From Bacteroidales bacterium (GTDB lineage: Bacteria > Bacteroidota > Bacteroidia > Bacteroidales > WCHB1-69): 64,000 bases of DNA. A model generated the notes under the pieces. That model saw only the letters and a list, made by a program, of their open reading frames with translations. It did no database searches and had not been told where the DNA came from. The position numbers and the translations under genes are program-made. Shown one piece after another: positions 1 through 64,000 of the stretch (positions are counted from its first letter, which is position 1; each line of letters begins with the position of its first letter). The stretch is from the NCBI GenBank assembly GCA_045132055.1, contig JBGURP010000033.1, positions 128,806 through 192,805 on the forward strand. Reading direction: 5' to 3'.

Positions 1-2
1 GT

Positions 3-215
3 AACGAAACCGCGGCCATGAACCGCCTGACCATCACCGTGAAGGTGCGCTTTGTCAACAAGTTTGACGAAACCAAGAATTTTGAGCAGACCTTTTCCCG
101 GTACGCCGATTACGCAAGCTCGCGCAATTTCAGCAGTGTGGAAAGCACGCTGGTGACGGAAATCAGCGATGCATTGACCGATGATATTTTCAACAAGGCA
201 TTCGTGAATTGGTAA
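3..215 (+). CDS. 3' end of a CDS entering from the left edge (LptE-family C-terminus suspected)
   Basis: The frame is open from position 3 (NETAA precedes the Met at 18). It ends ...LTDDIFNKAFVNW with a stop at 213-215. It sits directly upstream of the hyp-secG pair, where Bacteroidota usually carry an LptE-family gene. The product call rests on remembered synteny only. Confidence 0.4.
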   Translation, partial: NETAAMNRLTITVKVRFVNKFDETKNFEQTFSRYADYASSRNFSSVESTLVTEISDALTDDIFNKAFVNW

Positions 216-253
216 TGTTTATTTTGTAAATCCGCATATAATAATATATTGTA

Positions 254-883
254 ATGGAGAAAGTGTTTTTGAATGATTTCATAGAGGTGGAGGATGCCGG
301 CAGCGCGCAGGAGAAGCTGGTTGCGTTGCAGAAGCGTTATCCTGCCTCTTCTTTCATCAATGTGCTGTGTTTGCGGTTGCTGCCCGCCCGTGCACAAGCG
401 AAGAGCCGAGCTCGCATGTTGCTGACCCTGCCCAATGTATTGAAACTCAGCGAGCTGAACTTGGAGCTGATGCCCGTGGCACAACAGGCGAAAGTGAAGC
501 CTGCGCTTATGCATGTGGAAAGCCGCCGGGCCCAGGAAGATGAGGAGACGCTGCAGCCCGTGTTTGTCAAGCACCAAACCGAAGACCACGACACGAAGCA
601 AGCTCTCATAGATCAGTTGATTGAAAAATTCTCCAAGGATGCGCCGAAAATCATCTACTCCCCTGAAACACATGACGGTGAGGCCAATTATGGAGAAGAG
701 AGTCTGGAAGAGGATCCTAATATTGTAAGTGAAACATTGGCAGCGATTTACGCCCAGCAGGGCTATTATCAGAAGGCCATCCAGATGTATGAAATTTTAA
801 AGTTGCATTTTCCAGAAAAAAGTTGTTATTTTGCAGCCCTAATTGAAAATCTGCAAAAGGATTTGGAAAATTCGGAAAATTAA
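254..883 (+). CDS. hypothetical protein with TPR-like C-terminus
   Basis: 209-aa ORF with an ATG start and a C-terminal helix pair AAIYAQQGYYQKAIQMYEILKLHF. No family recognised. Confidence 0.55.
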   Translation: MEKVFLNDFIEVEDAGSAQEKLVALQKRYPASSFINVLCLRLLPARAQAKSRARMLLTLPNVLKLSELNLELMPVAQQAKVKPALMHVESRRAQEDEETLQPVFVKHQTEDHDTKQALIDQLIEKFSKDAPKIIYSPETHDGEANYGEESLEEDPNIVSETLAAIYAQQGYYQKAIQMYEILKLHFPEKSCYFAALIENLQKDLENSEN

Positions 884-920
884 CATAGTATTAATCAATA
901 AATTAAAAAAACAGAAACTA

Positions 921-1226
921 ATGTTCACACTTTGCGTTGTATTAATCATTCTGGCCTGTGTAGTACTGGCATTTGTTGTCTTGATTCAGAACTCCAAGGG
1001 TGGCGGTTTGGCCTCTAACTTCGCCTCTTCCAACCAGATTATGGGTGTTCGCAAGACTGCCGACGTGCTGGAGAAGACCACGTGGGGTATTGCCGCTTTT
1101 ATCATGGTACTCTGCTTCGCTTGCGCTTTTATGTCCAAGAGCGAGGTTAAATCCCTGAGAGGAAACCAGGTTCAGACAGAACAAACCCAAGAAACAGGTA
1201 GCACGCAGTCACAGACCCAAGAGTAG
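921..1226 (+). CDS. secG: preprotein translocase subunit SecG
   Basis: MFTLCVVLIILACVVLAFVVLIQNSKGGGLAS...TTWGIAAFIMVLCFA shows the two TM helices and the GGG motif of SecG. I chose ATG 921 over the ORF-track start 843, which would overlap the upstream gene. The tail is Q/T-rich. Confidence 0.85.
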   Translation: MFTLCVVLIILACVVLAFVVLIQNSKGGGLASNFASSNQIMGVRKTADVLEKTTWGIAAFIMVLCFACAFMSKSEVKSLRGNQVQTEQTQETGSTQSQTQE

Positions 1227-1234
1227 TCTGCGTA

Positions 1235-1242
1235 TATTTTTG
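1235..1242 (+). promoter_or_regulatory. candidate -7 box (tatttttg) for tig
   Basis: Matches the Bacteroides -7 consensus TAnnTTTG, 71 nt upstream of the tig ATG. Confidence 0.4.
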
Positions 1243-1312
1243 AGTAAATGGACATGCAACACCGTATGGCGCTGTGTGTCTTTTAGTTTATGAATTATTT
1301 CAAAGTTAGAAT

Positions 1313-2794
1313 ATGAATATCAAACACGAAAATGTTCCGGGACAGTTACAGGAAGTAACGATTGAGATTAACAAGGAAGATTATGCAGCCGAATTGGATG
1401 CTGCGTTGAAGAAACAGAGACGTACCGCAACGGTTCCGGGATTCCGTCCCGGCAACGCCCCGATGGGTATGATCAAGAAGATGTACGAGAAGCCCATCAT
1501 GGTTCAGGAGATTGACAATATCGTCAACCGCGAGATGGACAAGTTCATGAAGGACAATGAGGTACGCTATATCTTTGAACCGATTCCCGTGGAAGGCAAA
1601 TCCAAGGTTAACTTTGATGAGCCGGACCATTTCGAGTTCGTATATGAGTACGCTTTGGCTCCTGAGGTCAAGGTTGACTACGCAAAACTGCCCAAAGTGG
1701 TAGATTTTGAGATTCAGCCCACTGAAGAGGATCGCGAAGGCTTTATCAAACAACTCCGCGAGCGTCATGGCAACTATGTGACCCCTGAAACCATCGAGGC
1801 TGGAGATAGCGTGTCTGTCAAGTTGGATGAGGAAAAAGAGGGTTTCTTCTTCATGCGCGACCTGACGGATGCAGCTCAGAAGAAGCTCATGGGCAAGAAG
1901 AAGGACGATGCTGTTACCGTCGCTTGGAGAAAGGCTTTTGCCTCTGAGATGGCTTTGGCCCGCTTCCTCAAGGTGGAAGAAAAAGACCTGGAGGCTGAAA
2001 ATGAGTACAAATGCAAAGTCACCATCAAGCACATCGGTCGCATTGAGCCCGCTGAACTGAATGAGGAATTCTTCAAGAAAGCTTATCCCGACGGTTCTGT
2101 CAAGAATGAGAAAGAGCTGAAAGCGGAAGCCGACAAGGTGGTTCTCAGCCAATACAAACCCGAGCTGGATCGTCAGTTTATGAACGACGCCATCGAGATG
2201 TTGATTGACAATGTGAACGTGGAGCTTCCCGATGAGTTCATCAAACGCTATATCCTGCTTACCCAGAAGGATATGACCGCTGAAACGCTGGAAACCAAAT
2301 ACAACGACTACAAACGTGCTTTCCAATGGCAGATTTTGGAAGGTAAGATTGTGGAAGGCAGCGATATCAAGGTGGAAATGGACGACGTGAAGAACTATTT
2401 CCGTGACTATTTCATCAAAAATTACTTCGGCAACTTCAATATGGACGATGTGAAAGACCGTGTGGAGGAACTCGTGAAACAATCCATGGAGAATAAGGAG
2501 TATGTGAAGAACGTTTATGACATGCTCTTCGACCAGAAACTTACCGAGTTGTTGCGCTCCAAGCTGAACATCGACCACAAAAAAGGCGATATCAAAGCAT
2601 ACGTCGATATGCTGACCGCTCGTATGGAAGGCAAGCAGGGCAAGACTCCGGCCAAGAAGACTGCTGCCAAGAAGACGACAAAGAAAGAGGTGAAAGAGGA
2701 TCAAGAGGAGAATGAGGTAAAAGAAGTGAAGGCCAAGAAAGCTCCTGCAAAGGCTAAAACTGCCAAGACAACCAAAACCAAGAAAGAAGAGTAA
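1313..2794 (+). CDS. tig: trigger factor
   Basis: The N-terminus ...TATVPGFRPGNAPMGMIKKMY is the ribosome-binding signature region. Length and position upstream of clpP-clpX fit. Extra Lys-rich tail. Confidence 0.95.
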   Translation: MNIKHENVPGQLQEVTIEINKEDYAAELDAALKKQRRTATVPGFRPGNAPMGMIKKMYEKPIMVQEIDNIVNREMDKFMKDNEVRYIFEPIPVEGKSKVNFDEPDHFEFVYEYALAPEVKVDYAKLPKVVDFEIQPTEEDREGFIKQLRERHGNYVTPETIEAGDSVSVKLDEEKEGFFFMRDLTDAAQKKLMGKKKDDAVTVAWRKAFASEMALARFLKVEEKDLEAENEYKCKVTIKHIGRIEPAELNEEFFKKAYPDGSVKNEKELKAEADKVVLSQYKPELDRQFMNDAIEMLIDNVNVELPDEFIKRYILLTQKDMTAETLETKYNDYKRAFQWQILEGKIVEGSDIKVEMDDVKNYFRDYFIKNYFGNFNMDDVKDRVEELVKQSMENKEYVKNVYDMLFDQKLTELLRSKLNIDHKKGDIKAYVDMLTARMEGKQGKTPAKKTAAKKTTKKEVKEDQEENEVKEVKAKKAPAKAKTAKTTKTKKEE

Positions 2795-2806
2795 AATCGC
2801 ACTACG

Positions 2807-3481
2807 ATGAGAGACGAATTCAGAAACTATGCGCTGAAGCAGCATGGTATCAGCAGTCTGCGCATGGATCGCTATGCTTCCATGACGCGCAATTATATCA
2901 CGCCTTACATCATCGAGGAGCGTCCGATGAACATCACACAGCTGGACGTGTTTTCCCGCTTGATGAAAGACAGAATCATCTTCTTGGGCGTACCCATTGA
3001 CGATGACGTGGCCAACATTATCCAAGCTCAGTTGCTGTTTCTGGAATCCCAGGATCCCGACCGTGACATCCAGATTTATCTGAACAGTCCCGGAGGCCAG
3101 GTGTATGCTGGTTTGGGTATCTATGATACCATGCAGTATCTGAAACCCGATGTTTCCACCATTTGCACGGGCATGGCCGCCTCTATGGCTGCCGTGTTGC
3201 TGTGTGCCGGTGCCAAAGGCAAGCGTTTCGCCCTGCCACACTCCCGCGTGATGATTCATCAGCCGATGGGTGGTGCACAAGGCCAGGCTTCCGACATTGA
3301 GATCGAGGCCCAGGAGATCATGAAGATCAAACGCGAGCTTTATGAGATCATTGCTGAACATACGGGCAAGGACTTCGACCAGGTTTGGAAAGACTGCGAC
3401 CGCGATCACTGGATGATTGCCTCCGAAGCCAAAGAATACGGTCTTATCGACCAAGTACTCTCCAACGAGCGCAAGAAATAA
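2807..3481 (+). CDS. clpP: ATP-dependent Clp protease proteolytic subunit
   Basis: ...[43 protein letters not shown]...[11 protein letters not shown]...MIHQP shows the ClpP Ser/His regions. Confidence 0.95.
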
Positions 3482-4722
3482 TGGCTAAGACAAAACAATC
3501 AGACAGAACGTGCAGTTTCTGTGGAAGAAATATTCCGGAAGACCAGTTTCTCATAGCTGGTCTTTCTGGTCTTATATGCGGTGATTGCGCCAAGACCGTC
3601 AACGACATTTTGCACAATGTAGAGAAAGACGAGCATCGCAAGGCCGCAGAATCATTGAGAATCAATCTGCTCAAACCTCACGAGATCAAAGCCCGTTTGG
3701 ACGATTATGTCATTGGGCAGGAGGAAGCAAAGAAGGTACTGTCTGTGGCGGTTTACAACCACTACAAGCGTATCTTGCAAGAGAAGGATTCCGATCAGGA
3801 CGATGTGGAGATTGAGAAATCCAACATCCTGTTGATAGGGGAGACCGGCACGGGTAAAACCTTGCTGGCGCGCACCATTGCCAAGTTGCTGGAGGTGCCG
3901 TTCTGCATCGCAGACGCTACCGTATTCACGCAGGCTGGCTATGTGGGCGAAGACGTGGAGTCCATTTTGACCCGTCTGCTGCAGGCTGCCGACTACGATG
4001 TGGCCAAGGCGGAGCGCGGTATTGTTTTCATCGATGAGATAGACAAGGTTGCGCGCAAGGGCTCTGAGAACCCTTCCATCACGCGCGATGTGTCGGGCGA
4101 GGGCGTGCAGCAGGCATTGCTGAAGCTGTTGGAAGGCTCTGTGGTGAACGTGCCGCCGCAAGGGGGGCGAAAGCATCCGGAGCAGGAGTTTATTCACGTC
4201 AACACGCAGCACATCTTGTTTATCGGCAGTGGCGCGTTCAATAATCTGAACCAGATTATTGCCGAGCGCATGAATACCAATGCCATCGGTTACAACAAGA
4301 AGAACCGCAATATTGACAAGGACAACATGTTGCAATACGTTTCTGCACAGGATATCAAGCAGTTTGGCTTGATTCCGGAGTTGTGCGGCCGTTTCCCTGT
4401 CATCACTTCCCTGAATCCATTGGATGCCAAAGCCTTGAAAAAGATTCTGACCGAGCCGAAGAATGCCTTGGTGAAGCAGTATATTAAACTTTTCAAGATG
4501 GATGGCATCACACTTTCTTTTGAGGATGCTGCATTGGACTACATTGTGGAGAAAGCAGTGGAGTTGAAGCTCGGCGCTCGTGGCCTGCGTGCCATTGTGG
4601 AGAAGATCATGACGGATGCCATGTACGATTTCCCCAGTCTTGGCAAGAAAAAAATTGTGGTAACGCGGGATTATGCCCGTGAGAATTTCGAGAAATCAAT
4701 TTTCTCTTTTCTAGATAAATAA
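3481..4722 (+). CDS. clpX: ATP-dependent Clp protease ATP-binding subunit ClpX
   Basis: Zinc-binding N-terminus CSFCGR...CGDC and Walker A GETGTGKT. The ATG shares one nucleotide with the clpP stop (TAATG). The ORF-track start at 3385 lies inside clpP and was rejected. Confidence 0.95.
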
Positions 4723-4727
4723 AACAA

Positions 4728-4754
4728 AACGAGGCGCGAATTTCGCGCCTCGTT
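4728..4754. terminator. bidirectional hairpin between convergent clpX and htpG
   Basis: aacgaggcgcg-aattt-cgcgcctcgtt forms an 11-bp GC-rich stem flanked by A-run and T-run. It lies 6 nt after the clpX stop and 6 nt after the htpG stop. Confidence 0.7.
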
Positions 4755-4759
4755 CACTT

Positions 4760-6670
4760 TTACAGTATCTCGTAACTTCGTTTTACAAACTCGCTCAGCT
4801 TCTCGCCGGTGAGGATGTTCTGCGAGAGCAGTGCCAGGTCAATCATCTGCTGCACCAGCTTGCCGCGCTTCTCTTCATCGGTTTCCTCCAAAATGCGCGA
4901 TGCCAACGGGTGGTTGCCGTTCACCACAATGTTGTAGTGTTCGAATCCGCCGTACATGCCTTGCTGGCCGGACACTTTCTCCATGTCTTTGAATCGGCGC
5001 ATGAACTCGTTCTGCGTGATGATCACCGGCAGGTCGGTCTCGCTCAAACTCTCCACCATCACGGTGTATTTGCTCTTGTCAACGTCCTTGTCGAAAAACT
5101 CTTTCAAGTTTTTCTGTTGCTCGTCGGACAGTTTTGACGGAGAAACTTCGTCTTTCTTTTCAATCAGTTTCTCTATCACATCGGCATCCACGCGCGTGAA
5201 ACGCATCTTTTCATTCTTCTGCTCCAACATATTGATAGCGTGCGCATCCAGGAAACCGTCCATCAGTAACACATCGTAGCCTTTTTCCTTGGCGGCTTGG
5301 ATGTACAGATGCTGCTCGTCGGTGTTGGCGGCATAAAGCAGGATGACCATATCATCCTTGTTGGTTTGCAGGGCACTTACCAAGTTGCGGTATTCTTCTA
5401 TGGTATAATACTTTCCATCGGTGTTTTTCAACAGGTAGAAATCTTTGATTTTGTCATAGAATTTCTCATCCGTCAAGGAACCATATTGCAGGAAGACTTT
5501 CAGCTCGTCCCATTTCTTCTCAAAATCTTCGCGGTTCTCCTTGAACATGGATTCCAGTTTCTCGGCCACCTTTTTGCTGATGTAGGTGGAGATTTTCTTG
5601 ACATTGGAGTCGGATTGCAGATAGGAACGCGATACATTCAACGGGATGTCGGGCGAGTCGATGACGCCGTGCAAGAGTGTCATGAATTCGGGGATGATGC
5701 CTTCCAGCTCGTCGGTGATATAGACTTGGTTGCAATAGAGTTGCACGCGGTTCTTTTTGAGGTCGAGCTGGTTTTTCACCTTCGGGAAATAGAGCACACC
5801 CGTGAGGTTGAAAGGATAATCCACATTGAGGTGAATCTGGAACATCGGGTCTTCAAAGTTCATCGGGTAGAGTTCGTGGTAGAACTTCTTGTAATCCTCA
5901 TCAGTCAGGGAAGAGGGTGATTTCTGCCAAATCGGGTCGGTGTCGTTGATGATGCGGGGCACCTGAACGGCCTCTTCCTTGGGCTCTTCCTGTTTCTCAT
6001 CTTTGTTTTCTGCATTCTCATCTATCGGTTTGGGTTCGGGTTTGCGCCATTCGGTCTTGTTGCCGCAGCGGATGGGGATGGGCAGGAAACGGCAGTATTT
6101 GTTCAGCAATCCGACGATTTTGTTCTCCTCGAGAAACTCCTGTGCGTCGTCGGAAATATGCAACACGATTTCGGTGCCGCGCTCGCTCTTGTCAATCTCT
6201 TCCATCGTGAATTCGGTGGAACCGTCGCAACTCCATTTCACGGCCTTGGCGTCGGTGTGTGATTTGGTGAGGATATCTACACGGTCGGCCACCATGAAGG
6301 AGGAGTAGAAACCCAGTCCGAAGTGGCCGATGATGTTGGCGGCATCCTGTCCTTTGTATTTGGAGAGGAAGTCCTCGGCGCCGGAGAAAGCGATTTGGTT
6401 GATGTATTTGTCCACTTCTTCGGCGCTCATGCCGATGCCGTGGTCAATAACGCGGATGGTCTTGTCGTCTTTGTTTACCTTCACCTCGATGGTCAGGTCT
6501 CCTAGTTCGCTGTCGGTTTTGCCTAGCGTAGCCAGTGTTTTGATTTTCTGGGTGGCATCCACGGCGTTGGAAATCAGCTCACGGAGGAAAATCTCGTGGT
6601 CGGAGTACAAGAATTTCTTGATTACGGGGAAGATGTTTTCGGTTTTAACATTGATATTGCCTGTTTGCAT
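4760..6670 (-). CDS. htpG: molecular chaperone HtpG (Hsp90 family)
   Basis: The N-terminus IFPVIKKFLYSDHEIFLRELISNAVDA...DHGIGM is the GHKL ATPase signature. Contains a charged insert KPEPKPIDENAENKDEKQEEPKEE. Confidence 0.95.
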   Translation of the reverse strand: MQTGNINVKTENIFPVIKKFLYSDHEIFLRELISNAVDATQKIKTLATLGKTDSELGDLTIEVKVNKDDKTIRVIDHGIGMSAEEVDKYINQIAFSGAEDFLSKYKGQDAANIIGHFGLGFYSSFMVADRVDILTKSHTDAKAVKWSCDGSTEFTMEEIDKSERGTEIVLHISDDAQEFLEENKIVGLLNKYCRFLPIPIRCGNKTEWRKPEPKPIDENAENKDEKQEEPKEEAVQVPRIINDTDPIWQKSPSSLTDEDYKKFYHELYPMNFEDPMFQIHLNVDYPFNLTGVLYFPKVKNQLDLKKNRVQLYCNQVYITDELEGIIPEFMTLLHGVIDSPDIPLNVSRSYLQSDSNVKKISTYISKKVAEKLESMFKENREDFEKKWDELKVFLQYGSLTDEKFYDKIKDFYLLKNTDGKYYTIEEYRNLVSALQTNKDDMVILLYAANTDEQHLYIQAAKEKGYDVLLMDGFLDAHAINMLEQKNEKMRFTRVDADVIEKLIEKKDEVSPSKLSDEQQKNLKEFFDKDVDKSKYTVMVESLSETDLPVIITQNEFMRRFKDMEKVSGQQGMYGGFEHYNIVVNGNHPLASRILEETDEEKRGKLVQQMIDLALLSQNILTGEKLSEFVKRSYEIL

Positions 6671-6769
6671 ATTGGAATAGTTTTTAAATTTTACAAAAAA
6701 AAATTATCATGTCATGAAATATGGCAGATTAAAGTCTTGCAAAATATGTGCCAAACAGGGATGTCAGTT

Positions 6770-7522
6770 CTACTTTGACAGCAATTTCCGGATCAGCATG
6801 GAGGGATAGCCGTACAGGATGGCGGCGAAACAGAAGAAGGTGTTGAGGATGCTGATGCGGGTGAAGTCTTTGCCCGGGCGGAAAAAGGATACTCTTTCCT
6901 CTTGTGGCGGGTAATAGACGTTGATGGGGATGGGAATGATGCTGATGTTGCGCCACGCGGAACGCACGAGAAGTTCCAACTCAGCTTCGTATCGGGAAGT
7001 GATGATGTGCATGTTGCCCATTTTTTGCAGCGGATAAAGCCTGAATCCGGTCTGCGTGTCAGGCAGCTTTTTGGCTGTCTGCACGGTAAACCAGAAATTG
7101 GAGAACTTGTTGGCGAAGGTGTTCTTCTGGGGCATGTTATCGTGCTTGAGTCCGCGGCTGCCGATGATGAGCGCGTCGGGATGCTCTTTGATCGTTTCCA
7201 CAAAGGCGGGAATGTCGCTGGGATAATGCTGCCCATCGGAGTCCAACGTGATAGCATAGCGAAAGCCGCGTTTCAGCGCTTTACGGAAACCAGTGACCAA
7301 CGCCGTGCCCTTGCCCTTGTTGGGCTGGTAGGCGATAACGTTCACAGGATGATCACTCTGCCGGACGAGTTCCTCTGTGCCGTCTGTAGGTCCATCGCAC
7401 ACCACGAAAATGTCATCACAATAGTCGGATACCGACTGGATGACTTGAAGGATGGTGCCCTTGTTGTTGTACGTGGGAATGATGACGCAGATGCCCAGTT
7501 CTTTCAGTGTCGCCTTGTCCAT
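6770..7522 (-). CDS. family-2 glycosyltransferase, polyprenyl-phosphate sugar synthase-like (CsbB/GtrB/ApeJ-like)
   Basis: GT-A motifs IIPTYNN, CDGPTDGT and DSDGQH (DXD), plus a C-terminal hydrophobic helix FFCFAAILYGYP. Confidence 0.85.
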   Translation of the reverse strand: MDKATLKELGICVIIPTYNNKGTILQVIQSVSDYCDDIFVVCDGPTDGTEELVRQSDHPVNVIAYQPNKGKGTALVTGFRKALKRGFRYAITLDSDGQHYPSDIPAFVETIKEHPDALIIGSRGLKHDNMPQKNTFANKFSNFWFTVQTAKKLPDTQTGFRLYPLQKMGNMHIITSRYEAELELLVRSAWRNISIIPIPINVYYPPQEERVSFFRPGKDFTRISILNTFFCFAAILYGYPSMLIRKLLSK

Positions 7523-7527
7523 AGCTG

Positions 7528-7896
7528 TTATTTTTCGCCTACCTGGATGCTCATTTTGGTGAAAACCGTGTCCCCGTCGCTTACTACGGCCTTGAGGGTA
7601 AAAGCATTGTTCTCAATGGCTTCCCAGCTTAACTGGTATTGGATTGATTCATGCTCTTCGGGGCGGATGATTTGCAGGAACTTTACATTTTTGGCTTGCG
7701 TCAGCTGAAGGTTGCGCCCTGAAAGATGTGATAAGAGGTCAACGGCGATTTGCACGATGCAGACGCCCGGCGTGATAGGACTATCAGGGAAATGACCGGA
7801 ATAGATGGAGTGCTCTTTGTTCAGCCGTATGGTGAAAGTGGCCTGTTTTTCTGATTTTTCTACTGTTATGATAGAAAATAAGTCGTTGAGAAACAT
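7528..7896 (-). CDS. FabA/FabZ-like hot-dog dehydratase
   Basis: GHFPDSPITPGVCIVQIAVDLL motif, 122 aa, 5 nt upstream of the GT2 gene. Confidence 0.8.
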   Translation of the reverse strand: MFLNDLFSIITVEKSEKQATFTIRLNKEHSIYSGHFPDSPITPGVCIVQIAVDLLSHLSGRNLQLTQAKNVKFLQIIRPEEHESIQYQLSWEAIENNAFTLKAVVSDGDTVFTKMSIQVGEK

Positions 7897-7904
7897 GATA
7901 GGGT

Positions 7905-8537
7905 CTATTTGAAAAGTGAATCCGACAAGGAGACGTTCGTCTTTTTGTCAGTGAAAAGAATGGTGGTGGTGTCTCCGTTGTTTTCATTCAGCACCACTTT
8001 GTCGGCAAGGTGGGTGTTGCTATTGAGGGTGATGACAATAGTTTTGTAATAGTTCTGGATTTTCTTGTTCGAAGGGGTGAGCACGGCCACAATCTGCCCT
8101 GATTTGTTTTTATAGTAGCGTGTCTTGAATGCTGTGTTTTCTTGCAAGAAGCTGCCGTTGATGGTGTTGATGATCATGTTGCCCATCTCGTTGAGCATCT
8201 TGTTAGGATTGGTGGTGGTGCTTTTGCCGTTTTTGAGCAGCACTTTGCCGTTGCTGAAGATGACGGTCATGGCTTTTGGCGAGGTGTATTCCCAGCGCAG
8301 TTGTTTGGGCGATTTGTAGTTGAGCGTTCCTTTTTGCACCACCTTGTCGGTGAACAGGGCAGAGGTTTTCTCCTGGGTGAAGTTGGCCGACAGGGAAGTC
8401 AGCTGTTTGTGGGCCTTCTCGATGGTGGTCACGAGGGCGGTCTTCTGTTCGCCGGTTATTTCGGTACCGTAGTTGCTTTGCGCGAATGCCGTGCAGACGG
8501 TCAGGGTTATGAAGAAAATGAAAATAAATTTTTTCAT
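7905..8537 (-). CDS. LolA-like outer-membrane lipoprotein carrier family protein
   Basis: Signal peptide MKKFIFIFFITLTVCTAFA, ~210 aa. Its place beside the dehydratase and GT2 matches aryl-polyene-type clusters. The fold call is by context. Confidence 0.6.
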   Translation of the reverse strand: MKKFIFIFFITLTVCTAFAQSNYGTEITGEQKTALVTTIEKAHKQLTSLSANFTQEKTSALFTDKVVQKGTLNYKSPKQLRWEYTSPKAMTVIFSNGKVLLKNGKSTTTNPNKMLNEMGNMIINTINGSFLQENTAFKTRYYKNKSGQIVAVLTPSNKKIQNYYKTIVITLNSNTHLADKVVLNENNGDTTTILFTDKKTNVSLSDSLFK

Positions 8538-8602
8538 AGGAATGATAAATTAAGAAGATGTAGTCAAGAGGCTGAAAAGTCCTGGTAGTTTAAACGAAGG
8601 CG

Positions 8603-8610
8603 CAAAAATA
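8603..8610 (-). promoter_or_regulatory. candidate -7 box (tatttttg) for the LolA-like/DH/GT2 operon
   Basis: Reverse complement of caaaaata; 66 nt upstream of the start at 8537. Confidence 0.4.
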
Positions 8611-8639
8611 ATGAAATTTGGGGAAACTGTTTGTTTTGA

Positions 8640-8975
8640 GGTAAGGCGAAGTGCATTCACCGCACTTCCGTGCGGTGTGACTGGGAGGGGCGCTGCCTCT
8701 GGAAGCAGTGGGAGAGGTGTGCTGTCGCGCTTCTTGTACTGTGGAAAGTGTCCCCGTAAGGTTCGCCACCACCACACTGCCATGTGGTGTGACGGGAAGG
8801 GCGCTGCCTCCGGCAGCGGGGAAATACACATGGACCTCTTTGGAGAACCGAATCTTATTACGGGGTGAGGACAATATGGCTGCCGAAGGCAACACCTGTT
8901 GGGGAGCCTCGCACGGAAGTGCGAGGCTATGGCGTAGGGCCAGTCATATTAGGCTCTCGGAGAGAGCCACCGTTT
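8640..8975. ncRNA. candidate structured RNA / GC-rich element with an internal ~40-nt duplication (family not recognised)
   Basis: GC is 57-70% in the lines I counted, against 35% next door. Four mutually overlapping ORFs on both strands stay open, as expected for stop-poor GC-rich non-coding sequence. Hairpins: 8658-8677 (8 bp, TTCC loop), 8691-8710, 8770-8789, 8802-8818, 8905-8928 (10 bp, GGAA loop) and 8952-8968. Long-range pairs are 8752-8759/8858-8865 and 8760-8764/8845-8849. Confidence 0.3.
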
Positions 8976-8986
8976 GAGTATATATG

Positions 8987-8999
8987 CAATGTGAAGTGA
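8987..8999. repeat. left copy of a 13-nt imperfect inverted repeat (caatgtgaagtga)
   Basis: The reverse complement of 12578-12590 is cattgtgaagtga, a 12/13 match. The two copies bracket the low-GC insert. Confidence 0.35.
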
Positions 9000-9016
9000 G
9001 CATGTCGAATACGATA

Positions 9017-9042
9017 AAAGGGGCAGAATTACCCACCCCTTT
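9017..9042 (-). terminator. hairpin + T-run after the small secreted-protein gene
   Basis: Minus-strand sense aaaggggtgggtaattctgcccctttt followed by atcg. The stem is 7 bp, 26 nt after the stop at 9068. Confidence 0.55.
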
Positions 9043-9067
9043 ACTAATTAATTTTGATGATTATGGA

Positions 9068-9421
9068 TTAATTACATTTGGAACCAGAAACTCTAGCCAC
9101 TTCATATTTAGTCCACTCTCTACCATTTTTTTCAGTCTTGATAGGAACACGAATAGCTGCTTCTTGATCAGGACAACTTTTACCACGACCCTCAAATTCT
9201 TCTGTTGAATTATTAGCATAAGTCACTTTTACAATAATTGAAACATTTGCACAAGTATTTTCGCTATCATTTGAAAGAGTAACTGTGATGTTGTTCCCAT
9301 CAATAGAATGACCCGTGCAAACAATGGTTGATCCGTCATTGCTGCCACTGATTTTGCACGATTGTGCATTTACTGTAAAGCATAATCCTACTAACAACAA
9401 TATATAAAAATACTTTTTCAT
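9068..9421 (-). CDS. small secreted Cys-containing protein (117 aa), unknown family
   Basis: Signal peptide MKKYFYILLLVGLCFTVNA-QS and five Cys in the mature part. Low-GC gene. Confidence 0.6.
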   Translation of the reverse strand: MKKYFYILLLVGLCFTVNAQSCKISGSNDGSTIVCTGHSIDGNNITVTLSNDSENTCANVSIIVKVTYANNSTEEFEGRGKSCPDQEAAIRVPIKTEKNGREWTKYEVARVSGSKCN

Positions 9422-9486
9422 CGCTTTATCGCCGTGTTATATCCCATCTGGCACCATCGGGTTTAATTTAGTTTAAATTGATAATC

Positions 9487-9849
9487 TTAATTGAAATAAT
9501 ATGAGCCAGCGTGATATTTGTAATTACTTCTTTCTTTACCCCCTCTTTTATTAATACTCACTTGAATTCTTTGAGAAGATTCCACTCCGTTAACAATAAC
9601 AGCAAGCTCGCCGCAGTAAGTTTCATCCCAGTCAGACGAACCAAATTCATAAAAAACTCCCTTTTTATTGCAATTCACTTCTGTTTCAGGTCCATAACCG
9701 CTAATTGTACATAATGTCACGGTTCTTCCGCTATTATTGTCATAGATAGCAGCAAATGATGTATTCATTTTCGAAAGGTTGTCGTCAGAAAAAGACATTG
9801 TAAATGCTGCAAATAATAATGTTATTGTAAATAATATAAACTTTTTCAT
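9487..9849 (-). CDS. small secreted protein (120 aa), unknown family
   Basis: Signal peptide MKKFILFTITLLFAAFTMSFS. Low-GC gene. It shares a 29-nt upstream motif with the next gene. Confidence 0.6.
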   Translation of the reverse strand: MKKFILFTITLLFAAFTMSFSDDNLSKMNTSFAAIYDNNSGRTVTLCTISGYGPETEVNCNKKGVFYEFGSSDWDETYCGELAVIVNGVESSQRIQVSINKRGGKERSNYKYHAGSYYFN

Positions 9850-9924
9850 AATTCTTGTTGCCAGTTATATCCCATCCGGCTCCTTCGGGTTTTTATTAAA
9901 GTATGAAATTGTTATAAAAAATGT

Positions 9925-10794
9925 TTATTGTACACCTGTAGAAAGAGCACTCGGTAATTCCACATAGGTTTTTAATACTCGATCCCATGGTTTAAAACAT
10001 TCATCATCACTACAATCTTTTTTTGTCGTATATTCTGACGCAAGATATATGGTGAATTCTTTTTTGTCGCCAGGATTTCTCTTGATCTCAAGTCTGCTTC
10101 TTACTTTAATTTTGCTGAAAGTCCTATAAACCCATGTTGATTTAGCCCAACCTGCGCCCTTATCATTAACTGTATAATCCCCAAAAAAGTCTGAAGCATA
10201 TCGAATCAAAGTGTACCAAATTTCATCATCATCTTTATTGCTTGTCGCTCTAAAGCGAATGTTTTTATTTGCAATGTCAGATGCAGGGGCGGAAGCAATC
10301 CAAGCATCATCCTCTATTAGCGTTACGGTTACTATACCTGGTTTGTCAGTACCATTTATTCTAACCATGGAAGAAAAATACCCTTGACGTGATACATCTG
10401 CTTCCAGAAAATGATCTCGATCCATTGAAAAAGAGTATATACCTTGTGCTACTCGATCACCATCTACAGCAATGATGGCATCTTCAGGTATGGTTTTTAT
10501 AGTATAATTGCGTTCCGCATATTTAGGGTCTAATTTTAAACACACTTCTGTAATATCGCTACTGTTTGGCCTCATTGTAAAACTTTCTGTGATATACTTT
10601 GGAGCTGATACTATAACATTTTTCCATCCAACATGTTTCATCTTGAATGTGGCCTCTTGACCGCCGGCATAATCACCATCCACGGTTATTTTCGCCCCAG
10701 AATCAGGACATTTAACTAAAACAGTTTTAGTAACGCAAGCTGTGAGTAATGTTGTTGATAATATGGTAAGAAGAAACAATAAGTTTTTTTTCAT
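9925..10794 (-). CDS. PEGA-domain lipoprotein
   Basis: Lipobox LLTAC and two PEGA-like segments (GAKITVDGDYAG, AIIAVDGDRVAQG). Confidence 0.7.
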   Translation of the reverse strand: MKKNLLFLLTILSTTLLTACVTKTVLVKCPDSGAKITVDGDYAGGQEATFKMKHVGWKNVIVSAPKYITESFTMRPNSSDITEVCLKLDPKYAERNYTIKTIPEDAIIAVDGDRVAQGIYSFSMDRDHFLEADVSRQGYFSSMVRINGTDKPGIVTVTLIEDDAWIASAPASDIANKNIRFRATSNKDDDEIWYTLIRYASDFFGDYTVNDKGAGWAKSTWVYRTFSKIKVRSRLEIKRNPGDKKEFTIYLASEYTTKKDCSDDECFKPWDRVLKTYVELPSALSTGVQ

Positions 10795-10911
10795 ATTAAA
10801 TAAAATTAATTAATCATGCCTCCACTTTATAGGCTATCGGCGACTCCTTCAAGTATGCCCCAAAAGATACTTATGCACACAAAAAAAGCGTGGCACTTTT
10901 TCGCTTTCATT

Positions 10912-11041
10912 GGATGTCTTGAGGTCTTCGACTACCTGATACTTCCCAATTACAACGAGTAAAGCCCACGCCAGTTGGCGGGAGCGTCGTCGCTTTACTC
11001 TTGGAAGTATCATTTGAAAGTGTCGAAGTTTCAAGACATCC
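10912..11041. repeat. extended imperfect inverted repeat (~130-nt hairpin)
   Basis: Watson-Crick pairs: 10912-10922/11031-11041 (11 bp), 10926-10932/11022-11028 (7 bp), 10938-10946/11003-11011 (9 bp), 10948-10949/11001-11002, 10957-10965/10992-11000 (9 bp). Apical cgcc-agtt-ggcg lies at 10969-10980. Confidence 0.5.
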
Positions 11042-11177
11042 AGTGTATAAGCTACATCGCTTTTCCCTATTCTATGGTGTGCATAAACGGGTTATGCTGT
11101 TTTTCTCATCGGCAATATGTTTGATTCGTACTTATTTATTTATTCAGAGGACTCTTTTTTCTATATGAATCTGTTTG

Positions 11178-11185
11178 CAAAAATA
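11178..11185 (-). promoter_or_regulatory. possible -7 box (tatttttg) for the PEGA/small-protein operon
   Basis: This is the only TAnnTTTG match on the minus strand upstream of 10794. It would give a ~385-nt leader containing the long hairpin. Confidence 0.3.
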
Positions 11186-11224
11186 AACTTTTTATTTGTC
11201 AAATGCAACATATCGAAAAAAATG

Positions 11225-11232
11225 TATTTTTG
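11225..11232 (+). promoter_or_regulatory. candidate -7 box (tatttttg) for the DUF3990 gene
   Basis: Lies 27 nt upstream of ATG 11259, and inside the longer ORF-track version (11196). This argues for the 11259 start. Confidence 0.5.
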
Positions 11233-11258
11233 CAAAGTCTCGTTATAACGATAGTTTT

Positions 11259-11936
11259 ATGGAAAATCTGACATTATATCACGGCTCGACGAAGGTGATT
11301 GAACGACCTGCTCTTGGTATCGGGAACCCAAAGAATGACTATGGGTTGGGCTTTTATTGCACTGAAAATCTTGAACTTGCTAAAGAATGGGCTAGCACCG
11401 AAAAGAGCGACGGCTTTGCCAATCATTATGCGCTCAATCTTGATGGGCTGAGCATCCTTCATTTGAACACAATGCCCTATCATATCCTAAATTGGCTCTC
11501 AATTCTGCTGAAAAACAGGACTTTTGTGCTGTCGCAAGGGCTGCCTGCAGAGGCAAAAGAATACCTACTAAACACCTTTTTGCCTGAATACGAGCATTAT
11601 GACTTGATTATCGGCTATCGTGCCGATGATTCCTATTTTGCCTTTGCCAATGCCTTCTTGAACAACACTATTTCATTGGAGCAGTTACGCAAGGCGATGA
11701 TGTTAGGAAATTTGGGAGAGCAGGTGGTATTGAAAAGCGAAAAAGCGTTCTCCCAACTGACATTCATCGAAAGCATCCCTGTAGATAGCAGCCAATACTA
11801 TCCCAAAAGGATGGCGCGTGATCGTCAAGCACGTGAGGATTTTCGAAGTGAGAAAGCAATAGTTGCCGCCACGAAGGCTATCTATATGATTGATATTTTG
11901 AGACAAAACTGGACCAACGATGACCCACGCCTATAA
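11259..11936 (+). CDS. DUF3990-family protein
   Basis: MENLTLYHGS...DYGLGFYCTE...IIGYRADDSYFAF carries the GFY and ADD motifs I associate with DUF3990. Confidence 0.75.
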   Translation: MENLTLYHGSTKVIERPALGIGNPKNDYGLGFYCTENLELAKEWASTEKSDGFANHYALNLDGLSILHLNTMPYHILNWLSILLKNRTFVLSQGLPAEAKEYLLNTFLPEYEHYDLIIGYRADDSYFAFANAFLNNTISLEQLRKAMMLGNLGEQVVLKSEKAFSQLTFIESIPVDSSQYYPKRMARDRQAREDFRSEKAIVAATKAIYMIDILRQNWTNDDPRL

Positions 11937-12567
11937 CCGATTGTACCTTGAGGATGCCATGCACAACATGGGCACCATGCTCGACTGTGCTGTCCATATC
12001 GCCCATTGCGACCTTGTCGTTTTTTACGAGATGTTCCTCTCCAGCGGAGTTGCCGCACAGATAGAGACAGGCAATCCCCGTTATGTCTCTGGCTTGTCAG
12101 GAATGGAATTGTTGCGTATCGTGTTGACAAGATCGTCCGACATCCAGATCCCTGAAACAATATATAGCCCATTGGAACGGTCCCCCGAATATTGGGCAGG
12201 ATGGGCATTAGCCTACTATCAATGGCAAACGGCTTACACGTTTTCGTTTATTCAACGGAATGGTTTGGATGTCAACGCCATACTTTCGATGTATCCCACC
12301 TTGCATGAGGCAGATCTGTCTAAGTTTGTCGATAGTGCTGATGCCATTATAAATCGGCATTTGTCAGAACGTCGTAATACACTGAAAACCATCAGAAAAC
12401 AACAACGACTCACGCAAAAGGACCTCGCGGAACAGGCAGGAGTCTCGCTTCGCATGATTCAGGCGTACGAACAGGAAGATCAGGACATCCGGAATGCAGA
12501 GGCACAGACTGTCTTGGCTTTGTCACGTGTGCTTGGATGCACACCGGAGACCCTTTGCCAAAAATAA
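11920..12567 (+). CDS. XRE-type HTH protein with an uncharacterised ~150-aa N-terminal domain
   Basis: The C-terminus LTQKDLAEQAGVSLRMIQAYEQEDQDIRNAEAQTVLALSRVLG is an HTH_3-type motif. The ATG overlaps the DUF3990 gene by 17 nt. Confidence 0.8.
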   Translation: MTHAYNRLYLEDAMHNMGTMLDCAVHIAHCDLVVFYEMFLSSGVAAQIETGNPRYVSGLSGMELLRIVLTRSSDIQIPETIYSPLERSPEYWAGWALAYYQWQTAYTFSFIQRNGLDVNAILSMYPTLHEADLSKFVDSADAIINRHLSERRNTLKTIRKQQRLTQKDLAEQAGVSLRMIQAYEQEDQDIRNAEAQTVLALSRVLGCTPETLCQK

Positions 12568-12577
12568 CGCTTGTTCA

Positions 12578-12590
12578 TCACTTCACAATG
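12578..12590. repeat. right copy of the 13-nt imperfect inverted repeat (tcacttcacaatg)
   Basis: Covers the stop and last codons of the DMT-like gene. Pairs with 8987-8999. Confidence 0.35.
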
Positions 12591-12931
12591 AAGAACACCC
12601 CGATCATCACGATCACCACGCCAATCCAGCGGGTGAGGGGGACTGCCTCGTGGAAGATGAACTGCGCGGCGAGCAGGCCGATGATGTAGCTGATGGAGAG
12701 CAGCGGGTAGGCCACGCTGAACTCGTAGCGCTTCAGCACGTACATCCATACCAGCATGGCGGCCACCGCACAGGCCCCCGACGCGGCAAACTGCCAGGTG
12801 GTGAACACCGTCTTGAAATACTGCCATGACCAGCTGAACTTGCCGAACAGCTCCACAGAGATTTTCAGCAGACTTTGCGCCGCCACTAGCAACACCGATT
12901 GCACGATTATAAGGATGATCAACAGAATCAT
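12578..12931 (-). CDS. small 4-TM DMT/SMR-like membrane protein (ArnE/ArnF-sized)
   Basis: 117 aa, four hydrophobic segments, EamA-half-like. 4-nt overlap with the upstream KS gene. Confidence 0.65.
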   Translation of the reverse strand: MILLIILIIVQSVLLVAAQSLLKISVELFGKFSWSWQYFKTVFTTWQFAASGACAVAAMLVWMYVLKRYEFSVAYPLLSISYIIGLLAAQFIFHEAVPLTRWIGVVIVMIGVFFIVK

Positions 12932-15216
12932 AATGAAAGCAAGGTTAAGGAATGGTCTTTGTTTTGGAAATGATTGTGTACCAAAATATACTTCGGATTC
13001 GACACTTCTTTCGATGGGTTGTACAGTAGGTGCGCTGGAATGATTTTATGATGCAAACACTCGGCTCCCACATAGATGCCGAAGGCAGATGCGCAGAACG
13101 ACTCGCCGAAGATGTGCTTGTACCAAACTACGGGAGTCTCTGGACAACAGTTCGACAAAAAGTTATGGTAAACCGCATCGTTGTCATGGTCTCCGCTCAA
13201 TCCGGCCACCACGGCATCCAAGTCGTTGAGGGTGACGCCGGCCTGTTGCAGCAGACGATTTACGGCGGCTTGCAAGTCGTTGAGACTGGGCTCGTACAGC
13301 ATCTCCATGCCGGAAATCTTGCAGAGCGTGTCTTCATCCGCACAGTCGGTCAGCAGTATGTTCAGCGAACAGCTGCCAGAGAGCGAACCTATACTATTGG
13401 CTTGGCGAAGCGTATTAGGTGTGATGTCGCCCGTCTTCCAGTAGCCGATTTTGCCCAGCATGTTGAAATAATCAGGGGTCATCTCGTCGTGTCCGCCCAC
13501 CAGCGCGCTGCGGATGCAGCCAGCTTGCATTTGCAGGAATGCGTCCAGCAGGCTGCTGTCAAAGGAGGTGCCGCGGTGCGAGTAGGTGCAGTTGTAGCCA
13601 TGGCACTTCAGGTGCTGTGCATCCTGTGAACTGATGGTGTTGTGGGTGGACTGCATGAAATAGGTGGGCTGCAAAAACTCCTCATCATTGTCAATCATGG
13701 CCGAGAGGAACTTCTCGGTGTTGGCGATGCAGCCCAAACCAGTGCCGGTGATGATGGCATCGGGGATCTGGTGCTGGCCGAGAGCTTCCACCGCAGTGAC
13801 GACGGAGCGTTTCAGCAGCCGTCCCATGCGCCGTGCGACCATCGGGGCGAGGTATTTGCTGTAGTCAGGCTCAATGCTCTCGTTGTAAGCCTTTTCGGGC
13901 ATGATGGGGTTAAGGAACCACTCGTCATGGATGGGTTGTTGGATGGAGATATGGGCAGCTGACTGGATGTAGCATGGCTGCACTTTCTGATTGCCCGGAT
14001 TCTTTGGAGATTCCGTCTCGATTGCGGAAAAGATGCAGGAAGAGTCATTGCCTCCGAAGCCGAAGGAGTTGGTGAGTATGTGTTTGAGTTTTACATTCTC
14101 CATCACATGGTCCACGGGCTTGAAATTGTGTCCCTCGATAGGCGTTTTGTAGCCGAGGTTGGCTGGAATGAAGCCGTGGGTAAGGGCGAGGATGGAGATG
14201 ACGCTCTCCACGCCGCCCGCCGCACTGGTAGTGTGGCCAGTGTATGACTTTGTAGAAGACACAGGCGGCATCTTGTCGCCGAACACGCGCATCATGGCGA
14301 TGCCCTCGCACTCGTCGTTGTTGCCGGTGCCCGTGCCGTGCGCATTGATGTAGTCAATGTCTTCGGGGCGCAGGCCGCTGGACTCCAGGGCTTTGCTCAT
14401 GGCCAGGTATGCGCCCTCGCCGTTAGGCGATGTGGCTGTCTGGTGGAAAGCATCGCAGGCATTGCCGTAGCCCGACAGCTTGCAGATGGGCTTGATGTTG
14501 CGTCGGCGCGCAGACTTCTCCGTTTCCATGACCAGATAGGCCGCGCCCTCGCCAAGGTTCAGGCCATGGCGGTCGGCGTCAAAGGGACGGCAGGGCTCTT
14601 TGTCCAGGATCATCAGCGTGTTGAACCCGTTGATGTGGAATTTGGATAGACATTCGGTGCCGCCCACCACGACGATGTCTGCCTGGTTGGCCTTGATGAG
14701 GTTGGCGCCAAGGATGATGGCGTTGGCGGCAGAAGAACAGGCCGTGGAGATGGTGGTGATAAGGGAGAAATGGCCGTCGAACTCTTTGGCAATCACGTCA
14801 GTGCAAGCGCCGCAATCGTGCATGGCGATGTATTCTTTGTGATTGGTGTTGTTCAGAAAATCGTGGTAGTATTGCTCACTTTTTTCCATACCGCCGACAG
14901 TGTTGCCGGAGATGAAAGCGATGCGCTGTCCGCTGATACCGTTCAGATGCGCATCTTCCAAAGCCTCTTTCAAGGCCACACGTCCCAGAAGAGAAGTACG
15001 GGTGATGATGCCTTCTTCACGGTATTGGATAAGCTCTTTCAGTTGCTCATCGCTATATTCCACTTCTCCAGAAGGTAAATCACTGTGCTTGGTGTGGATA
15101 TGATGTATGGGCCCGATAACCTTTTGACCCATCTTCAGCTTCTTCAGGTTTTCTTCTTTTCCAACCCCTAAAGAAGTGATGATGCCAGTGCCGGTAATGA
15201 CGATGTTGTCCATCAA
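12928..15216 (-). CDS. beta-ketoacyl synthase fused to a second KS-like (chain-length-factor-like) half
   Basis: TISTACSSAANAI (active-site Cys), INAHGTGTG and NSFGFGGN in the first ~400 aa, followed by ~350 aa of a KS-like domain. Confidence 0.85.
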   Translation of the reverse strand: MMDNIVITGTGIITSLGVGKEENLKKLKMGQKVIGPIHHIHTKHSDLPSGEVEYSDEQLKELIQYREEGIITRTSLLGRVALKEALEDAHLNGISGQRIAFISGNTVGGMEKSEQYYHDFLNNTNHKEYIAMHDCGACTDVIAKEFDGHFSLITTISTACSSAANAIILGANLIKANQADIVVVGGTECLSKFHINGFNTLMILDKEPCRPFDADRHGLNLGEGAAYLVMETEKSARRRNIKPICKLSGYGNACDAFHQTATSPNGEGAYLAMSKALESSGLRPEDIDYINAHGTGTGNNDECEGIAMMRVFGDKMPPVSSTKSYTGHTTSAAGGVESVISILALTHGFIPANLGYKTPIEGHNFKPVDHVMENVKLKHILTNSFGFGGNDSSCIFSAIETESPKNPGNQKVQPCYIQSAAHISIQQPIHDEWFLNPIMPEKAYNESIEPDYSKYLAPMVARRMGRLLKRSVVTAVEALGQHQIPDAIITGTGLGCIANTEKFLSAMIDNDEEFLQPTYFMQSTHNTISSQDAQHLKCHGYNCTYSHRGTSFDSSLLDAFLQMQAGCIRSALVGGHDEMTPDYFNMLGKIGYWKTGDITPNTLRQANSIGSLSGSCSLNILLTDCADEDTLCKISGMEMLYEPSLNDLQAAVNRLLQQAGVTLNDLDAVVAGLSGDHDNDAVYHNFLSNCCPETPVVWYKHIFGESFCASAFGIYVGAECLHHKIIPAHLLYNPSKEVSNPKYILVHNHFQNKDHSLTLLSL

Positions 15217-15474
15217 TTATTTCGTTCTGTGCTCTTTGATGTATTCGGCCATCACACGGACGGATTTGAAGATTTCTTTGCCTTCGTTGGCGTTGGCCAG
15301 CTTGATACCATAGTTTTTCTCCATCAGCACGATAAGTTCCAGTGCATCAATGGAATCCAATCCGAGACCTTCGCCAAACAGAGGGGCGTTCTCGTCAATG
15401 TCAGCAGGCGTCATGCCTTCCAGATTCAATACATCAATAATTTCTTTCTTCAGTTCTAAAATCAAATCTTCCAT
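15217..15474 (-). CDS. acyl carrier protein
   Basis: GLGLDSIDALELIVLMEK phosphopantetheine-Ser motif. ATG 15474 (MEDLILELKK) is preferred to the ORF-track start 15504. Confidence 0.85.
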   Translation of the reverse strand: MEDLILELKKEIIDVLNLEGMTPADIDENAPLFGEGLGLDSIDALELIVLMEKNYGIKLANANEGKEIFKSVRVMAEYIKEHRTK

Positions 15475-15500
15475 GATATAATGATTTAAATTGTAAATTA

Positions 15501-17318
15501 TCAATTCTTGTTAGGAGACGCGCCAGAGCACGTTTCTACGTTGTTTTCATATACACACATTTGCACATCGCATTTCCCATCATCATAATCCGTCCAACCG
15601 CAAATGATGTGCGTCAATTCCGGATTGGCGGCGAAGCATTGTGCCACTGTCTTCTCCGTCAGTTCTGCCGTGAAGGAAGGAACCACGTAAAAGGAGCTCT
15701 CTCCGCCGATTTTGTAGCGGATGGCAATCTCGCCGGTAACGATATTGGCCAAGGTATAGACGAACACCGCCGGGCTGGGGTAGTAGTTGTCTGCATCCTG
15801 GATGGTAGTCTGATAGTGACGGTCGTCATCAAGGGAGGAGGCGCTGTTCATGAGCACCACAGCCCAGTCGGGTTTTACGGTCTCACGGTCAAAGTCCAAG
15901 TCGCGAAGCAGGAGCTCTGCTGCCAGTGTGCCGGCCTTGCAGAGGTTGTCCATCTTGAAGAATTTGGGGTACGCCATGTCAATGTGGCGGTATATGTCGG
16001 CCAGCCAAGAATCGCTGTCCGCGTTGCGGGTAACGATGGTTTCCCCGTTCAAAACCACCGTGTTGTCGGTGATTTGGCATTGGGAAATGGCGGAAATTGT
16101 TGATTTTTCCGTTTTTTTCGGTTGTTGTAGAGACGGTGCATGCACCGTCTCTACGGAACCGTGCGTTTCCCCATTCCGGTTTATTTCCATCAACATTGCC
16201 GCATTGCTGCCACCGAATCCGGAGATCAATTTCATGAATGCATTGCCGGAGATGGTCATGGTGTTTGTTGCCACATTGATGGAACAGGCGGGTGCGGGGT
16301 TGTCAGTGCCCTTGGTGCCGATGACGGTGTGATGTTTGAGTGCCTGGTGTGCCATGATGGTTTCCAGCACGCCGGCGGCGCCGAGGGTGTGTCCGAAATA
16401 GCCTTTCAGGCTGTTCACGGGGATGTCTTGCAGGTTGGCGCGGCTAATGGCCACCGATTCCATATCGTCGTTGTAGAGTGTGGCGGTGCCATGCGCATTG
16501 ATAAACGCCAGTTGCGTCTTGTCTAAGCCTGCCGTAACTTTCTGGATGGCGCGCAGGAGGCCTTCACCTGTGCGGGAGGGGCCGGATATGTGGTTGGCGT
16601 CGTTGTTGATGGATCCGGCGCGCAGTATCAGTGCATTGTCCGGTATGTGTGTGGGATTGTCGTCGATGGTATAGACGATGGCGGCGGCCGCCTCGCCCAA
16701 GTTGAGTCCGCAGCGGTTGCTATCGAAGGGCTTGCAGCGCTCCTTGGAGAGTGCCTTGAACGACTGGAAGCCTGAAATGACAAACTTGGAGAGCGTTTCC
16801 GCACCAATGACCACGGCATATTTGTAGCCACCGTAGCGCAGCTGGTTGGCAGCGGCAATCTGTGCGGCGCAACCCGAGATGCAGGCATTGCTCGCAACGA
16901 TAGGCGTGTTGTGGTTGTTGAAGAATTCCGCGATGAGCTGTGCGGAACGCCACAGGTAAGGACGCTCCGGTTCGTAAGGATTGGATTCCAACAGATCAAC
17001 ATTGCCTTTGGTGGTGGAGAGGATGAAGATGACATCCTCGCGGTCGGCGGCGATGTTGGCCTCTGCGATAGCCTGGTGGGCTGCCAGAATGGCGGCCTTT
17101 TCCATCTTGGTGTAATCCATCACGCTGTAGTCGTAGATGGTCTCAAACGCGCGGTCTATTTTTTCTTCATCCAGCAGGGAGATAAAGCAGGGCTCCGGAA
17201 GCCCGAAAGCGTGCTCATGGTATTGCAGACGGCTCTCGCCGCGCATAACGGCCTCGAAATTGCCGAGACTTGTCATGGCTAACGGGGAAATGATACTGTC
17301 TCCAATGCTGAAAATCAT
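15501..17318 (-). CDS. beta-ketoacyl-ACP synthase with a ~200-aa C-terminal extension
   Basis: ASNACISGCAAQ (Cys), INAHGTAT and ISGFGGSNAA, then a linker and an extra domain. Confidence 0.85.
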   Translation of the reverse strand: MIFSIGDSIISPLAMTSLGNFEAVMRGESRLQYHEHAFGLPEPCFISLLDEEKIDRAFETIYDYSVMDYTKMEKAAILAAHQAIAEANIAADREDVIFILSTTKGNVDLLESNPYEPERPYLWRSAQLIAEFFNNHNTPIVASNACISGCAAQIAAANQLRYGGYKYAVVIGAETLSKFVISGFQSFKALSKERCKPFDSNRCGLNLGEAAAAIVYTIDDNPTHIPDNALILRAGSINNDANHISGPSRTGEGLLRAIQKVTAGLDKTQLAFINAHGTATLYNDDMESVAISRANLQDIPVNSLKGYFGHTLGAAGVLETIMAHQALKHHTVIGTKGTDNPAPACSINVATNTMTISGNAFMKLISGFGGSNAAMLMEINRNGETHGSVETVHAPSLQQPKKTEKSTISAISQCQITDNTVVLNGETIVTRNADSDSWLADIYRHIDMAYPKFFKMDNLCKAGTLAAELLLRDLDFDRETVKPDWAVVLMNSASSLDDDRHYQTTIQDADNYYPSPAVFVYTLANIVTGEIAIRYKIGGESSFYVVPSFTAELTEKTVAQCFAANPELTHIICGWTDYDDGKCDVQMCVYENNVETCSGASPNKN

Positions 17319-17356
17319 ATACTTACGGGTATTCTTTACTCAATTTAAATAGGGCG

Positions 17357-17364
17357 CAAATATA
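17357..17364 (-). promoter_or_regulatory. candidate -7 box (tatatttg) for the KS-ACP-KS operon
   Basis: 39 nt upstream of the start at 17318. Confidence 0.45.
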
Positions 17365-17428
17365 CAAAAAAAAGTGGCACAAATGCTGGGAATAAAGCCC
17401 ATGGCAATATCTTGTCACCAAAAAATCT

Positions 17429-17436
17429 TATCTTTG
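17429..17436 (+). promoter_or_regulatory. candidate -7 box (tatctttg) for the GT4-Wzx operon
   Basis: 50 nt upstream of ATG 17486. Confidence 0.45.
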
Positions 17437-17485
17437 CATCCATCCTTTCAAGGGGTATCCAAATTTGACATTTTACGAAAAGAAG

Positions 17486-18592
17486 ATGAAAGTTGTATTT
17501 CTGCTAACCGCCCACGCCGCTGATGATGACAGAGTATGGTATCATCAGGTTCCGAGTCTGCTGCAGCACGACTGTGAGGTGGCGGTGATCGCTCCGCGTG
17601 TCGCGCAACTGTCATCACCTTTGATGAGGATTTACAATCCTGAGATTCTGTCACGTCAGCAGCTGATTCGGCATTTGGCGGAACTGCTGCTGGAACAGCA
17701 GCCCGATGTGGTGATTGGTGACACGCCCATGGCCTTGTGTGGCGCGCTGGCATACCGACGGAAGAATCATGCTTCTTGCCGTATTCTGTATGATGTGACA
17801 GAATGGTATCCTTCCAAAAAGAATGTTCGGAATCTTGGACCTGGCCGCAGTTTTTTCAAAAGAATCATTCTCCATCTGTTTAAAATCTATGTGAATTGTC
17901 ATACGGATGGATTTATTTTTGGGGAGAAATTTAAATCACTGCCTTTCAGACGATTATTTCCCAGAAAACCGTATGTATATCTCTCATATTATCCGGAATT
18001 GAATTATATTGCTCCTTCACAGCCTGGTAATTTGAAGGAGAAGGTGCGGCTGTTCTACAGTGGGCCGCTGACGGAGGAAAAAGGCTTCCCGCACGTGCTC
18101 GCTTCGGCGGCCAAGGTGGCCCGCAGGCATCCGGATTGGAAGGTGAATCTGAAAGTGCTCACGGATGCTCTGTTACCTCATGTCCCCGCTGATTTGCCCG
18201 AGAATCTTGCGTTGGACATCTCACCCTATCTTCCTTTTGAAAAGTTCTGCAAAATACTGGCCGAACAAGACTTGTTTCTGGATTTACGAAGCACAGACAG
18301 GGAAAATAGAAAATGTCTGCCCATCAAACTCTTCTACTATATGGCAGCTGGGAAGCCCGTCATCTATTCCGATTTGGACGCCATAGAGGACGGTTGCCCG
18401 GAGATCTCGCAGATGGGCTACCTTGTGAATCCACGGAATGAGGACAGGGTGGCAGACATCATTGAACACTATGTGATGGTCCCAGAACTTTACAGGCAAC
18501 AGTGCGACAATGCGCGTCGCCTTGCCGAGCAAAAATACCACTGGAAGGCAATAGAAGCCGACTTTGTCCGTTTTATTCTGCAACATGAGTAG
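17486..18592 (+). CDS. GT-B glycosyltransferase (family 4/1-like)
   Basis: MKVVFLLTAHAADDDRVWY...YSGPLTEEKGFPHVL...KLFYYMAAGKPVI has GT4-type C-terminal domain features. The ORF-track start 17465 is a TTG, so ATG 17486 is used. Confidence 0.75.
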   Translation: MKVVFLLTAHAADDDRVWYHQVPSLLQHDCEVAVIAPRVAQLSSPLMRIYNPEILSRQQLIRHLAELLLEQQPDVVIGDTPMALCGALAYRRKNHASCRILYDVTEWYPSKKNVRNLGPGRSFFKRIILHLFKIYVNCHTDGFIFGEKFKSLPFRRLFPRKPYVYLSYYPELNYIAPSQPGNLKEKVRLFYSGPLTEEKGFPHVLASAAKVARRHPDWKVNLKVLTDALLPHVPADLPENLALDISPYLPFEKFCKILAEQDLFLDLRSTDRENRKCLPIKLFYYMAAGKPVIYSDLDAIEDGCPEISQMGYLVNPRNEDRVADIIEHYVMVPELYRQQCDNARRLAEQKYHWKAIEADFVRFILQHE

Positions 18593-19787
18593 CCTGAATC
18601 TGAAAACCAATATTTTAGCCACAATCTTCAGCAAATCATTGATTCTTTTGCTGAATTTTGCAGTTGTGGTGCTCACAACCCAGTTGTGGGGGGCAGACGG
18701 GCGCGGGGCAGTGGCTCTGTTCGTGGCTGATTTGGGACTGATTTCCATTTTTGCCAATGTCTTCACCGGCAGCAGCGTCTCCTATTTCTTTTCCAGACTG
18801 GGCACCTCCAAACTATCTACGGCTGCCTACATGTGGTCGTTTCTCGTCTCCGCTGTCGGAGCGTCGGTCTTGCTGCTTGCAGGGCGCATGTCTGTCGCAC
18901 CCTTTGTGTTCGCCGCCTCTGTGCTCATGGGCATCATCGCGTTTCACAATTCATTGTTTGTCGGGGACCAGAAGATAGCGCATTACAACCTGATGACGGT
19001 CTTGCAACCCGCGTCGCTGCTGCTGTTCATGCTGCTGTTCCATCTGATATGGCCTCAACAGGGCTACTATTGCTACTTTTACGGGCAAATCGTATCACTT
19101 TGTGTGATGTTGCTGGTGTGCCGGATTCTGCGACGCAAAATGGGCATACGCCTGCAGTGGGACTACGATCGGGATTGCAACCGCCAGCTGCTTGCTTTTG
19201 GTTGGAAAACCGAATTGAGCAGCCTGTTGCAGTTTTTCAATTATCGTCTAACTTATTATGTGCTGGATATTTACATTGGACGAGGTTCGGTGGGGGTTTT
19301 CTCTATCGGCGTGACAATCGCGGAGGCTATCTGGATTGTGAGCCGCAGCATCTCGACGGTGCAATTTTCCAATGTGCTCAAGCAGGGCGATACAAAGCAA
19401 TCCAGGGATGAAACCATGTCGCTGGCATTGGCGAGTTTAGTGGTTTCAGCCGTATGCGTGGGAATTATTCTGTTGTTGCCGAAAGCGTTGTTCTCTTTTA
19501 TCTTCGGTCCGGAGTTCGGCGGCGTGAAACAAGTGGTGCTGTTGCTTGCCCCTGGCATTTTAGCCATCGCTTTTTCCAATGTGATAGGCCACTATTTTTC
19601 TGCTATCCGCCAACTGAATGTTCTCATCATCAAATCGGCGATAGGTCTTCTGTTTACGTTAGCATTGTCGTTCTGGCTGGTCCCGAAATGGCAAGTGGAC
19701 GGCGCCTGTGTGGTCAATACGGTCTCCTACGTGGTTTCCTCGCTCGTGTTGCTGATCTATTATCAGCGCAGAGCACGATTAGAATAA
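18585..19787 (+). CDS. Wzx-like polysaccharide/oligosaccharide flippase (MOP superfamily)
   Basis: ~12 hydrophobic segments over 400 aa. The ATG overlaps the GT4 stop by 8 nt. Confidence 0.75.
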   Translation: MSSLNLKTNILATIFSKSLILLLNFAVVVLTTQLWGADGRGAVALFVADLGLISIFANVFTGSSVSYFFSRLGTSKLSTAAYMWSFLVSAVGASVLLLAGRMSVAPFVFAASVLMGIIAFHNSLFVGDQKIAHYNLMTVLQPASLLLFMLLFHLIWPQQGYYCYFYGQIVSLCVMLLVCRILRRKMGIRLQWDYDRDCNRQLLAFGWKTELSSLLQFFNYRLTYYVLDIYIGRGSVGVFSIGVTIAEAIWIVSRSISTVQFSNVLKQGDTKQSRDETMSLALASLVVSAVCVGIILLLPKALFSFIFGPEFGGVKQVVLLLAPGILAIAFSNVIGHYFSAIRQLNVLIIKSAIGLLFTLALSFWLVPKWQVDGACVVNTVSYVVSSLVLLIYYQRRARLE

Positions 19788-21834
19788 TGGAAATCAGTAC
19801 CGTAACGCACTCCACGATAAATGCTATTTTGCAATCTCGGCGGTCATAATACAGTCTTATATGATGTTCTCCTTTCGGGACATCGACTGAAATCATGGCT
19901 GTGTTCAATTGCTGTATTTGCAATGGTATATCATTGTCCATCACGGCTTTCCATCCTGGGTAATACATTTGAGCAAGTGCCAGTGGACGCGTTTCTTCCG
20001 TTACGGTATGCAGTTTGGCCTCTCCCGGTTTGAATGAAGTGAATTCTACTTCCGCAACTGTTTCATAGTGAGCTTTCAAACTTGAGTCGGAAGAATATGC
20101 GGTATCCACAGACAATCTCAAAGGGGTTTCCGAATACACAATTTCAGCAGGGAAGAAGACCGCTTTGGGCAGATATAGCAATTCATCCTTTTCAAAATAG
20201 GGCTGCAGCATCTCCTCATGATTCTTCAATTTGAAAGGATCCCGGCTTGCCCATTCGATTTTCTTGGCGAAACACCCTAAATTTTGATACATGGTGCCAT
20301 AATCCAGCTCATGTTTCAGTCTTTCGGAAGAGGTAACCTCTTGGGGCAGTGGAAAATCGTGAGGCACGGCCTTCAGGATTTGGGCAAATTGGGCATTGGT
20401 GAGATATATCTGAAAGCCGGTGGATGTCAGACACAGCCAAGTCATGACTACCAGATCCAGAACCAAGCCGATAGCCAATATGGATTGGGCATGTTTTGTG
20501 TTTCGCCATAGCAGAATTGCCACAACAAGTATCAACACAACATAAAACAACGCTTGTAATCCCCAATAAAAGCTGTTTTCATAATCTTTATAATGATGAA
20601 AATCCACTTTGGTAAAATGGCTGATCATCACAATCAGGTACATCACGCCAAGGGACAGCAAGAATGCCATGAAAAACATTCTGTACCGGCTGAAATTCAA
20701 ACAGACGGATTCACAACCTTTTGTTGCCACAATCAAAATGGAGATCACTACAAAACATCTGAAGATGGTTTGGATTCGTAACATGTTGATAAATGGCATT
20801 TTGTAGGCCAATTTATAAAGAGGCAACTGGTTCCCAAACGACAAGAGCAAACACAGAATGCCTCCGCCTATGAAAAACCACACATTGGTGTTTTTCCGTT
20901 GAAACAATCCAATGATAAAAAAGAATACAGTGAAAAGACCCACAAATATCGACCTCATGGATATGTCCAACGCCATCCATTCGCGGCTGTAGCTGGCCAT
21001 CCAAGGGAAAAACAGGGATAGCAATGCTTTGGGAACAAAAGCTGCTGCCGTAGCCTGTTTGAATGTCAGGCCATCACCTCTGGTAACATAGTGGGTTGTT
21101 TCCAGGTAAGAAATCAATGAGGGTAGAGAAAACAGTACCAATGCAATTCCGGAAATGAACAAAAACAGGCACAATTTTTTCAGTTTTTCGCCCTCTTTTT
21201 GTATGATCATTCGGATGAGATGTGTCAGAGCGAACACGATGAAAAAGTAAAACAGGATGAAGCAAAAACCTGAATAACCTCCAGTGAACATCAGCGACAG
21301 CGCCAAGGCAAAGCACAAGGCGTTTTTGAGCGAGGGCGTTTCAAAGATTCTGATCATGTAATTCAATGCCCAAGGGAGCCATGCCAGGGCTATGATCCAG
21401 GAATAGTGCTGGGCGTTGCCGGTGAACGGTCCCGACAGCATGTAGCAGCAGGCAATCAGGAAGCAGGCAATCTGCTGTTTGGAGAAGCATTGGGCCAATT
21501 TATAAAATCCCCAGCCGGCCATAAAAACATGGAAAATGAATTCCACACCCCAGAAATAGGGATTGTATTGCCCCATCAATGTCATCAACCAGAAGGGAAG
21601 ATAAAAAATGAAGGATTGTGGATCGGCATGAGCCGGAATGCCCATCGAGCGATAGGGGCACCAAAAAGGCCACACGCCATTTTCCAGGGAGTTCATCATG
21701 AACCAGCGGGCAGGGAAGAATTCGCTGGCAAAATCATAGATGGGGGCATAAATCAGCGTGCCAAAACAAGCAACGGTGCTAATAATCAGCAGAAAGAAAA
21801 TGTACTTGTTTTGATCGAAAAAACTCTTTACCAT
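19714..21834 (-). CDS. YfhO-family GT-C-fold membrane glycosyltransferase
   Basis: 706 aa, a polytopic N-terminal two thirds (…WPFWCPYRSMGIPAHADPQ…), a soluble C-terminal part and a final TM helix. Confidence 0.75.
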   Translation of the reverse strand: MVKSFFDQNKYIFFLLIISTVACFGTLIYAPIYDFASEFFPARWFMMNSLENGVWPFWCPYRSMGIPAHADPQSFIFYLPFWLMTLMGQYNPYFWGVEFIFHVFMAGWGFYKLAQCFSKQQIACFLIACCYMLSGPFTGNAQHYSWIIALAWLPWALNYMIRIFETPSLKNALCFALALSLMFTGGYSGFCFILFYFFIVFALTHLIRMIIQKEGEKLKKLCLFLFISGIALVLFSLPSLISYLETTHYVTRGDGLTFKQATAAAFVPKALLSLFFPWMASYSREWMALDISMRSIFVGLFTVFFFIIGLFQRKNTNVWFFIGGGILCLLLSFGNQLPLYKLAYKMPFINMLRIQTIFRCFVVISILIVATKGCESVCLNFSRYRMFFMAFLLSLGVMYLIVMISHFTKVDFHHYKDYENSFYWGLQALFYVVLILVVAILLWRNTKHAQSILAIGLVLDLVVMTWLCLTSTGFQIYLTNAQFAQILKAVPHDFPLPQEVTSSERLKHELDYGTMYQNLGCFAKKIEWASRDPFKLKNHEEMLQPYFEKDELLYLPKAVFFPAEIVYSETPLRLSVDTAYSSDSSLKAHYETVAEVEFTSFKPGEAKLHTVTEETRPLALAQMYYPGWKAVMDNDIPLQIQQLNTAMISVDVPKGEHHIRLYYDRRDCKIAFIVECVTVLISIILIVLCADNRSATRARKPRRRPY

Positions 21835-21850
21835 GAGAGATCATTGTTTG

Positions 21851-22486
21851 TTATTGGCTGTTTCCTAAATACACCACCACCACACCTTTGCCGTGCAACT
21901 CGATGGAAAAGGAGTCTCCCAATGCTTCGTTCAGACTGCCTTCCCAGAGATGCTGGAAGCAACGTTCGTGCACAGGATACTTGAGATTGTGGAAGGTCAA
22001 TGGAAGATGCTCGTCTTTGCAGAACACCGAGACCGGTTGTCCTTTGAACGAGGGCAGGGTAGAGGTCTGCCGTATCGCGATAAATGTGCCGTAGTCAGTT
22101 ACCATCTTCATATCCAGATGCTCGCTGTAGGTGGCCATGATGCTGAGGTTGGCGATGAAATGGTCCTCGCGCAGGCCGCCGCATCCGAGCAATGTAACAA
22201 GGTTCAGTTCGTTGGCAATGCAGTATTTGAGGGCTTTTTGCAAGTCGTTGTATTCTTCACTCTTGTCGGGATGAAGGCAATCTTTCCACCGTAGGAGACT
22301 CGACTTTTGCGCAGAGTCCAAATCGCCCACAATGGCGGTAGGCTCGTAGCCGGCAGCCACCAGCTTGTCCAATGCCCCGTCGCAGCAGATAATCTGCTCC
22401 GCCTGCCGCAGACATTCCAAAGCAGTGTTACTGCAAGGAAATTGCCCATTGGCCAAAATCACTGTCCTGAACACCACTTCACTCAT
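21851..22486 (-). CDS. thiamine pyrophosphokinase
   Basis: 211 aa with the TAIVGDLDS motif and the typical size. Confidence 0.8.
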   Translation of the reverse strand: MSEVVFRTVILANGQFPCSNTALECLRQAEQIICCDGALDKLVAAGYEPTAIVGDLDSAQKSSLLRWKDCLHPDKSEEYNDLQKALKYCIANELNLVTLLGCGGLREDHFIANLSIMATYSEHLDMKMVTDYGTFIAIRQTSTLPSFKGQPVSVFCKDEHLPLTFHNLKYPVHERCFQHLWEGSLNEALGDSFSIELHGKGVVVVYLGNSQ

Positions 22487-22500
22487 CTCTATTCCGTAAT

Positions 22501-22542
22501 CTCTTAACCCTAAACTCTAACCTCTAATCTCTAATCTCTCCT
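22501..22542 (-). repeat. six tandem heptamers (plus strand CTCTTAA CCCTAAA CTCTAAC CTCTAAT CTCTAAT CTCTCCT)
   Basis: Read directly. The array fills the spacer between the stop at 22541-22543 and the start at 22486. Confidence 0.85.
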
Positions 22543-25500
22543 ACATCCATTTCACCAGATTGAAGTCCAAATCATGCGGCAGCATGGGGTTCTGCGGAAT
22601 GATGCGGATGGCGCAGTTCCAGAGTCCCACGTCTTTGGCGTCCATGTCGAATTGATAGGTCAGCGTGTCGCCTTCCTCCTTGACAGCGACGAGCGGGTAT
22701 TTGGCATGCAGTATGGTTCGGTGTTGTTCGTTCTGCTCCGTGAACAGCATCTCCACTTTCAGGTCGTCGGCGCAGAGCGAGCCTTTCTTGATGGTCAGCG
22801 TCAGGGCCAGCTTCTCGCCCACATAGAAGGTGTTGTTGATCCGGTTCTGGTAATTGAGCTCCACGCATTTGAGGTTGCTCCAGTTGGCCAGCATTTTCTC
22901 TTTCCAGCGTAGAAGCGTGCGCACGGGCTTCAGGTTGTCGGCCACCAGTTGCGTGTGGCGGGTCTCCAGTTTATGATAGAACTTGTCGTAATAGTCGTCC
23001 AACTGCCGTTTCATGGTGAAATGCGGGGATATTTTGGAGAAGCATTTCTTCATCATGGTTACCCACGTGGTCGGGATGCCTTGGTTGTCGCGGACATAGA
23101 ACGCCGGAGCGATTTCCTCATCGATGGTAGAGTAGAGCGTGGCGGCGTCCAGCTCGTCTTGCAGGCGGTTGTCCTGATATGTGATCTGCTCTTTGATGGC
23201 CCAGCCGGCGCCAGGCACGTAGCCCTCGGCCCACCAGCCATCCAAAACGCTGAAGTTAAGCACGCCGTTCATCACGGCTTTCTCGCCGGAGGTTCCGGAT
23301 GCCTCCAACGGACGCGTCGGCGTGTTGAGCCACACGTCGCAGCCAGAGACCAGCTTCTTGGCCAGGATCATGTCGTAGTTCTCCACGAAGATGATTTTGC
23401 CCACGAACTCTGGTTTGCGCGCCAGCTCGATGATGCGGGTGATGAGGTCTTGTCCGGCCTTGTCGTGCGGGTGTGCCTTGCCGGCGAACACGAACTGCAC
23501 GGGACGCTCGGGGTTGCTGAGCAGTGCCTTGAGCCGTTCTTCGTTGGTAAACAGCAAATGAGCGCGTTTGTAAGTGGCGAAGCGGCGTGCGAATCCGATG
23601 GTGAGCACGTCGTCGCGGATAGCTTTCAATGTTTGCGCGATGAGCGCGGGCGACTCGTTGCGGCGGCGCATCTGCTCGTTCAGCATGGGCTTGATGGCAT
23701 CGAACATCTCCTTGCGGAGCTCCTGCTTGAGCTGCCATATCCTGCTATCAAACACACTGTTGATCTTGTTCCAGTGTTTAGGGTTGGAGCGGTCGGCGGC
23801 GAACTCTTTGCCGAAAACTTCGGAGTGGAGCTGTTGCCACTTCTTGTGCGCCCAGGTGGGGTAGTGCACGCCATTGGTCACATAGCCGATGTGCGACTCT
23901 TCGGCGAAACGGCCTTCGTAGAGGTCGGCGAACATCTCGCGCGACACGCGCCCGTGAATGCGGCTCACACCGTTGATCTCCTGCGAGAAGCGGCAAGCCA
24001 GAATGCTCATGGAGAACTTGTCGTTGGTATAGTTGTCGCGCTTGCGGCCCAATCCCATGAAGGTTTCCCAGGAAATGTCGAAGCGCTCAGGATACTGTGC
24101 GAAATAGGTGCGCATGAGGTCCTCGTGGAAGGCATCGTGGCCCGCAGGTACGGGTGTGTGGGTGGTGTAAAGCGACGAAGCACGCACCAACTCGGTGGCC
24201 ATCGACAGGTTCACGTGTTCTTCCTGCATAATTTGGTACAGACGCTCCAAACTCAGGAAAGCGGCGTGGCCTTCGTTGAGGTGGAACAGGGTGGGCTTTT
24301 CGCCCAAGATGTTCAGCATGCGCATACCGCCGATGCCGAGCAGGATCTCTTGCTTCAAGCGGTTTTCCACATCGCCGCCGTAGAGGGTGGCGGTGACACC
24401 GCGGTCCTCGTTCCAGTTCTCGTCAAAGTCGGTGTCCATCAGATACAAGGGGATCCGGCCCACGTCCACACGCCAGATGCGGGCATACAGGGTACGTCCG
24501 GGCAGGGCGAGACTCACCTTCTTCCAGTCGCCGTTTTCATCCTTCAGTGGCGTGATGGGCAGTTTGGAGAAACTTTGCGGCGGATAGAGGTTTACCTGCG
24601 CGCCGTGTGCGGAAATCTGCTGGGTGAAGTAACCGTAACGGTACAACAAACCGATGCCGATCATGTTGACGTTGCTGTCGGAGGCTTCTTTCAAGTAGTC
24701 GCCGGCCAGCATGCCCAGACCGCCGGAGAAAATCTTCAGCTCGTTGCTGATGCCGAACTCCATGCTGAAGTAGGCGATTTTCTTCTCGGGACGTGTACAG
24801 GGTGTTTCCATGTAGGCACGGAAGTCGCTATAAACCTTGTCCAACTTCTTCAAATAGGCTTCATTGTTGGCGAAATTCTCGATTCTTTCCAACGGGAGAA
24901 TCTGGATGAGGTGCACCGGATTCTCTGCACAATCGCGCCACAAGGTGGCTCCGGCGATTTCCTCGAACAACTCGCGGGCTTCATAGTTCCAGCTCCACCA
25001 GAGGTTCTCGGACAGTTTCTCTAACTTTTCCAAAGATTCCGGAAGATGAGACTTAATGGCGATGCGGTGCCATTCGGGTCCTTCGGCGCTGATGTGCTCC
25101 ACGATTTGTCCGATGTTGGCAGTTTTGGTTTGATATTGTTCAAAGCGCAGCTCGCTCTTGCTCAGCGCGATGGTGTACGCTTTCTTGTAATTCTCGTAAA
25201 GATTGGTCCACAAGGCCTTCTGGGCAATCTGCATGGCCGTCTGGTTGAGATTGTCCTTGGTCTGCTTGTTGCACTGGCTGTAGAAGGTGATGGCCTTGGC
25301 GATGTTATCGACCACTTCGGCATCGTTGTCGTCGGTACGTTCGATGACGGTTACACTCTGTTGCTCGCCGAACTGGTCGCGGACCCACAGGCCAAAGCCG
25401 GCCAATGTGGTGGTGACGGTCGGCACGCCGAATGCGATGCTTTCCAGCGGCGTGTAGCCCCATGGCTCGTAATAGGATGGGAACACGCTGAGGTCGAAGC

Positions 25501-26758
25501 CGATGAGTAGGTCGTAATAGCTGAGGTTGAAGATGCCGTCGTTGCCGTCGAGATAGACGGGCACATAGACCACCTTGACGTTATCTTCGGGTTTATTGGA
25601 GAGCCCGTTTTCGGCCAGGGCTTTCATGATGGGGTCGTTATAGGGATCGTGCAGCACGTGCGTGGCGTAGTCGCTGGTTATGGGCGTGTTGCCGACGGGT
25701 TGCTGCATGCGGTCGAGCAGCTCCACACGCTTGCCGCTGTTGCCGGCAGGCACCGTGAGGAAGGCCACAATCTTGCGATCGGGTTGCTGCTGCGACAGCT
25801 TAGCCAAACTCTTGATGAATACGTCAATGCCTTTGTTTTTGAACTCGAAGCGTCCGCTGTTGATGACCAGCATGGCGTCTTCCGGGAGTTCTTGCTGCAT
25901 TAGAGATGAGGCTACGTGAAGCAGCGTCTTGCGGGCTGCGGCGCGCTTGGCGTCGAATTCCTCGCCTTTGGGCACGAAGTCGTCCTCAAACCCATTGATG
26001 GTAATGACATCCGCCGGCTTGCAGAAAAATGCATCGCACTCCTTGTTGGTGATCTCGCTCACGGTCGTGTACGCGTCTGCGTGCTGTGCAGAAAGAGATT
26101 CCAGGGAGTATTTGGATTGCACGCCGAAACGGTTGGCGGTCTCTTGCGGCTGATATTGGCGGATGTTGCCATACAGGGGCAGACCGTTGCCAGCGATGCA
26201 GCGTCCCAGCACGGTGGCGTGCGTAGTGAATACGGTGGCAATCTGCGGCGTATTGGTCTTCAGGTACAGAATGCCCGTGCCTGTCATCCACTCGTGGAAA
26301 TGGGCGATGATTTGGTCCATGGAGTTGCAGTGGAAGTTGTAGAAACTCTCAATCACGCGGCCGGCGGCGTAGCCGAACAGTGCAGGCTCGATGTAGTCCC
26401 ACTGTCCGGAGATGGAATCCAGCTTGTAGTTGAGCCAGAATTTGGTCAGAATCTCGTTCTTTTTTTCAAAAAACGGGGTGAAATCAACCAGGAAAACCAC
26501 GGGAGAACCGCAAATGCGCCAGCGTCCGATGCGGACTTTCAGCCCTTCGCGTTGTACCACTTCCCGCCAGTTTTTATATAAATTGACGTCTTCAATGAAG
26601 TCATCACTATGTTCTTTGGATAAATCAGGACCTATGCAAATATAATTGTCGTGCAGGTTTTCCACCACTGTGGCTGCTTTGGTGGATAAAACAGTATGGA
26701 TGCCGCCCACTTTGTTACAAATTTCCCAGGCGGTTTCAAAAATGTAATCAGCAATCAT
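22541..26758 (-). CDS. fusion protein: GT3-type glycogen synthase (N) + alpha-glucan phosphorylase GT35 (C)
   Basis: N-terminus: MIADYIFETAWEICNKVGGIHTV. C-terminus: FSMEFG...GGLGMLAGD, LNEGHAAF, TRPLEASGTSGEKAVMNG. The start was moved to ATG 26758 because a tatctttg box (26783-26790) lies inside the longer ORF. Confidence 0.9.
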   Translation of the reverse strand: MIADYIFETAWEICNKVGGIHTVLSTKAATVVENLHDNYICIGPDLSKEHSDDFIEDVNLYKNWREVVQREGLKVRIGRWRICGSPVVFLVDFTPFFEKKNEILTKFWLNYKLDSISGQWDYIEPALFGYAAGRVIESFYNFHCNSMDQIIAHFHEWMTGTGILYLKTNTPQIATVFTTHATVLGRCIAGNGLPLYGNIRQYQPQETANRFGVQSKYSLESLSAQHADAYTTVSEITNKECDAFFCKPADVITINGFEDDFVPKGEEFDAKRAAARKTLLHVASSLMQQELPEDAMLVINSGRFEFKNKGIDVFIKSLAKLSQQQPDRKIVAFLTVPAGNSGKRVELLDRMQQPVGNTPITSDYATHVLHDPYNDPIMKALAENGLSNKPEDNVKVVYVPVYLDGNDGIFNLSYYDLLIGFDLSVFPSYYEPWGYTPLESIAFGVPTVTTTLAGFGLWVRDQFGEQQSVTVIERTDDNDAEVVDNIAKAITFYSQCNKQTKDNLNQTAMQIAQKALWTNLYENYKKAYTIALSKSELRFEQYQTKTANIGQIVEHISAEGPEWHRIAIKSHLPESLEKLEKLSENLWWSWNYEARELFEEIAGATLWRDCAENPVHLIQILPLERIENFANNEAYLKKLDKVYSDFRAYMETPCTRPEKKIAYFSMEFGISNELKIFSGGLGMLAGDYLKEASDSNVNMIGIGLLYRYGYFTQQISAHGAQVNLYPPQSFSKLPITPLKDENGDWKKVSLALPGRTLYARIWRVDVGRIPLYLMDTDFDENWNEDRGVTATLYGGDVENRLKQEILLGIGGMRMLNILGEKPTLFHLNEGHAAFLSLERLYQIMQEEHVNLSMATELVRASSLYTTHTPVPAGHDAFHEDLMRTYFAQYPERFDISWETFMGLGRKRDNYTNDKFSMSILACRFSQEINGVSRIHGRVSREMFADLYEGRFAEESHIGYVTNGVHYPTWAHKKWQQLHSEVFGKEFAADRSNPKHWNKINSVFDSRIWQLKQELRKEMFDAIKPMLNEQMRRRNESPALIAQTLKAIRDDVLTIGFARRFATYKRAHLLFTNEERLKALLSNPERPVQFVFAGKAHPHDKAGQDLITRIIELARKPEFVGKIIFVENYDMILAKKLVSGCDVWLNTPTRPLEASGTSGEKAVMNGVLNFSVLDGWWAEGYVPGAGWAIKEQITYQDNRLQDELDAATLYSTIDEEIAPAFYVRDNQGIPTTWVTMMKKCFSKISPHFTMKRQLDDYYDKFYHKLETRHTQLVADNLKPVRTLLRWKEKMLANWSNLKCVELNYQNRINNTFYVGEKLALTLTIKKGSLCADDLKVEMLFTEQNEQHRTILHAKYPLVAVKEEGDTLTYQFDMDAKDVGLWNCAIRIIPQNPMLPHDLDFNLVKWM

Positions 26759-26782
26759 ATAAGGGGTTGTTTTTTTAGGCTG

Positions 26783-26790
26783 CAAAGATA
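26783..26790 (-). promoter_or_regulatory. candidate -7 box (tatctttg) for the glycogen synthase-phosphorylase gene
   Basis: 25 nt upstream of ATG 26758. Confidence 0.5.
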
Positions 26791-26813
26791 ACAAAAAGCA
26801 ATGAATTTTTTTT

Positions 26814-26821
26814 TATTTTTG
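26814..26821 (+). promoter_or_regulatory. candidate -7 box (tatttttg) for the CoA-transferase gene
   Basis: 43 nt upstream of ATG 26864. Confidence 0.5.
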
Positions 26822-26863
26822 CAAACTAATTTTTCAAGTATCAAATTATAAAACTTTCGAGAT

Positions 26864-27523
26864 ATGAATAAAGTAATCACTGTTGAAGAAGCCGTTTCAC
26901 ACATCAAGGACGGAATGACCATCATGTTCGGTGGTTTTTTAGGTTGCGGCACTGCCGTGAAAATCGTGGAAGCCATTGCCAAGAAAGGTGTTAAAGATCT
27001 TACGCTGATTGGCAACGACACTGCTTATCCCAACAAGGCTATCGGTATGCTGATTTCCAACCATCAGGTGAAGAAACTCATCGCTTCCCATATCGGCACG
27101 AACGCCGACACCGTGCAACAATTCAACGACAAGGAACTTGAAATCGAATTCGTTCCGCAAGGCACATTGGCAGAGCGTATCCGTTGCGGTGGCGCTGGCC
27201 TCGGCGGCGTTCTCACCAAAACTGGTCTGGGTACTGTGGTGGAAGAAGGCAAACGCAAAATTGAAGTCAACGGCGAAGAATACCTTTTGGAATTGCCCTT
27301 GCATGCCGATGTGGCCCTGATTGGCGCCAGCATTTGCGACGAGATGGGTAACAGCATCTACAAAGGCACCACCCAGAACTTCAACCCCATGATGGCCACG
27401 GCTGCTGATCTGGTGATTGTGGAGACTAAGGAATTGGTGCCCACAGGCTCCATCCCCATGGAGAATGTACACACCCCGGGTGCGTATGTGGATTACATCG
27501 TGAAAAAATTTCCACAAACATAG
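26864..27523 (+). CDS. 3-oxoacid/acetate CoA-transferase subunit A (AtoD/ScoA-like)
   Basis: MNKVITVEEAVSHIKDGMTIMFGGFLGCGTA... and 219 aa match the A-subunit family. Confidence 0.85.
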   Translation: MNKVITVEEAVSHIKDGMTIMFGGFLGCGTAVKIVEAIAKKGVKDLTLIGNDTAYPNKAIGMLISNHQVKKLIASHIGTNADTVQQFNDKELEIEFVPQGTLAERIRCGGAGLGGVLTKTGLGTVVEEGKRKIEVNGEEYLLELPLHADVALIGASICDEMGNSIYKGTTQNFNPMMATAADLVIVETKELVPTGSIPMENVHTPGAYVDYIVKKFPQT

Positions 27524-27526
27524 ATG

Positions 27527-27559
27527 AAAAAAAAGGAGGCTCGAAAGCCTCCTTTTTTT
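27527..27559. terminator. bidirectional hairpin (A8-ggaggct-cgaa-agcctcc-T7)
   Basis: Perfect 7-bp GC stem extended by A/T runs, between the convergent CoA-transferase and C10 protease genes. Confidence 0.8.
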
Positions 27560-27583
27560 ATTACTCCTTTACTCTTTTACTCC
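27560..27583 (-). repeat. three tandem octamers (sense GGAGTAAA AGAGTAAA GGAGTAAT) spanning the C10 gene stop
   Basis: Read directly. The stop TAA at 27577-27579 lies in the first unit. Confidence 0.7.
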
Positions 27584-30500
27584 TTGCTCTTGATGATCTT
27601 CAGCGTACCCGCAGTCTGCTTCTCACGCATGGCTTTGAGGAAATAGACGCCGGAGGCCAGCCCATGAAGGTCGATTTCGGTTTGTGTGCCTTCCACAGGA
27701 TAAATGCCGACTCTTCGTCCGTATGCGTCAAAAAGTTGCAATTGCGTGAATTCCTCGCTGCCAATGACTGTCACATGGCCAGTGGTCGGGTTGGGGAACG
27801 CCCGTAAAAACTCGGCTGTATGATTCTCAATGCCCACGTTTATGGTGAGGTGCAGGGTTACGGTGCTATCGCAGCCATCGACAGTGGATAGGGTATAGGG
27901 GACAGTCAACAGTGAAGGTGTGCCAACTTCAAATGTAGTGTCAATCTGGCCGCTGACAAAGTGATAGGGCAGGTCGTTGGTGGTGATTGTGACGGCGGTG
28001 TCTATAGCGTAGGTTGGGTTGACGGTCAAGTTCAAGGTTACGATGCTGTCGCAACCGTTGGCAGAGGACAGGGTATAGGGGACAGTTAACAGTGAAGGAG
28101 TGCCGACATCAAATGTGGTATCAATCTGTCCGTTGATGTAATGGTAAGGAAACTCGTTTTCACAAATGGATACTAGCAGATCTGTGTGTTCCGCGGAGTA
28201 AATGGTGAGCACCAGGGTTACAACGGAGTCGGCACCATGCACGTCAGTGAAATTGTCGATATAAGTGCCGGAGTTGGTGATGATGGTGTCACCCGCCAGC
28301 GGTCGATGCCAGAGAAACTCCTCGCAGGCAGAGGTGTCAATCTGTGTGTTGGTGGCGTGATAGATGGTGAGGTGCAGCGTGTCGGTCTGCGTGCAGCCGT
28401 TGTTATCGGGATGCGTGTGTGTGTAGGTGCCCGATGAGGTGATGGTGGTATCGGCCGCACCTGCGCGGTGCCAGACGAATGCCTCCACTGCCTCGGCCTC
28501 GGCCACAGTGTTCACGGCATGGTTGATGATCAGGTGTAGGGTGTCGGTGCTGGGACAACCGACATTGTTAAGGTATTCGAAAACGTATGTGCCGTTCTCA
28601 AAGTAGGTGCTGTCGTGCCAGGTGTAGCTATCGCACGCGGTGGCTTCAACATGCTCAGTCACCGCATAGTTGACGGTGAGGTGCAGCGTAATGGTGCTGT
28701 CGCAGCCGTTGCCAGCAGTGAGTATCTTGGAATAGACGCCACTCACTGTGTAGGTGCTGTCGTTCCAAGTGTAGCTGTCGCAAGCGGTGGCTTCGACAAG
28801 CTCAGTCACAGCATGATTGATGATGAGGTGCAATGTAATGGTGCTGTCGCAGCCGTTGGCAGCAAGGAATGTATTGGAATAGATGCCACTCTCTGTGTAG
28901 GTGCTGTCGTTCCAAGTGTAGCTGTCGCAAGCGGTGGCTTCGACAAGTTCTGTCACCGAGTGGTTGATGGTAAGATTCAACGTTACGGTACTGTCGCAGC
29001 CGTTGGCAGCAGTGAATATCTTAGAATAAACGCCGCTCTCAGCGTATGTGCTGTCGTTCCAGGTGTAACTGTCGCACGCGGTGGCTTCAACAAGCTCGGT
29101 CACCGATTGTTTGACGGTTAGGTGCAACGTCACGATGCTGTCGCAACCGTTGACAGAGGACAGGGGATAGGGGACAGTTAACAGTGAAGGAGTGCCAATA
29201 TCAAATGTAGTGTCAATTTGTCCGTTGACATAGTGGTATGGCAATTCGTTTTCGCAAATGGATACGTGCAGATCCGTGTATTTCGTGGAATAAATCTTCA
29301 CAGTCAATGTGTCTGCACTGGGACAATTCACGCCATTGTTATAATGGTCAATTAGAACGCTTGTTGAATCCGTTGTGTAAGTCGTGCCCGAAGGCGCATC
29401 CCATGTGTACTGATTACATGAAGAAATTGCGCTTGTGTTGTGGGTACCGTAGTTGATTGTAAGTTTAAGGGTGTCCACCTGCGTGCAACCTTGTGCATCT
29501 GGATGACTATATGTGTATATGCCTGAGGTGGTATAAGTTGAATCATGCCATTCGTAAGATTCACAGGCTATATGCTGGATGGTTACTGGTTGAGGTACAT
29601 TAACGATCAAACTCTTAGTGGCCGTATTTACACAACCGTTGGTGTCGGTACCTTCTACAATGTATGTACCAGCCTCACTTACCTGTATTGGATTGGATGT
29701 GCTGTTGTTGGACCACAGGTAGCTGTTGGCTCCGGAGGCAGTCCACGTGGCAGGTACACCTTTACAAGTGGAATTTTCGCCTGAGATGATGATGTTGGGC
29801 AGCGGATTCACCGTAAAAGATTTCATCTTGCTGTCCGTAACGGTACAAGTGGTGCCATTTACCGTTTGGCTTGCTGTTGCCACCACTTCGTATGTACCTG
29901 CATGCACGGTTTCGGCATTGTGAATTGTATTGTTTTGTTGTGTGGAAGAATAGCCAGTGTTGGAAGTCCAAAGATATGTCACAGAACCCGTGGGCTCGCA
30001 GCTGAGCGCAACATTCAACAGAATGTCACCGCCGACACAAACAGCTGTGTCAGAGATGTTAGCCAATGTCACACTCGGCGTGTTCACTTGCACGGTCACA
30101 GGAACCGTCTTCGAGCAATTTGTGGATGTCTGTGTCACCGTCAGGTAGTAGCTGCCGGCAATCTCACTGCTTGCGTTAGGAATCACAGGATTTTGCTCAT
30201 CTGAGGCGTAGTCGTTTGGCCCCGTCCATGAATAGGAAACTCCGGAGGTGCTTGAGCTTCCGAACAAGGTGATGTTTTGGCCGGCGCAGGGGGTGTTAGT
30301 CGTGGCTTGCGCATTCACAATGTTTCCGATGGCATCCACAGAAACGGTTGTCAGGTTTATACAGCCGTCACTGTTTTTCACTGTCACATTATACGATCCA
30401 TCCGCCAAGTTTTGGAAAGTAGTGCTATCCTGAAAATGTTCGCTATCAATGGAGTACGTAAGGTCAGTGCCAATCGGATTTGTTACTGTAATACTGCCAT

Positions 30501-33500
30501 TATCTGATGTGCAACTTGTGTTGGGCAGGGTTGAACATTCGGGTGCAGGTGGCAAAGGCAATGCTGTTACCGTTGTAGAGGTGGAATTCTGGCAGCCGTA
30601 CCCATCCGTAACGGTCACGCTATAGATGCCTGGCTCGTGGACTGTGATGGCCTGGGTTGTGTCATCATTGCTCCAGCTCCAGGAATACAGGGAATTGTTC
30701 GGGTATGCTGTCAACGTGCCGGAAGTGCCCGAACAGATAGTGTCGTCACCTTCAATCGTTACAGTGGGAAGAGATCTGACGGACGCTACAATCTGTTTTG
30801 TGGTAGTAGCCGTGCAATTGCCCACTGTGGCAGTGGCAGTTACCGTGTATATGGTGGAAAATGCCGGGCTGGCAACCGCTTCAGTGTCTGAAATGGGACT
30901 CAATCCGAAACTCCACTGATAGGTCATGTCTCCGGTGTTGCCTGTGGCAGAAGCGGTCAGTGTAGTGCTGTTACCATGACAGATGACAGTGTTGCCTGAT
31001 ACGGTCACCGTTCCGGTTGCCGGCGCATTTACGGTAACATGCACGGTGGCGGAATCTTCTTTGGTACAGCCATTTTGTGTGACGGCAACCATCACAGAAT
31101 AATCGCCATTATGATCGGGTGTCGCATTGTTGCTGACAACAGGATTGTTCGTTGAAGATTCGAAGTTGTTGGGACCAGACCATGACCAAACAACACTATC
31201 ACTACTGCTGGAATTGGTCAATGAGGATGAAAGACTCAGCGTGTCATGGGCACACAAAGTTTTGTTTTTCTCTAAAGTGATAGTGAATGTGGGTAAGGGT
31301 TTAATGGTAACCTGTATGGTGTAGATGGTGTTCTCAGCAGGAACGGTGTCCCTGTATTCCCGGGATTCGGTAAGTTGGAACCCGCGCCATGTGTGTGTGT
31401 CGCCCTCGCAGAACACTATAGGGTTGTCTGTAATCACGGAGTAGGGTATAACGGTCAGGGTAAGGCAGAACACGCTGTCGCAACCTGTGGTCACCGTTTG
31501 CAGTGAGTCGTATGCCACAGTGCTATTCATGAAAGACCGACCATGCCAAAGGTAGGGGAGCTGTGCTTGCGGGATGGTTGCCGTTTCGGGTATGTAATAA
31601 CTTGAGTTTACCGTCAAATGCAGGGTGACGATGCTGTCACAGCCGTTGGTTGTGGCCAAAGTGTCCACTATTGTCTGGCTCTGTCGGTATGTCTTTCCTC
31701 GCCACACGATGGAATCGCACACGGTACTATCCAATGTTGTGAACTGTGTCGGGTTTATGGTGACTACCACAGTATATATGGTATTATCCGTCTTGACGGT
31801 GTCTCTATACTCCTGGGATTCGGTAAGTAGGTGGCCGCGCCATGTCTGTGCTTCGCCCTCACAGAATACGATGGGGGCATCAGCAATAACCGAGTACGGC
31901 ACAACAGTCAGTGTAAGGCAGAACACGCTATCACAGCCCGTCGCCACCGTTTGCAGTGAGTCGTAGGCGGTGATGTCCGAATAGAATGTGTGCCCATGCC
32001 AGTTGTAGGGCAGGCTGCCTTGGTTAACCGTGACATTCTCCGGGAAGAAGTACTTTGGATTGACGGTCACGACAACGGTGTGGATGGTGTTCTCGGCAAG
32101 GACGGTGTCTTGGTAGTTGCCCGACTGCGAGAGCTGATGTCCGTGCCAGTTTTCTGTTTCGCCCTGGCACAGGACTATTGGGCTGTCCTGGACGATGTTG
32201 AATGGCGTGACTGTGAGTGTGAGGAAAAAGACGCTGTCGCAGCCCGCGGTGGTAAACAGTGAGTCGTAAGCAGTGGTGTCCGTATAGAAAGTATGTCCGT
32301 GCCAGTTGTATGGCAGGCTGCCTTGAGTTACTGTGATATTCTCCGGAAAGAAGTACTTCGGATTGACGGTCACGACAACAGTATAGATAGTGTTGCTGGC
32401 AATAACAGTGTCTCGATAGATACCCGACTGTGAGAGCAGATGTCCTCGCCAGTTCTCCGTTTCGCCCTGGCACAGAACTATGGGGTCGTCCTGAACGATG
32501 TTGAATGGCGTGACCGTGAGATTGAGGTAGAAGATGCTGTCGCAGCCTGCAACGGTTGTGAGCGAGTCGTAGATGGTGGTGTCTGCATAGAAAGAATGGC
32601 CGTGCCAGTTGTAGGGCAGGCTGCTTTGGGTTACCATGACATTTTCCGGAAAGAAATGCTTTTGGTTGATGGTCAGATGCAAGCTTACCGTGCTGTCGCA
32701 ACCGACGGAGTTGCCGCCAACCATGGTGAAGGTAGGGTATGTCGCCGGTGTTACCGTATAGGTGGAATCATGCCACGTGAAACTTTCACACGCATTTACT
32801 AAAGTGTCTCCGTAGGTAGTGGTGCAGTCGGTGATGACATTGATAGTGATATCGTTAGATGTGGCGGAACAACCGTTGTCCCAGTTGGCAGTGACATTAT
32901 AGGTGTATGTTCCTGAATTGGTGACATGGTCATTGTACTGAGTGTTGGTGACAGTTCCGACAATGTTGTCGTTCTGCTCAATCGTATAATTGGTAATAGA
33001 TGATGGGCTGTCTTGAATGGTGATTTTGATGGGAATATTGCGATGGAGATCACTGTAACTGTATGAACTTAATAATGTCCACGACCCATCTTTTTTCACC
33101 AGATCTCCTTTTCCTGCCACACCGGGCTTTGTTCCCACAGGCACGGGGTATGTGTAAGTGGTGCTGAATTGAACACCATACCATAGCTCTTGACGGGCAT
33201 CAATGGTGACAGGATTGTTCAGTGTTACGGTATTCCAACCGGAAGAGAATGAGCTGACTGATTGCTCTCTTATCAGCGTGCCTTCATTCAAAGCATTGTT
33301 AATGAAAGAACCGCCCTGATAGATGACAATTTTCCTATCGCTACTGTTTGCAGCAACGCCAGAAGGAATATAGAAAGATACTTGTGTGACTCTTTTCTGA
33401 TGGTAAGCTACAAGGTCGGAGTCGCAGGCGCGTTGGGCAAGAAGATAATTGCTGGCTCCCAAACCCCAAGGAGAAGAAGTGGTGGAGTCAATGGAAAACC

Positions 33501-35106
33501 GATAGGTATGGATATCTTGTGTGGGTGTATTCCAAGTGAGTTGTACGTCTCCACTATTGTCGGTGGCGTATTGCAGGTTTTGTGGGGCATTGCAGTCCAA
33601 TACATAAGTTCGGCCACTAAGAGCCACGGTTTTGGTCGTGCTGCCTGAAGTCATTGTCAAAGTGCCATGGTCTGTAGCCAGTCCCAGTGAGGAGGGTGTG
33701 TACCTTACATAGATACTCGATGTGGTATTGCTCACATTCAGTGAAGAAGAGAAAGCGGTTCCGTCATTGCTGATTTCAAAATTCGCTGGCGCAGTAATGA
33801 CTATATTGTTCGTCAGGGAGATGCCATGGATGGCTAAACTTTTAGCTTCACTTACGCTACCAGCCGCGCAAAGAAATGATAATTGATTGCTGTTTGTCTT
33901 GATAAGAGGTGTAAGCCCTTGCACATTAATAACGGCACCCTGGTAATCGTTGAAGTTATGAGTTCCAGGAGTAAGAGCGGTGAGTATGAAATATCCGTTG
34001 TAGCTACCACTCCAGCCCCAATTGAAATGAAAATACCCTTGGTCGTCATATCCGTCGCAAACAAAAGCATGACCACCATCAGGTCCGTTTCCATTGTAAA
34101 GCAATGGTCTCCAGTTGTTTAATTCCGATTTCAGTAAATTTATCCAGTTACTTTCAGAATATGTGCTCCTATTCTTGTATTGTGGTGTTGGTGTGCCATA
34201 GGTGGTAGAGTATTTAAAATACTGTTTCAATGCATACGGAACGTCTGAAGAGTAGGCACTGCTTCCATAAGGGGTGTACTCCATATCTACACTTACTCCA
34301 CAATGGTATATGAGCTTGGCCACTTCGGAATAGTTTGTTGAAGTGATAAGATCGGGCATGTTGCTATAGTCGTACTGTGTGGTAAAGTAGGCTTGTAAGG
34401 TCCCGTAATTGAAGTTGGTTAGTTGCCCGTTAACATACATTGAAGAACTGCAATTATAAGCATGGTTCCCCGTTCCTTGTGTGGGGTATTCCCAGTAACG
34501 GATTATCTGTGCCATGGCAGTAGCCACACAGCCTGCATAAGCGTGGCCGCCTGGGCCGGCGGCATCTGAGGGACAAGAAGCGTTATAAGGATTGTCTTGG
34601 TTCCAAATGGTGGACAATAGAGGCCCTACGACAGCCCCTTTTGTGGTTTTGGGCGTGTATTCGTCTCTGATTAGGGATGCCCATTTTGCTGTTGCCTCAT
34701 TGGGCATAGATGAGGATTCATGAAGATATGATTTGATTTGGGCGGAATACCCATCCAAAAAGGCAAGCATGTTGTCAGGGATATTGTCGGCGTTGAAGTT
34801 TCCTTCCGTGGAATATCCCAAAATAGGCTCGATGCGGTTGTCTGCACTCAGAATGACGAAGCCCTGATTCAGGTTGACGATGTAATAGCATGGGACGGAA
34901 CGTTGGCTGCTCTCGTCAAAGGATTGCCCGATATAGGCAATGCGCGCCTGTTGGGCGGACCTAGATAGTTCTACGTTTCTGCCTGCCAAGAAATGCGTGG
35001 CGACGGTTTTGGCCGTCAACGTATCCACAGACTTTGCGATGCCGTTTCCCATCCATAGGATAAGGGAAAGCAGAAGACAACTTGATACGAGTATTATTTT
35101 TTTCAT
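27577..35106 (-). CDS. giant C10 (streptopain-family) cysteine peptidase with repeat modules and a T9SS C-terminal sorting domain
   Basis: Signal peptide. GCVATAMAQIIRYW (Cys) and GGHAFVCDGYD (His). More than 1900 aa of Cys-containing repeat modules. The C-terminus ...FPNPTTGHVTVIG...GVYFLKA...IIKSKE is typical of T9SS cargo. Confidence 0.9.
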   Translation of the reverse strand: MKKIILVSSCLLLSLILWMGNGIAKSVDTLTAKTVATHFLAGRNVELSRSAQQARIAYIGQSFDESSQRSVPCYYIVNLNQGFVILSADNRIEPILGYSTEGNFNADNIPDNMLAFLDGYSAQIKSYLHESSSMPNEATAKWASLIRDEYTPKTTKGAVVGPLLSTIWNQDNPYNASCPSDAAGPGGHAYAGCVATAMAQIIRYWEYPTQGTGNHAYNCSSSMYVNGQLTNFNYGTLQAYFTTQYDYSNMPDLITSTNYSEVAKLIYHCGVSVDMEYTPYGSSAYSSDVPYALKQYFKYSTTYGTPTPQYKNRSTYSESNWINLLKSELNNWRPLLYNGNGPDGGHAFVCDGYDDQGYFHFNWGWSGSYNGYFILTALTPGTHNFNDYQGAVINVQGLTPLIKTNSNQLSFLCAAGSVSEAKSLAIHGISLTNNIVITAPANFEISNDGTAFSSSLNVSNTTSSIYVRYTPSSLGLATDHGTLTMTSGSTTKTVALSGRTYVLDCNAPQNLQYATDNSGDVQLTWNTPTQDIHTYRFSIDSTTSSPWGLGASNYLLAQRACDSDLVAYHQKRVTQVSFYIPSGVAANSSDRKIVIYQGGSFINNALNEGTLIREQSVSSFSSGWNTVTLNNPVTIDARQELWYGVQFSTTYTYPVPVGTKPGVAGKGDLVKKDGSWTLLSSYSYSDLHRNIPIKITIQDSPSSITNYTIEQNDNIVGTVTNTQYNDHVTNSGTYTYNVTANWDNGCSATSNDITINVITDCTTTYGDTLVNACESFTWHDSTYTVTPATYPTFTMVGGNSVGCDSTVSLHLTINQKHFFPENVMVTQSSLPYNWHGHSFYADTTIYDSLTTVAGCDSIFYLNLTVTPFNIVQDDPIVLCQGETENWRGHLLSQSGIYRDTVIASNTIYTVVVTVNPKYFFPENITVTQGSLPYNWHGHTFYTDTTAYDSLFTTAGCDSVFFLTLTVTPFNIVQDSPIVLCQGETENWHGHQLSQSGNYQDTVLAENTIHTVVVTVNPKYFFPENVTVNQGSLPYNWHGHTFYSDITAYDSLQTVATGCDSVFCLTLTVVPYSVIADAPIVFCEGEAQTWRGHLLTESQEYRDTVKTDNTIYTVVVTINPTQFTTLDSTVCDSIVWRGKTYRQSQTIVDTLATTNGCDSIVTLHLTVNSSYYIPETATIPQAQLPYLWHGRSFMNSTVAYDSLQTVTTGCDSVFCLTLTVIPYSVITDNPIVFCEGDTHTWRGFQLTESREYRDTVPAENTIYTIQVTIKPLPTFTITLEKNKTLCAHDTLSLSSSLTNSSSSDSVVWSWSGPNNFESSTNNPVVSNNATPDHNGDYSVMVAVTQNGCTKEDSATVHVTVNAPATGTVTVSGNTVICHGNSTTLTASATGNTGDMTYQWSFGLSPISDTEAVASPAFSTIYTVTATATVGNCTATTTKQIVASVRSLPTVTIEGDDTICSGTSGTLTAYPNNSLYSWSWSNDDTTQAITVHEPGIYSVTVTDGYGCQNSTSTTVTALPLPPAPECSTLPNTSCTSDNGSITVTNPIGTDLTYSIDSEHFQDSTTFQNLADGSYNVTVKNSDGCINLTTVSVDAIGNIVNAQATTNTPCAGQNITLFGSSSTSGVSYSWTGPNDYASDEQNPVIPNASSEIAGSYYLTVTQTSTNCSKTVPVTVQVNTPSVTLANISDTAVCVGGDILLNVALSCEPTGSVTYLWTSNTGYSSTQQNNTIHNAETVHAGTYEVVATASQTVNGTTCTVTDSKMKSFTVNPLPNIIISGENSTCKGVPATWTASGANSYLWSNNSTSNPIQVSEAGTYIVEGTDTNGCVNTATKSLIVNVPQPVTIQHIACESYEWHDSTYTTSGIYTYSHPDAQGCTQVDTLKLTINYGTHNTSAISSCNQYTWDAPSGTTYTTDSTSVLIDHYNNGVNCPSADTLTVKIYSTKYTDLHVSICENELPYHYVNGQIDTTFDIGTPSLLTVPYPLSSVNGCDSIVTLHLTVKQSVTELVEATACDSYTWNDSTYAESGVYSKIFTAANGCDSTVTLNLTINHSVTELVEATACDSYTWNDSTYTESGIYSNTFLAANGCDSTITLHLIINHAVTELVEATACDSYTWNDSTYTVSGVYSKILTAGNGCDSTITLHLTVNYAVTEHVEATACDSYTWHDSTYFENGTYVFEYLNNVGCPSTDTLHLIINHAVNTVAEAEAVEAFVWHRAGAADTTITSSGTYTHTHPDNNGCTQTDTLHLTIYHATNTQIDTSACEEFLWHRPLAGDTIITNSGTYIDNFTDVHGADSVVTLVLTIYSAEHTDLLVSICENEFPYHYINGQIDTTFDVGTPSLLTVPYTLSSANGCDSIVTLNLTVNPTYAIDTAVTITTNDLPYHFVSGQIDTTFEVGTPSLLTVPYTLSTVDGCDSTVTLHLTINVGIENHTAEFLRAFPNPTTGHVTVIGSEEFTQLQLFDAYGRRVGIYPVEGTQTEIDLHGLASGVYFLKAMREKQTAGTLKIIKSKE
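28534..29121 (-). repeat. 4 x 147-bp (49-aa) tandem coding repeats, with diverged units on both sides
   Basis: Unit boundaries at 28534, 28681, 28828, 28975 and 29122. Units encode CDSxxTLxLTxNxxVTELVEATACDSYTWNDSTYxxSGxYS. Confidence 0.85.
31310..32680 (-). repeat. ~4.5 x 303-bp (101-aa) tandem coding repeats
   Basis: Units begin near 32680, 32375 and 32070. They encode VTVNPKYFFPENxTVTQGSLPYNWHGHTFY...CQGETENWxGH...TVV. The last ~1.5 units have diverged. Coordinates are approximate. Confidence 0.65.
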
Positions 35107-36758
35107 GCGATGCTATTATTTCGTTTGTTTTTGATGGAAAGCAAACCACAGATGATGGCGTATAACAATCCTGCGGCGGTCAAAATTATGGCGATGACCG
35201 CCAGATAATCGCCATGCTTGGCGTAGAAGGTTATGTCGTTTTGTGCATAGACGGTGGCGTGGAGTGCCGTGCGTTCTTCATACTTGGTCTTTTGCTCCAC
35301 ATCGCCCACCGGGTTGATGACTCCGGAGAATCCTCCGTTGGCGGCGCGCAACACATAGCGGTGCGTCTCCACAGCCCGCAAGCGTGCCATCTCGAAGTGC
35401 TGCTTGTGCCCCGGTGTATCCTTCCACCAGGAATCGTTGGTGATGACAGTCAGCACGTTGGCCCCGTTGCGAACGAATCTGCCGACCAGCTCGCCATAGA
35501 TGGATTCGTAGCAAATGGCCGTGCCCACTTTCAACGGTTTGCCGTCTGCATCAAAGGCGAAAGTTCGCTGACAGTCGTCCTTGGCCAAGGAACTGCTTAC
35601 CCCACCCAAATTGACCAGCATGTCGCCGAGGAAACCAAATATCTTCGGGAAAGGCAATGCCTCCACGCCAGGGACGAGCCGACTTTTGTGGTAATGCCCG
35701 CTGTATTTGTTTTTGTTGTAGAAAACCGCCGTGTTGTAAAAGTCCAGATAATGAATGGCATCCATCTGCTTTGCTGTGATGGTGGCTTTATGGTCATAAA
35801 CATCGTACGTGGACAGCCCCAGGATGAAATTCAGGTTGGGGCGCAGGGCGATGGCAGAATCCAGAAGTGGGAAACAAGCATAGCTGGGTGACGTTCTGGG
35901 ATATTCACCTGTTTGTATTGCTTTTAGATAGATACTGTGCGCGATGCTGGATTCGGGGCACACCACCAGATTGGTCTTATCGTTGAGGTGCAGTCCCGCA
36001 ACATCCAGAATGCGCTGTGCCTCTTCCGTATTGGTCAAACTGTACTCCTCTTCCCACACTTCGGTGTTGGGTTGTACCACCACGGCCTCGATCGGCGTGC
36101 TTTTGTCAATGTTTTTCAAAGTGGACTTGTAAAGACAAGCCGACCAGATTATCGGGATGATGAGGCAGCCCAGAAAGGCGGCAGCCAAGCCCCATGCACG
36201 GGTCTTGTATATGCGCTGATGTACCAGTATGTGGTACATGAGGAAGTTGAGCACGATGATCCAGAGCGTTCCGCCCAAGGCACCGGTAACAGAGTACCAC
36301 TGCACCCAGCGCGGGCACACCGCGAACACATTGCCGAGGTTGAGCCACGGCCAGGTGAGATCCCAGTTGAGATGCAAGTGTTCAAAGGAAATCCAGAAGG
36401 CTGCGAACAGCACAGGATGTATCCAGCTATGTTGGGTGTATTTGCGGCAGCAATGCCACAAGCCGAACACCATGGACATCAGCAGCGCGTTCAGCACGCT
36501 GGCGGCAATACCGCCTGGTACTGTGGTGTTGCAAATCCAGTATGTCGTAAGGGCATTCCACAACACAAATCCTGGATAAGAGAAGATCAACCCTTTCCAG
36601 AAAGCCACCTTGCTACCTTTCTCCAGCAGATGGTCGCTCATCAGGAACATCGGAATCAGTGCGAAGAAGATTAGGAACGGCAGCCCGTGGGGATACCAGG
36701 AAAACGTCAGCAGCAAACCGCTGACCAGGCTGAACAGGATGAGCTTATACCATTTCAT
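35103..36758 (-). CDS. lnt: apolipoprotein N-acyltransferase
   Basis: Polytopic N-terminus plus a CN-hydrolase domain (VGTAICYESIYGE). ATGA overlap with the C10 gene. Confidence 0.9.
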   Translation of the reverse strand: MKWYKLILFSLVSGLLLTFSWYPHGLPFLIFFALIPMFLMSDHLLEKGSKVAFWKGLIFSYPGFVLWNALTTYWICNTTVPGGIAASVLNALLMSMVFGLWHCCRKYTQHSWIHPVLFAAFWISFEHLHLNWDLTWPWLNLGNVFAVCPRWVQWYSVTGALGGTLWIIVLNFLMYHILVHQRIYKTRAWGLAAAFLGCLIIPIIWSACLYKSTLKNIDKSTPIEAVVVQPNTEVWEEEYSLTNTEEAQRILDVAGLHLNDKTNLVVCPESSIAHSIYLKAIQTGEYPRTSPSYACFPLLDSAIALRPNLNFILGLSTYDVYDHKATITAKQMDAIHYLDFYNTAVFYNKNKYSGHYHKSRLVPGVEALPFPKIFGFLGDMLVNLGGVSSSLAKDDCQRTFAFDADGKPLKVGTAICYESIYGELVGRFVRNGANVLTVITNDSWWKDTPGHKQHFEMARLRAVETHRYVLRAANGGFSGVINPVGDVEQKTKYEERTALHATVYAQNDITFYAKHGDYLAVIAIILTAAGLLYAIICGLLSIKNKRNNSIA

Positions 36759-36785
36759 AGTGAATAGTAATCAGTGAACAGGGTT

Positions 36786-36819
36786 CAGAATTCTAATTTT
36801 CAATTCTCAATTCTGAATT
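36786..36819 (-). repeat. tandem ~7-mers (sense AATTCAG AATTGAG AATTGAA AATTAG AATTCTG) spanning the dsbD stop
   Basis: Read directly. The array encodes the last residues NSELRIEN and the TAG stop (36793-36795). Confidence 0.65.
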
Positions 36820-38853
36820 AAATTTGTCAATTCCTTCTCGCAAAAATTTGATGTAGTTGTCCTTGTCGCGCTCGTAGTAGGTGGGGCCGGACAGGATGTT
36901 GCCGTCGGTATCTACGATGAAGTAGCAGGGTTGGGAGTTTTCGTGATAGCGAGTTTGCTCAATATATCGATTCTTCGCGCCTAGCATGGTGATGGGGTCG
37001 CCGTCGGCGTCTTTGAGCTTGCCTTTCTCGTCATCCGGCAGCGGGATAACCTTGTCATCGGCGTACATGGTGCACACGATGACCTCCTCGGCGAAGATGC
37101 GGCGCACCTCCGGGTCGATCCAGACGGCGTTTTCCACATTGCGGCAGTTGGTACAGCCGTGGCCGGTGAAGTCCAGGAACACGGGCTTGCCCTCTTTCTT
37201 GGCCACGCGCAGCGCCTGGTCATAGTCGAAGTAGCCCTTGATGCCGAAGGGAATCTCCAGCTTGTCGGCGTACATCGGCTCTTCGGCCCACTGGTAGGTA
37301 GCTGCATTGCCTCCGCCGTTGCCGCTCTCGTTGCGCACGATGGCCGAGACGTCGAAGTCCTGGGTGGTCATGGGCGGCAGCCACCCGGAGATGGCCTTCA
37401 GCGGTGCACCGAACATGCCCGGAATCATATAAACCACAAAGGTGAAGACGAATACGGCGAGGGTAAAGCGGAACCAGCTCTTCTGCACCGGATATTCATC
37501 GTCGAGCGGGAAGCGGATTTTGCCCAATAGGTACAGACCCAGCAGGGAGAACAGCACGATCCAGAAGGCGAGATACACCTCGCGGTCGAGGATGCCCCAG
37601 TGGTACGTTTGGTCGGGTACGTTGATGAATTTCAGCGCGAAGGCCAACTCCACGAAAGCCAGGATTACCTTCAGCGTGTTCATCCAGCCGCCTGATTTCG
37701 GAAGTTTCTTCAAGAGTCCGGGGAACAGTGCGAACAGGGTGAACGGCACGGCGATGCCCAACGAGAATCCCAACATGCCGATGATGGGTTTCAGGAACGA
37801 GCCGCCGGCGGCGTTCAGGGCCACTGCGCCCGCGATGGGCAGCGTGCACGAGAAGGAAACCAATACCAAGGTCAAAGCCATGAAGAAGATGCCGGCGATG
37901 CCGCCTTGGCGCTGGCGCTTGGCAGAGCCGTTGACCCACGAGCTGGGCAGTGTTATTTCAAAATAGCCCAACAAGGAGAAGGCGAATATCAGGAAAATCA
38001 CCGCAAACAGCAGGTTCGGAATCCAGTGCGTGCTCATGATGTTGCCTAGGTCGGCACCGAAAATGGCCGACAGGACGAGTCCGAAAACGAGGAATATCAA
38101 GACGATGAAGAAACCATAGAGCAGGGCGTCGCGTTTGCCCTTGTGCCCCTCCTTGGAGAAGAAGGAGACCGTCATCGGGATCATCGGGAACACGCAGGGC
38201 ATCAGCAGGCCCACTAGTCCGCCCAGCACGGCACCGAGGAAGTATTTCCACAGAGACTCCTCTTTCTCGGCATTGTTCTCTGCCGGTGTGTCTTTCGCCG
38301 GAGTAATCTGTGCCGTGGTGGCACTATTCCCCGTTATGGTATCACCATTTTGTTCATCGTCATTGTCAAGGCCATTGTCATTACTCATTACCACCTTGTC
38401 AAACCCCTTGATGTCGAACGCAAACTTGCTGTCTGCTTGCGTGCATCGCCCCTCTATGCAGGCTTGTCCTTCGACTTTTCCTTTGATGGTGAAGGGCTGA
38501 TTGTCAAGAATTTGTACGCGTTGCTTGAAAGTCACACTGTTGGTAAAATACTTGGACAATCCGAAAATTTCATCATTCTCCTCCGTCGGCTTGGGCTCGC
38601 TGACCTTGCCGATACGTTTGTAGTGCTCGTTCTTGTCGAAAGAGAAGACTAACGGCAACTCTACGCCGTTGTTGTGCGACTGGGCATACAGGTGCCAGTC
38701 TTTCTTGATGTCCGCCTTGAACTGCAGTTCCGCCACGGAATCGTTGATTTTGACGCTCTTGAAGGTCCATTTCACTGGCGATTCCTGTGCGGTGAGGCAG
38801 GTGCATACGATTAACAGAAAAAACGAAAGAATGAGGTTTCGGGTGCTTTTCAT
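36793..38853 (-). CDS. dsbD: thiol:disulfide interchange protein DsbD-like
   Basis: Signal peptide from MKSTRNLILSFF (ATG 38853). TM core with LLMPCVFPMIP and SFSCTLP. C-terminal thioredoxin fold FTGHGCTNC. Confidence 0.85.
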   Translation of the reverse strand: MKSTRNLILSFFLLIVCTCLTAQESPVKWTFKSVKINDSVAELQFKADIKKDWHLYAQSHNNGVELPLVFSFDKNEHYKRIGKVSEPKPTEENDEIFGLSKYFTNSVTFKQRVQILDNQPFTIKGKVEGQACIEGRCTQADSKFAFDIKGFDKVVMSNDNGLDNDDEQNGDTITGNSATTAQITPAKDTPAENNAEKEESLWKYFLGAVLGGLVGLLMPCVFPMIPMTVSFFSKEGHKGKRDALLYGFFIVLIFLVFGLVLSAIFGADLGNIMSTHWIPNLLFAVIFLIFAFSLLGYFEITLPSSWVNGSAKRQRQGGIAGIFFMALTLVLVSFSCTLPIAGAVALNAAGGSFLKPIIGMLGFSLGIAVPFTLFALFPGLLKKLPKSGGWMNTLKVILAFVELAFALKFINVPDQTYHWGILDREVYLAFWIVLFSLLGLYLLGKIRFPLDDEYPVQKSWFRFTLAVFVFTFVVYMIPGMFGAPLKAISGWLPPMTTQDFDVSAIVRNESGNGGGNAATYQWAEEPMYADKLEIPFGIKGYFDYDQALRVAKKEGKPVFLDFTGHGCTNCRNVENAVWIDPEVRRIFAEEVIVCTMYADDKVIPLPDDEKGKLKDADGDPITMLGAKNRYIEQTRYHENSQPCYFIVDTDGNILSGPTYYERDKDNYIKFLREGIDKFNSELRIEN

Positions 38854-38896
38854 TTTGATTATGATTAGTGATGAAAAATGCTTACAAATTAAAGTG

Positions 38897-38904
38897 CAAA
38901 AATA
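38897..38904 (-). promoter_or_regulatory. candidate -7 box (tatttttg) for dsbD-lnt-C10
   Basis: 44 nt upstream of ATG 38853. It lies inside the longer ORF-track version, which supports the shorter start. Confidence 0.45.
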
Positions 38905-38987
38905 TAAAAAAATAGGGGATGATGACGAGTTGAGAAAATAATTCAAAACATCAAGCCCTGCTTCGTGTTGCAAATGTTTTTTTTAAG

Positions 38988-38995
38988 TATTTTTG
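38988..38995 (+). promoter_or_regulatory. candidate -7 box (tatttttg) for the hemerythrin-LuxR operon
   Basis: ~177 nt upstream of ATG 39172. The leader contains a hairpin (39090-39110) and a 9-mer array. Confidence 0.4.
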
Positions 38996-39114
38996 CACCT
39001 GCAAAACTTTAAATTGTTTACGAACTATTCCTCATTTAACACCTTTAACTCTTTAACCCTCTTCATATTACTACCCTGGCCTACGGCCACCCCTTCTAAA
39101 ATAGAAGGGGAATT

Positions 39115-39168
39115 ATTCACCTCATTCACCTCATTCACCTCATTAACCCCTTTAACCCCCTTCACCCT
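39115..39168 (+). repeat. six tandem 9-mers (ATTCACCTC x3, ATTAACCCC, TTTAACCCC, CTTCACCCT) abutting the start codon
   Basis: Read directly. The array ends 3 nt before ATG 39172. Confidence 0.8.
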
Positions 39169-39171
39169 TTT

Positions 39172-39885
39172 ATGCAATCATCCCCCTCTTTCTCTTTCGT
39201 GACCGCCAACGCCAAGATGGCCGATGTGCTGTCGCACCATAACCACCTCATCAACCTGTTGCCGCGACTCGGTGTCCCGTTGGGATTCGGCGAGAAGACC
39301 GTGGGGCAGGTGTGTGAGGAGAACCATGTGTCGCTCCCGCTGCTGTTGCTCGTGTTCAATGTCTATGTGCGCCCCGACTTCGTGCCCGATGTAGATGACC
39401 TCAGACAATGTCCTATCGAGGAGATTGTCGATTACCTGAAGGCTTCGCATAAAGACTATCTGGAGTATTCGTTTCCTCACATTGAAAACCACTTGCGTGG
39501 CGTAGTGCAGGACTGGAATGTGAAATACAGGACCTCCATCACCATGTTCTTTGAGGAATACAAGAAAGAAGTGGAAAATCATTTCAAATATGAGGAGAAA
39601 CATGTGTTCCCCTTCGTGCAGAACTTGCTCAAGCACACGGCTACCGCAAAAGAGGCATCCAAAGTATGGCAGTTCGAGAAGCAGCACAACAACATCGAAG
39701 ACAAGCTGCGCGATTTCACCAGTCTGCTGGTCAAGTATGTACCCGAGGATGTGTCGCAGCGCGAGCGCATCAACATGCTGAATAATATTTTTTCCCTTTC
39801 GGATGACATTGAAAAACATGCCATTATCGAGGAGAAGATACTGTTACCGTACATTAAAATCTTGATGGATGATGAAAAACTATAG
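39172..39885 (+). CDS. hemerythrin-domain (RIC/ScdA-like) protein
   Basis: N-terminus MADVLSHHNHLINLLPRLGVPLGFGEKTVGQVC, then H/E-rich helices (HFKYEEKHVFPF, EKHAIIEEKILLPY). An alternative start at ATG 39217 is possible. Confidence 0.7.
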   Translation: MQSSPSFSFVTANAKMADVLSHHNHLINLLPRLGVPLGFGEKTVGQVCEENHVSLPLLLLVFNVYVRPDFVPDVDDLRQCPIEEIVDYLKASHKDYLEYSFPHIENHLRGVVQDWNVKYRTSITMFFEEYKKEVENHFKYEEKHVFPFVQNLLKHTATAKEASKVWQFEKQHNNIEDKLRDFTSLLVKYVPEDVSQRERINMLNNIFSLSDDIEKHAIIEEKILLPYIKILMDDEKL

Positions 39886-40468
39886 AATTGCAATAGCCGA
39901 TCCATCACCCATCATACTCACGGGCATGTCTGTCATCATGAAGGAGTTGGCGGACTATGATGTGGTGCTGAAAACCAATGATGTTCAGACCCTCGCGGCG
40001 CGCCTGCATGTGGTCAATCCCGACCTGCTGATTATCAATCCGGTGATGATGGATTACTCCAAGCGGATGATGGTGCGCCATCTGTTCGAGGACCTGCCCA
40101 ACATGAAGATTGTGGCCCTCGCTTCGGCGTTTTTCGATGCCCAGCAGCTGAAGCAGTACCACGGCGTGATTGAAATCACTGACGATGCCCACCGCATCAA
40201 ATCCACCCTGAACATGGTGCTGGAGGCCCGCGACTCGAAAGAAGACGACGCGGACTCCGCCCAGCTCTCCGACCGCGAGAAAGAGGTACTGGTGTGCATG
40301 GCCAAGGGCAAGAAAAACAGCGAGATAGCCGACGAACTCAGCATTTCGGTGCACACGGTCATCACGCACCGCAAGAACATCGTAAAGAAAACGGGTATCA
40401 AGTCCGTTGCCGCCCTCACGGTGTATGCGATTTTGAACAATCTGATTGATGAGAAGGATATAATCTAG
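39869..40468 (+). CDS. LuxR/GerE-type regulator with a degenerate (pseudo-)receiver domain
   Basis: The C-terminus LSDREKEVLVCMAKGKKNSEIADELSISVHTVITHRKNI is a GerE HTH. In the N-terminal receiver-like fold, IADPSP replaces DD and LLIINPVM replaces the phospho-acceptor D. Confidence 0.8.
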   Translation: MMKNYRIAIADPSPIILTGMSVIMKELADYDVVLKTNDVQTLAARLHVVNPDLLIINPVMMDYSKRMMVRHLFEDLPNMKIVALASAFFDAQQLKQYHGVIEITDDAHRIKSTLNMVLEARDSKEDDADSAQLSDREKEVLVCMAKGKKNSEIADELSISVHTVITHRKNIVKKTGIKSVAALTVYAILNNLIDEKDII

Positions 40469-40514
40469 TTTTCTGGCTATTTATTCACAAGTACAAACAA
40501 TAAAATTCACAAAT

Positions 40515-40826
40515 ATGAAAATCTTCACAGTAGAGAATTTGCCCGGCATAGACTATGAAGTGTTGGGCGCCGTAACAGGCAGCACGATCCAATCCAAGAA
40601 TGTGTTCAGCGATTTGGGTCAGTCTTTGAAAAACATTGTGGGTGGCGAACTTAGGTCATACACTCAAATGATGGACAAGGCGCGCAAAATGGCCACAGAC
40701 CGCATGATTGCCCAAGCGGAGGAAATGCACGCGGACGCCATTGTCGGAGTCCGTTATGCCACATCTGCCATTGTGGCCCAAGCGGCCGAAGTGCTGGTTT
40801 ATGGCACTGCGATTCGTTTCAAATAA
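40515..40826 (+). CDS. YbjQ-family (UPF0145) protein
   Basis: 103 aa, ...VTGSTIQSKNVFSDLGQSLKNIVGGELRSYT...ADAIVGVRY. Confidence 0.85.
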   Translation: MKIFTVENLPGIDYEVLGAVTGSTIQSKNVFSDLGQSLKNIVGGELRSYTQMMDKARKMATDRMIAQAEEMHADAIVGVRYATSAIVAQAAEVLVYGTAIRFK

Positions 40827-41228
40827 TTAAGCCGACATTTGCTTTGGGTATAGTATAGCACATAGGTCTATGATATCGTTGGCGACTTCGAAACCGGCGT
40901 CACAGACTTTTTTCACTTTGCTGCCATCATATCCCATGACAAGGTGCATGGTTTCATAACCTGCATTCACGAATTTCAGCAACGTGCGGTCACGCTTGCC
41001 AGCTGCCTCCTTGTATTTCTCGATTGACGGGCGACCTTTGCCTTTGCGTATTTGCAGCACTGCATCAAGGGCGATCAGGCAGCCCTTCCACAAGGTGTCC
41101 CCCGCAATGCGGATGTACTTTTTGTCTTTGTAAAGTTTTGTTTCAGGGTCATACGTGGACTTCTTAATGATTTCTTCCGCGTTGGCCACATATCGGCGTG
41201 CTTCTTCAATAGGGTTAATCTTTTCCAT
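40827..41228 (-). CDS. hypothetical protein (DUF5618-like, tentative)
   Basis: 133 aa, MEKINPIEEARRYVANAEEIIKK... Family call is from memory. Its stop directly abuts the ybjQ-like stop, with a 0-nt spacer. Confidence 0.55.
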   Translation of the reverse strand: MEKINPIEEARRYVANAEEIIKKSTYDPETKLYKDKKYIRIAGDTLWKGCLIALDAVLQIRKGKGRPSIEKYKEAAGKRDRTLLKFVNAGYETMHLVMGYDGSKVKKVCDAGFEVANDIIDLCAILYPKQMSA

Positions 41229-41253
41229 TATTTTTGCTTTTTAGTTGATGTCG

Positions 41254-41261
41254 CAAAGATA
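41254..41261 (-). promoter_or_regulatory. candidate -7 box (tatctttg) for 40827-41228
   Basis: 26 nt upstream of the start at 41228. Confidence 0.45.
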
Positions 41262-41464
41262 CAATATTATTCCTATAGTCGTTGCTATTTTCAATTTTTA
41301 TTTTGTATTGATAATCAATTGGTTGAAAATTTTCAATGTGGAAATTTGATAATTAATTGTTAAATGTAAATGTGTGATTTTGAAAATTTCATAAGATAAT
41401 CAAACGTTTCTTAATAAACAAGCCGTGGGTGAATCACGCATTTCTTGCCAAATTGAAATTTTCT

Positions 41465-41472
41465 TACCTTTG
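41465..41472 (+). promoter_or_regulatory. candidate -7 box (tacctttg) for the DUF3857 operon
   Basis: 25 nt upstream of ATG 41497, and inside the longer ORF-track version (41425). Confidence 0.5.
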
Positions 41473-41496
41473 CAACTCCAATACAATATCTTAAAC

Positions 41497-43446
41497 ATGC
41501 ACCAAAAACCTCTTATACTATCTTTTTTCGCCTTACTCCTGCTTTTCGGCGCGGCGAGTGCCCAGACTTCACAAGAGAGGCTCGCTGCCGTGAAGGACGC
41601 GCAGTTCAAAGACTACGACATCGTGACCGTTTTCGACAGTACTGATGTGCTGATGGAGGAGAGCGGCCTCAGCCATGTGTATGGCCACAAGCTCTATAAG
41701 ATTCTCACGCTGGCCGGCGGGCGCGATTTCAACACCGTGAAGATGGACTACGACCCGCTGTCTGCTTACGTCGAAATCCGCTCGGTGGTCGTGTACCGCA
41801 AAAATGGCGATGTGGACACGCTCGACGCTCCGGTGCTCGACTATCCCGCACCGGCTTACATGATCTACTGGGGGGCGCGCCAGAAGATGATGGCCCTCGG
41901 TCGCCTTGAACCCGGCGATGCTGTGGAGGTGACTACTTACAAAAAAGGCTTCACCTACGCACTGCTCCAGGGTGAGGACCCCGATGCGAAATACATCCCC
42001 CCGATGCGTGGCCATTTCTACGACATCGTACCCTTCTGGAGCGACCAGCCCGTGATGGAGAAGGTGTACCGCGTGAGCGTGCTTACCGCCAAGAACCTGC
42101 GCTACGCTGTTTATCACGGCACCCTGAAAGTGGATACCCGTGAGGATGCCAATCGCACTATCTATACATTCACTCAGAAAAACTATTTCCCCATCAGCGT
42201 ACCTGCCAACACACTGGCAAACAACGATATCCAAACCAAACTGTTGCTCTCCACCGCCCAAAACTGGGAGGCGAAGTCCACTTGGTTCTATGGCGTGAAC
42301 GAGGACTATGGCAGCTTCGTGCCCACCGATGAGGTGAAACAGAAAGTGAATGAATTGCTGAAAAAAGCCAAAACCGAAAACGACAGCATCTCCATCCTGA
42401 CGCACTGGGTCGCCGACAACATGCGTTACTCTGGTATCTCAATGGGTGAGGGCGAGGGCTTCACGCTGCACAAGTGCGAGATGAACTTCACCGACCGCTG
42501 CGGCGTGTGCAAGGACAAGGCCGGCATGTTGATTGCCATGTTGCGCGCCGCCGGCTTCAAGGCATACGCAGCCATGACCATGGCGGGCGAGCGCATCGAC
42601 GACATTCCTGCCGACCAGTTCAACCACTGCGTCACGGTGGTGCAGCGGCGCAATGGCAACTACCAGCTGCTGGATCCCACCTGGGTGCCCGGCGTGCGCG
42701 AGCTCTGGTCCAGCGCAGAACAGCAGCAGAACTACCTCATGGGCCTGCCGCAGGGCGCGAAACTTGGCCTTACCCCCGTGTCCAAGGCCGAGAACCACTA
42801 CATCCGCATGGATGCCAAAACCAAAGTGAATAAGAAGGGCACGCTTACTGGCACAGTGACCATTACCGCCGAAGGACAGTCCGACCGCTCTGTGCGCGGC
42901 GTCTTCCACGGCAACCGCTTGGAGTGGCAAGACAATCTCGAATACCAGCTCTACAGTCTCTATCCTAACGCCCAATTGAAATCGGTGAAGCACACCGATG
43001 AGGATACCTATCTGGAACATCCGGTAAAAATCACATACAAGTTTGCTATCCCTAACTATGCTACGGTGAGCGACAAAGAACTGGTCGTCACGCCGTTCCT
43101 GGCCAAGGGCTTTTACAAGTTCACGATGCCGCACCTGCGCTATGATGTGTCGCAGGAGAAACGAGAGTATCCATTCAAGGACAGATGTTCACGGCTGGTG
43201 CAGATTTCGGAGACCATGACCGTGCCCACGGGCTACACCTCTGCCCAAGTGCCCAACGACCGGAACTTGCAGGGCGAAGTGGTGTCTTTCCAAGGCAACT
43301 ACAAACTTGAAAACTCCAAAATTGAATTCAAGGAAAACATTCGCCTCGGCAAGCGCGTGTATGAGGCCGCCGATTGGCCCGCCTTCCGCCAAGCTGTCCA
43401 AAACCAACAATTCTACATGGACACACCTGTGATACTCACGCGATAA
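41497..43446 (+). CDS. exported DUF3857 / transglutaminase-core / DUF3858 protein
   Basis: Signal peptide MHQKPLILSFFALLLLFGAASA. Transglutaminase-like Cys region RCGVCKDKAGMLIAMLRAAGFKAY. Confidence 0.8.
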   Translation: MHQKPLILSFFALLLLFGAASAQTSQERLAAVKDAQFKDYDIVTVFDSTDVLMEESGLSHVYGHKLYKILTLAGGRDFNTVKMDYDPLSAYVEIRSVVVYRKNGDVDTLDAPVLDYPAPAYMIYWGARQKMMALGRLEPGDAVEVTTYKKGFTYALLQGEDPDAKYIPPMRGHFYDIVPFWSDQPVMEKVYRVSVLTAKNLRYAVYHGTLKVDTREDANRTIYTFTQKNYFPISVPANTLANNDIQTKLLLSTAQNWEAKSTWFYGVNEDYGSFVPTDEVKQKVNELLKKAKTENDSISILTHWVADNMRYSGISMGEGEGFTLHKCEMNFTDRCGVCKDKAGMLIAMLRAAGFKAYAAMTMAGERIDDIPADQFNHCVTVVQRRNGNYQLLDPTWVPGVRELWSSAEQQQNYLMGLPQGAKLGLTPVSKAENHYIRMDAKTKVNKKGTLTGTVTITAEGQSDRSVRGVFHGNRLEWQDNLEYQLYSLYPNAQLKSVKHTDEDTYLEHPVKITYKFAIPNYATVSDKELVVTPFLAKGFYKFTMPHLRYDVSQEKREYPFKDRCSRLVQISETMTVPTGYTSAQVPNDRNLQGEVVSFQGNYKLENSKIEFKENIRLGKRVYEAADWPAFRQAVQNQQFYMDTPVILTR

Positions 43447-43460
43447 ACGATTGTTGAAAA

Positions 43461-43488
43461 GTTAATAGTTAATAGATAATAGATAATA
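43461..43488 (+). repeat. four tandem heptamers (GTTAATA GTTAATA GATAATA GATAATA) 15 nt after a stop codon
   Basis: Read directly. Confidence 0.8.
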
Positions 43489-43542
43489 GTTTTCCTTAAG
43501 CCGTCCCGTTAGGTACAAGAGCTTGGTAGAAATAATAGATAT

Positions 43543-45204
43543 ATGAAAAAAATAATAATATTCACCTCAATCCTTATAATTGGCATGGCAGCCCTCGCCG
43601 GTCCCAAGTACGATGCCACTTATCATCTGATTTCCAAATCCTATACGCTGAACGCGGACGGGAGTATGGATTATCATTTCCGGAAAGAGTTGCAGCTCTT
43701 CTCGAAGTCGGCTTTTGATACATACGGCGAAACTTTTATCTGGTACAATCCGGAATATCAGACGCTTACCATCAATGAGGCCTATACTATCCGCAAAGAT
43801 GGCTGCAAGGTGCAGACACCTGCCAATGCGTTCAATCCCAGTCTGCCTTACGCCTGTGAAAACTGCCAGCGATTCAACGGAATCCGCGAAATGGTGGTGA
43901 CGCACACGGCGCTGGAATATGAGGCCACGATTGTGCTTGACTATACCATTCATACCGAGCAGCCGTTTATGAAAGAGTTGATGGAGCGGGTGAATTTATA
44001 TGAGAATGAACAGATTGAACAATATAAAGTGACAGTTGCTATCCCGGAGGGAAGGCATCTTTATACCATTTTGAATGCCAGAGGCGGACAGAAAGAGGAA
44101 TCCGAGATTGATGGAGGATCAGGAAAATCGTGGGTGTTCTACAATCTTATCCCCAATACATCCGAATCCTATCTTCCGGAGAATTATCTTCCGTATTTTC
44201 AATTCACTACCCTTGGCAGTCCCAGCGATTTTTTGATGCGCATGTCTATGCAGAACGCCCTGGTGAGTCGCGAGAGACCGTTCGCTCCGGCGGTCAGCGA
44301 GTTGGTGGATGCATCCAAACCGGCCATGGAGCAAGTGCTGGCCATCCGCGACTACGTGCGCACCAACATCCGCGAGAACAAGGTGCCGCTGCGCTACATG
44401 AACTATCTGGTGGCCTCGCCGGCCACGGTATGGAACACCAATTGTGGCAATAGCTTCGAGAAAAATCTGCTGTTGCAGGCCATGTTGCAGGAGGCTGGCT
44501 TCCGGGCAGTTATTGGCGTGTGTTACAATAGTCTGCTTACCGATCCTGAGAGTGCCGTCAGAGTGATGGTGAATGGCAAGCCCTGCTATGTGTCGGCGGT
44601 GGATGCCGGAAAGGTGGCCTTCGATGCCCGCAAGCCAGGCGACAAGTTCATTGCTTTTACTGACGAGGTGGCTGATTGGAGCGTGCAGCCCATCAAGATC
44701 GTGATGGAAGCCGATTTCGCGGTTTCTGCCGATGGCGGTGGGTACAAGACCGATTGCACGGTGCGTTCTTCGGAGGTCAACTCGCCGCGCGCACGCACGT
44801 ACCTGACTTCTGGCACGGCTGTGAATGCGAAGGCGGAGAAACTCAGCAACGGCTATGGCCATGTGCGCATCTCGGACGGCCCCTATGGCTGCAGCCTGCG
44901 CGCGGCCTCCATCTCTCCCAACCGCACCCATCCCGTGGCCGTGACGCCCACCGACGAGAGTTACTCCTATACGGTGACGCTGCCCGCCGGAGCACACTGG
45001 GTGACGAAGGACTTCGCTTTTGAGAAATCGTATGATTTTGGATACGTGATCATTGAACATAAACAAGTGGGTGGCAAGATGTTGATCACGCGCCACCTGA
45101 AAATCAATCGCCCCGCCATCAACGACAAGAAGCAGATCAAGCAACTCAGAGAGATGCTGGCGGAGTGGAATGTGGACAGAAACTTTATTTTTTCGGATAA
45201 ATAA
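43543..45204 (+). CDS. exported DUF3857/DUF3858-like protein with a degenerate transglutaminase core
   Basis: Signal peptide MKKIIIFTSILIIGMAALA. WNTNCGNSFEKNLLLQAMLQEAGFRAV resembles the core of the upstream paralogue. Confidence 0.7.
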   Translation: MKKIIIFTSILIIGMAALAGPKYDATYHLISKSYTLNADGSMDYHFRKELQLFSKSAFDTYGETFIWYNPEYQTLTINEAYTIRKDGCKVQTPANAFNPSLPYACENCQRFNGIREMVVTHTALEYEATIVLDYTIHTEQPFMKELMERVNLYENEQIEQYKVTVAIPEGRHLYTILNARGGQKEESEIDGGSGKSWVFYNLIPNTSESYLPENYLPYFQFTTLGSPSDFLMRMSMQNALVSRERPFAPAVSELVDASKPAMEQVLAIRDYVRTNIRENKVPLRYMNYLVASPATVWNTNCGNSFEKNLLLQAMLQEAGFRAVIGVCYNSLLTDPESAVRVMVNGKPCYVSAVDAGKVAFDARKPGDKFIAFTDEVADWSVQPIKIVMEADFAVSADGGGYKTDCTVRSSEVNSPRARTYLTSGTAVNAKAEKLSNGYGHVRISDGPYGCSLRAASISPNRTHPVAVTPTDESYSYTVTLPAGAHWVTKDFAFEKSYDFGYVIIEHKQVGGKMLITRHLKINRPAINDKKQIKQLREMLAEWNVDRNFIFSDK

Positions 45205-47192
45205 TGGCAGCGAAAACAATTCCTGAATTGGTAAAGGTGGATCCTTACCTGAAACCCTACGCGGCGGTGCTGCAAAAGCGCCACGAACGCGCGGTGTTGC
45301 GTGAACTGGAGTTTACTGATGGCAAGCGCACCCTCGCAGATGTGGCCAACGCGCATCTCTATTACGGATTGCACAAAACCCCGAACGGCTGGGTGTTCCG
45401 CGAGAAGGCCCCCAATGCCAAGAAACTATACATCTACGGCGATTTTTCCCGCTGGGAGATAAAGCCCGAGTTTGCCTTGCATCCCATCGGCAACGGCGAC
45501 TGGGAGATTGAACTGCCCGACTTTGCACTGAAACACGAGATGCTCTACAAACTCTGGATGGTTTGGCACGGCGGCGCCGACGAGCGCCTGCCTGCATACG
45601 CCACGCGCGTGGTGCAGGACGAAACCACCAAGGTGTTCTGCGCGCAGGTGTGGGAACCCGAACCGTATGTGTGGAAAAATGCAGGTCCCGGCAAGCCTGA
45701 TCATCCGTTGGTGTATGAGGCACATATCGGCATGTCTTCCCAAGAAGCGAAAATTTCAACCTATTGGGAATTTAAAGAGACTGTTTTGCCGCGTATCAAG
45801 AAGTTGGGTTACAACACGATACAGATGATGGCCATCCAGGAGCATCCCTATTACGGCTCCTTCGGCTATCAGGTCTCCAATTTCTTTGCGCCATCGTCCC
45901 GCTTCGGCACGCCGGAGGAATTGAAAGAGCTGATTGACGCGGCGCACGGGATGGGCATCTCGGTGATTCTGGATGTGGTGCACTCGCATTCCGTTTCCAA
46001 TGTGAAAGAGGGCCTCGGCCAGTTCGACGGCTCAGACCATCTCTATTTTCATCATGGAGAAAAGGGACAGCATCCCGTATGGGATTCCCGCTGTTTCGAT
46101 TACGGCAAGACGGAAACGATTCTGTACTTGCTTTCCAATTTGAAATACTGGCTGCAGGAATTCCATTTCGACGGTTTCCGTTTCGATGGCGTGACCAGCA
46201 TGTGCTATTGGAACCATGGTCTGGGCGTGGATTTTGTGGACTATGCCCAGTATTTTGACGACAATGTGGATGAAGATGCGGTGGTCTATCTCACCCTGGC
46301 CAATAATTTGGTTCGCGCCGTCAATCCTAAAGCTTTCACCATTGCGGAGGATGTGAGCGGTATGCCCGGCATGGCTTTCCCCACAAAAAAAGGTGGCATC
46401 GGCTTTGATTATCGCATGTCTATGGGTATTGCCGACTATTGGGTGAAGACGCTGAAGACGCTCTCCGACGAGCAGTGGGGGATGGGAGACATCTATTTCC
46501 GCATGACCGACAAGCGTAACGAGGAGCAGACCATCAGCTATGTGGAGTGCCACGATCAGGCGATGGTCGGGGACAAGACTTTGATTTTCAGGATGGTGGA
46601 TAGCAAGATGTACACCAATATGTCGGTGTTGACACCCGATTTGGATGTGGCGCGGGGTGTGGCCCTGCACAAGATGATCCGTTTGGTGACGCTCACGCTG
46701 GCCTCCGGAGGCTATCTCAACTTCATGGGCAATGAGTTCGGCCATCCCGAATGGATTGACTTTCCCCGCGAAGGCAACGGCTGGTCGTGCCAGTATGCCC
46801 GCCGACAGTGGAATCTGGCTGATGACAACCTGCTTCAATATGCCGGCCTCAACCGCTTTGACGAGGCCATGATCCATCTGGTGGAGAAAGAACATCTTTT
46901 GGATTTCCTGCCGGAGAAGGTGTGGGAGGATAATGACGCCAAAATATTGGCTTATCGCAGAGGCGAGTGCCTGTTTGTCTATAACTTCCATCCGTTCCAG
47001 TCGGTGGAAGATTATGAGATTCCCTGTGACAAGTCCAAATATAGCATTGTGTTGAACAGCGATTCGCCCGATTTCAATGGTTTTGGAAATGTGGATGAAA
47101 CGATGGAGTATCACGCAATGGATACGTCGGGAAGGCGTTGCCTGAAAATATATATGCCCTCAAGAACCGTGTTGGTGCTGAGGGCATTGTAA
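45204..47192 (+). CDS. glgB: 1,4-alpha-glucan branching enzyme (GH13, eukaryote-like type)
   Basis: GH13 conserved regions DVVHSH, FDGFRFDGVTSM, AEDVSG and YVECHDQ. The ATG shares one nucleotide with the upstream stop (TAATG). Confidence 0.9.
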   Translation: MAAKTIPELVKVDPYLKPYAAVLQKRHERAVLRELEFTDGKRTLADVANAHLYYGLHKTPNGWVFREKAPNAKKLYIYGDFSRWEIKPEFALHPIGNGDWEIELPDFALKHEMLYKLWMVWHGGADERLPAYATRVVQDETTKVFCAQVWEPEPYVWKNAGPGKPDHPLVYEAHIGMSSQEAKISTYWEFKETVLPRIKKLGYNTIQMMAIQEHPYYGSFGYQVSNFFAPSSRFGTPEELKELIDAAHGMGISVILDVVHSHSVSNVKEGLGQFDGSDHLYFHHGEKGQHPVWDSRCFDYGKTETILYLLSNLKYWLQEFHFDGFRFDGVTSMCYWNHGLGVDFVDYAQYFDDNVDEDAVVYLTLANNLVRAVNPKAFTIAEDVSGMPGMAFPTKKGGIGFDYRMSMGIADYWVKTLKTLSDEQWGMGDIYFRMTDKRNEEQTISYVECHDQAMVGDKTLIFRMVDSKMYTNMSVLTPDLDVARGVALHKMIRLVTLTLASGGYLNFMGNEFGHPEWIDFPREGNGWSCQYARRQWNLADDNLLQYAGLNRFDEAMIHLVEKEHLLDFLPEKVWEDNDAKILAYRRGECLFVYNFHPFQSVEDYEIPCDKSKYSIVLNSDSPDFNGFGNVDETMEYHAMDTSGRRCLKIYMPSRTVLVLRAL

Positions 47193-47229
47193 TCACTTGG
47201 TATCTGAATATTTGAAGGGTAGGGTGCAC

Positions 47230-47649
47230 TTACTTCTGCACCCTCACCTTGCTCTCCCTGTGCCAGTCCACGGTTTTGCCGAGGAATGAGGCGCCGAGGT
47301 AGCCGCGCATGTGTAAGGTGTTCTTGTCTGCAGACATGCGGATGAACGTGCTGTAGGTGCCGGGTTTGCCGGGATATTTCAGTTTGCCCTTCTTGTATTC
47401 TTTGGCTTCGGCATCATAAACCAGTTTGGTCATGAAAACCAATCCCAGTTGCGGTTTCTTTTTCGGGTTCTCCACCCAAACCACTTTAGCCTCGTAGGTG
47501 CCGTCAGCAGCCTTGTAAATCTCGCATTGCGATCCCTCTTTGGAGAACGGATCCACGGAGTGGAAAATACCGCAAATATCATCGGCCTTCTGCGCGAAAC
47601 CGGCCATCGCGAATGTACAAATCAGAATGGTAGTCAGTATCTTTTTCAT
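47230..47649 (-). CDS. DUF2147-family exported protein
   Basis: Signal peptide; ...GIFHSVDP...CEIYKAADGTYEAKVVW...LHMRGYLGASFLGKTVDWHRE. Confidence 0.75.
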   Translation of the reverse strand: MKKILTTILICTFAMAGFAQKADDICGIFHSVDPFSKEGSQCEIYKAADGTYEAKVVWVENPKKKPQLGLVFMTKLVYDAEAKEYKKGKLKYPGKPGTYSTFIRMSADKNTLHMRGYLGASFLGKTVDWHRESKVRVQK

Positions 47650-47664
47650 TACGTATGAATTTTT

Positions 47665-47727
47665 CTCTTCTCTCTAATCGATAATCGTTTATCTCTAATC
47701 TCTAATCTCTAAACTCTCAACTCTACT
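47665..47727 (-). repeat. nine tandem heptamers of the CTCTAAT family spanning the pepC stop
   Basis: Plus strand: CTCTTCT CTCTAAT CGATAAT CGTTTAT CTCTAAT CTCTAAT CTCTAAA CTCTCAA CTCTACT. The stop is at 47723-47725. Confidence 0.85.
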
Positions 47728-49129
47728 CCTCCGGTGCAAACAACGGATCCCAAGCGGGTAACATGATTGGTTTCTGGTCGAAAAGTTTAAGCGTCTGGGC
47801 GGGGATGTACTTGGATTCCACCACCAGACGGAACATGTACTCGTTGAACCATTCGTTGGTCATGATGAGGAAGCCGTTGTGGCCGTATTTGGAGCCCCAG
47901 CTGTTCTCCACCATCCATTTCAGCGGCTTGCCGTCCTTGTCCAAATCCACGGCGCAGAGGGTCATGGCGTGCGACGACATGCTGGCGTAGGAGGCGATGC
48001 GCTGTTTCTTGTCCATGTTGAAGGTGGTGCCAAACAGGGAACCGTAGTCGTAGTTGTTGACATCCAGATAACCCTTGTCGCGGTCGAGGAACTTGCCCAC
48101 ATCGCAGGAGAAGTACATATTGGTGCTGTCCTTGATGGAAGCGATGGCCATGTCGGCAATTTCGTTCATGGGCAGGTTGAGGAATCTCCAGTTATGTCCA
48201 TCGTAAACATGGCGGTCGTATTCAATTTCGTAAACCTTGTAGTATTCGCGGGTCGGGTCGTTCATCACCATGTAGAAAGTGCTGAAATCCACATTGGCGA
48301 ACTTCTGGGCGAAGCTTTTCGGGGTGTAGGTTTCGGTGCTCACTACCTCGCCTTTGGCGTTGCGCTGGGTCCAAGTGAACTCCGCGGGTGGCTCGCCATA
48401 CGCGAATACTAACATGCGGTAGATGGTCTGCAGCATCTCCATCTTCTTGTCTTGCAGCATTTTCTCGGTAGTACTCTTGTTGTTGGCCATGTCGCGCAAC
48501 TCCAACGCATCCTCGCGGAGTTTCAGCTTGATAAGCGAGGAGATGCGCGAAGTGTTGTTGCTGTTGTAGGTCTCAGGCATGGCGTCCTTGGGCATGATGC
48601 CGTATTTGGTGATGAGGTTGGCCACTCCGGTGAACTGTCCGCCGTCACTCAGCGGGTTCTGGAACAGCCACTTCACGGTTTCGTCCTCCATGGACTTGTC
48701 GCGATTGTCGAGGATGGCCTGCAAGAAGAGGTTAGACTTCTCCAACTGATCCCAGAAGAATGTGTAGCACTGGGAGAACTGGAAGTCGGAAGGCAGGTCA
48801 TATTGTTTGATAGCCTTGGCGCGAAGCACGTTCATGCCGGTGAACATCCAGCAGCGGCCAGATGACTCCTGGTCGGTTATGGCCTTGGAGGGCACCTCGT
48901 TGGAGAAGTGCGCATCGAAGGCGGTGCGGTTGTCGAAGTTCTTCGCCAGCTTGTTGATGTCGTTGGTGACAATGGCATTGCGGAGCGCCTTGTCGGCACC
49001 AGTGGCTTTGTAGGAGTTCTGTATGGTCTTGATTTGGTCAGCGGAGAGACCGCCGTTTTTGCTGACGGGTTGTGCACACAGCAGGCCGAAACAGCAGAGG
49101 CACAAGGTGATAAGGGATAGTTTTTTCAT
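47723..49129 (-). CDS. pepC: aminopeptidase C / bleomycin hydrolase-like C1 peptidase, exported
   Basis: QESSGRCWMFTGMNVLR active-site Cys region. Signal peptide from MKKLSLITLCLCCFGLLCA (ATG 49129). Confidence 0.9.
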   Translation of the reverse strand: MKKLSLITLCLCCFGLLCAQPVSKNGGLSADQIKTIQNSYKATGADKALRNAIVTNDINKLAKNFDNRTAFDAHFSNEVPSKAITDQESSGRCWMFTGMNVLRAKAIKQYDLPSDFQFSQCYTFFWDQLEKSNLFLQAILDNRDKSMEDETVKWLFQNPLSDGGQFTGVANLITKYGIMPKDAMPETYNSNNTSRISSLIKLKLREDALELRDMANNKSTTEKMLQDKKMEMLQTIYRMLVFAYGEPPAEFTWTQRNAKGEVVSTETYTPKSFAQKFANVDFSTFYMVMNDPTREYYKVYEIEYDRHVYDGHNWRFLNLPMNEIADMAIASIKDSTNMYFSCDVGKFLDRDKGYLDVNNYDYGSLFGTTFNMDKKQRIASYASMSSHAMTLCAVDLDKDGKPLKWMVENSWGSKYGHNGFLIMTNEWFNEYMFRLVVESKYIPAQTLKLFDQKPIMLPAWDPLFAPEE

Positions 49130-49191
49130 ATTCTCGGGATGTTTATTTTTCAAAAACAGGCTGCGAAAATACAAAAAAAACGCAAGCGGAT

Positions 49192-50637
49192 TTATTTCAT
49201 CTCTTCACACGCCACAATGCCGTCGCGGGTGGCGGTGATGCGGAAACCGCGGTATTCAGTCTCTTCTTCGTGGATGAACTGCAGCACGATGTGGATGATA
49301 TAGACCCGCAAGGTGGGCACCGATTCCAGCGTGCCGTTCTCCGTGAGCGTATCGACCTGCAGGGTAGGGTCGTCCATCTTGCGCGTGTATTGCTGGATGT
49401 GGAACCGCATGATGTCGTGGATGCCGTCGAAACGGTACTCGTATCGGTTGCGCAGGTTCCGGTTGTCAATCTGCACCTGCTTGCGGTACAGGATGGTGCG
49501 CTCCTGCTGCAGGGCGTTGTCGGCCTCCAGACTGTTCCGGTTGCGGATGGCCAGCACGCGCTCGGGCGTCTTGGCATCATTGATGAAATCCATGCCCTCC
49601 TTGATCCAGCCGATGTTCTCGTCTTTGAAATGCAGGGTGGTCTTGTGGTCGAAATACTTCGATTTGAGCCGGTGCACGAACAGGTTACGCGCAAAATCCT
49701 TGATGCGGTCTTTGAACATGTAGGCCACAATCAGGATGATGAAGATGAGGAACGGGTAGCTGCCTAAATACTTCTGGAATGGCCAGGCAATGAGTGTGGA
49801 CACCAACATGGCGAAACCGGCGGCAATGCTGAAGGTAATCTCCTTCATGGCGGCGCCGTCGTTGGTGGTGTCTTGCTTGAGATATAGAGCGCTCTCAACG
49901 TACTTTTTGAGCAGGCCATGCTTGTACACCAGATTGCGGTTGGCCACGTCATCGTGGGGCGTGATATGGCTGTAACCCATGCTCTCTTTGTAGGAAACCT
50001 CTTGCTTGATAAGCTGTTGGAGTTTGGGACGAGCGTTCCCGCAATCATTCTCCGGATGCGCATCCATGAATCTCAACAAACGGGCAGCCTGTATGCCGAT
50101 AAGATGACTCATGTATTCATCGCCATGCAACAAAACCGTGGGCACAAAATCATGGCCGGTATGTTCCCGAATCAACTGGCGGTATGCCTCGGTGATGCGG
50201 GTAACATCCTCCACGATTTCGATGAGTGCAGGTGTCGATATGTCAGCGGTGTTGGTTTTCAAGATTTCGTTGGTGGCATTGCGCAGGGCGCTCTTGAAGA
50301 TGGCGCAGAACATCTTGACCTCGTATTCCAGATCGTGGATGCTGTCGGGTTGTTTCCGATACTGGTCAAGGGCTTGTTTCACGTGTGCCAACGGAGACTT
50401 GTCACCAACCACCAAATCCGAAAGGGCAAAGTTGGGCGTGATGAGGCGGATGTTTGACTTCACATCGCGGTAAAACTGCTCTTTGCTGTATGTGGACGCA
50501 TTGATACCCAGATTATTCGGCACGAAAATCCAGGAGTTGACCTTGAAATTGCTCTCCGCGTCATGCTCACTCCCCGCGAATCCCACTTTGAATTCGATGG
50601 AGAACTGGTCGTGTATTTTGGTGGTGATGTTGATCAT
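49192..50637 (-). CDS. hypothetical membrane protein (481 aa), family not recognised
   Basis: Soluble N-terminal ~270 aa, two central TM helices (ITFSIAAGFAMLVSTLIAWPF, YPFLIFIILIVAYMF), and a soluble C-terminal ~170 aa. Confidence 0.6.
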   Translation of the reverse strand: MINITTKIHDQFSIEFKVGFAGSEHDAESNFKVNSWIFVPNNLGINASTYSKEQFYRDVKSNIRLITPNFALSDLVVGDKSPLAHVKQALDQYRKQPDSIHDLEYEVKMFCAIFKSALRNATNEILKTNTADISTPALIEIVEDVTRITEAYRQLIREHTGHDFVPTVLLHGDEYMSHLIGIQAARLLRFMDAHPENDCGNARPKLQQLIKQEVSYKESMGYSHITPHDDVANRNLVYKHGLLKKYVESALYLKQDTTNDGAAMKEITFSIAAGFAMLVSTLIAWPFQKYLGSYPFLIFIILIVAYMFKDRIKDFARNLFVHRLKSKYFDHKTTLHFKDENIGWIKEGMDFINDAKTPERVLAIRNRNSLEADNALQQERTILYRKQVQIDNRNLRNRYEYRFDGIHDIMRFHIQQYTRKMDDPTLQVDTLTENGTLESVPTLRVYIIHIVLQFIHEEETEYRGFRITATRDGIVACEEMK

Positions 50638-50769
50638 AAGATGGGGTGAATGAGGTACAAGGGGGTGAAAGAGGATTGTCTGTATAGACGTGGCATGCCG
50701 CGTCTTGATAACATTGAGAGTCCCGCGAGAATTGAGATTGCAAAGGTAGTATTTTTATGGTAATTTGTG

Positions 50770-50777
50770 TAATTTTG
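50770..50777 (+). promoter_or_regulatory. candidate -7 box (taattttg) for the GH29-GH3 gene
   Basis: 21 nt upstream of ATG 50798. Confidence 0.5.
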
Positions 50778-50797
50778 CATTTCCATAATTGAATGAT

Positions 50798-53700
50798 ATG
50801 AAAAAAATATACTGGCTTTTGTTACTCGTTGCGGTTTCCTTTTCTGCTTTTGCGCAGGATGCGGATGCTGCCAATCCCGATTTGGATCTTTCCGCCGCTT
50901 ACATTCCGCCCCGTGAGGCCGATGTGCGCGTGCATCTTGACCAGTGGCAGGACCTCAAGTTCGGCATGATCATCCACTGGGGTCTCTATGCCGTGCCCGG
51001 CATCGTGGAGTCGTGGTCGATATGCTCCGAGGATGAAGATTGGATTCCGCGCGACAGCACTATGGACTACAACGCTTACAAGCAGTGGTATTGGAATCTG
51101 AACAAGGAGTTCAATCCCAGACAGTTCAATCCGGATCAGTGGGCCGCTTGCGCTAAAAACGCCGGCATGAAATATGTGGTTTTTACCACCAAGCATCACG
51201 ACGGCTTTGCCATGTACGACACCAAGTACAGCGATTTTTCCATCGCCAAGGGGCCATTTGCCGATCATCCCAAAGCCGATGTGGCCAAGTATGTGTTTGA
51301 GGCGTTCCGCAAGCAGAATATGATGATTGGCGCATACTATTCCAAACCCGACTGGCATTCGCAAAATTATTGGTGGAGCCGCTATGCCACACCCGACCGC
51401 CATGTGAACTACACTATTGCCAACCATCCGCAGCGCTGGAATGATTTCAGGCAATTTGTTTATAATCAGATAAATGAGATCACATCCAATTATGGTAAAA
51501 TAGACATCCTGTGGCTGGATGGTGGCTGGGTGCGTGCTCCGAAGGAAGACATTGGCATGGATAACATCGCCAAGATGGCGCGCCGCAATCAACCCGGCCT
51601 CATCATCGTGGACCGCACCGTGACCGGCGAGTACGAGAACTACCGCACGCCCGAGAAGATGATTCCCGAGAAGCAGCTGCCGTACCCGTGGGAGACCTGC
51701 ATGCCGCTGAGCAAGGACTGGGGCTTTGTGCCCGGTGCCACATTCAAAACGCCAGAGACGATCATCCGCACGCTGGTTGAGGTGGTGGCCAAGGGCGGAA
51801 GTTTGCTGCTTGGCGTGGGACCCACCCCCGAAGGCATTATCGAGCCCGAGGTGGCGAAGATTCTGAATGAAATCGGCGTCTGGTTGAAAGCCAACGGCGA
51901 GGCCATCTACAACACACGCAATACGCCGGTGTATCACGATGGCAATGTCTGGTTTACGGCGGCGAAGGACAGGCTGACCACCTACGCCATTGTGTGCCCT
52001 GAAGGACCGATGCCGGCTACAGTGTCCTGGCACGGCAACCTGCCCGCAAAAGGCTCCAAGATGGTATTCGTGGCTGACCATTCCGTTGTCAAATACAAAC
52101 TCTCCGGCGACTCGGTCATCATCTCGGTGCCGAAATCTGTTCGGGCGAAAGGCAAACCCTTTGCCGTGGCGTTTCAGACGGCCTCCAACTTTTCCTACAA
52201 CGATTTGAACCGCAACGGAAAATGCGATCCGTATGAGAACCCGAACCTTACTGTCAATGAGAGAGTGGAAGATTTGCTCTCCAAGATGACCTTGGAAGAA
52301 AAAGTCGGCCAGCTTGCGATGACGATGGGGTGGGAGTATTATGAAAAGATTGGGAATCAATATGTTTTGACGGAGAAATTCAAAAAGGAACTCCGCGAGA
52401 AACACTTGGGCAGCACCTGGGCACTGATGCGCGCCGACCCATGGACGCAGAAGACCCTGCAAAACGGATTTACGCCAGAGGCTGCCTATAATTTGACCAA
52501 CGAGATGCAGCTATGGAATCGCCAGAATACCCGCTTGGGCATCCCTTTGTTGTTTGCCGAAGAAGCTCCGCACGGACACATGGCCATCGGCACCACGGTG
52601 CTACCCACCGCCATTGGCCGTGCCTCCACTTTTAACAAAAAGTTGGAGAATAGTTTGGGCTGGTTGGTGGCTAACGAAATTTATGCGCAGGGCGCACACA
52701 TTGCCTTCGGGCCTGTTCTCGACATAGTGCGCGACCCCCGCTGGTCGCGGGTGGAGGAGACCTACGGCGAAGACCCTGTCCTTACGGCAAAAATGGGATG
52801 CGAGTATGCAAGTGGACTACAATCGTATAACCCTCACCAGCGATATTTGCCAGGCGTCATTTCTACGCTGAAGCACTACACAGCCCACGGCATCTCCGAG
52901 GGTGGCCACAACGGCAACACCGCCCAGGTGGGCAAGCGTGAGCTGCTCTCCGTGCTCTCGTACCCCTTTATGATGGCCTTGCGGCAGTATGGCATCCAGT
53001 CGGTGATGACCGCCTACAACGATGTGGATGGAATTCCTTGTACGGGCAACAAATGGCTGCTCCACGATGTGCTGCGCAAGGAGTGGGGATTCCAGGGTCT
53101 GGTAATTTCCGACCTCTATGCCATCAATGGGTTAGTGAGTACCCCTATCGCTGCTGATTACTCCGAGGCCGCGGCTCTGGCCGTGAAGGCGGGTGTGGAC
53201 ATCGACCTCGGCGCCTCCTGCTATGGCGAGCCGCTGGTACAAGCGGTAAAGAATGGTTTGGTGACGGAAAGCCAGATCGATGAACTGGTGAAACATGTGC
53301 TGACTCAAAAGTTCCAGCTCGGCTTGTTTGATGCGACATTTGACAAACCCTATGTGCCTTTCGACAAGACATTGCACGACAGTCAGAATCTGAAGATGGC
53401 GCAAGAATCCATTATCTTGCTGAAGAATGATAATGAGACACTTCCGCTCTCCAAGGAGGTGAAAAAGGTGGCCGTTATCGGGCCCAATGCCGACAATGTC
53501 TATAATATGTTGGGCGATTACACTGCTCCGCAGGCAGAGGGCTCCGTGGTGACGGTGCTGCAAGGCATCCGCGAGAAGCTGTCCAACGCGCAGGTGGAGT
53601 ATGTGCAGGGGTGCCATATCCGTGACACCTCGTTGAACGACATCGCTCGCGCGGTGCGTGCCGCCGAAGGGGCTGATGTGGTGGTGGCGGTGCTGGGTGG

Positions 53701-54490
53701 CTCCAGCGCGCGCGATTTCCGCACGAACTACGAGCAGACGGGCGCCGCCAATGTGACCGGTCCCGCCGTCAGCGATATGGACGCGGGCGAGGGCTTCGAC
53801 CGTGCCGGCCTCGGCATGCTCGGCCGGCAGGAGGAGCTGTTGCAGGCGCTCTATAACACGGGCAAGCCCGTGGTGCTGGTGATGATCCAGGGCCGTCCGC
53901 TCGACCTCTCGTGGGCGGATGCGCATGTGCCTGCCATTCTCAACGCGTGGTATCCGGGCGCGCAGGGCGGCAGGGCCGTGGCCGGCATCCTCTTCGGCGA
54001 TGTGAACCCCTCCGGCAAGTTGCCCATCTCGTATCCGCGCTCCGTGGGCCAGCTGCCCGTCTATTACAACACCACGGAGGTGCGCCGCGACTACACCGAC
54101 GCACCTGCCAGCCCGCTCTATCCCTTCGGCCACGGACTGAGCTACACCACCTTCGAGTACTCCAACTTGCAGTCTGTCTGGAAAAACGACACCACCTTGG
54201 GGGTCTCCTTCCAGCTGACCAACACGGGTCAATACGACGGTGCCGAGGCTGTGCAGCTCTATATGCGCCACAACCAGTCCTCCGTCAAAACGCCGGAGCG
54301 CCAGCTGAAGGCCTTCGACAAGGTGTTCCTGAAGCAAGGGGAGATGAAAACCGTGACGATGACGCTTTCCAAGTCGGATTTCGCCATCCTGGACGCCGAT
54401 TTGCGCTGGGTGGTGGAGCCGGGCACAGTCACGCTAATGGTGGGGAGCTCGAGCCAGGATGTGAGGGGAGAGATAATAGTTGAGAGATAA
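50798..54490 (+). CDS. fusion: alpha-L-fucosidase (GH29) + beta-glucosidase-like GH3, exported
   Basis: Signal peptide. GH29 part: IIHWGLYAVPG, FTTKHHDGFAMYD. GH3 part from ~aa 480: DPRWSRVEETYGEDP, KHYTAHG, GLVISDLYA, plus a C-terminal FnIII-like domain. Confidence 0.88.
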   Translation: MKKIYWLLLLVAVSFSAFAQDADAANPDLDLSAAYIPPREADVRVHLDQWQDLKFGMIIHWGLYAVPGIVESWSICSEDEDWIPRDSTMDYNAYKQWYWNLNKEFNPRQFNPDQWAACAKNAGMKYVVFTTKHHDGFAMYDTKYSDFSIAKGPFADHPKADVAKYVFEAFRKQNMMIGAYYSKPDWHSQNYWWSRYATPDRHVNYTIANHPQRWNDFRQFVYNQINEITSNYGKIDILWLDGGWVRAPKEDIGMDNIAKMARRNQPGLIIVDRTVTGEYENYRTPEKMIPEKQLPYPWETCMPLSKDWGFVPGATFKTPETIIRTLVEVVAKGGSLLLGVGPTPEGIIEPEVAKILNEIGVWLKANGEAIYNTRNTPVYHDGNVWFTAAKDRLTTYAIVCPEGPMPATVSWHGNLPAKGSKMVFVADHSVVKYKLSGDSVIISVPKSVRAKGKPFAVAFQTASNFSYNDLNRNGKCDPYENPNLTVNERVEDLLSKMTLEEKVGQLAMTMGWEYYEKIGNQYVLTEKFKKELREKHLGSTWALMRADPWTQKTLQNGFTPEAAYNLTNEMQLWNRQNTRLGIPLLFAEEAPHGHMAIGTTVLPTAIGRASTFNKKLENSLGWLVANEIYAQGAHIAFGPVLDIVRDPRWSRVEETYGEDPVLTAKMGCEYASGLQSYNPHQRYLPGVISTLKHYTAHGISEGGHNGNTAQVGKRELLSVLSYPFMMALRQYGIQSVMTAYNDVDGIPCTGNKWLLHDVLRKEWGFQGLVISDLYAINGLVSTPIAADYSEAAALAVKAGVDIDLGASCYGEPLVQAVKNGLVTESQIDELVKHVLTQKFQLGLFDATFDKPYVPFDKTLHDSQNLKMAQESIILLKNDNETLPLSKEVKKVAVIGPNADNVYNMLGDYTAPQAEGSVVTVLQGIREKLSNAQVEYVQGCHIRDTSLNDIARAVRAAEGADVVVAVLGGSSARDFRTNYEQTGAANVTGPAVSDMDAGEGFDRAGLGMLGRQEELLQALYNTGKPVVLVMIQGRPLDLSWADAHVPAILNAWYPGAQGGRAVAGILFGDVNPSGKLPISYPRSVGQLPVYYNTTEVRRDYTDAPASPLYPFGHGLSYTTFEYSNLQSVWKNDTTLGVSFQLTNTGQYDGAEAVQLYMRHNQSSVKTPERQLKAFDKVFLKQGEMKTVTMTLSKSDFAILDADLRWVVEPGTVTLMVGSSSQDVRGEIIVER

Positions 54491-54528
54491 TAGTTTAGAG
54501 TAGAGAGATGATAGATTAGAGATTAGAG
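54468..54528 (+). repeat. tandem 7/14-mers of the GAGATTA family running from the last codons across the stop
   Basis: GAGAGATAATAGTT x2, then TAGAGTAGAGAGATGATAGATTAGAGATTAGAG. The stop TAA is at 54488-54490. Confidence 0.85.
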
Positions 54529-54553
54529 TGGGAACGTTTTGCTATCATCGTAA

Positions 54554-54868
54554 TCACATAAACTCATATTGCAAAATCGCCACATTCATCGCGCTTTCCA
54601 GTTTGCATATTGTTTCAAGGGACAGGTTTTCCTCTCCTTTGAGAAGGCGTGAAACATATTGAGGCGAGCACCCCATACGATCTGCAACATCCTGTCTGGA
54701 AAGGTTTTGCTGCTTCATTGCCAACGCAACTTTTATGGCAATCCGACGGGAATATCGCAACCATCCTTTCGATTTGGCATACTGTAAGCGTTCTTCTTCC
54801 ACACGCCAAGCGGAATCCTCCTGCGATTGGTAGCGGCTTAATCTTTCTATCGCTTCTTCTCGGGTCAT
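54554..54868 (-). CDS. XRE-family HTH protein (104 aa), copy 1
   Basis: ...QQNLSRQDVADRMGCSPQYVSRLLKGEENLSLETICKLESAM is an HTH_3 motif. AAGGAGG lies 7 nt upstream of the ATG. Confidence 0.85.
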   Translation of the reverse strand: MTREEAIERLSRYQSQEDSAWRVEEERLQYAKSKGWLRYSRRIAIKVALAMKQQNLSRQDVADRMGCSPQYVSRLLKGEENLSLETICKLESAMNVAILQYEFM

Positions 54869-54942
54869 AAGGCAACCTCCTTTTCATGGTTGTAACGGAC
54901 AGCCCATAAACGTCCATCCTCGATTACCTTGTCAAATGTCAT
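54865..54942 (-). CDS. possible 25-codon upstream ORF (MTFDKVIEDGRLWAVRYNHEKEVAL), ATGA-coupled to the HTH gene
   Basis: The ATG at 54942 lies 26 nt downstream of the tacttttg box. The stop TGA overlaps the HTH ATG. It is too short for the ORF track, and I have no evidence that it is translated. Confidence 0.3.
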   Translation of the reverse strand: MTFDKVIEDGRLWAVRYNHEKEVAL

Positions 54943-54967
54943 ATTTTTTAGTTTTCAGAATTTGCAA

Positions 54968-54975
54968 CAAAAGTA
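54968..54975 (-). promoter_or_regulatory. candidate -7 box (tacttttg) for uORF-HTH, copy 1
   Basis: Reverse complement of caaaagta; identical in copy 2. Confidence 0.5.
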
Positions 54976-54991
54976 ATAAAATTTCCAATGC

Positions 54992-55007
54992 GAAACTTAT
55001 AGGTTTC
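54992..55007. promoter_or_regulatory. inverted repeat GAAAC-N6-GTTTC, candidate operator
   Basis: gaaacttataggtttc lies between the two divergent -7 boxes. It is identical at 57962-57977. Confidence 0.45.
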
Positions 55008-55043
55008 ACATTTTTGTTTTTAAAATTTGAATCGCGTTTTTTC

Positions 55044-55051
55044 TATTTTTG
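55044..55051 (+). promoter_or_regulatory. candidate -7 box (tatttttg) for the WG-repeat/patatin operon
   Basis: 28 nt upstream of ATG 55079. Confidence 0.5.
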
Positions 55052-55078
55052 CAGTAGATTTCATTAATTGACATAGAT

Positions 55079-56464
55079 ATGAAAAAACTCTTCACCATAT
55101 TCCTCATTCTCTGGTGCTTCATCCTTTCGGCGCAGACCGATATCCCGTATGTGTCCGTTGATTTGAAGCAAATAACGCCTTACAATGCTATCTTGAAATT
55201 TCATTCAAATAAGGACTGCCATCATTATTATGTTTATAAAGACAGGGGAAACGAAGTGATTCTTTGGGCAACAGTTTTTGGAATGATACCGGAAGATGTG
55301 GTTTCTTCATTCGGTAATCGTATTGACACAGTAGAGGAAGATTGGACTTCTCATTGGACAGATCTTGATCCCGAACACAACTGTCAAGTTTATGTAGTCC
55401 CTTGTGATGCTGATGATCATCACTATTCTTGTGAAGCGACGAGATTCAAAACTTTTTTCGATGGTGGTCAGGGACGCTCTACCATACAAATATCAAGCAA
55501 TTTCATCACCGATACATCAGCATATATTTTATGTGTACCTAATGAGGAAACAGCAGGATACTATAACGGTATTATACCTTCCGATTGGTTCAACAAGCTG
55601 GGACTTGATTCAGTGTGTCGGCTTATGCAAACCCATGAGATGCTGTACGAGACGGATAGATGGGGGCATCTTTTCCTGAATCGTGGCACCCGTTATGCCG
55701 TTGTTGCGTTTGGAAAAAATGGCAATGGCGAGTTTGGAGACACTACAGTGCACTGGTTTACCACTTTAGGCAAAAAACAGATTGTGGAACAGGATACATC
55801 ACCAGTTATTTTCTATTCGAGCGGTGGTTTTACAGGCTTTATTCCAGAAGACCAATGGCCGCAATATGTTGTGCGAGCATCTGTGGCCGACGGATCCAGA
55901 ATTCTTCAGGAAGTGGGATTGGGAGAAGGGAATATTATACTTGCCACATTGCCTGTAAGCGACTATTTTGTGGATGTTGTCCGCAAATCGGATGGAGGAG
56001 AAGTGTCGGAATTGATGCTGAGTATTAGAAAAGAAGATGTTACGAAAGAGTATTTCAAAGAGAATGACAATTTCGAATGGACAAGATTACGCCAGGATTA
56101 CACTTATGCATTGGGAAATGTAGATGGAACAGCAGTCACCCCTTTTATTTTCACGAAATTGTACTATGTCAATGGGTGTTTTATTGCTAAAACCCATTCT
56201 GGAAACAAATTGTATGATGTCCTGTTAACACCCAAAGGTAAGTATATCATTGGAACAGAAAGAGGATACGATAAGATTATCTATGACTCTTTTTCCGATA
56301 ATCTTTATGTGTTAAAATCAGGGAAAGTCGGGGTTTGCGATATGCACGGCCGGGAAATTGTAAAAGCTGTGTATGATGACATCATAGATATGGAGACCTG
56401 TTATAAAGCATTGAAAGATGGCAAAGAAATTCTTTTGGACAAGTTTGGGAAAATAATCAACTAA
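55079..56464 (+). CDS. exported protein with C-terminal WG/KWG-like repeats (461 aa)
   Basis: Signal peptide MKKLFTIFLILWCFILSA-QT. The C-terminal third has repeats such as YVLKSGKVGVCDMHGREIVKAVYDDI. The N-terminal 300 aa are unrecognised. Confidence 0.7.
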   Translation: MKKLFTIFLILWCFILSAQTDIPYVSVDLKQITPYNAILKFHSNKDCHHYYVYKDRGNEVILWATVFGMIPEDVVSSFGNRIDTVEEDWTSHWTDLDPEHNCQVYVVPCDADDHHYSCEATRFKTFFDGGQGRSTIQISSNFITDTSAYILCVPNEETAGYYNGIIPSDWFNKLGLDSVCRLMQTHEMLYETDRWGHLFLNRGTRYAVVAFGKNGNGEFGDTTVHWFTTLGKKQIVEQDTSPVIFYSSGGFTGFIPEDQWPQYVVRASVADGSRILQEVGLGEGNIILATLPVSDYFVDVVRKSDGGEVSELMLSIRKEDVTKEYFKENDNFEWTRLRQDYTYALGNVDGTAVTPFIFTKLYYVNGCFIAKTHSGNKLYDVLLTPKGKYIIGTERGYDKIIYDSFSDNLYVLKSGKVGVCDMHGREIVKAVYDDIIDMETCYKALKDGKEILLDKFGKIIN

Positions 56465-56466
56465 CT

Positions 56467-57495
56467 ATGGCATATCATTTTAAAAATCTGGTTTTTGAAG
56501 GCGGTGGCGTGAAAGGCATTGCCTACGTGGGCGCGTTGGAAGTGCTCGACAGAGAAGGAATCTTGAACGACATTGAGCGTGTGGCGGGAACCTCCGCCGG
56601 CGCCATGGTGGCGGTCATGGTGGCCTTGCGCTACTCCGCCGAGGAGGTGTTGCAAGTGCTTGGAACACTCAACTTCAGGGATTTCAAGGACAGTTCCAAG
56701 GGCATTCTGCGCGACACCATACGCCTCCTGAAAAATTATGGCTGGTATAAGGGCGACTACTTCCGCGACCTGATGGCCAAGTTGATCGAAAAGAAAACCG
56801 GCAACGGCGAGATGACTTTCGAACAACTGGAGGCGACAGGCCAATACCGCGATCTCTATCTCGTGGGCGCGGATCTGACCACCGGTCTCTCCAAGGTGTT
56901 CAGTGTCCACAACCAGGAGACCAAGACGATGAAAGTGGCGGATGCTGCCCGCATCTCCATGTCCATTCCGCTCTTCTTCGCAGCCGTGCGCGGCGGCAAG
57001 GACAACAAACATCTATTCGTGGATGGCGGCCTGCTGGACAACTATACGGTCAAGACTTTCGACCGGCAGACCTATCTGGCGGACCTGAACAATGCCAGAC
57101 GCACGGAGTACTACGAGAAAATCAACGAGAAGCTCAGGATGCAGCGAAGCACCTCCAGAAACGAGTATGTTTACAACAAGGAGACTCTCGGTTTTCGACT
57201 GGATGCCAAGGAAGACATCGACATGTATCTCACGCATGAGGAAAACTTCAAGGAGATCAAAGGTTTCTTTGACTATACCAAAGCCCTGGTAACCACTCTC
57301 ATCGATTTCCAGACCAATGTACACTTGCACAGCGACGACTGGCAGCGTACGGTCTATATTGATACTTTGGGTGTCAGAGCCATCGATTTTGACATTCCGC
57401 AGGAAAAGAAAGATGCTCTGGTCGAATCGGGGAAACTCTATACCGAGGCCTATTTAGAGTGGTATAACAACGACGAGGAAAAGGCGAACAAGTAG
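56467..57495 (+). CDS. patatin-like phospholipase
   Basis: FEGGGVKGIAY (oxyanion hole), GTSAGA (nucleophile Ser) and VDGGLLDN (catalytic Asp). No signal peptide. Starts 2 nt after the upstream stop. Confidence 0.88.
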   Translation: MAYHFKNLVFEGGGVKGIAYVGALEVLDREGILNDIERVAGTSAGAMVAVMVALRYSAEEVLQVLGTLNFRDFKDSSKGILRDTIRLLKNYGWYKGDYFRDLMAKLIEKKTGNGEMTFEQLEATGQYRDLYLVGADLTTGLSKVFSVHNQETKTMKVADAARISMSIPLFFAAVRGGKDNKHLFVDGGLLDNYTVKTFDRQTYLADLNNARRTEYYEKINEKLRMQRSTSRNEYVYNKETLGFRLDAKEDIDMYLTHEENFKEIKGFFDYTKALVTTLIDFQTNVHLHSDDWQRTVYIDTLGVRAIDFDIPQEKKDALVESGKLYTEAYLEWYNNDEEKANK

Positions 57496-57523
57496 GGGAG
57501 TGCTGTAAAACAGTCTTCCTTAA

Positions 57524-57838
57524 TCACATAAACTCATACTGCAAAATCGCCACATTCAGCGCGCTTTCCAGTTTGCATATTGTTTCAAGGGACAGGTTTT
57601 CCTCTCCTTTGAGAAGGCGTGAAACATATTGAGGCGAACACCCCATTCGATCTGCAACATCCTGTCTGGAAAGGTTTTGCTGCTTCATTGCCAACGCAAC
57701 TTTAATGGCAATCCGACGGGAATATCGCAACCATCCTTTCGATTTGGCATACTGCAGACGCTCTTCCTCCACACGCCAAGTGGAATCCTCCTGCGATTGG
57801 TAGCGGCTTAATCTTTCTATCGCTTCTTCTCGGGTCAT
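57524..57838 (-). CDS. XRE-family HTH protein (104 aa), copy 2
   Basis: Differs from copy 1 by A20T and M->L near the C-terminus, plus 9 synonymous nucleotide changes. Confidence 0.85.
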   Translation of the reverse strand: MTREEAIERLSRYQSQEDSTWRVEEERLQYAKSKGWLRYSRRIAIKVALAMKQQNLSRQDVADRMGCSPQYVSRLLKGEENLSLETICKLESALNVAILQYEFM

Positions 57839-57912
57839 AAGGCAACCTCCTTTTCATGATTGTAATGGACAGCCCATAAACGTCCATCCTCGATTGTCTT
57901 GTCAAATGTCAT
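57835..57912 (-). CDS. possible 25-codon upstream ORF, copy 2 (MTFDKTIEDGRLWAVHYNHEKEVAL)
   Basis: Same geometry as copy 1, with two amino-acid differences and one synonymous change. Confidence 0.3.
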   Translation of the reverse strand: MTFDKTIEDGRLWAVHYNHEKEVAL

Positions 57913-57937
57913 ATTTTTTAGTTTTCAGAATTTGCAA

Positions 57938-57945
57938 CAAAAGTA
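57938..57945 (-). promoter_or_regulatory. candidate -7 box (tacttttg) for uORF-HTH, copy 2
   Basis: Identical to copy 1. Confidence 0.5.
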
Positions 57946-58014
57946 ATAAAATTTCCAATGCGAAACTTATAGGTTTCGTATTTTTTTAGTGAAAAATCGA
58001 ATCGCGTTTTTTTC

Positions 58015-58022
58015 TACTTTTG
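58015..58022 (+). promoter_or_regulatory. candidate -7 box (tacttttg) for the 3-TM protein gene
   Basis: 22 nt upstream of ATG 58044. Confidence 0.5.
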
Positions 58023-58043
58023 CCGCCTGAAAGATTCAATGGT

Positions 58044-58775
58044 ATGAAAAAATCCCACAAGTCAAATTCCGTGACTATCCGCAGAATCCTCGGCATCGCC
58101 GCATTGGTGTGCTGGGCCATCGTCATCGTGCCTTGGATTATTCTGCCAATTGGCGACAGATTGGCGTGGCAGATGCAAAACTGGTCATTGATTCCAGCCT
58201 CTGTTTTCACAACAGTGTATTTTATCCTGTTAACCATTAGGAACAACAAAGACGTTCGTCAGGATGAAAATAAAATTCTATATGGATATGTAATAAGGAA
58301 TTGGTCGGTGTGCTGCATGGCAGTGATAATATGCGTAGCTCTCGTCCTCGTTGCCATATTTAAGGCCGACTATAAGGTGTGGAGCGATGGAAAGTACGTG
58401 ATATATGGCTACAAGGTATCTGACGATGAAAACGGTGGCTTCCGCAGTCCATCGATATTTGTTTTTTACGAACGGAAAGGTATTGTGGATGACAGATTGG
58501 GTATGATTGGTGATATGCGACAATATCTGTTCGATACTGGAGATATGAGTCGGATACGAAAGGTTGATTATACCGTTTACGAACCGCTTGATTTGATAAA
58601 GGAAGAGATGGATTATGTGCCATACGATAGCGACAGTGTGCGGCATCTTACCTCATTTTACCGATTAAGCGACAGAGATTATTACGAACAAATTCAGAAC
58701 GACTCGCTTTTATCGTTGATAAACCAATATAATCTGCGTCAATCTGCGAGTTCTGTGGGAAAAGAAAGTATGTGA
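58044..58775 (+). CDS. 3-TM membrane protein with a soluble C-terminal domain, family not recognised
   Basis: TM helices ILGIAALVCWAIVIVPWIILPI, IPASVFTTVYFILLTI and SVCCMAVIICVALVLVAIF. ATG 58044 is preferred to the TTG at 58020. Confidence 0.65.
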   Translation: MKKSHKSNSVTIRRILGIAALVCWAIVIVPWIILPIGDRLAWQMQNWSLIPASVFTTVYFILLTIRNNKDVRQDENKILYGYVIRNWSVCCMAVIICVALVLVAIFKADYKVWSDGKYVIYGYKVSDDENGGFRSPSIFVFYERKGIVDDRLGMIGDMRQYLFDTGDMSRIRKVDYTVYEPLDLIKEEMDYVPYDSDSVRHLTSFYRLSDRDYYEQIQNDSLLSLINQYNLRQSASSVGKESM

Positions 58776-58786
58776 TCAAAAAAAAT

Positions 58787-59251
58787 ATGGGAGCAACAGA
58801 ATACATTCAAAAACTGGGTCTTGAGCCACATCCGGAAGGTGGCTATTACCGCCAGCTGTTTGGCAACGACGAAACGGGAGAAAAGCCTGTGTCTACCATC
58901 TATTATATGCTGACAGCCAACGAAATGTCGGCATTCCATCGTCTACACAATATGGTGGAAATCTGGTATTTCCATGCCGGAGAGCCGCTCAATATCTATG
59001 TCATTGAGCCCGGCGGGACGCTGACCGTCCACCGTCTTTCCGAGCAGGACGAAATGCAGGTTGTCATTCAGCCGGAGCACTGGTTCGCCGCCGACATCCC
59101 TTCCAAGCGTGGTTTCTCTCTCGTTGGCTGCGCCGTCGGTCCGGCCTTCCGTTTCGAGAACTTTGAATTGGCGAAGAAGTACGAGTTGCTGAAACTTTAC
59201 CCGCAGCACGGAGAGTTGATAGAACGAATGTGTAAGGAAGTTGGTTCGTAG
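58787..59251 (+). CDS. cupin-fold protein (DUF985-like)
   Basis: MGATEYIQKLGLEPHPEGGYYRQLF...SAFHRL...EIWYFHAG. A GTG at 58772 is an alternative start. Confidence 0.75.
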   Translation: MGATEYIQKLGLEPHPEGGYYRQLFGNDETGEKPVSTIYYMLTANEMSAFHRLHNMVEIWYFHAGEPLNIYVIEPGGTLTVHRLSEQDEMQVVIQPEHWFAADIPSKRGFSLVGCAVGPAFRFENFELAKKYELLKLYPQHGELIERMCKEVGS

Positions 59252-59363
59252 GGTATATTTCTATATTTGCACTGGCAAAGCCCCACCAATGGGAAGTGTC
59301 ATATTTTTGCTATGAGACAATTTGATATACTTTTTTTGTCGCACACGGCTCACTAATAATTCG

Positions 59364-59371
59364 TACCTTTG
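59364..59371 (+). promoter_or_regulatory. candidate -7 box (tacctttg) for the LdcA-VanX gene
   Basis: 20 nt upstream of ATG 59391. Confidence 0.5.
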
Positions 59372-59390
59372 CACTCTAAAACGATTAAAC

Positions 59391-61130
59391 ATGAATAGAC
59401 GAAAATTTCTGATACATCTTATTCTCATAGCACTATGCCTCATTATTTTACAACCAGTTGATACCCATGGGCAAGGTACAAAGAATCCCCACAAATGCAC
59501 GGAACCTGCCTATTTGAAAGCGGGTGACAAGGTGGCACTCATCACCCCGTCGTACTATGGCTCGATGGAAAATACCCGTAAGGCGGCCAAGGTGTTGCGC
59601 AGTTGGGGTTTTAAACCGGTCATCGGGCCGAATGTGGGTCGCAAGCACCTGACTCACTACGCCGGGACTGCCGAGGAACGCCTTGCCGACCTTCGATGGG
59701 CACTCAATGATCCTGATATCAAGGCTGTCGTATGTATGCGTGGCGGTTATGGCACTCTGCATCTGGCGGAGGAACTGCCCTTGCAGGAGATGGCTTCGTC
59801 GCCCAAATGGATCGTGGGCTATAGTGACATTACCACGCTGCTGAATATGGAAAACAGTGCCGGCGTGATGGGCATTCACGGTGTCATGGGCTGCAATATC
59901 GGCGGCCGGGGTGGTGCGGACCTCTCCTGCACGCTTGTGCGCGACTTGCTCAAAGGTCAAGTGCCGCGCTATGAACTGCCCGCCAACGCGCTCAATATCC
60001 CCGGCCGGGCCACCGGCATCCTCGTGGGCGGCAATCTGGCCACCTTCGCTCCGCTGCTTGGCACCCAAGCCGACGCCGTTGGCAATACCGATATCATCCT
60101 TTTTGTGGAGGAAGTAGAGGAAACGCACCATAGTATCGACCGTCTTTTCAACATATTGAAAATGAGCGGTGTACTAAATCGTTGCAAAGGTGTTGTTCTG
60201 GGCGGATTTACCGATTGCGAGGACGATCTCGGTTATAGAAGTGTGGAGGCGATGCTGCGTCAATATATTGAACCATACAACATCCCTTTGCTCTGCGGTT
60301 TCCCCGCCGGTCACGAGAAAATGAATCTGCCGCTCGTGATGGGCGCGCCCGTGACCCTGGATGTGCGCACTGACGGCGCCACTCTAACTTTCGATATACC
60401 TGGCACTCAGAAGACAGTGCACACTGCAGGATTGTCAATCCCTGAAACCAGACCCGAAGAGGACGCTAGCCAGTTTGTGAACATTACCGATGTGGTGCCG
60501 GACGCTATTTTGGAGATTCGTTATTATGGTACGTATAACTTTGTGGGTCAGCGTATTGACGGATACGAGCAACCCACTGCCCTAATGACGAAGCGCGCTG
60601 CCGACAGCCTGAAGGCCGTGAGCGACGATGTGATGCGTCTGGGATACCGGCTGAAGATCTACGATGCCTACCGTCCGCAGATGGCCGTTGACCATTTCGT
60701 GCGCTGGGCCGCTGACATTACCGACACGCTGATGCGGCAGTATTTCTATCCTGAGGTGGATAAGAGCTTGTTGTTTGAGCAAGAGTACATTATGGCGAAG
60801 AGCGGTCACACACGCGGTTCCACGGTGGACCTTACCCTTTTCGACATGACCACGGAGAAGGAGGTCGATATGGGCGGCACATTCGACTGGTTCGGAGAGG
60901 AAAGCCACCCCGACTTTGGTGGCAATCCGGAAACGGGCGTTTATTACGGGAAACCGTCTCCGGCAGGCCGGACTATTACCGAGGAGCAGTTCCGCAACCG
61001 CCAGATCCTGCGTGAAGCCATGTTGCGACACGGTTTCAAAGCCCTTGACAGCGAATGGTGGCACTTCACTTTGAAGGATGAACCTTTCCCCGACACGTAC
61101 TTTGAGTTTCCGGTGAAGGAGTTAAAGTAA
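59391..61130 (+). CDS. fusion: S66 LD-carboxypeptidase (LdcA-like) + M15 D-Ala-D-Ala dipeptidase (VanX/DdpX-like), with an N-terminal signal/anchor
   Basis: MNRRKFLIHLILIALCLIILQP. S66 part: GYSDITTL (Ser), FPAGHE (His). M15 part: YDAYRPQ, SGHTRGSTVDLTLFD, SEWWHFTL. Confidence 0.85.
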   Translation: MNRRKFLIHLILIALCLIILQPVDTHGQGTKNPHKCTEPAYLKAGDKVALITPSYYGSMENTRKAAKVLRSWGFKPVIGPNVGRKHLTHYAGTAEERLADLRWALNDPDIKAVVCMRGGYGTLHLAEELPLQEMASSPKWIVGYSDITTLLNMENSAGVMGIHGVMGCNIGGRGGADLSCTLVRDLLKGQVPRYELPANALNIPGRATGILVGGNLATFAPLLGTQADAVGNTDIILFVEEVEETHHSIDRLFNILKMSGVLNRCKGVVLGGFTDCEDDLGYRSVEAMLRQYIEPYNIPLLCGFPAGHEKMNLPLVMGAPVTLDVRTDGATLTFDIPGTQKTVHTAGLSIPETRPEEDASQFVNITDVVPDAILEIRYYGTYNFVGQRIDGYEQPTALMTKRAADSLKAVSDDVMRLGYRLKIYDAYRPQMAVDHFVRWAADITDTLMRQYFYPEVDKSLLFEQEYIMAKSGHTRGSTVDLTLFDMTTEKEVDMGGTFDWFGEESHPDFGGNPETGVYYGKPSPAGRTITEEQFRNRQILREAMLRHGFKALDSEWWHFTLKDEPFPDTYFEFPVKELK

Positions 61131-61174
61131 ATGAACTTTGAACTATGATAATGAACTTTATAACATATTAGGCG

Positions 61175-61699
61175 ATGAACACAAAAACGAAAGACATATA
61201 CCTCGCGGGAGGCTGTTTCTGGGGGACAGAACACTTCTTCAAGCAAGTGGAGGGCGTTGTGGAAACCGAAGTGGGATTTGCCAATGGACATACGGAGAAT
61301 CCTACGTATAAGGAGGTCTATACCGACGAGACGGGCTATGCCGAGACCGTCCGTGTGCGTTACAATCCCGAGGTGGCGAGTTTGGAATTCCTGCTGCAGA
61401 TGTTTTTCAAAGCCATCGACCCTGTGAGTGTGAACAAGCAGGGACACGACGAGGGGACCCGCTACCGTACGGGCATCTATTACACGGACGATGAAGACGT
61501 GCCTGTAATCGACAAAGTATATGCTATGGAACAACAAAAATATGACCAACATTTGGCCGTCGAGAAGCAGCCTCTGGAACGTTTCTACACCGCGGAGGAA
61601 TACCACCAAGATTATCTCGACAAGAATCCCGACGGCTATTGTCATTTGCCCCAATCGCTCTTTGAGTTTGCAAGAAAGGCGAAAGACAAAAAAATATAA
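61175..61699 (+). CDS. msrA: peptide-methionine (S)-S-oxide reductase
   Basis: IYLAGGCFWGTEHFF motif, 174 aa. Confidence 0.92.
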   Translation: MNTKTKDIYLAGGCFWGTEHFFKQVEGVVETEVGFANGHTENPTYKEVYTDETGYAETVRVRYNPEVASLEFLLQMFFKAIDPVSVNKQGHDEGTRYRTGIYYTDDEDVPVIDKVYAMEQQKYDQHLAVEKQPLERFYTAEEYHQDYLDKNPDGYCHLPQSLFEFARKAKDKKI

Positions 61700-61736
61700 T
61701 AGACAAAAATCATTATACCGGATTGGAATTCACGCC

Positions 61737-62543
61737 TTACCGCAAATCGCGGAGAGGGATTTCGTAACTGGCAGCTGTGTGGCCGCCTCTCCATTTCGGC
61801 ATTCCCTTCAGGATTTTGGTGGCTTCTGCGCGGAATGCCTGCTCATTGGCAGACAGCGACTCTTCTTTCGGTTGGAACACCACATCCTTCACTTCGCCGG
61901 TTTCGCTGATAATGAGCACGATGTATGCATTGTAGTACTTCGCATTGTACAGGAAGTCCAACGGGGTACTCAATCGGGATTTCAACCATTGTGCCGGAGT
62001 GCCTTCAATGGAAGGATACCATTCGTGTGCTTCTACTGCAACACCGGGATCTTCAATTTCAATAATGCCTTCTGTTTCCCAATCCCAACCTTCATCTATG
62101 ATTAGGTCTTGTTTGGGCTTTTTCGTACAGTTGTTCGGCGCCGTGTCTATAGGGCTGAGGCCGAGCACCATCTCTATAGTATCTACTTGACCAGGAGCAG
62201 GCTTTTGTGCTTCTTGTCCTGTGGTTTCTTCTGAAATTTGTTGCGCTGAATTTTCACTGGCCAGTTTTGGCTGTTCCGTTTCTCCGCGTGTTTGTGGGAG
62301 GTGGCAGCTGCCCATCATCATGGAGGAAACGGCGATACCTGCTATCGTCACGGCTTTCCCAAGGCTCTGGCGTTTGGATAGCTCCTGTTCTATGTAGCGA
62401 ACTTCTGCCTCGCAGTAGGGACACGTGCCTCGGCAATCGCCTTCGTGGGTGCACTCGCGGGTATCCAGCGGGATTCCGTTCTCCCGCGCCACACGCTGCC
62501 GCACTTCCTTAAGATATTCACAGGTCCTTTTCCCTTTTTTCAT
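61737..62543 (-). CDS. single-pass membrane protein: Cys-rich cytoplasmic N-terminus + TonB-C-like C-terminal domain
   Basis: MKKGKRTCEYL...TRECTHEGDCRGTCPYCE (five Cys), TM helix AVTIAGIAVSSMMMGSC, and C-terminus ...VVFQPKEESLSANEQAFRAEATKILKGMPKWRGG. ATG 62543 is used instead of 62711. Confidence 0.65.
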   Translation of the reverse strand: MKKGKRTCEYLKEVRQRVARENGIPLDTRECTHEGDCRGTCPYCEAEVRYIEQELSKRQSLGKAVTIAGIAVSSMMMGSCHLPQTRGETEQPKLASENSAQQISEETTGQEAQKPAPGQVDTIEMVLGLSPIDTAPNNCTKKPKQDLIIDEGWDWETEGIIEIEDPGVAVEAHEWYPSIEGTPAQWLKSRLSTPLDFLYNAKYYNAYIVLIISETGEVKDVVFQPKEESLSANEQAFRAEATKILKGMPKWRGGHTAASYEIPLRDLR

Positions 62544-62608
62544 GATGATCAAATTGAGGATGCAAAAGTAAAAAAAATATCTTCGTTTGGTTTTTATTGA
62601 TGATTTTG

Positions 62609-62616
62609 TATTTTTG
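62609..62616 (+). promoter_or_regulatory. candidate -7 box (tatttttg) for the TonB-C gene
   Basis: 14 nt upstream of ATG 62630. Confidence 0.45.
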
Positions 62617-62629
62617 CAAAAAAAAGAAG

Positions 62630-63043
62630 ATGAAATCCCTAGTGAAAACCATATTCTTTCTGGTAATCTTATTGTCTTGTTATGCTGGGTTTGCACAAGT
62701 TGTTGTACCATTTAATTCCCAGTCTGAAACTCCGCCCGTGTATTTCACGGAGGAAATGCCTGAGTTTCCTGGTGGCAAGGATTCCCTGGACGCATATCTA
62801 CAACGGGAAATCAAGTATCCTCAGGTGGCGAAGGAGAATGCTATCACAGGCACCGTGCTGGTTGAATTTGTGGTGGAAAGGGATGGTCGGTTGACCAACG
62901 GAAAAGTGAAAATTTCGCTTTTTCCCGACTGCGATGAGGAGGCTTTACGTGTAGTCATGTCCATGCCGAGATGGAAACCAGGTAAAAATATGGGCCGACC
63001 TGTGCGCTGTTTCTATCAAGTGCCCGTCTCTTTTAGATTATGA
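62630..63043 (+). CDS. exported TonB C-terminal-domain protein
   Basis: Signal peptide. MPEFPGGKDSLDAYLQREIKYPQVAKENAITGTVLVEFVVERDGRL is the TonB_C signature. Confidence 0.8.
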   Translation: MKSLVKTIFFLVILLSCYAGFAQVVVPFNSQSETPPVYFTEEMPEFPGGKDSLDAYLQREIKYPQVAKENAITGTVLVEFVVERDGRLTNGKVKISLFPDCDEEALRVVMSMPRWKPGKNMGRPVRCFYQVPVSFRL

Positions 63044-63059
63044 TAATGGAATGCAGACG

Positions 63060-63686
63060 CTACCCGTTCATCACTTTGTAGGTGAACTGGTCAATTAATG
63101 CGAAACCTAATTCCCTGATTTTCATTATGCTCCGGTCAATGTCTTCAGTGGTGTTGAATTCCGGTATTTGTGGCACGCGGATGGTTACGTGTGCAGGGTT
63201 GGTATGTGCCGACAGCCAACACAGGTTCTCCCAAACTTGTACGTTGGATTTTCCCGTGTATGCTTTGTAGATTTCATTATTCGAGTCCTTGATGTCAATG
63301 ATGTAATGATTGACAATCGGATTCACTGTTTGCAGGGAGGATAGTGGCACATTCAGTGAGGTTTCCACCGTGATCTTCCAGCGGTCGGCACAGAGCTCGT
63401 GAAAACGGAGGATGAAATCAGGATGGAGCAGCGGCTCGCCCCCGCCGAAACACACCCCGCCGCCTGTGGCTACAAAGTAGAGGTCGTCGATGAGCAACAT
63501 CTGATAAAGCGATTCAGGAGTATGCCGGATTACTGGTGCATTCGCATCCAGGCAATAGAAGTTCAGACAGTAACGGCAATGCAACGGGCAGCCGTGAAAG
63601 GCCGCCAAAGTGGTCACGCCCTCCCCATCTATCCCGATGCGGTGTCTGCTAATTCCTATGAAAGGTGCTTCCTGTGTGTTCATCAT
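63060..63686 (-). CDS. small radical SAM protein (activase-like, NrdG/PflA-sized)
   Basis: GCPLHCRYC (CxxxCxxC) and CFGGGEPLLHPD. ~208 aa from ATG 63686. Confidence 0.75.
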   Translation of the reverse strand: MMNTQEAPFIGISRHRIGIDGEGVTTLAAFHGCPLHCRYCLNFYCLDANAPVIRHTPESLYQMLLIDDLYFVATGGGVCFGGGEPLLHPDFILRFHELCADRWKITVETSLNVPLSSLQTVNPIVNHYIIDIKDSNNEIYKAYTGKSNVQVWENLCWLSAHTNPAHVTIRVPQIPEFNTTEDIDRSIMKIRELGFALIDQFTYKVMNG

Positions 63687-63696
63687 TATAACGCTG

Positions 63697-63704
63697 CAAA
63701 GGTA
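63697..63704 (-). promoter_or_regulatory. candidate -7 box (tacctttg) for the radical SAM gene
   Basis: 11 nt upstream of ATG 63686, which implies a very short leader. Confidence 0.4.
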
Positions 63705-63807
63705 TGATTTTTCCATTAATACCATTCATTTTGATGTATCCGTATTCCATGTTTTATAGATGTTCTCGTACTGCTGGAACATCTGCTCTGCATGTCCGAA
63801 TTTTGAT

Positions 63808-63815
63808 TATCTTTG
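63808..63815 (+). promoter_or_regulatory. candidate -7 box (tatctttg) for ffh
   Basis: 52 nt upstream of ATG 63867. Confidence 0.45.
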
Positions 63816-63866
63816 CACCCGCGTTTTTTTGCGCGTATTGTTTTTTGAAAATTGAATTGTTGAAAT

Positions 63867-64000
63867 ATGTTTGAAAGTTTAACCGACAGATTAGACAGGG
63901 CGTTTAAGATTATCAAGGGCCAGGGCTACATCACCGAAATCAATGTGGCCGAGACGATGAAGGAGGTGCGCAAAGCACTGCTCGACGCCGATGTCAGCTA
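63867..64000 (+). CDS. ffh: signal recognition particle protein Ffh, 5' end (runs off the window)
   Basis: My translation is MFESLTDRLDRAFKIIKGQGYITEINVAETMKEVRKALLDADVS, the typical Ffh N-domain start. It is not in the ORF track because no stop is reached. Confidence 0.85.
   Translation, partial: MFESLTDRLDRAFKIIKGQGYITEINVAETMKEVRKALLDADVS

Follow-up and report, generated by a model that had tools for sequence, protein, structure and literature searches.

Two antitoxin-like XRE cassettes, probably toxin-less remnants of a two-gene module, at the edges of a hypervariable segment in a Bacteroidales bacterium

Comparison of the window (the whole stretch of 64,000 nt analysed here) with related loci leads us to propose that it carries two orphan antitoxin-like cassettes, duplicated remnants that would have lost their toxin gene. 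We consider it likely that each of two direct repeats is a toxin-less derivative of a widespread two-gene module, and that the copies have recombined at the edges of a hypervariable segment. The copies border a low-GC accessory segment, holding a 461-aa gene and a patatin gene, in a hypervariable site between a core GH3 gene and core 243-aa, cupin and carboxypeptidase genes. The features are as follows.

50789–54490, plus strand: left core flank, alpha-L-fucosidase/GH3 fusion gene, 56% GC
54551–55052, no strand: repeat copy 1 (probable toxin-less cassette), from 3 nt past the end of the HTH gene up to the rightward −7 box
54554–54868, minus strand: HTH gene 1, 104 aa, XRE/Cro-C1 type, antitoxin-like, now orphan; PF01381 E = 7.8e-13
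54865–54942, minus strand: 25-codon stub 1
54968–54975, minus strand: −7 box TACTTTTG of the stub/HTH operon, copy 1
54992–55007, no strand: palindrome GAAACTTATAGGTTTC (GAAAC-N6-GTTTC), copy 1, likely HTH operator (predicted)
55044–55051, plus strand: −7 box TATTTTTG; distance 27 nt to the ATG of the 461-aa gene, 36 nt to the palindrome
55079–56464, plus strand: 461-aa protein with signal peptide, without a Pfam match above threshold; constantly paired with the patatin gene in several strains
56467–57495, plus strand: patatin-like phospholipase, 342 aa; PF01734 E = 1.5e-29
57521–58023, no strand: repeat copy 2 (probable toxin-less cassette), 95% identical to copy 1
57524–57838, minus strand: HTH gene 2, 104 aa, 2 amino-acid differences from gene 1; PF01381 E = 1.6e-13
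57835–57912, minus strand: 25-codon stub 2
57938–57945, minus strand: −7 box TACTTTTG of the stub/HTH operon, copy 2
57962–57977, no strand: palindrome GAAACTTATAGGTTTC (GAAAC-N6-GTTTC), copy 2
58015–58022, plus strand: −7 box TACTTTTG; distance 21 nt to ATG 58044, start of the 243-aa gene
58044–58775, plus strand: 243-aa protein with three membrane spans, conserved gene
58772–61130, plus strand: right core flank, DUF985 cupin gene and LD-carboxypeptidase/M15 dipeptidase fusion gene, 52% GC

Self-BLAST of the window returned a single repeat pair, 54551–55052 versus 57521–58023 (95.0% identity, 503 nt, offset 2970 nt), with no third copy in the whole 64 kb. The 15 substitutions and zero indels counted in the first 457 nt by the initial annotation were reproduced exactly, and the match then decays as described, with a 1-nt indel, as far as the cargo −7 boxes; the longest mismatch-free runs are 80, 78 and 77 nt. 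Each repeat contains a 104-aa XRE HTH gene, a 25-codon ORF, the GAAAC-N6-GTTTC palindrome and two back-to-back TAnnTTTG boxes, so that promoter-like boxes are indeed present on both strands.

Each repeat had been described as a complete XRE-regulator cassette with a uORF. The box, the 25-codon ORF and the HTH gene are all there, but the cassette is better described as a deletion derivative of a two-gene operon, consisting of a 180-aa gene and the HTH gene, and the supposed uORF as a fusion of the opening 22 codons of the 180-aa gene with its final 3. The junction, ATCATGA/AAAGGAG, between ATCATGACAAAGAA and ATTATCAAAAGGAG, is the same in both stubs, each of which overlaps the HTH start through ATGA. 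In relatives (loci L002, L004, L007–L010, L011b, L015, L017a and L023) the same ATG opens an intact 180-aa ORF that ends in ...KEVAL and again overlaps the HTH start (ATGA). Both window copies differ from this form by a 465-bp in-frame deletion with imperfect 14-nt repeats as endpoints, and the flanks of a full locus (L004) and a toxin-less one (L011a) are nearly identical. The aligned sequences identify the stub as an evident deletion remnant of the 180-aa gene; its pN/pS of 0.38 makes it faster evolving than the HTH gene (0.044). The ancestral module would have comprised, in order, the palindromic operator, the TAnnTTTG promoter, the 180-aa gene and the 104-aa XRE HTH gene, with start overlapping stop, and deletion between the 14-nt repeats would have left the stub and an orphan HTH gene. 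The same deletion allele is found at several positions in the population, and may reflect a single origin with spread by gene conversion, or recurrence at the same microhomology.

The 180-aa gene and HTH gene, together with palindrome and promoter, are widespread in rumen Bacteroidales, the full operon being present in 55 of 75 assessable species-representative loci. The two genes are lost asymmetrically (Fisher p = 1.7e-7): the 180-aa gene is accompanied by the HTH gene in 77 of 77 loci (HTH-less, 0/77), whereas the HTH gene is without an intact partner in 20 of 75, six of these 20 retaining partner remnants. Because the 180-aa gene never occurs without the HTH gene, while the latter often occurs alone, the module behaves, as far as these patterns go, like a toxin–antitoxin pair. 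In L086 and L042 the partner gene has also decayed, in independent events with different junctions.

The AlphaFold model of the 180-aa protein (pLDDT 96.5) has as its best PDB matches in Foldseek chains A and C of 6AF4 (E = 0.04–0.06, probability 0.85–0.90), which are HigB of S. pneumoniae HigBA (PMC7984235), followed by chains of ParDE and HigBA2 complexes and BrnT. The order of secondary-structure elements is the same in the model and in HigB, suggesting a probable toxin of the RelE/ParE fold that carries additional helices; the toxin assignment is nevertheless weak, with Foldseek E-values of only 0.04–0.2 and target-normalised TM-scores of 0.44–0.48 for the three best matches. Sequence and profile searches of Pfam, NCBIfam and PDB gave no match for the protein, nor did a viral structure library for its model. 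The HTH protein is probably the cognate antitoxin and autorepressor. Its domain has a Cro/C1 fold matching C-proteins, HipB, SinR and HigA in structure comparison; against the HigA family TIGR02607 it scores 21.8 bits, under the 47.7 cut-off.

A TAnnTTTG box occupies the stub/HTH-operon position in 49 of 51 related loci, and AAC-N6-GTT occurs at a fixed distance in 48 of the 51, compared with 2.9% of background windows; the GAAAC-N6-GTTTC site put forward earlier is therefore a genuine, conserved and operator-like element. With 16 nt separating it from the −7 box of the HTH operon, it covers part of the −33 region, where the HTH protein would most likely bind to its own promoter. The orphan HTH gene is still kept by strong purifying selection, in agreement with the view that both copies are selectively maintained. 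Genes 1 and 2 differ, as previously counted, by 11 nt in 10 codons, of which 8 are synonymous and 2 non-synonymous (A20T, M94L); the Nei–Gojobori method puts the synonymous changes at 9 and the non-synonymous ones at 2 (binomial p = 4e-5). The pN/pS is 0.06 between the window copies, 0.04–0.07 for HTH gene 1 and 0.044 among nine toxin-less copies, all nine intact, and the protein of HTH gene 2 is encoded identically on 23 other contigs. A large share of the synonymous divergence between HTH copies may be older than the loss of the toxin gene.

Alternatively, the cassette could be a portable regulator with a bidirectional promoter, its HTH protein using the palindrome to repress or activate the 461-aa/patatin operon and the 243-aa gene, in the role of controlling whatever conflict or defence cargo sits to its right. 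We regard this as rather unlikely. Plus-strand TAnnTTTG boxes do stand 21–27 nt before both cargo start codons, with the palindrome positioned between the two promoters, and homology between the copies extends to the cargo ATGAAAAAA. The divergent promoter also moves with the cassette in this clade, where the two precede at least five genes, encoding the 461-aa protein, a 539-aa exported protein, the 243-aa membrane protein, patatin and, in L024, an M28 peptidase. The claim that the cassette stands before different cargo is thus true in close relatives, but that of a dedicated cargo regulator is contradicted by the other species: among 47 of them the upstream neighbour is divergent in 20 and co-directional in 27, an essentially random orientation, and the 88 flanking genes, mostly with housekeeping roles, represent 74 Pfam families. 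Conservation stops just past the palindrome, with sequence farther upstream unalignable in the 51 loci, and the alignments support the module as an autonomous, self-contained unit. Moreover, the 461-aa and patatin pair has its own promoter, without the cassette, in L012, L013 and L017. The layout makes control of the cargo by the HTH protein a possibility only, because the palindrome lies on the HTH −33 region and 36–37 nt from the cargo −7 boxes. Any effect on rightward genes would be a side effect of the common intergenic region, not the purpose of the module.

Nor is the cargo clearly defence-related. The patatin protein is far under the cut-offs of CBASS and VpdC families, and neither family profiles nor PADLOC gave defence matches for the 461-aa and 243-aa proteins. 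The signal peptide of the former fits its earlier description as an exported WG-repeat protein, but the WG label stems from one sub-threshold match (PF14903, E = 0.024; score 15.1 bits, cut-off 25.6). For the latter, the three proposed spans are confirmed and the start is most likely ATG 58044, not TTG 58020; the product from this ATG has exact matches in 24 contigs, and a cassette precedes the gene in all strains with visible upstream DNA.

A reading of the 180-aa and HTH genes as an anti-phage module resembling PDC-M64, with patatin as membrane-damaging effector and the window as a decayed version, appears improbable to us. In PADLOC, PDC-M64B matches the 180-aa protein (E = 6e-6) and PDC-M64C/B the HTH protein (E = 5e-11 to 1e-10), the patatin gene adjoins the cassette in many strains of the clade, on either side, and its product is weakly like CBASS-type phospholipase effectors. 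However, both PADLOC matches are weak, and PDC systems are themselves untested candidates, proposed because they occur embedded within established defence systems (bioRxiv 10.1101/2024.01.29.577857). Outside the clade just 1 of 88 neighbouring genes is a patatin gene, the cassettes of L011 and L001–L006 have no patatin gene within the DNA of those contigs, a cyclase or other sensor gene is lacking, and the 180-aa gene is deleted in both window copies.

The toxin-less cassettes delimit a segment of 40–45% GC, compared with 52–56% in the flanks, and in related strains the interval from GH3 to the 243-aa gene has at least seven other gene orders. Variation at the locus is thus abundant in the population, rather than the cassette being always linked to the same cargo. 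Two cassettes with different cargo in between also occur in L011 and L017. Copy 2 is a mosaic, its promoter side lying 1 nt from L014 and its HTH coding sequence closest to the '539' group (6–8 differences, against 15 to L014); comparison with relatives' cassettes shows copy 1 to be mosaic likewise, which bears out the suggestion that the direct repeats recombine. Recent tandem duplication within this strain, or an artefact of assembly, is a hardly credible origin of the repeat: the copies are co-linear, in direct orientation and 2970 nt apart, but they differ by 5%, each is nearer to copies of other strains than to its partner (copy 2 promoter side, 1 nt from L014 versus 12 nt from copy 1; copy 2 HTH gene, 6 nt from L001 versus 11 nt from copy 1), the layout recurs in L011 and L017, and the two-copy arrangement is real, as the initial annotation held, because the independent Logan contig L021 (SRR25030090), 100% identical to window 54978–57589, crosses both inner junctions with copy-specific variants.

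These comparisons of gene order and alleles establish the site as a hot spot at which cassettes recombine. An integrase, attC-like sites or other site-specific recombination machinery were found in none of the loci examined, and exchange seems to proceed by ordinary homologous recombination, with cassette copies of 0.5–1 kb and the core flanks as its substrates. The two copies would then be different alleles, joined and patched by homologous recombination instead of duplicated recently on the spot, and recombination between cassettes, within and between strains, would reshuffle the adjoining genes.

The arrangement had been reported as matching no described system; it fits known type II toxin–antitoxin-like modules, orphan antitoxins and recombination hot spots, and the overall picture is a familiar kind of genome dynamics, not a new system. 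As in loci of the HigBA type (S. pneumoniae HigBA, PDB 6AF4), a gene for the larger protein precedes one for a Cro/C1 HTH protein, the stop codon of the first overlaps the start of the second, and a palindrome lies within the module's own promoter; the model has a beta-strand, helices, a four-stranded sheet and a C-terminal helix in the order of HigB, the module is scattered across genomes, and its first gene decays while the HTH gene survives. Unlike them, the first protein has 180 aa with extra helices instead of about 90–120 aa and no sequence-level link to the RelE, ParE, HigB or YoeB families, and the HTH protein is under the HigA family cut-off. As in orphan antitoxins and decayed loci, the toxin gene would have been lost by internal deletion, with antitoxin gene, promoter and operator intact and under purifying selection; here, by contrast, the cassette is present twice, directly oriented and bordering an exchangeable accessory segment, and one deletion allele recurs across population positions.

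Restriction–modification C-proteins, among them C.BclI, C.AhdI and C.Esp1396I, match the HTH domain best in both structure and sequence. They are likewise small regulators that bind as dimers to a palindrome within their own promoter. The window HTH genes, however, have no adjacent restriction or methylase genes, their protein has an extra 40-residue N-terminal region, and the partner is the 180-aa protein. Vibrio superintegrons are gene-cassette arrays stabilised by toxin–antitoxin modules. The site shares with them, and with chromosomal hot spots and variable islets flanked by core genes, a fixed position between core genes, accessory genes that differ by strain, interspersed toxin–antitoxin-type modules (the window cassette; HicAB in L017) and repeated sequences as recombination substrate, but differs in its apparent use of homologous recombination in place of integrase and attC-like sites. 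A further difference from HigBA-type loci is the conservation of the 180-aa and HTH module: amino-acid identity is ~80% across many species, unusually high for a toxin–antitoxin pair.

The window carries two colinear direct repeats of about 0.5 kb, as reported in the initial annotation and borne out here by repeat finding, pairwise alignment and the window self-BLAST that had been proposed as a check. Positions 54551-55052 and 57521-58023 share 95.0% identity across 503 nt and are offset by 2970 nt, with no third cassette copy found by the self-BLAST in the whole 64 kb. The same count of 15 substitutions and no indel was obtained over the first 457 nt, and the perfect runs between the copies (80, 78 and 77 nt) are of sufficient length for RecA-type recombination. 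The two cassettes are built from the following elements:

54554-54868 (copy 1) and 57524-57838 (copy 2), minus strand: HTH ORFs of 104 aa, PF01381 Cro/C1-type helix-turn-helix (E about 1e-13)
One per copy: 25-codon ORF, whose stop overlaps the HTH start via ATGA
One per copy, minus strand: TACTTTTG box
One per copy: palindrome GAAACTTATAGGTTTC
One per copy, plus strand: TAnnTTTG box, 21-27 nt ahead of the start codon of the rightward gene

The rightward genes encode a 461-aa protein and a patatin after copy 1, and a three-membrane-span protein after copy 2, most likely starting at ATG 58044 to give 243 aa. The label of WG-repeat protein previously attached to the 461-aa product could not be upheld, as the match to PF14903 (WG-containing repeat) is a single repeat at residues 418-435 that scores 15.1 bits, below the Pfam gathering cut-off of 25.6. 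An independent public contig from SRR25030090 (L021) is 100% identical to window 54978-57589, covering both inner junctions and the copy-specific variants, which rules out that the arrangement is an assembly artefact.

The 25-codon ORF had been interpreted as a uORF. The ORF itself is present, but comparison to intact ORFs of relatives identifies it as the stump of a deleted gene. Twenty-three further ruminant-gut metagenome contigs encode a protein identical to the HTH protein of copy 2; an exact-protein look-up with that of copy 1 returned no record. In many of these contigs, as in L023 and L024 (species-representative assemblies), the ATG of the stub instead opens a 180-aa ORF with the C-terminus ...KEVAL, its stop sharing ATGA with the HTH start. 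Relative to the intact gene, the window has an in-frame deletion of 465 bp: the gene reads ...ATCATGACAAAGAA... close to its start and ...ATTATCAAAAGGAG... close to its end, and the stub junction reads ...ATCATGA/AAAGGAG... (slash, point of fusion), hence the deletion fused two imperfect 14-nt repeats. The identical junction is found in both window copies and in nine copies in total from this species; the deletion may either have spread by gene conversion or have recurred at the same microhomology. The stub reading frame is open in 9/9 toxin-less copies, compatible with a putative leader-ORF role coupling translation to the HTH gene, 25 codons being too few for proof of selection. A small 'uORF' beside an HTH gene should thus be compared to relatives for a deleted partner gene.

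A genome scan with the HTH protein (one genome per species) yielded 80 loci, which with few exceptions come from uncultured rumen Bacteroidales and Paludibacteraceae; the full two-gene operon is present in 55 of the 75 loci with sufficient upstream DNA. Alignment of the upstream regions reveals two conserved elements only, a palindrome, (G/T)(A/C)AAC-N6-GTT(G/T)(C/T), and the TAnnTTTG box, with sequence upstream of the palindrome being unrelated between species. AAC-N6-GTT occurs in 48/51 loci vs 2.9% of background windows, positioned 58-69 nt before the ATG of the operon; its distance to the -7 box is 16-22 nt (mode 21), the position expected for the -33 element in a Bacteroidetes promoter. 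This conservation agrees with the operator-like site suggested earlier, and we refer to the palindrome as a putative operator. Upstream neighbours of the module are divergent in 20/47 loci and co-directional in 27/47, and 88 immediate neighbours fall into 74 different Pfam families, mostly housekeeping (for example tRNA-editing domains, lumazine synthase, queuosine synthesis, UvrC and His-tRNA synthetase). Because of this mixed orientation and diversity of neighbours, the module is autonomous, without obligate cargo. The proposal of a complete regulator cassette built to drive unrelated conflict cargo is consequently not supported, the stub being the remnant of a deleted gene and the module having no obligate cargo; a 'regulator cassette reused before different cargo' can be a mere decayed selfish module at a recombination-prone site. 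In the window, 36-37 nt separate the palindrome from the cargo -7 boxes, a distance at which an effect on the rightward genes is possible, yet not indicated by position. In some Paludibacteraceae and Bacteroidales loci (L084 and L085, 5622-6318; L071, 5446-6315) a second, different XRE HTH protein of 107-111 aa replaces the 180-aa protein before the HTH gene.

Loss of the two genes is strongly asymmetric. In a metagenome search with the 180-aa protein, the HTH gene lies directly downstream in 77/77 assessable loci, so that the 180-aa gene is lone in 0/77, vs a partner that is absent or broken in 20/75 assessable loci of the genome search with the HTH protein (Fisher p = 1.7e-7). Partner remnants are detected in 6 of these 20, and in two related loci (L086 and L042) the partner gene has been hit by independent, different deletions or frameshifts. 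That the 180-aa gene is never alone and the HTH gene often is matches the behaviour expected of a toxin and its antitoxin, and this pattern of gene presence is the strongest functional evidence for a toxin-antitoxin (TA) module.

The HTH genes themselves are under purifying selection. The earlier count of coding differences between copies 1 and 2 was reproduced (11 nt changed across 10 codons, 8 of them synonymous), and the 9 synonymous vs 2 non-synonymous changes represent a significant silent excess (p = 4e-5). The pN/pS of the HTH gene is 0.044 among nine toxin-less copies of this species and 0.073 among six full copies, with 0.039 for the 180-aa gene and 0.38 for the 25-codon stub. The HTH gene is intact in 9/9 toxin-less copies, and the palindrome and promoter are intact in both window copies. 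In agreement with the initial annotation, the orphan HTH genes are thus selectively maintained rather than decaying, with the caveat that some of the silent divergence may predate the loss of the partner.

The 180-aa family is very large, with 2,354 matches in a 90%-identity collection and at least 1,018 clusters at 50% identity. In the source collections its members are called nothing more specific than 'hypothetical protein', and sequence and profile searches of Pfam, NCBIfam and PDB with the 180-aa protein gave no match. A very confident AlphaFold model (pLDDT 96.5), for which 49 diverse members were aligned, finds its best PDB matches by Foldseek in chains A and C of 6AF4 (E = 0.04-0.06, probability 0.85-0.90), which are the HigB toxin of S. 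pneumoniae HigBA (PMC7984235). Lower matches are chains of the ParDE1, ParD2:ParE2 and HigBA2 complexes, and BrnT. All top matches are chains of TA complexes or toxins, but they are weak (E = 0.04-8, TM-scores 0.3-0.48), and for this reason we regard a toxin fold of the RelE/ParE-superfamily type as probable only; the model has the same order of elements as HigB, in which an N-terminal strand and helices precede a four-stranded sheet and a C-terminal helix comes last. Comparison to viral structures (BFVD) yielded noise only. The HTH domain has a generic Cro/C1 fold, shared with C-proteins, HipB, SinR and HigA (Foldseek target-normalised TM-scores of about 0.6-0.8 to HipB, HigA and C-proteins), and the N-terminal 40 residues of the protein are predicted with low confidence. 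By sequence it falls outside the curated HigA family TIGR02607 of NCBIfam (21.8 bits, cut-off 47.7).

Distant HTH homologues (64-65% identity) in two other loci (L091, 3546-4389; L092, 5517-6285) directly follow a YoeB-type gene (PF06769, E about 1e-15), which is in turn preceded by an 86-aa gene; this could be a three-gene cluster or two adjacent modules. We considered this arrangement as proof of an antitoxin and found it ambiguous, since the 86-aa gene could be a YefM-like antitoxin. The 180-aa protein shows no link to the YoeB-type toxin of L091 (hhalign probability 2%). A relative of the 180-aa protein (P0163) has a 14-residue internal tandem duplication (NVGIYIITGGAIKL twice) within the most conserved strand region.

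Contrary to the view that the arrangement matches no described system, the closest known kind is a type II TA system of the toxin-first, HigBA-like sort whose antitoxin is an XRE protein, decayed here to an 'orphan antitoxin' state. Shared features are the operon layout with an overlapping stop/start (ATGA) in the 180-aa and HTH genes of relatives, the XRE/Cro-C1 HTH type of the second protein, and the palindrome in the promoter of the operon itself. The 180-aa family can now be given a role that is open to testing: in rumen Bacteroidales it would be the toxin-like partner of an antitoxin-like XRE protein. Among PADLOC profiles without curated cut-offs, there are weak matches of the 180-aa protein to PDC-M64B (E = 6e-6) and of the HTH protein to PDC-M64C/B (E = 5e-11 to 1e-10). 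PDC-M64 is itself only a candidate system in PADLOC, and a literature search on PDC-M64 and on orphan antitoxins in Bacteroides found nothing. Other system classes fit less well. Controller (C) proteins of restriction–modification systems sit in or next to their own operon, unlike the window HTH genes; neither window copy nor the close relatives have an adjoining endonuclease or methylase gene, which excludes this identity, and one DNA methylase occurs among the 88 module neighbours in other species. The patatin reaches 50.5 bits against CapV NF041079, the CBASS patatin effector, far below the cut-off of 200, and no cyclase gene is found in its window neighbourhood, excluding a CBASS lipase system. 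An integron or gene-cassette array, having an integrase or recombinase and flanking recombination sites, is likewise rejected, since integrase/recombinase families are missing from the Pfam lists of all related loci and the sole repeats at the segment borders in the window are the cassettes themselves.

The same cassette is found beside other genes in related strains, confirming that the locus varies within the population and marking it as a recombination hot spot, as follows.

Gene order in the window and in related contigs (semicolons separate segments; GH3, left core flank; F, intact cassette; T, toxin-less cassette)
Window: GH3; cassette; 461-aa + patatin; cassette; 243-aa – cupin – carboxypeptidase
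L011: GH3; cassette (T); 539-aa – TraB – M56 fragment – 582-aa – sigma factor; cassette (F); 243-aa
L012, L013: GH3; AAA_14; 488-aa – patatin; cassette (T); 243-aa
L014: GH3; TraB; 567-aa – patatin; cassette (T); 243-aa
L017: cassette (F); TraB – HicA – 142-aa gene (possible HicB) – 462-aa – patatin; cassette (T); 243-aa
L001: GH3; 319-aa – BlaR – BlaI; cassette (T); 539-aa ...
L004: GH3; cassette (F); 539-aa; 319-aa – BlaR – BlaI; HTH fragment; AAA_14
L023, L103: GH3; cassette (F); patatin ...
L102: ... 462-aa – patatin; HTH gene (no stub or 180-aa gene called); GH97

A cassette lies upstream of the 243-aa gene in every contig with visible upstream DNA. In L012, L013 and L017, homology to the window begins at the ATG of the 461-aa gene, which is there preceded by a different promoter. 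GC content is 40-45% across the cassettes and the 461-aa, patatin and 243-aa genes vs 52-56% in the flanking genes. Tabulation of 71 informative sites reveals block-wise mosaicism of the cassettes, in line with the earlier suggestion that the repeats are open to recombination. The promoter side of copy 2 is 1 nt from L014, its HTH coding sequence groups with the cassettes preceding the 539-aa gene (6-8 differences vs 15 to L014), and copy 1 switches type within the HTH gene. Full and toxin-less copies form no separate groups, the full cassette of L004 and a toxin-less one of L011 (L011a) differing by 1 + 1 nt outside the deletion. The mosaicism rules out a recent in-situ duplication, and the window copies instead represent alleles joined and patched by homologous recombination. 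No tRNA was detected in the window by a tRNA scan, and hence no tRNA-linked island signature; likewise, no Rfam family was found in 50000-64000 and no match of the cassette to a phage collection by blastn.

Several smaller features accompany the locus. The left flank (50789-54490, plus strand) encodes a 1233-aa alpha-L-fucosidase/GH3 fusion, whereas in L002, L023 and L102 an independent gene of about 800 aa encodes the GH3 part, followed in L002 by a DUF4139 gene and a separate fucosidase gene. This flank is much more diverged between strains than the right one (82-90% vs 95-96% nt identity). On the right, a single ORF (59322-61130, plus strand) joins an LD-carboxypeptidase (S66 N- and C-terminal domains) to a D-Ala-D-Ala dipeptidase (M15), a fusion of two cell-wall recycling enzymes present in all related contigs. 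The gap between the GH3 stop codon and copy 1 is occupied by an A/G-rich 21-nt tandem repeat (54471-54521, AGATTAGAGTAGAGAGATAAT, 2.4 copies), and short tandem repeats occur just upstream of the module in other species (TTTAGTC/TTAGAC runs in L065, GTTTGAA in L066, GACTGCA in L101); these may be chance or marks of insertion sites. Beside the BlaI/BlaR cluster of L004 and L009, an 18-codon fragment of the HTH 3'-end (498-551, 89% identical) is probably what remains of another cassette copy that recombination destroyed.

Based on these analyses, we propose that the module works as follows. A dimer of the HTH protein would bind the palindrome and repress its own promoter, and the 180-aa protein would act as a HigB-like toxin neutralised by the HTH protein. 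Orphan copies may persist because they still act as autoregulated regulators or because they supply spare antitoxin against intact copies, and the cassettes may serve as homology arms, exchanging DNA between and beside them. The locus offers a clean natural example of how what appear to be TA remnants persist as orphan regulators and as substrate for homologous recombination at a chromosomal hot spot. We consider it rather improbable that the toxin-less cassette has been domesticated, such that the orphan HTH gene, operator and back-to-back promoters form a portable unit placing neighbouring accessory genes under a common repressor and acting as a 0.5-kb homology arm. If so, rumen Bacteroidales could swap, delete or stack accessory modules here without an integrase, in effect an integrase-free cassette system made from a dead TA module.

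Elsewhere in the window, a 1417-aa ORF (22541-26794, minus strand) joins glycogen synthase/GT1, DUF3417 and alpha-glucan phosphorylase domains in one protein, and a perfect 28-nt palindrome was found by self-BLAST at 16127-16154. The product of a gene at 27577-35106 (minus strand), 2509 aa long, combines Spi inhibitor and C10 cysteine peptidase domains with a type IX secretion sorting tail. Two tandem repeats lie within this gene, one of 147 nt (3.8 copies, 28603-29156) and one of 303 nt (2.3 copies, 31954-32655).
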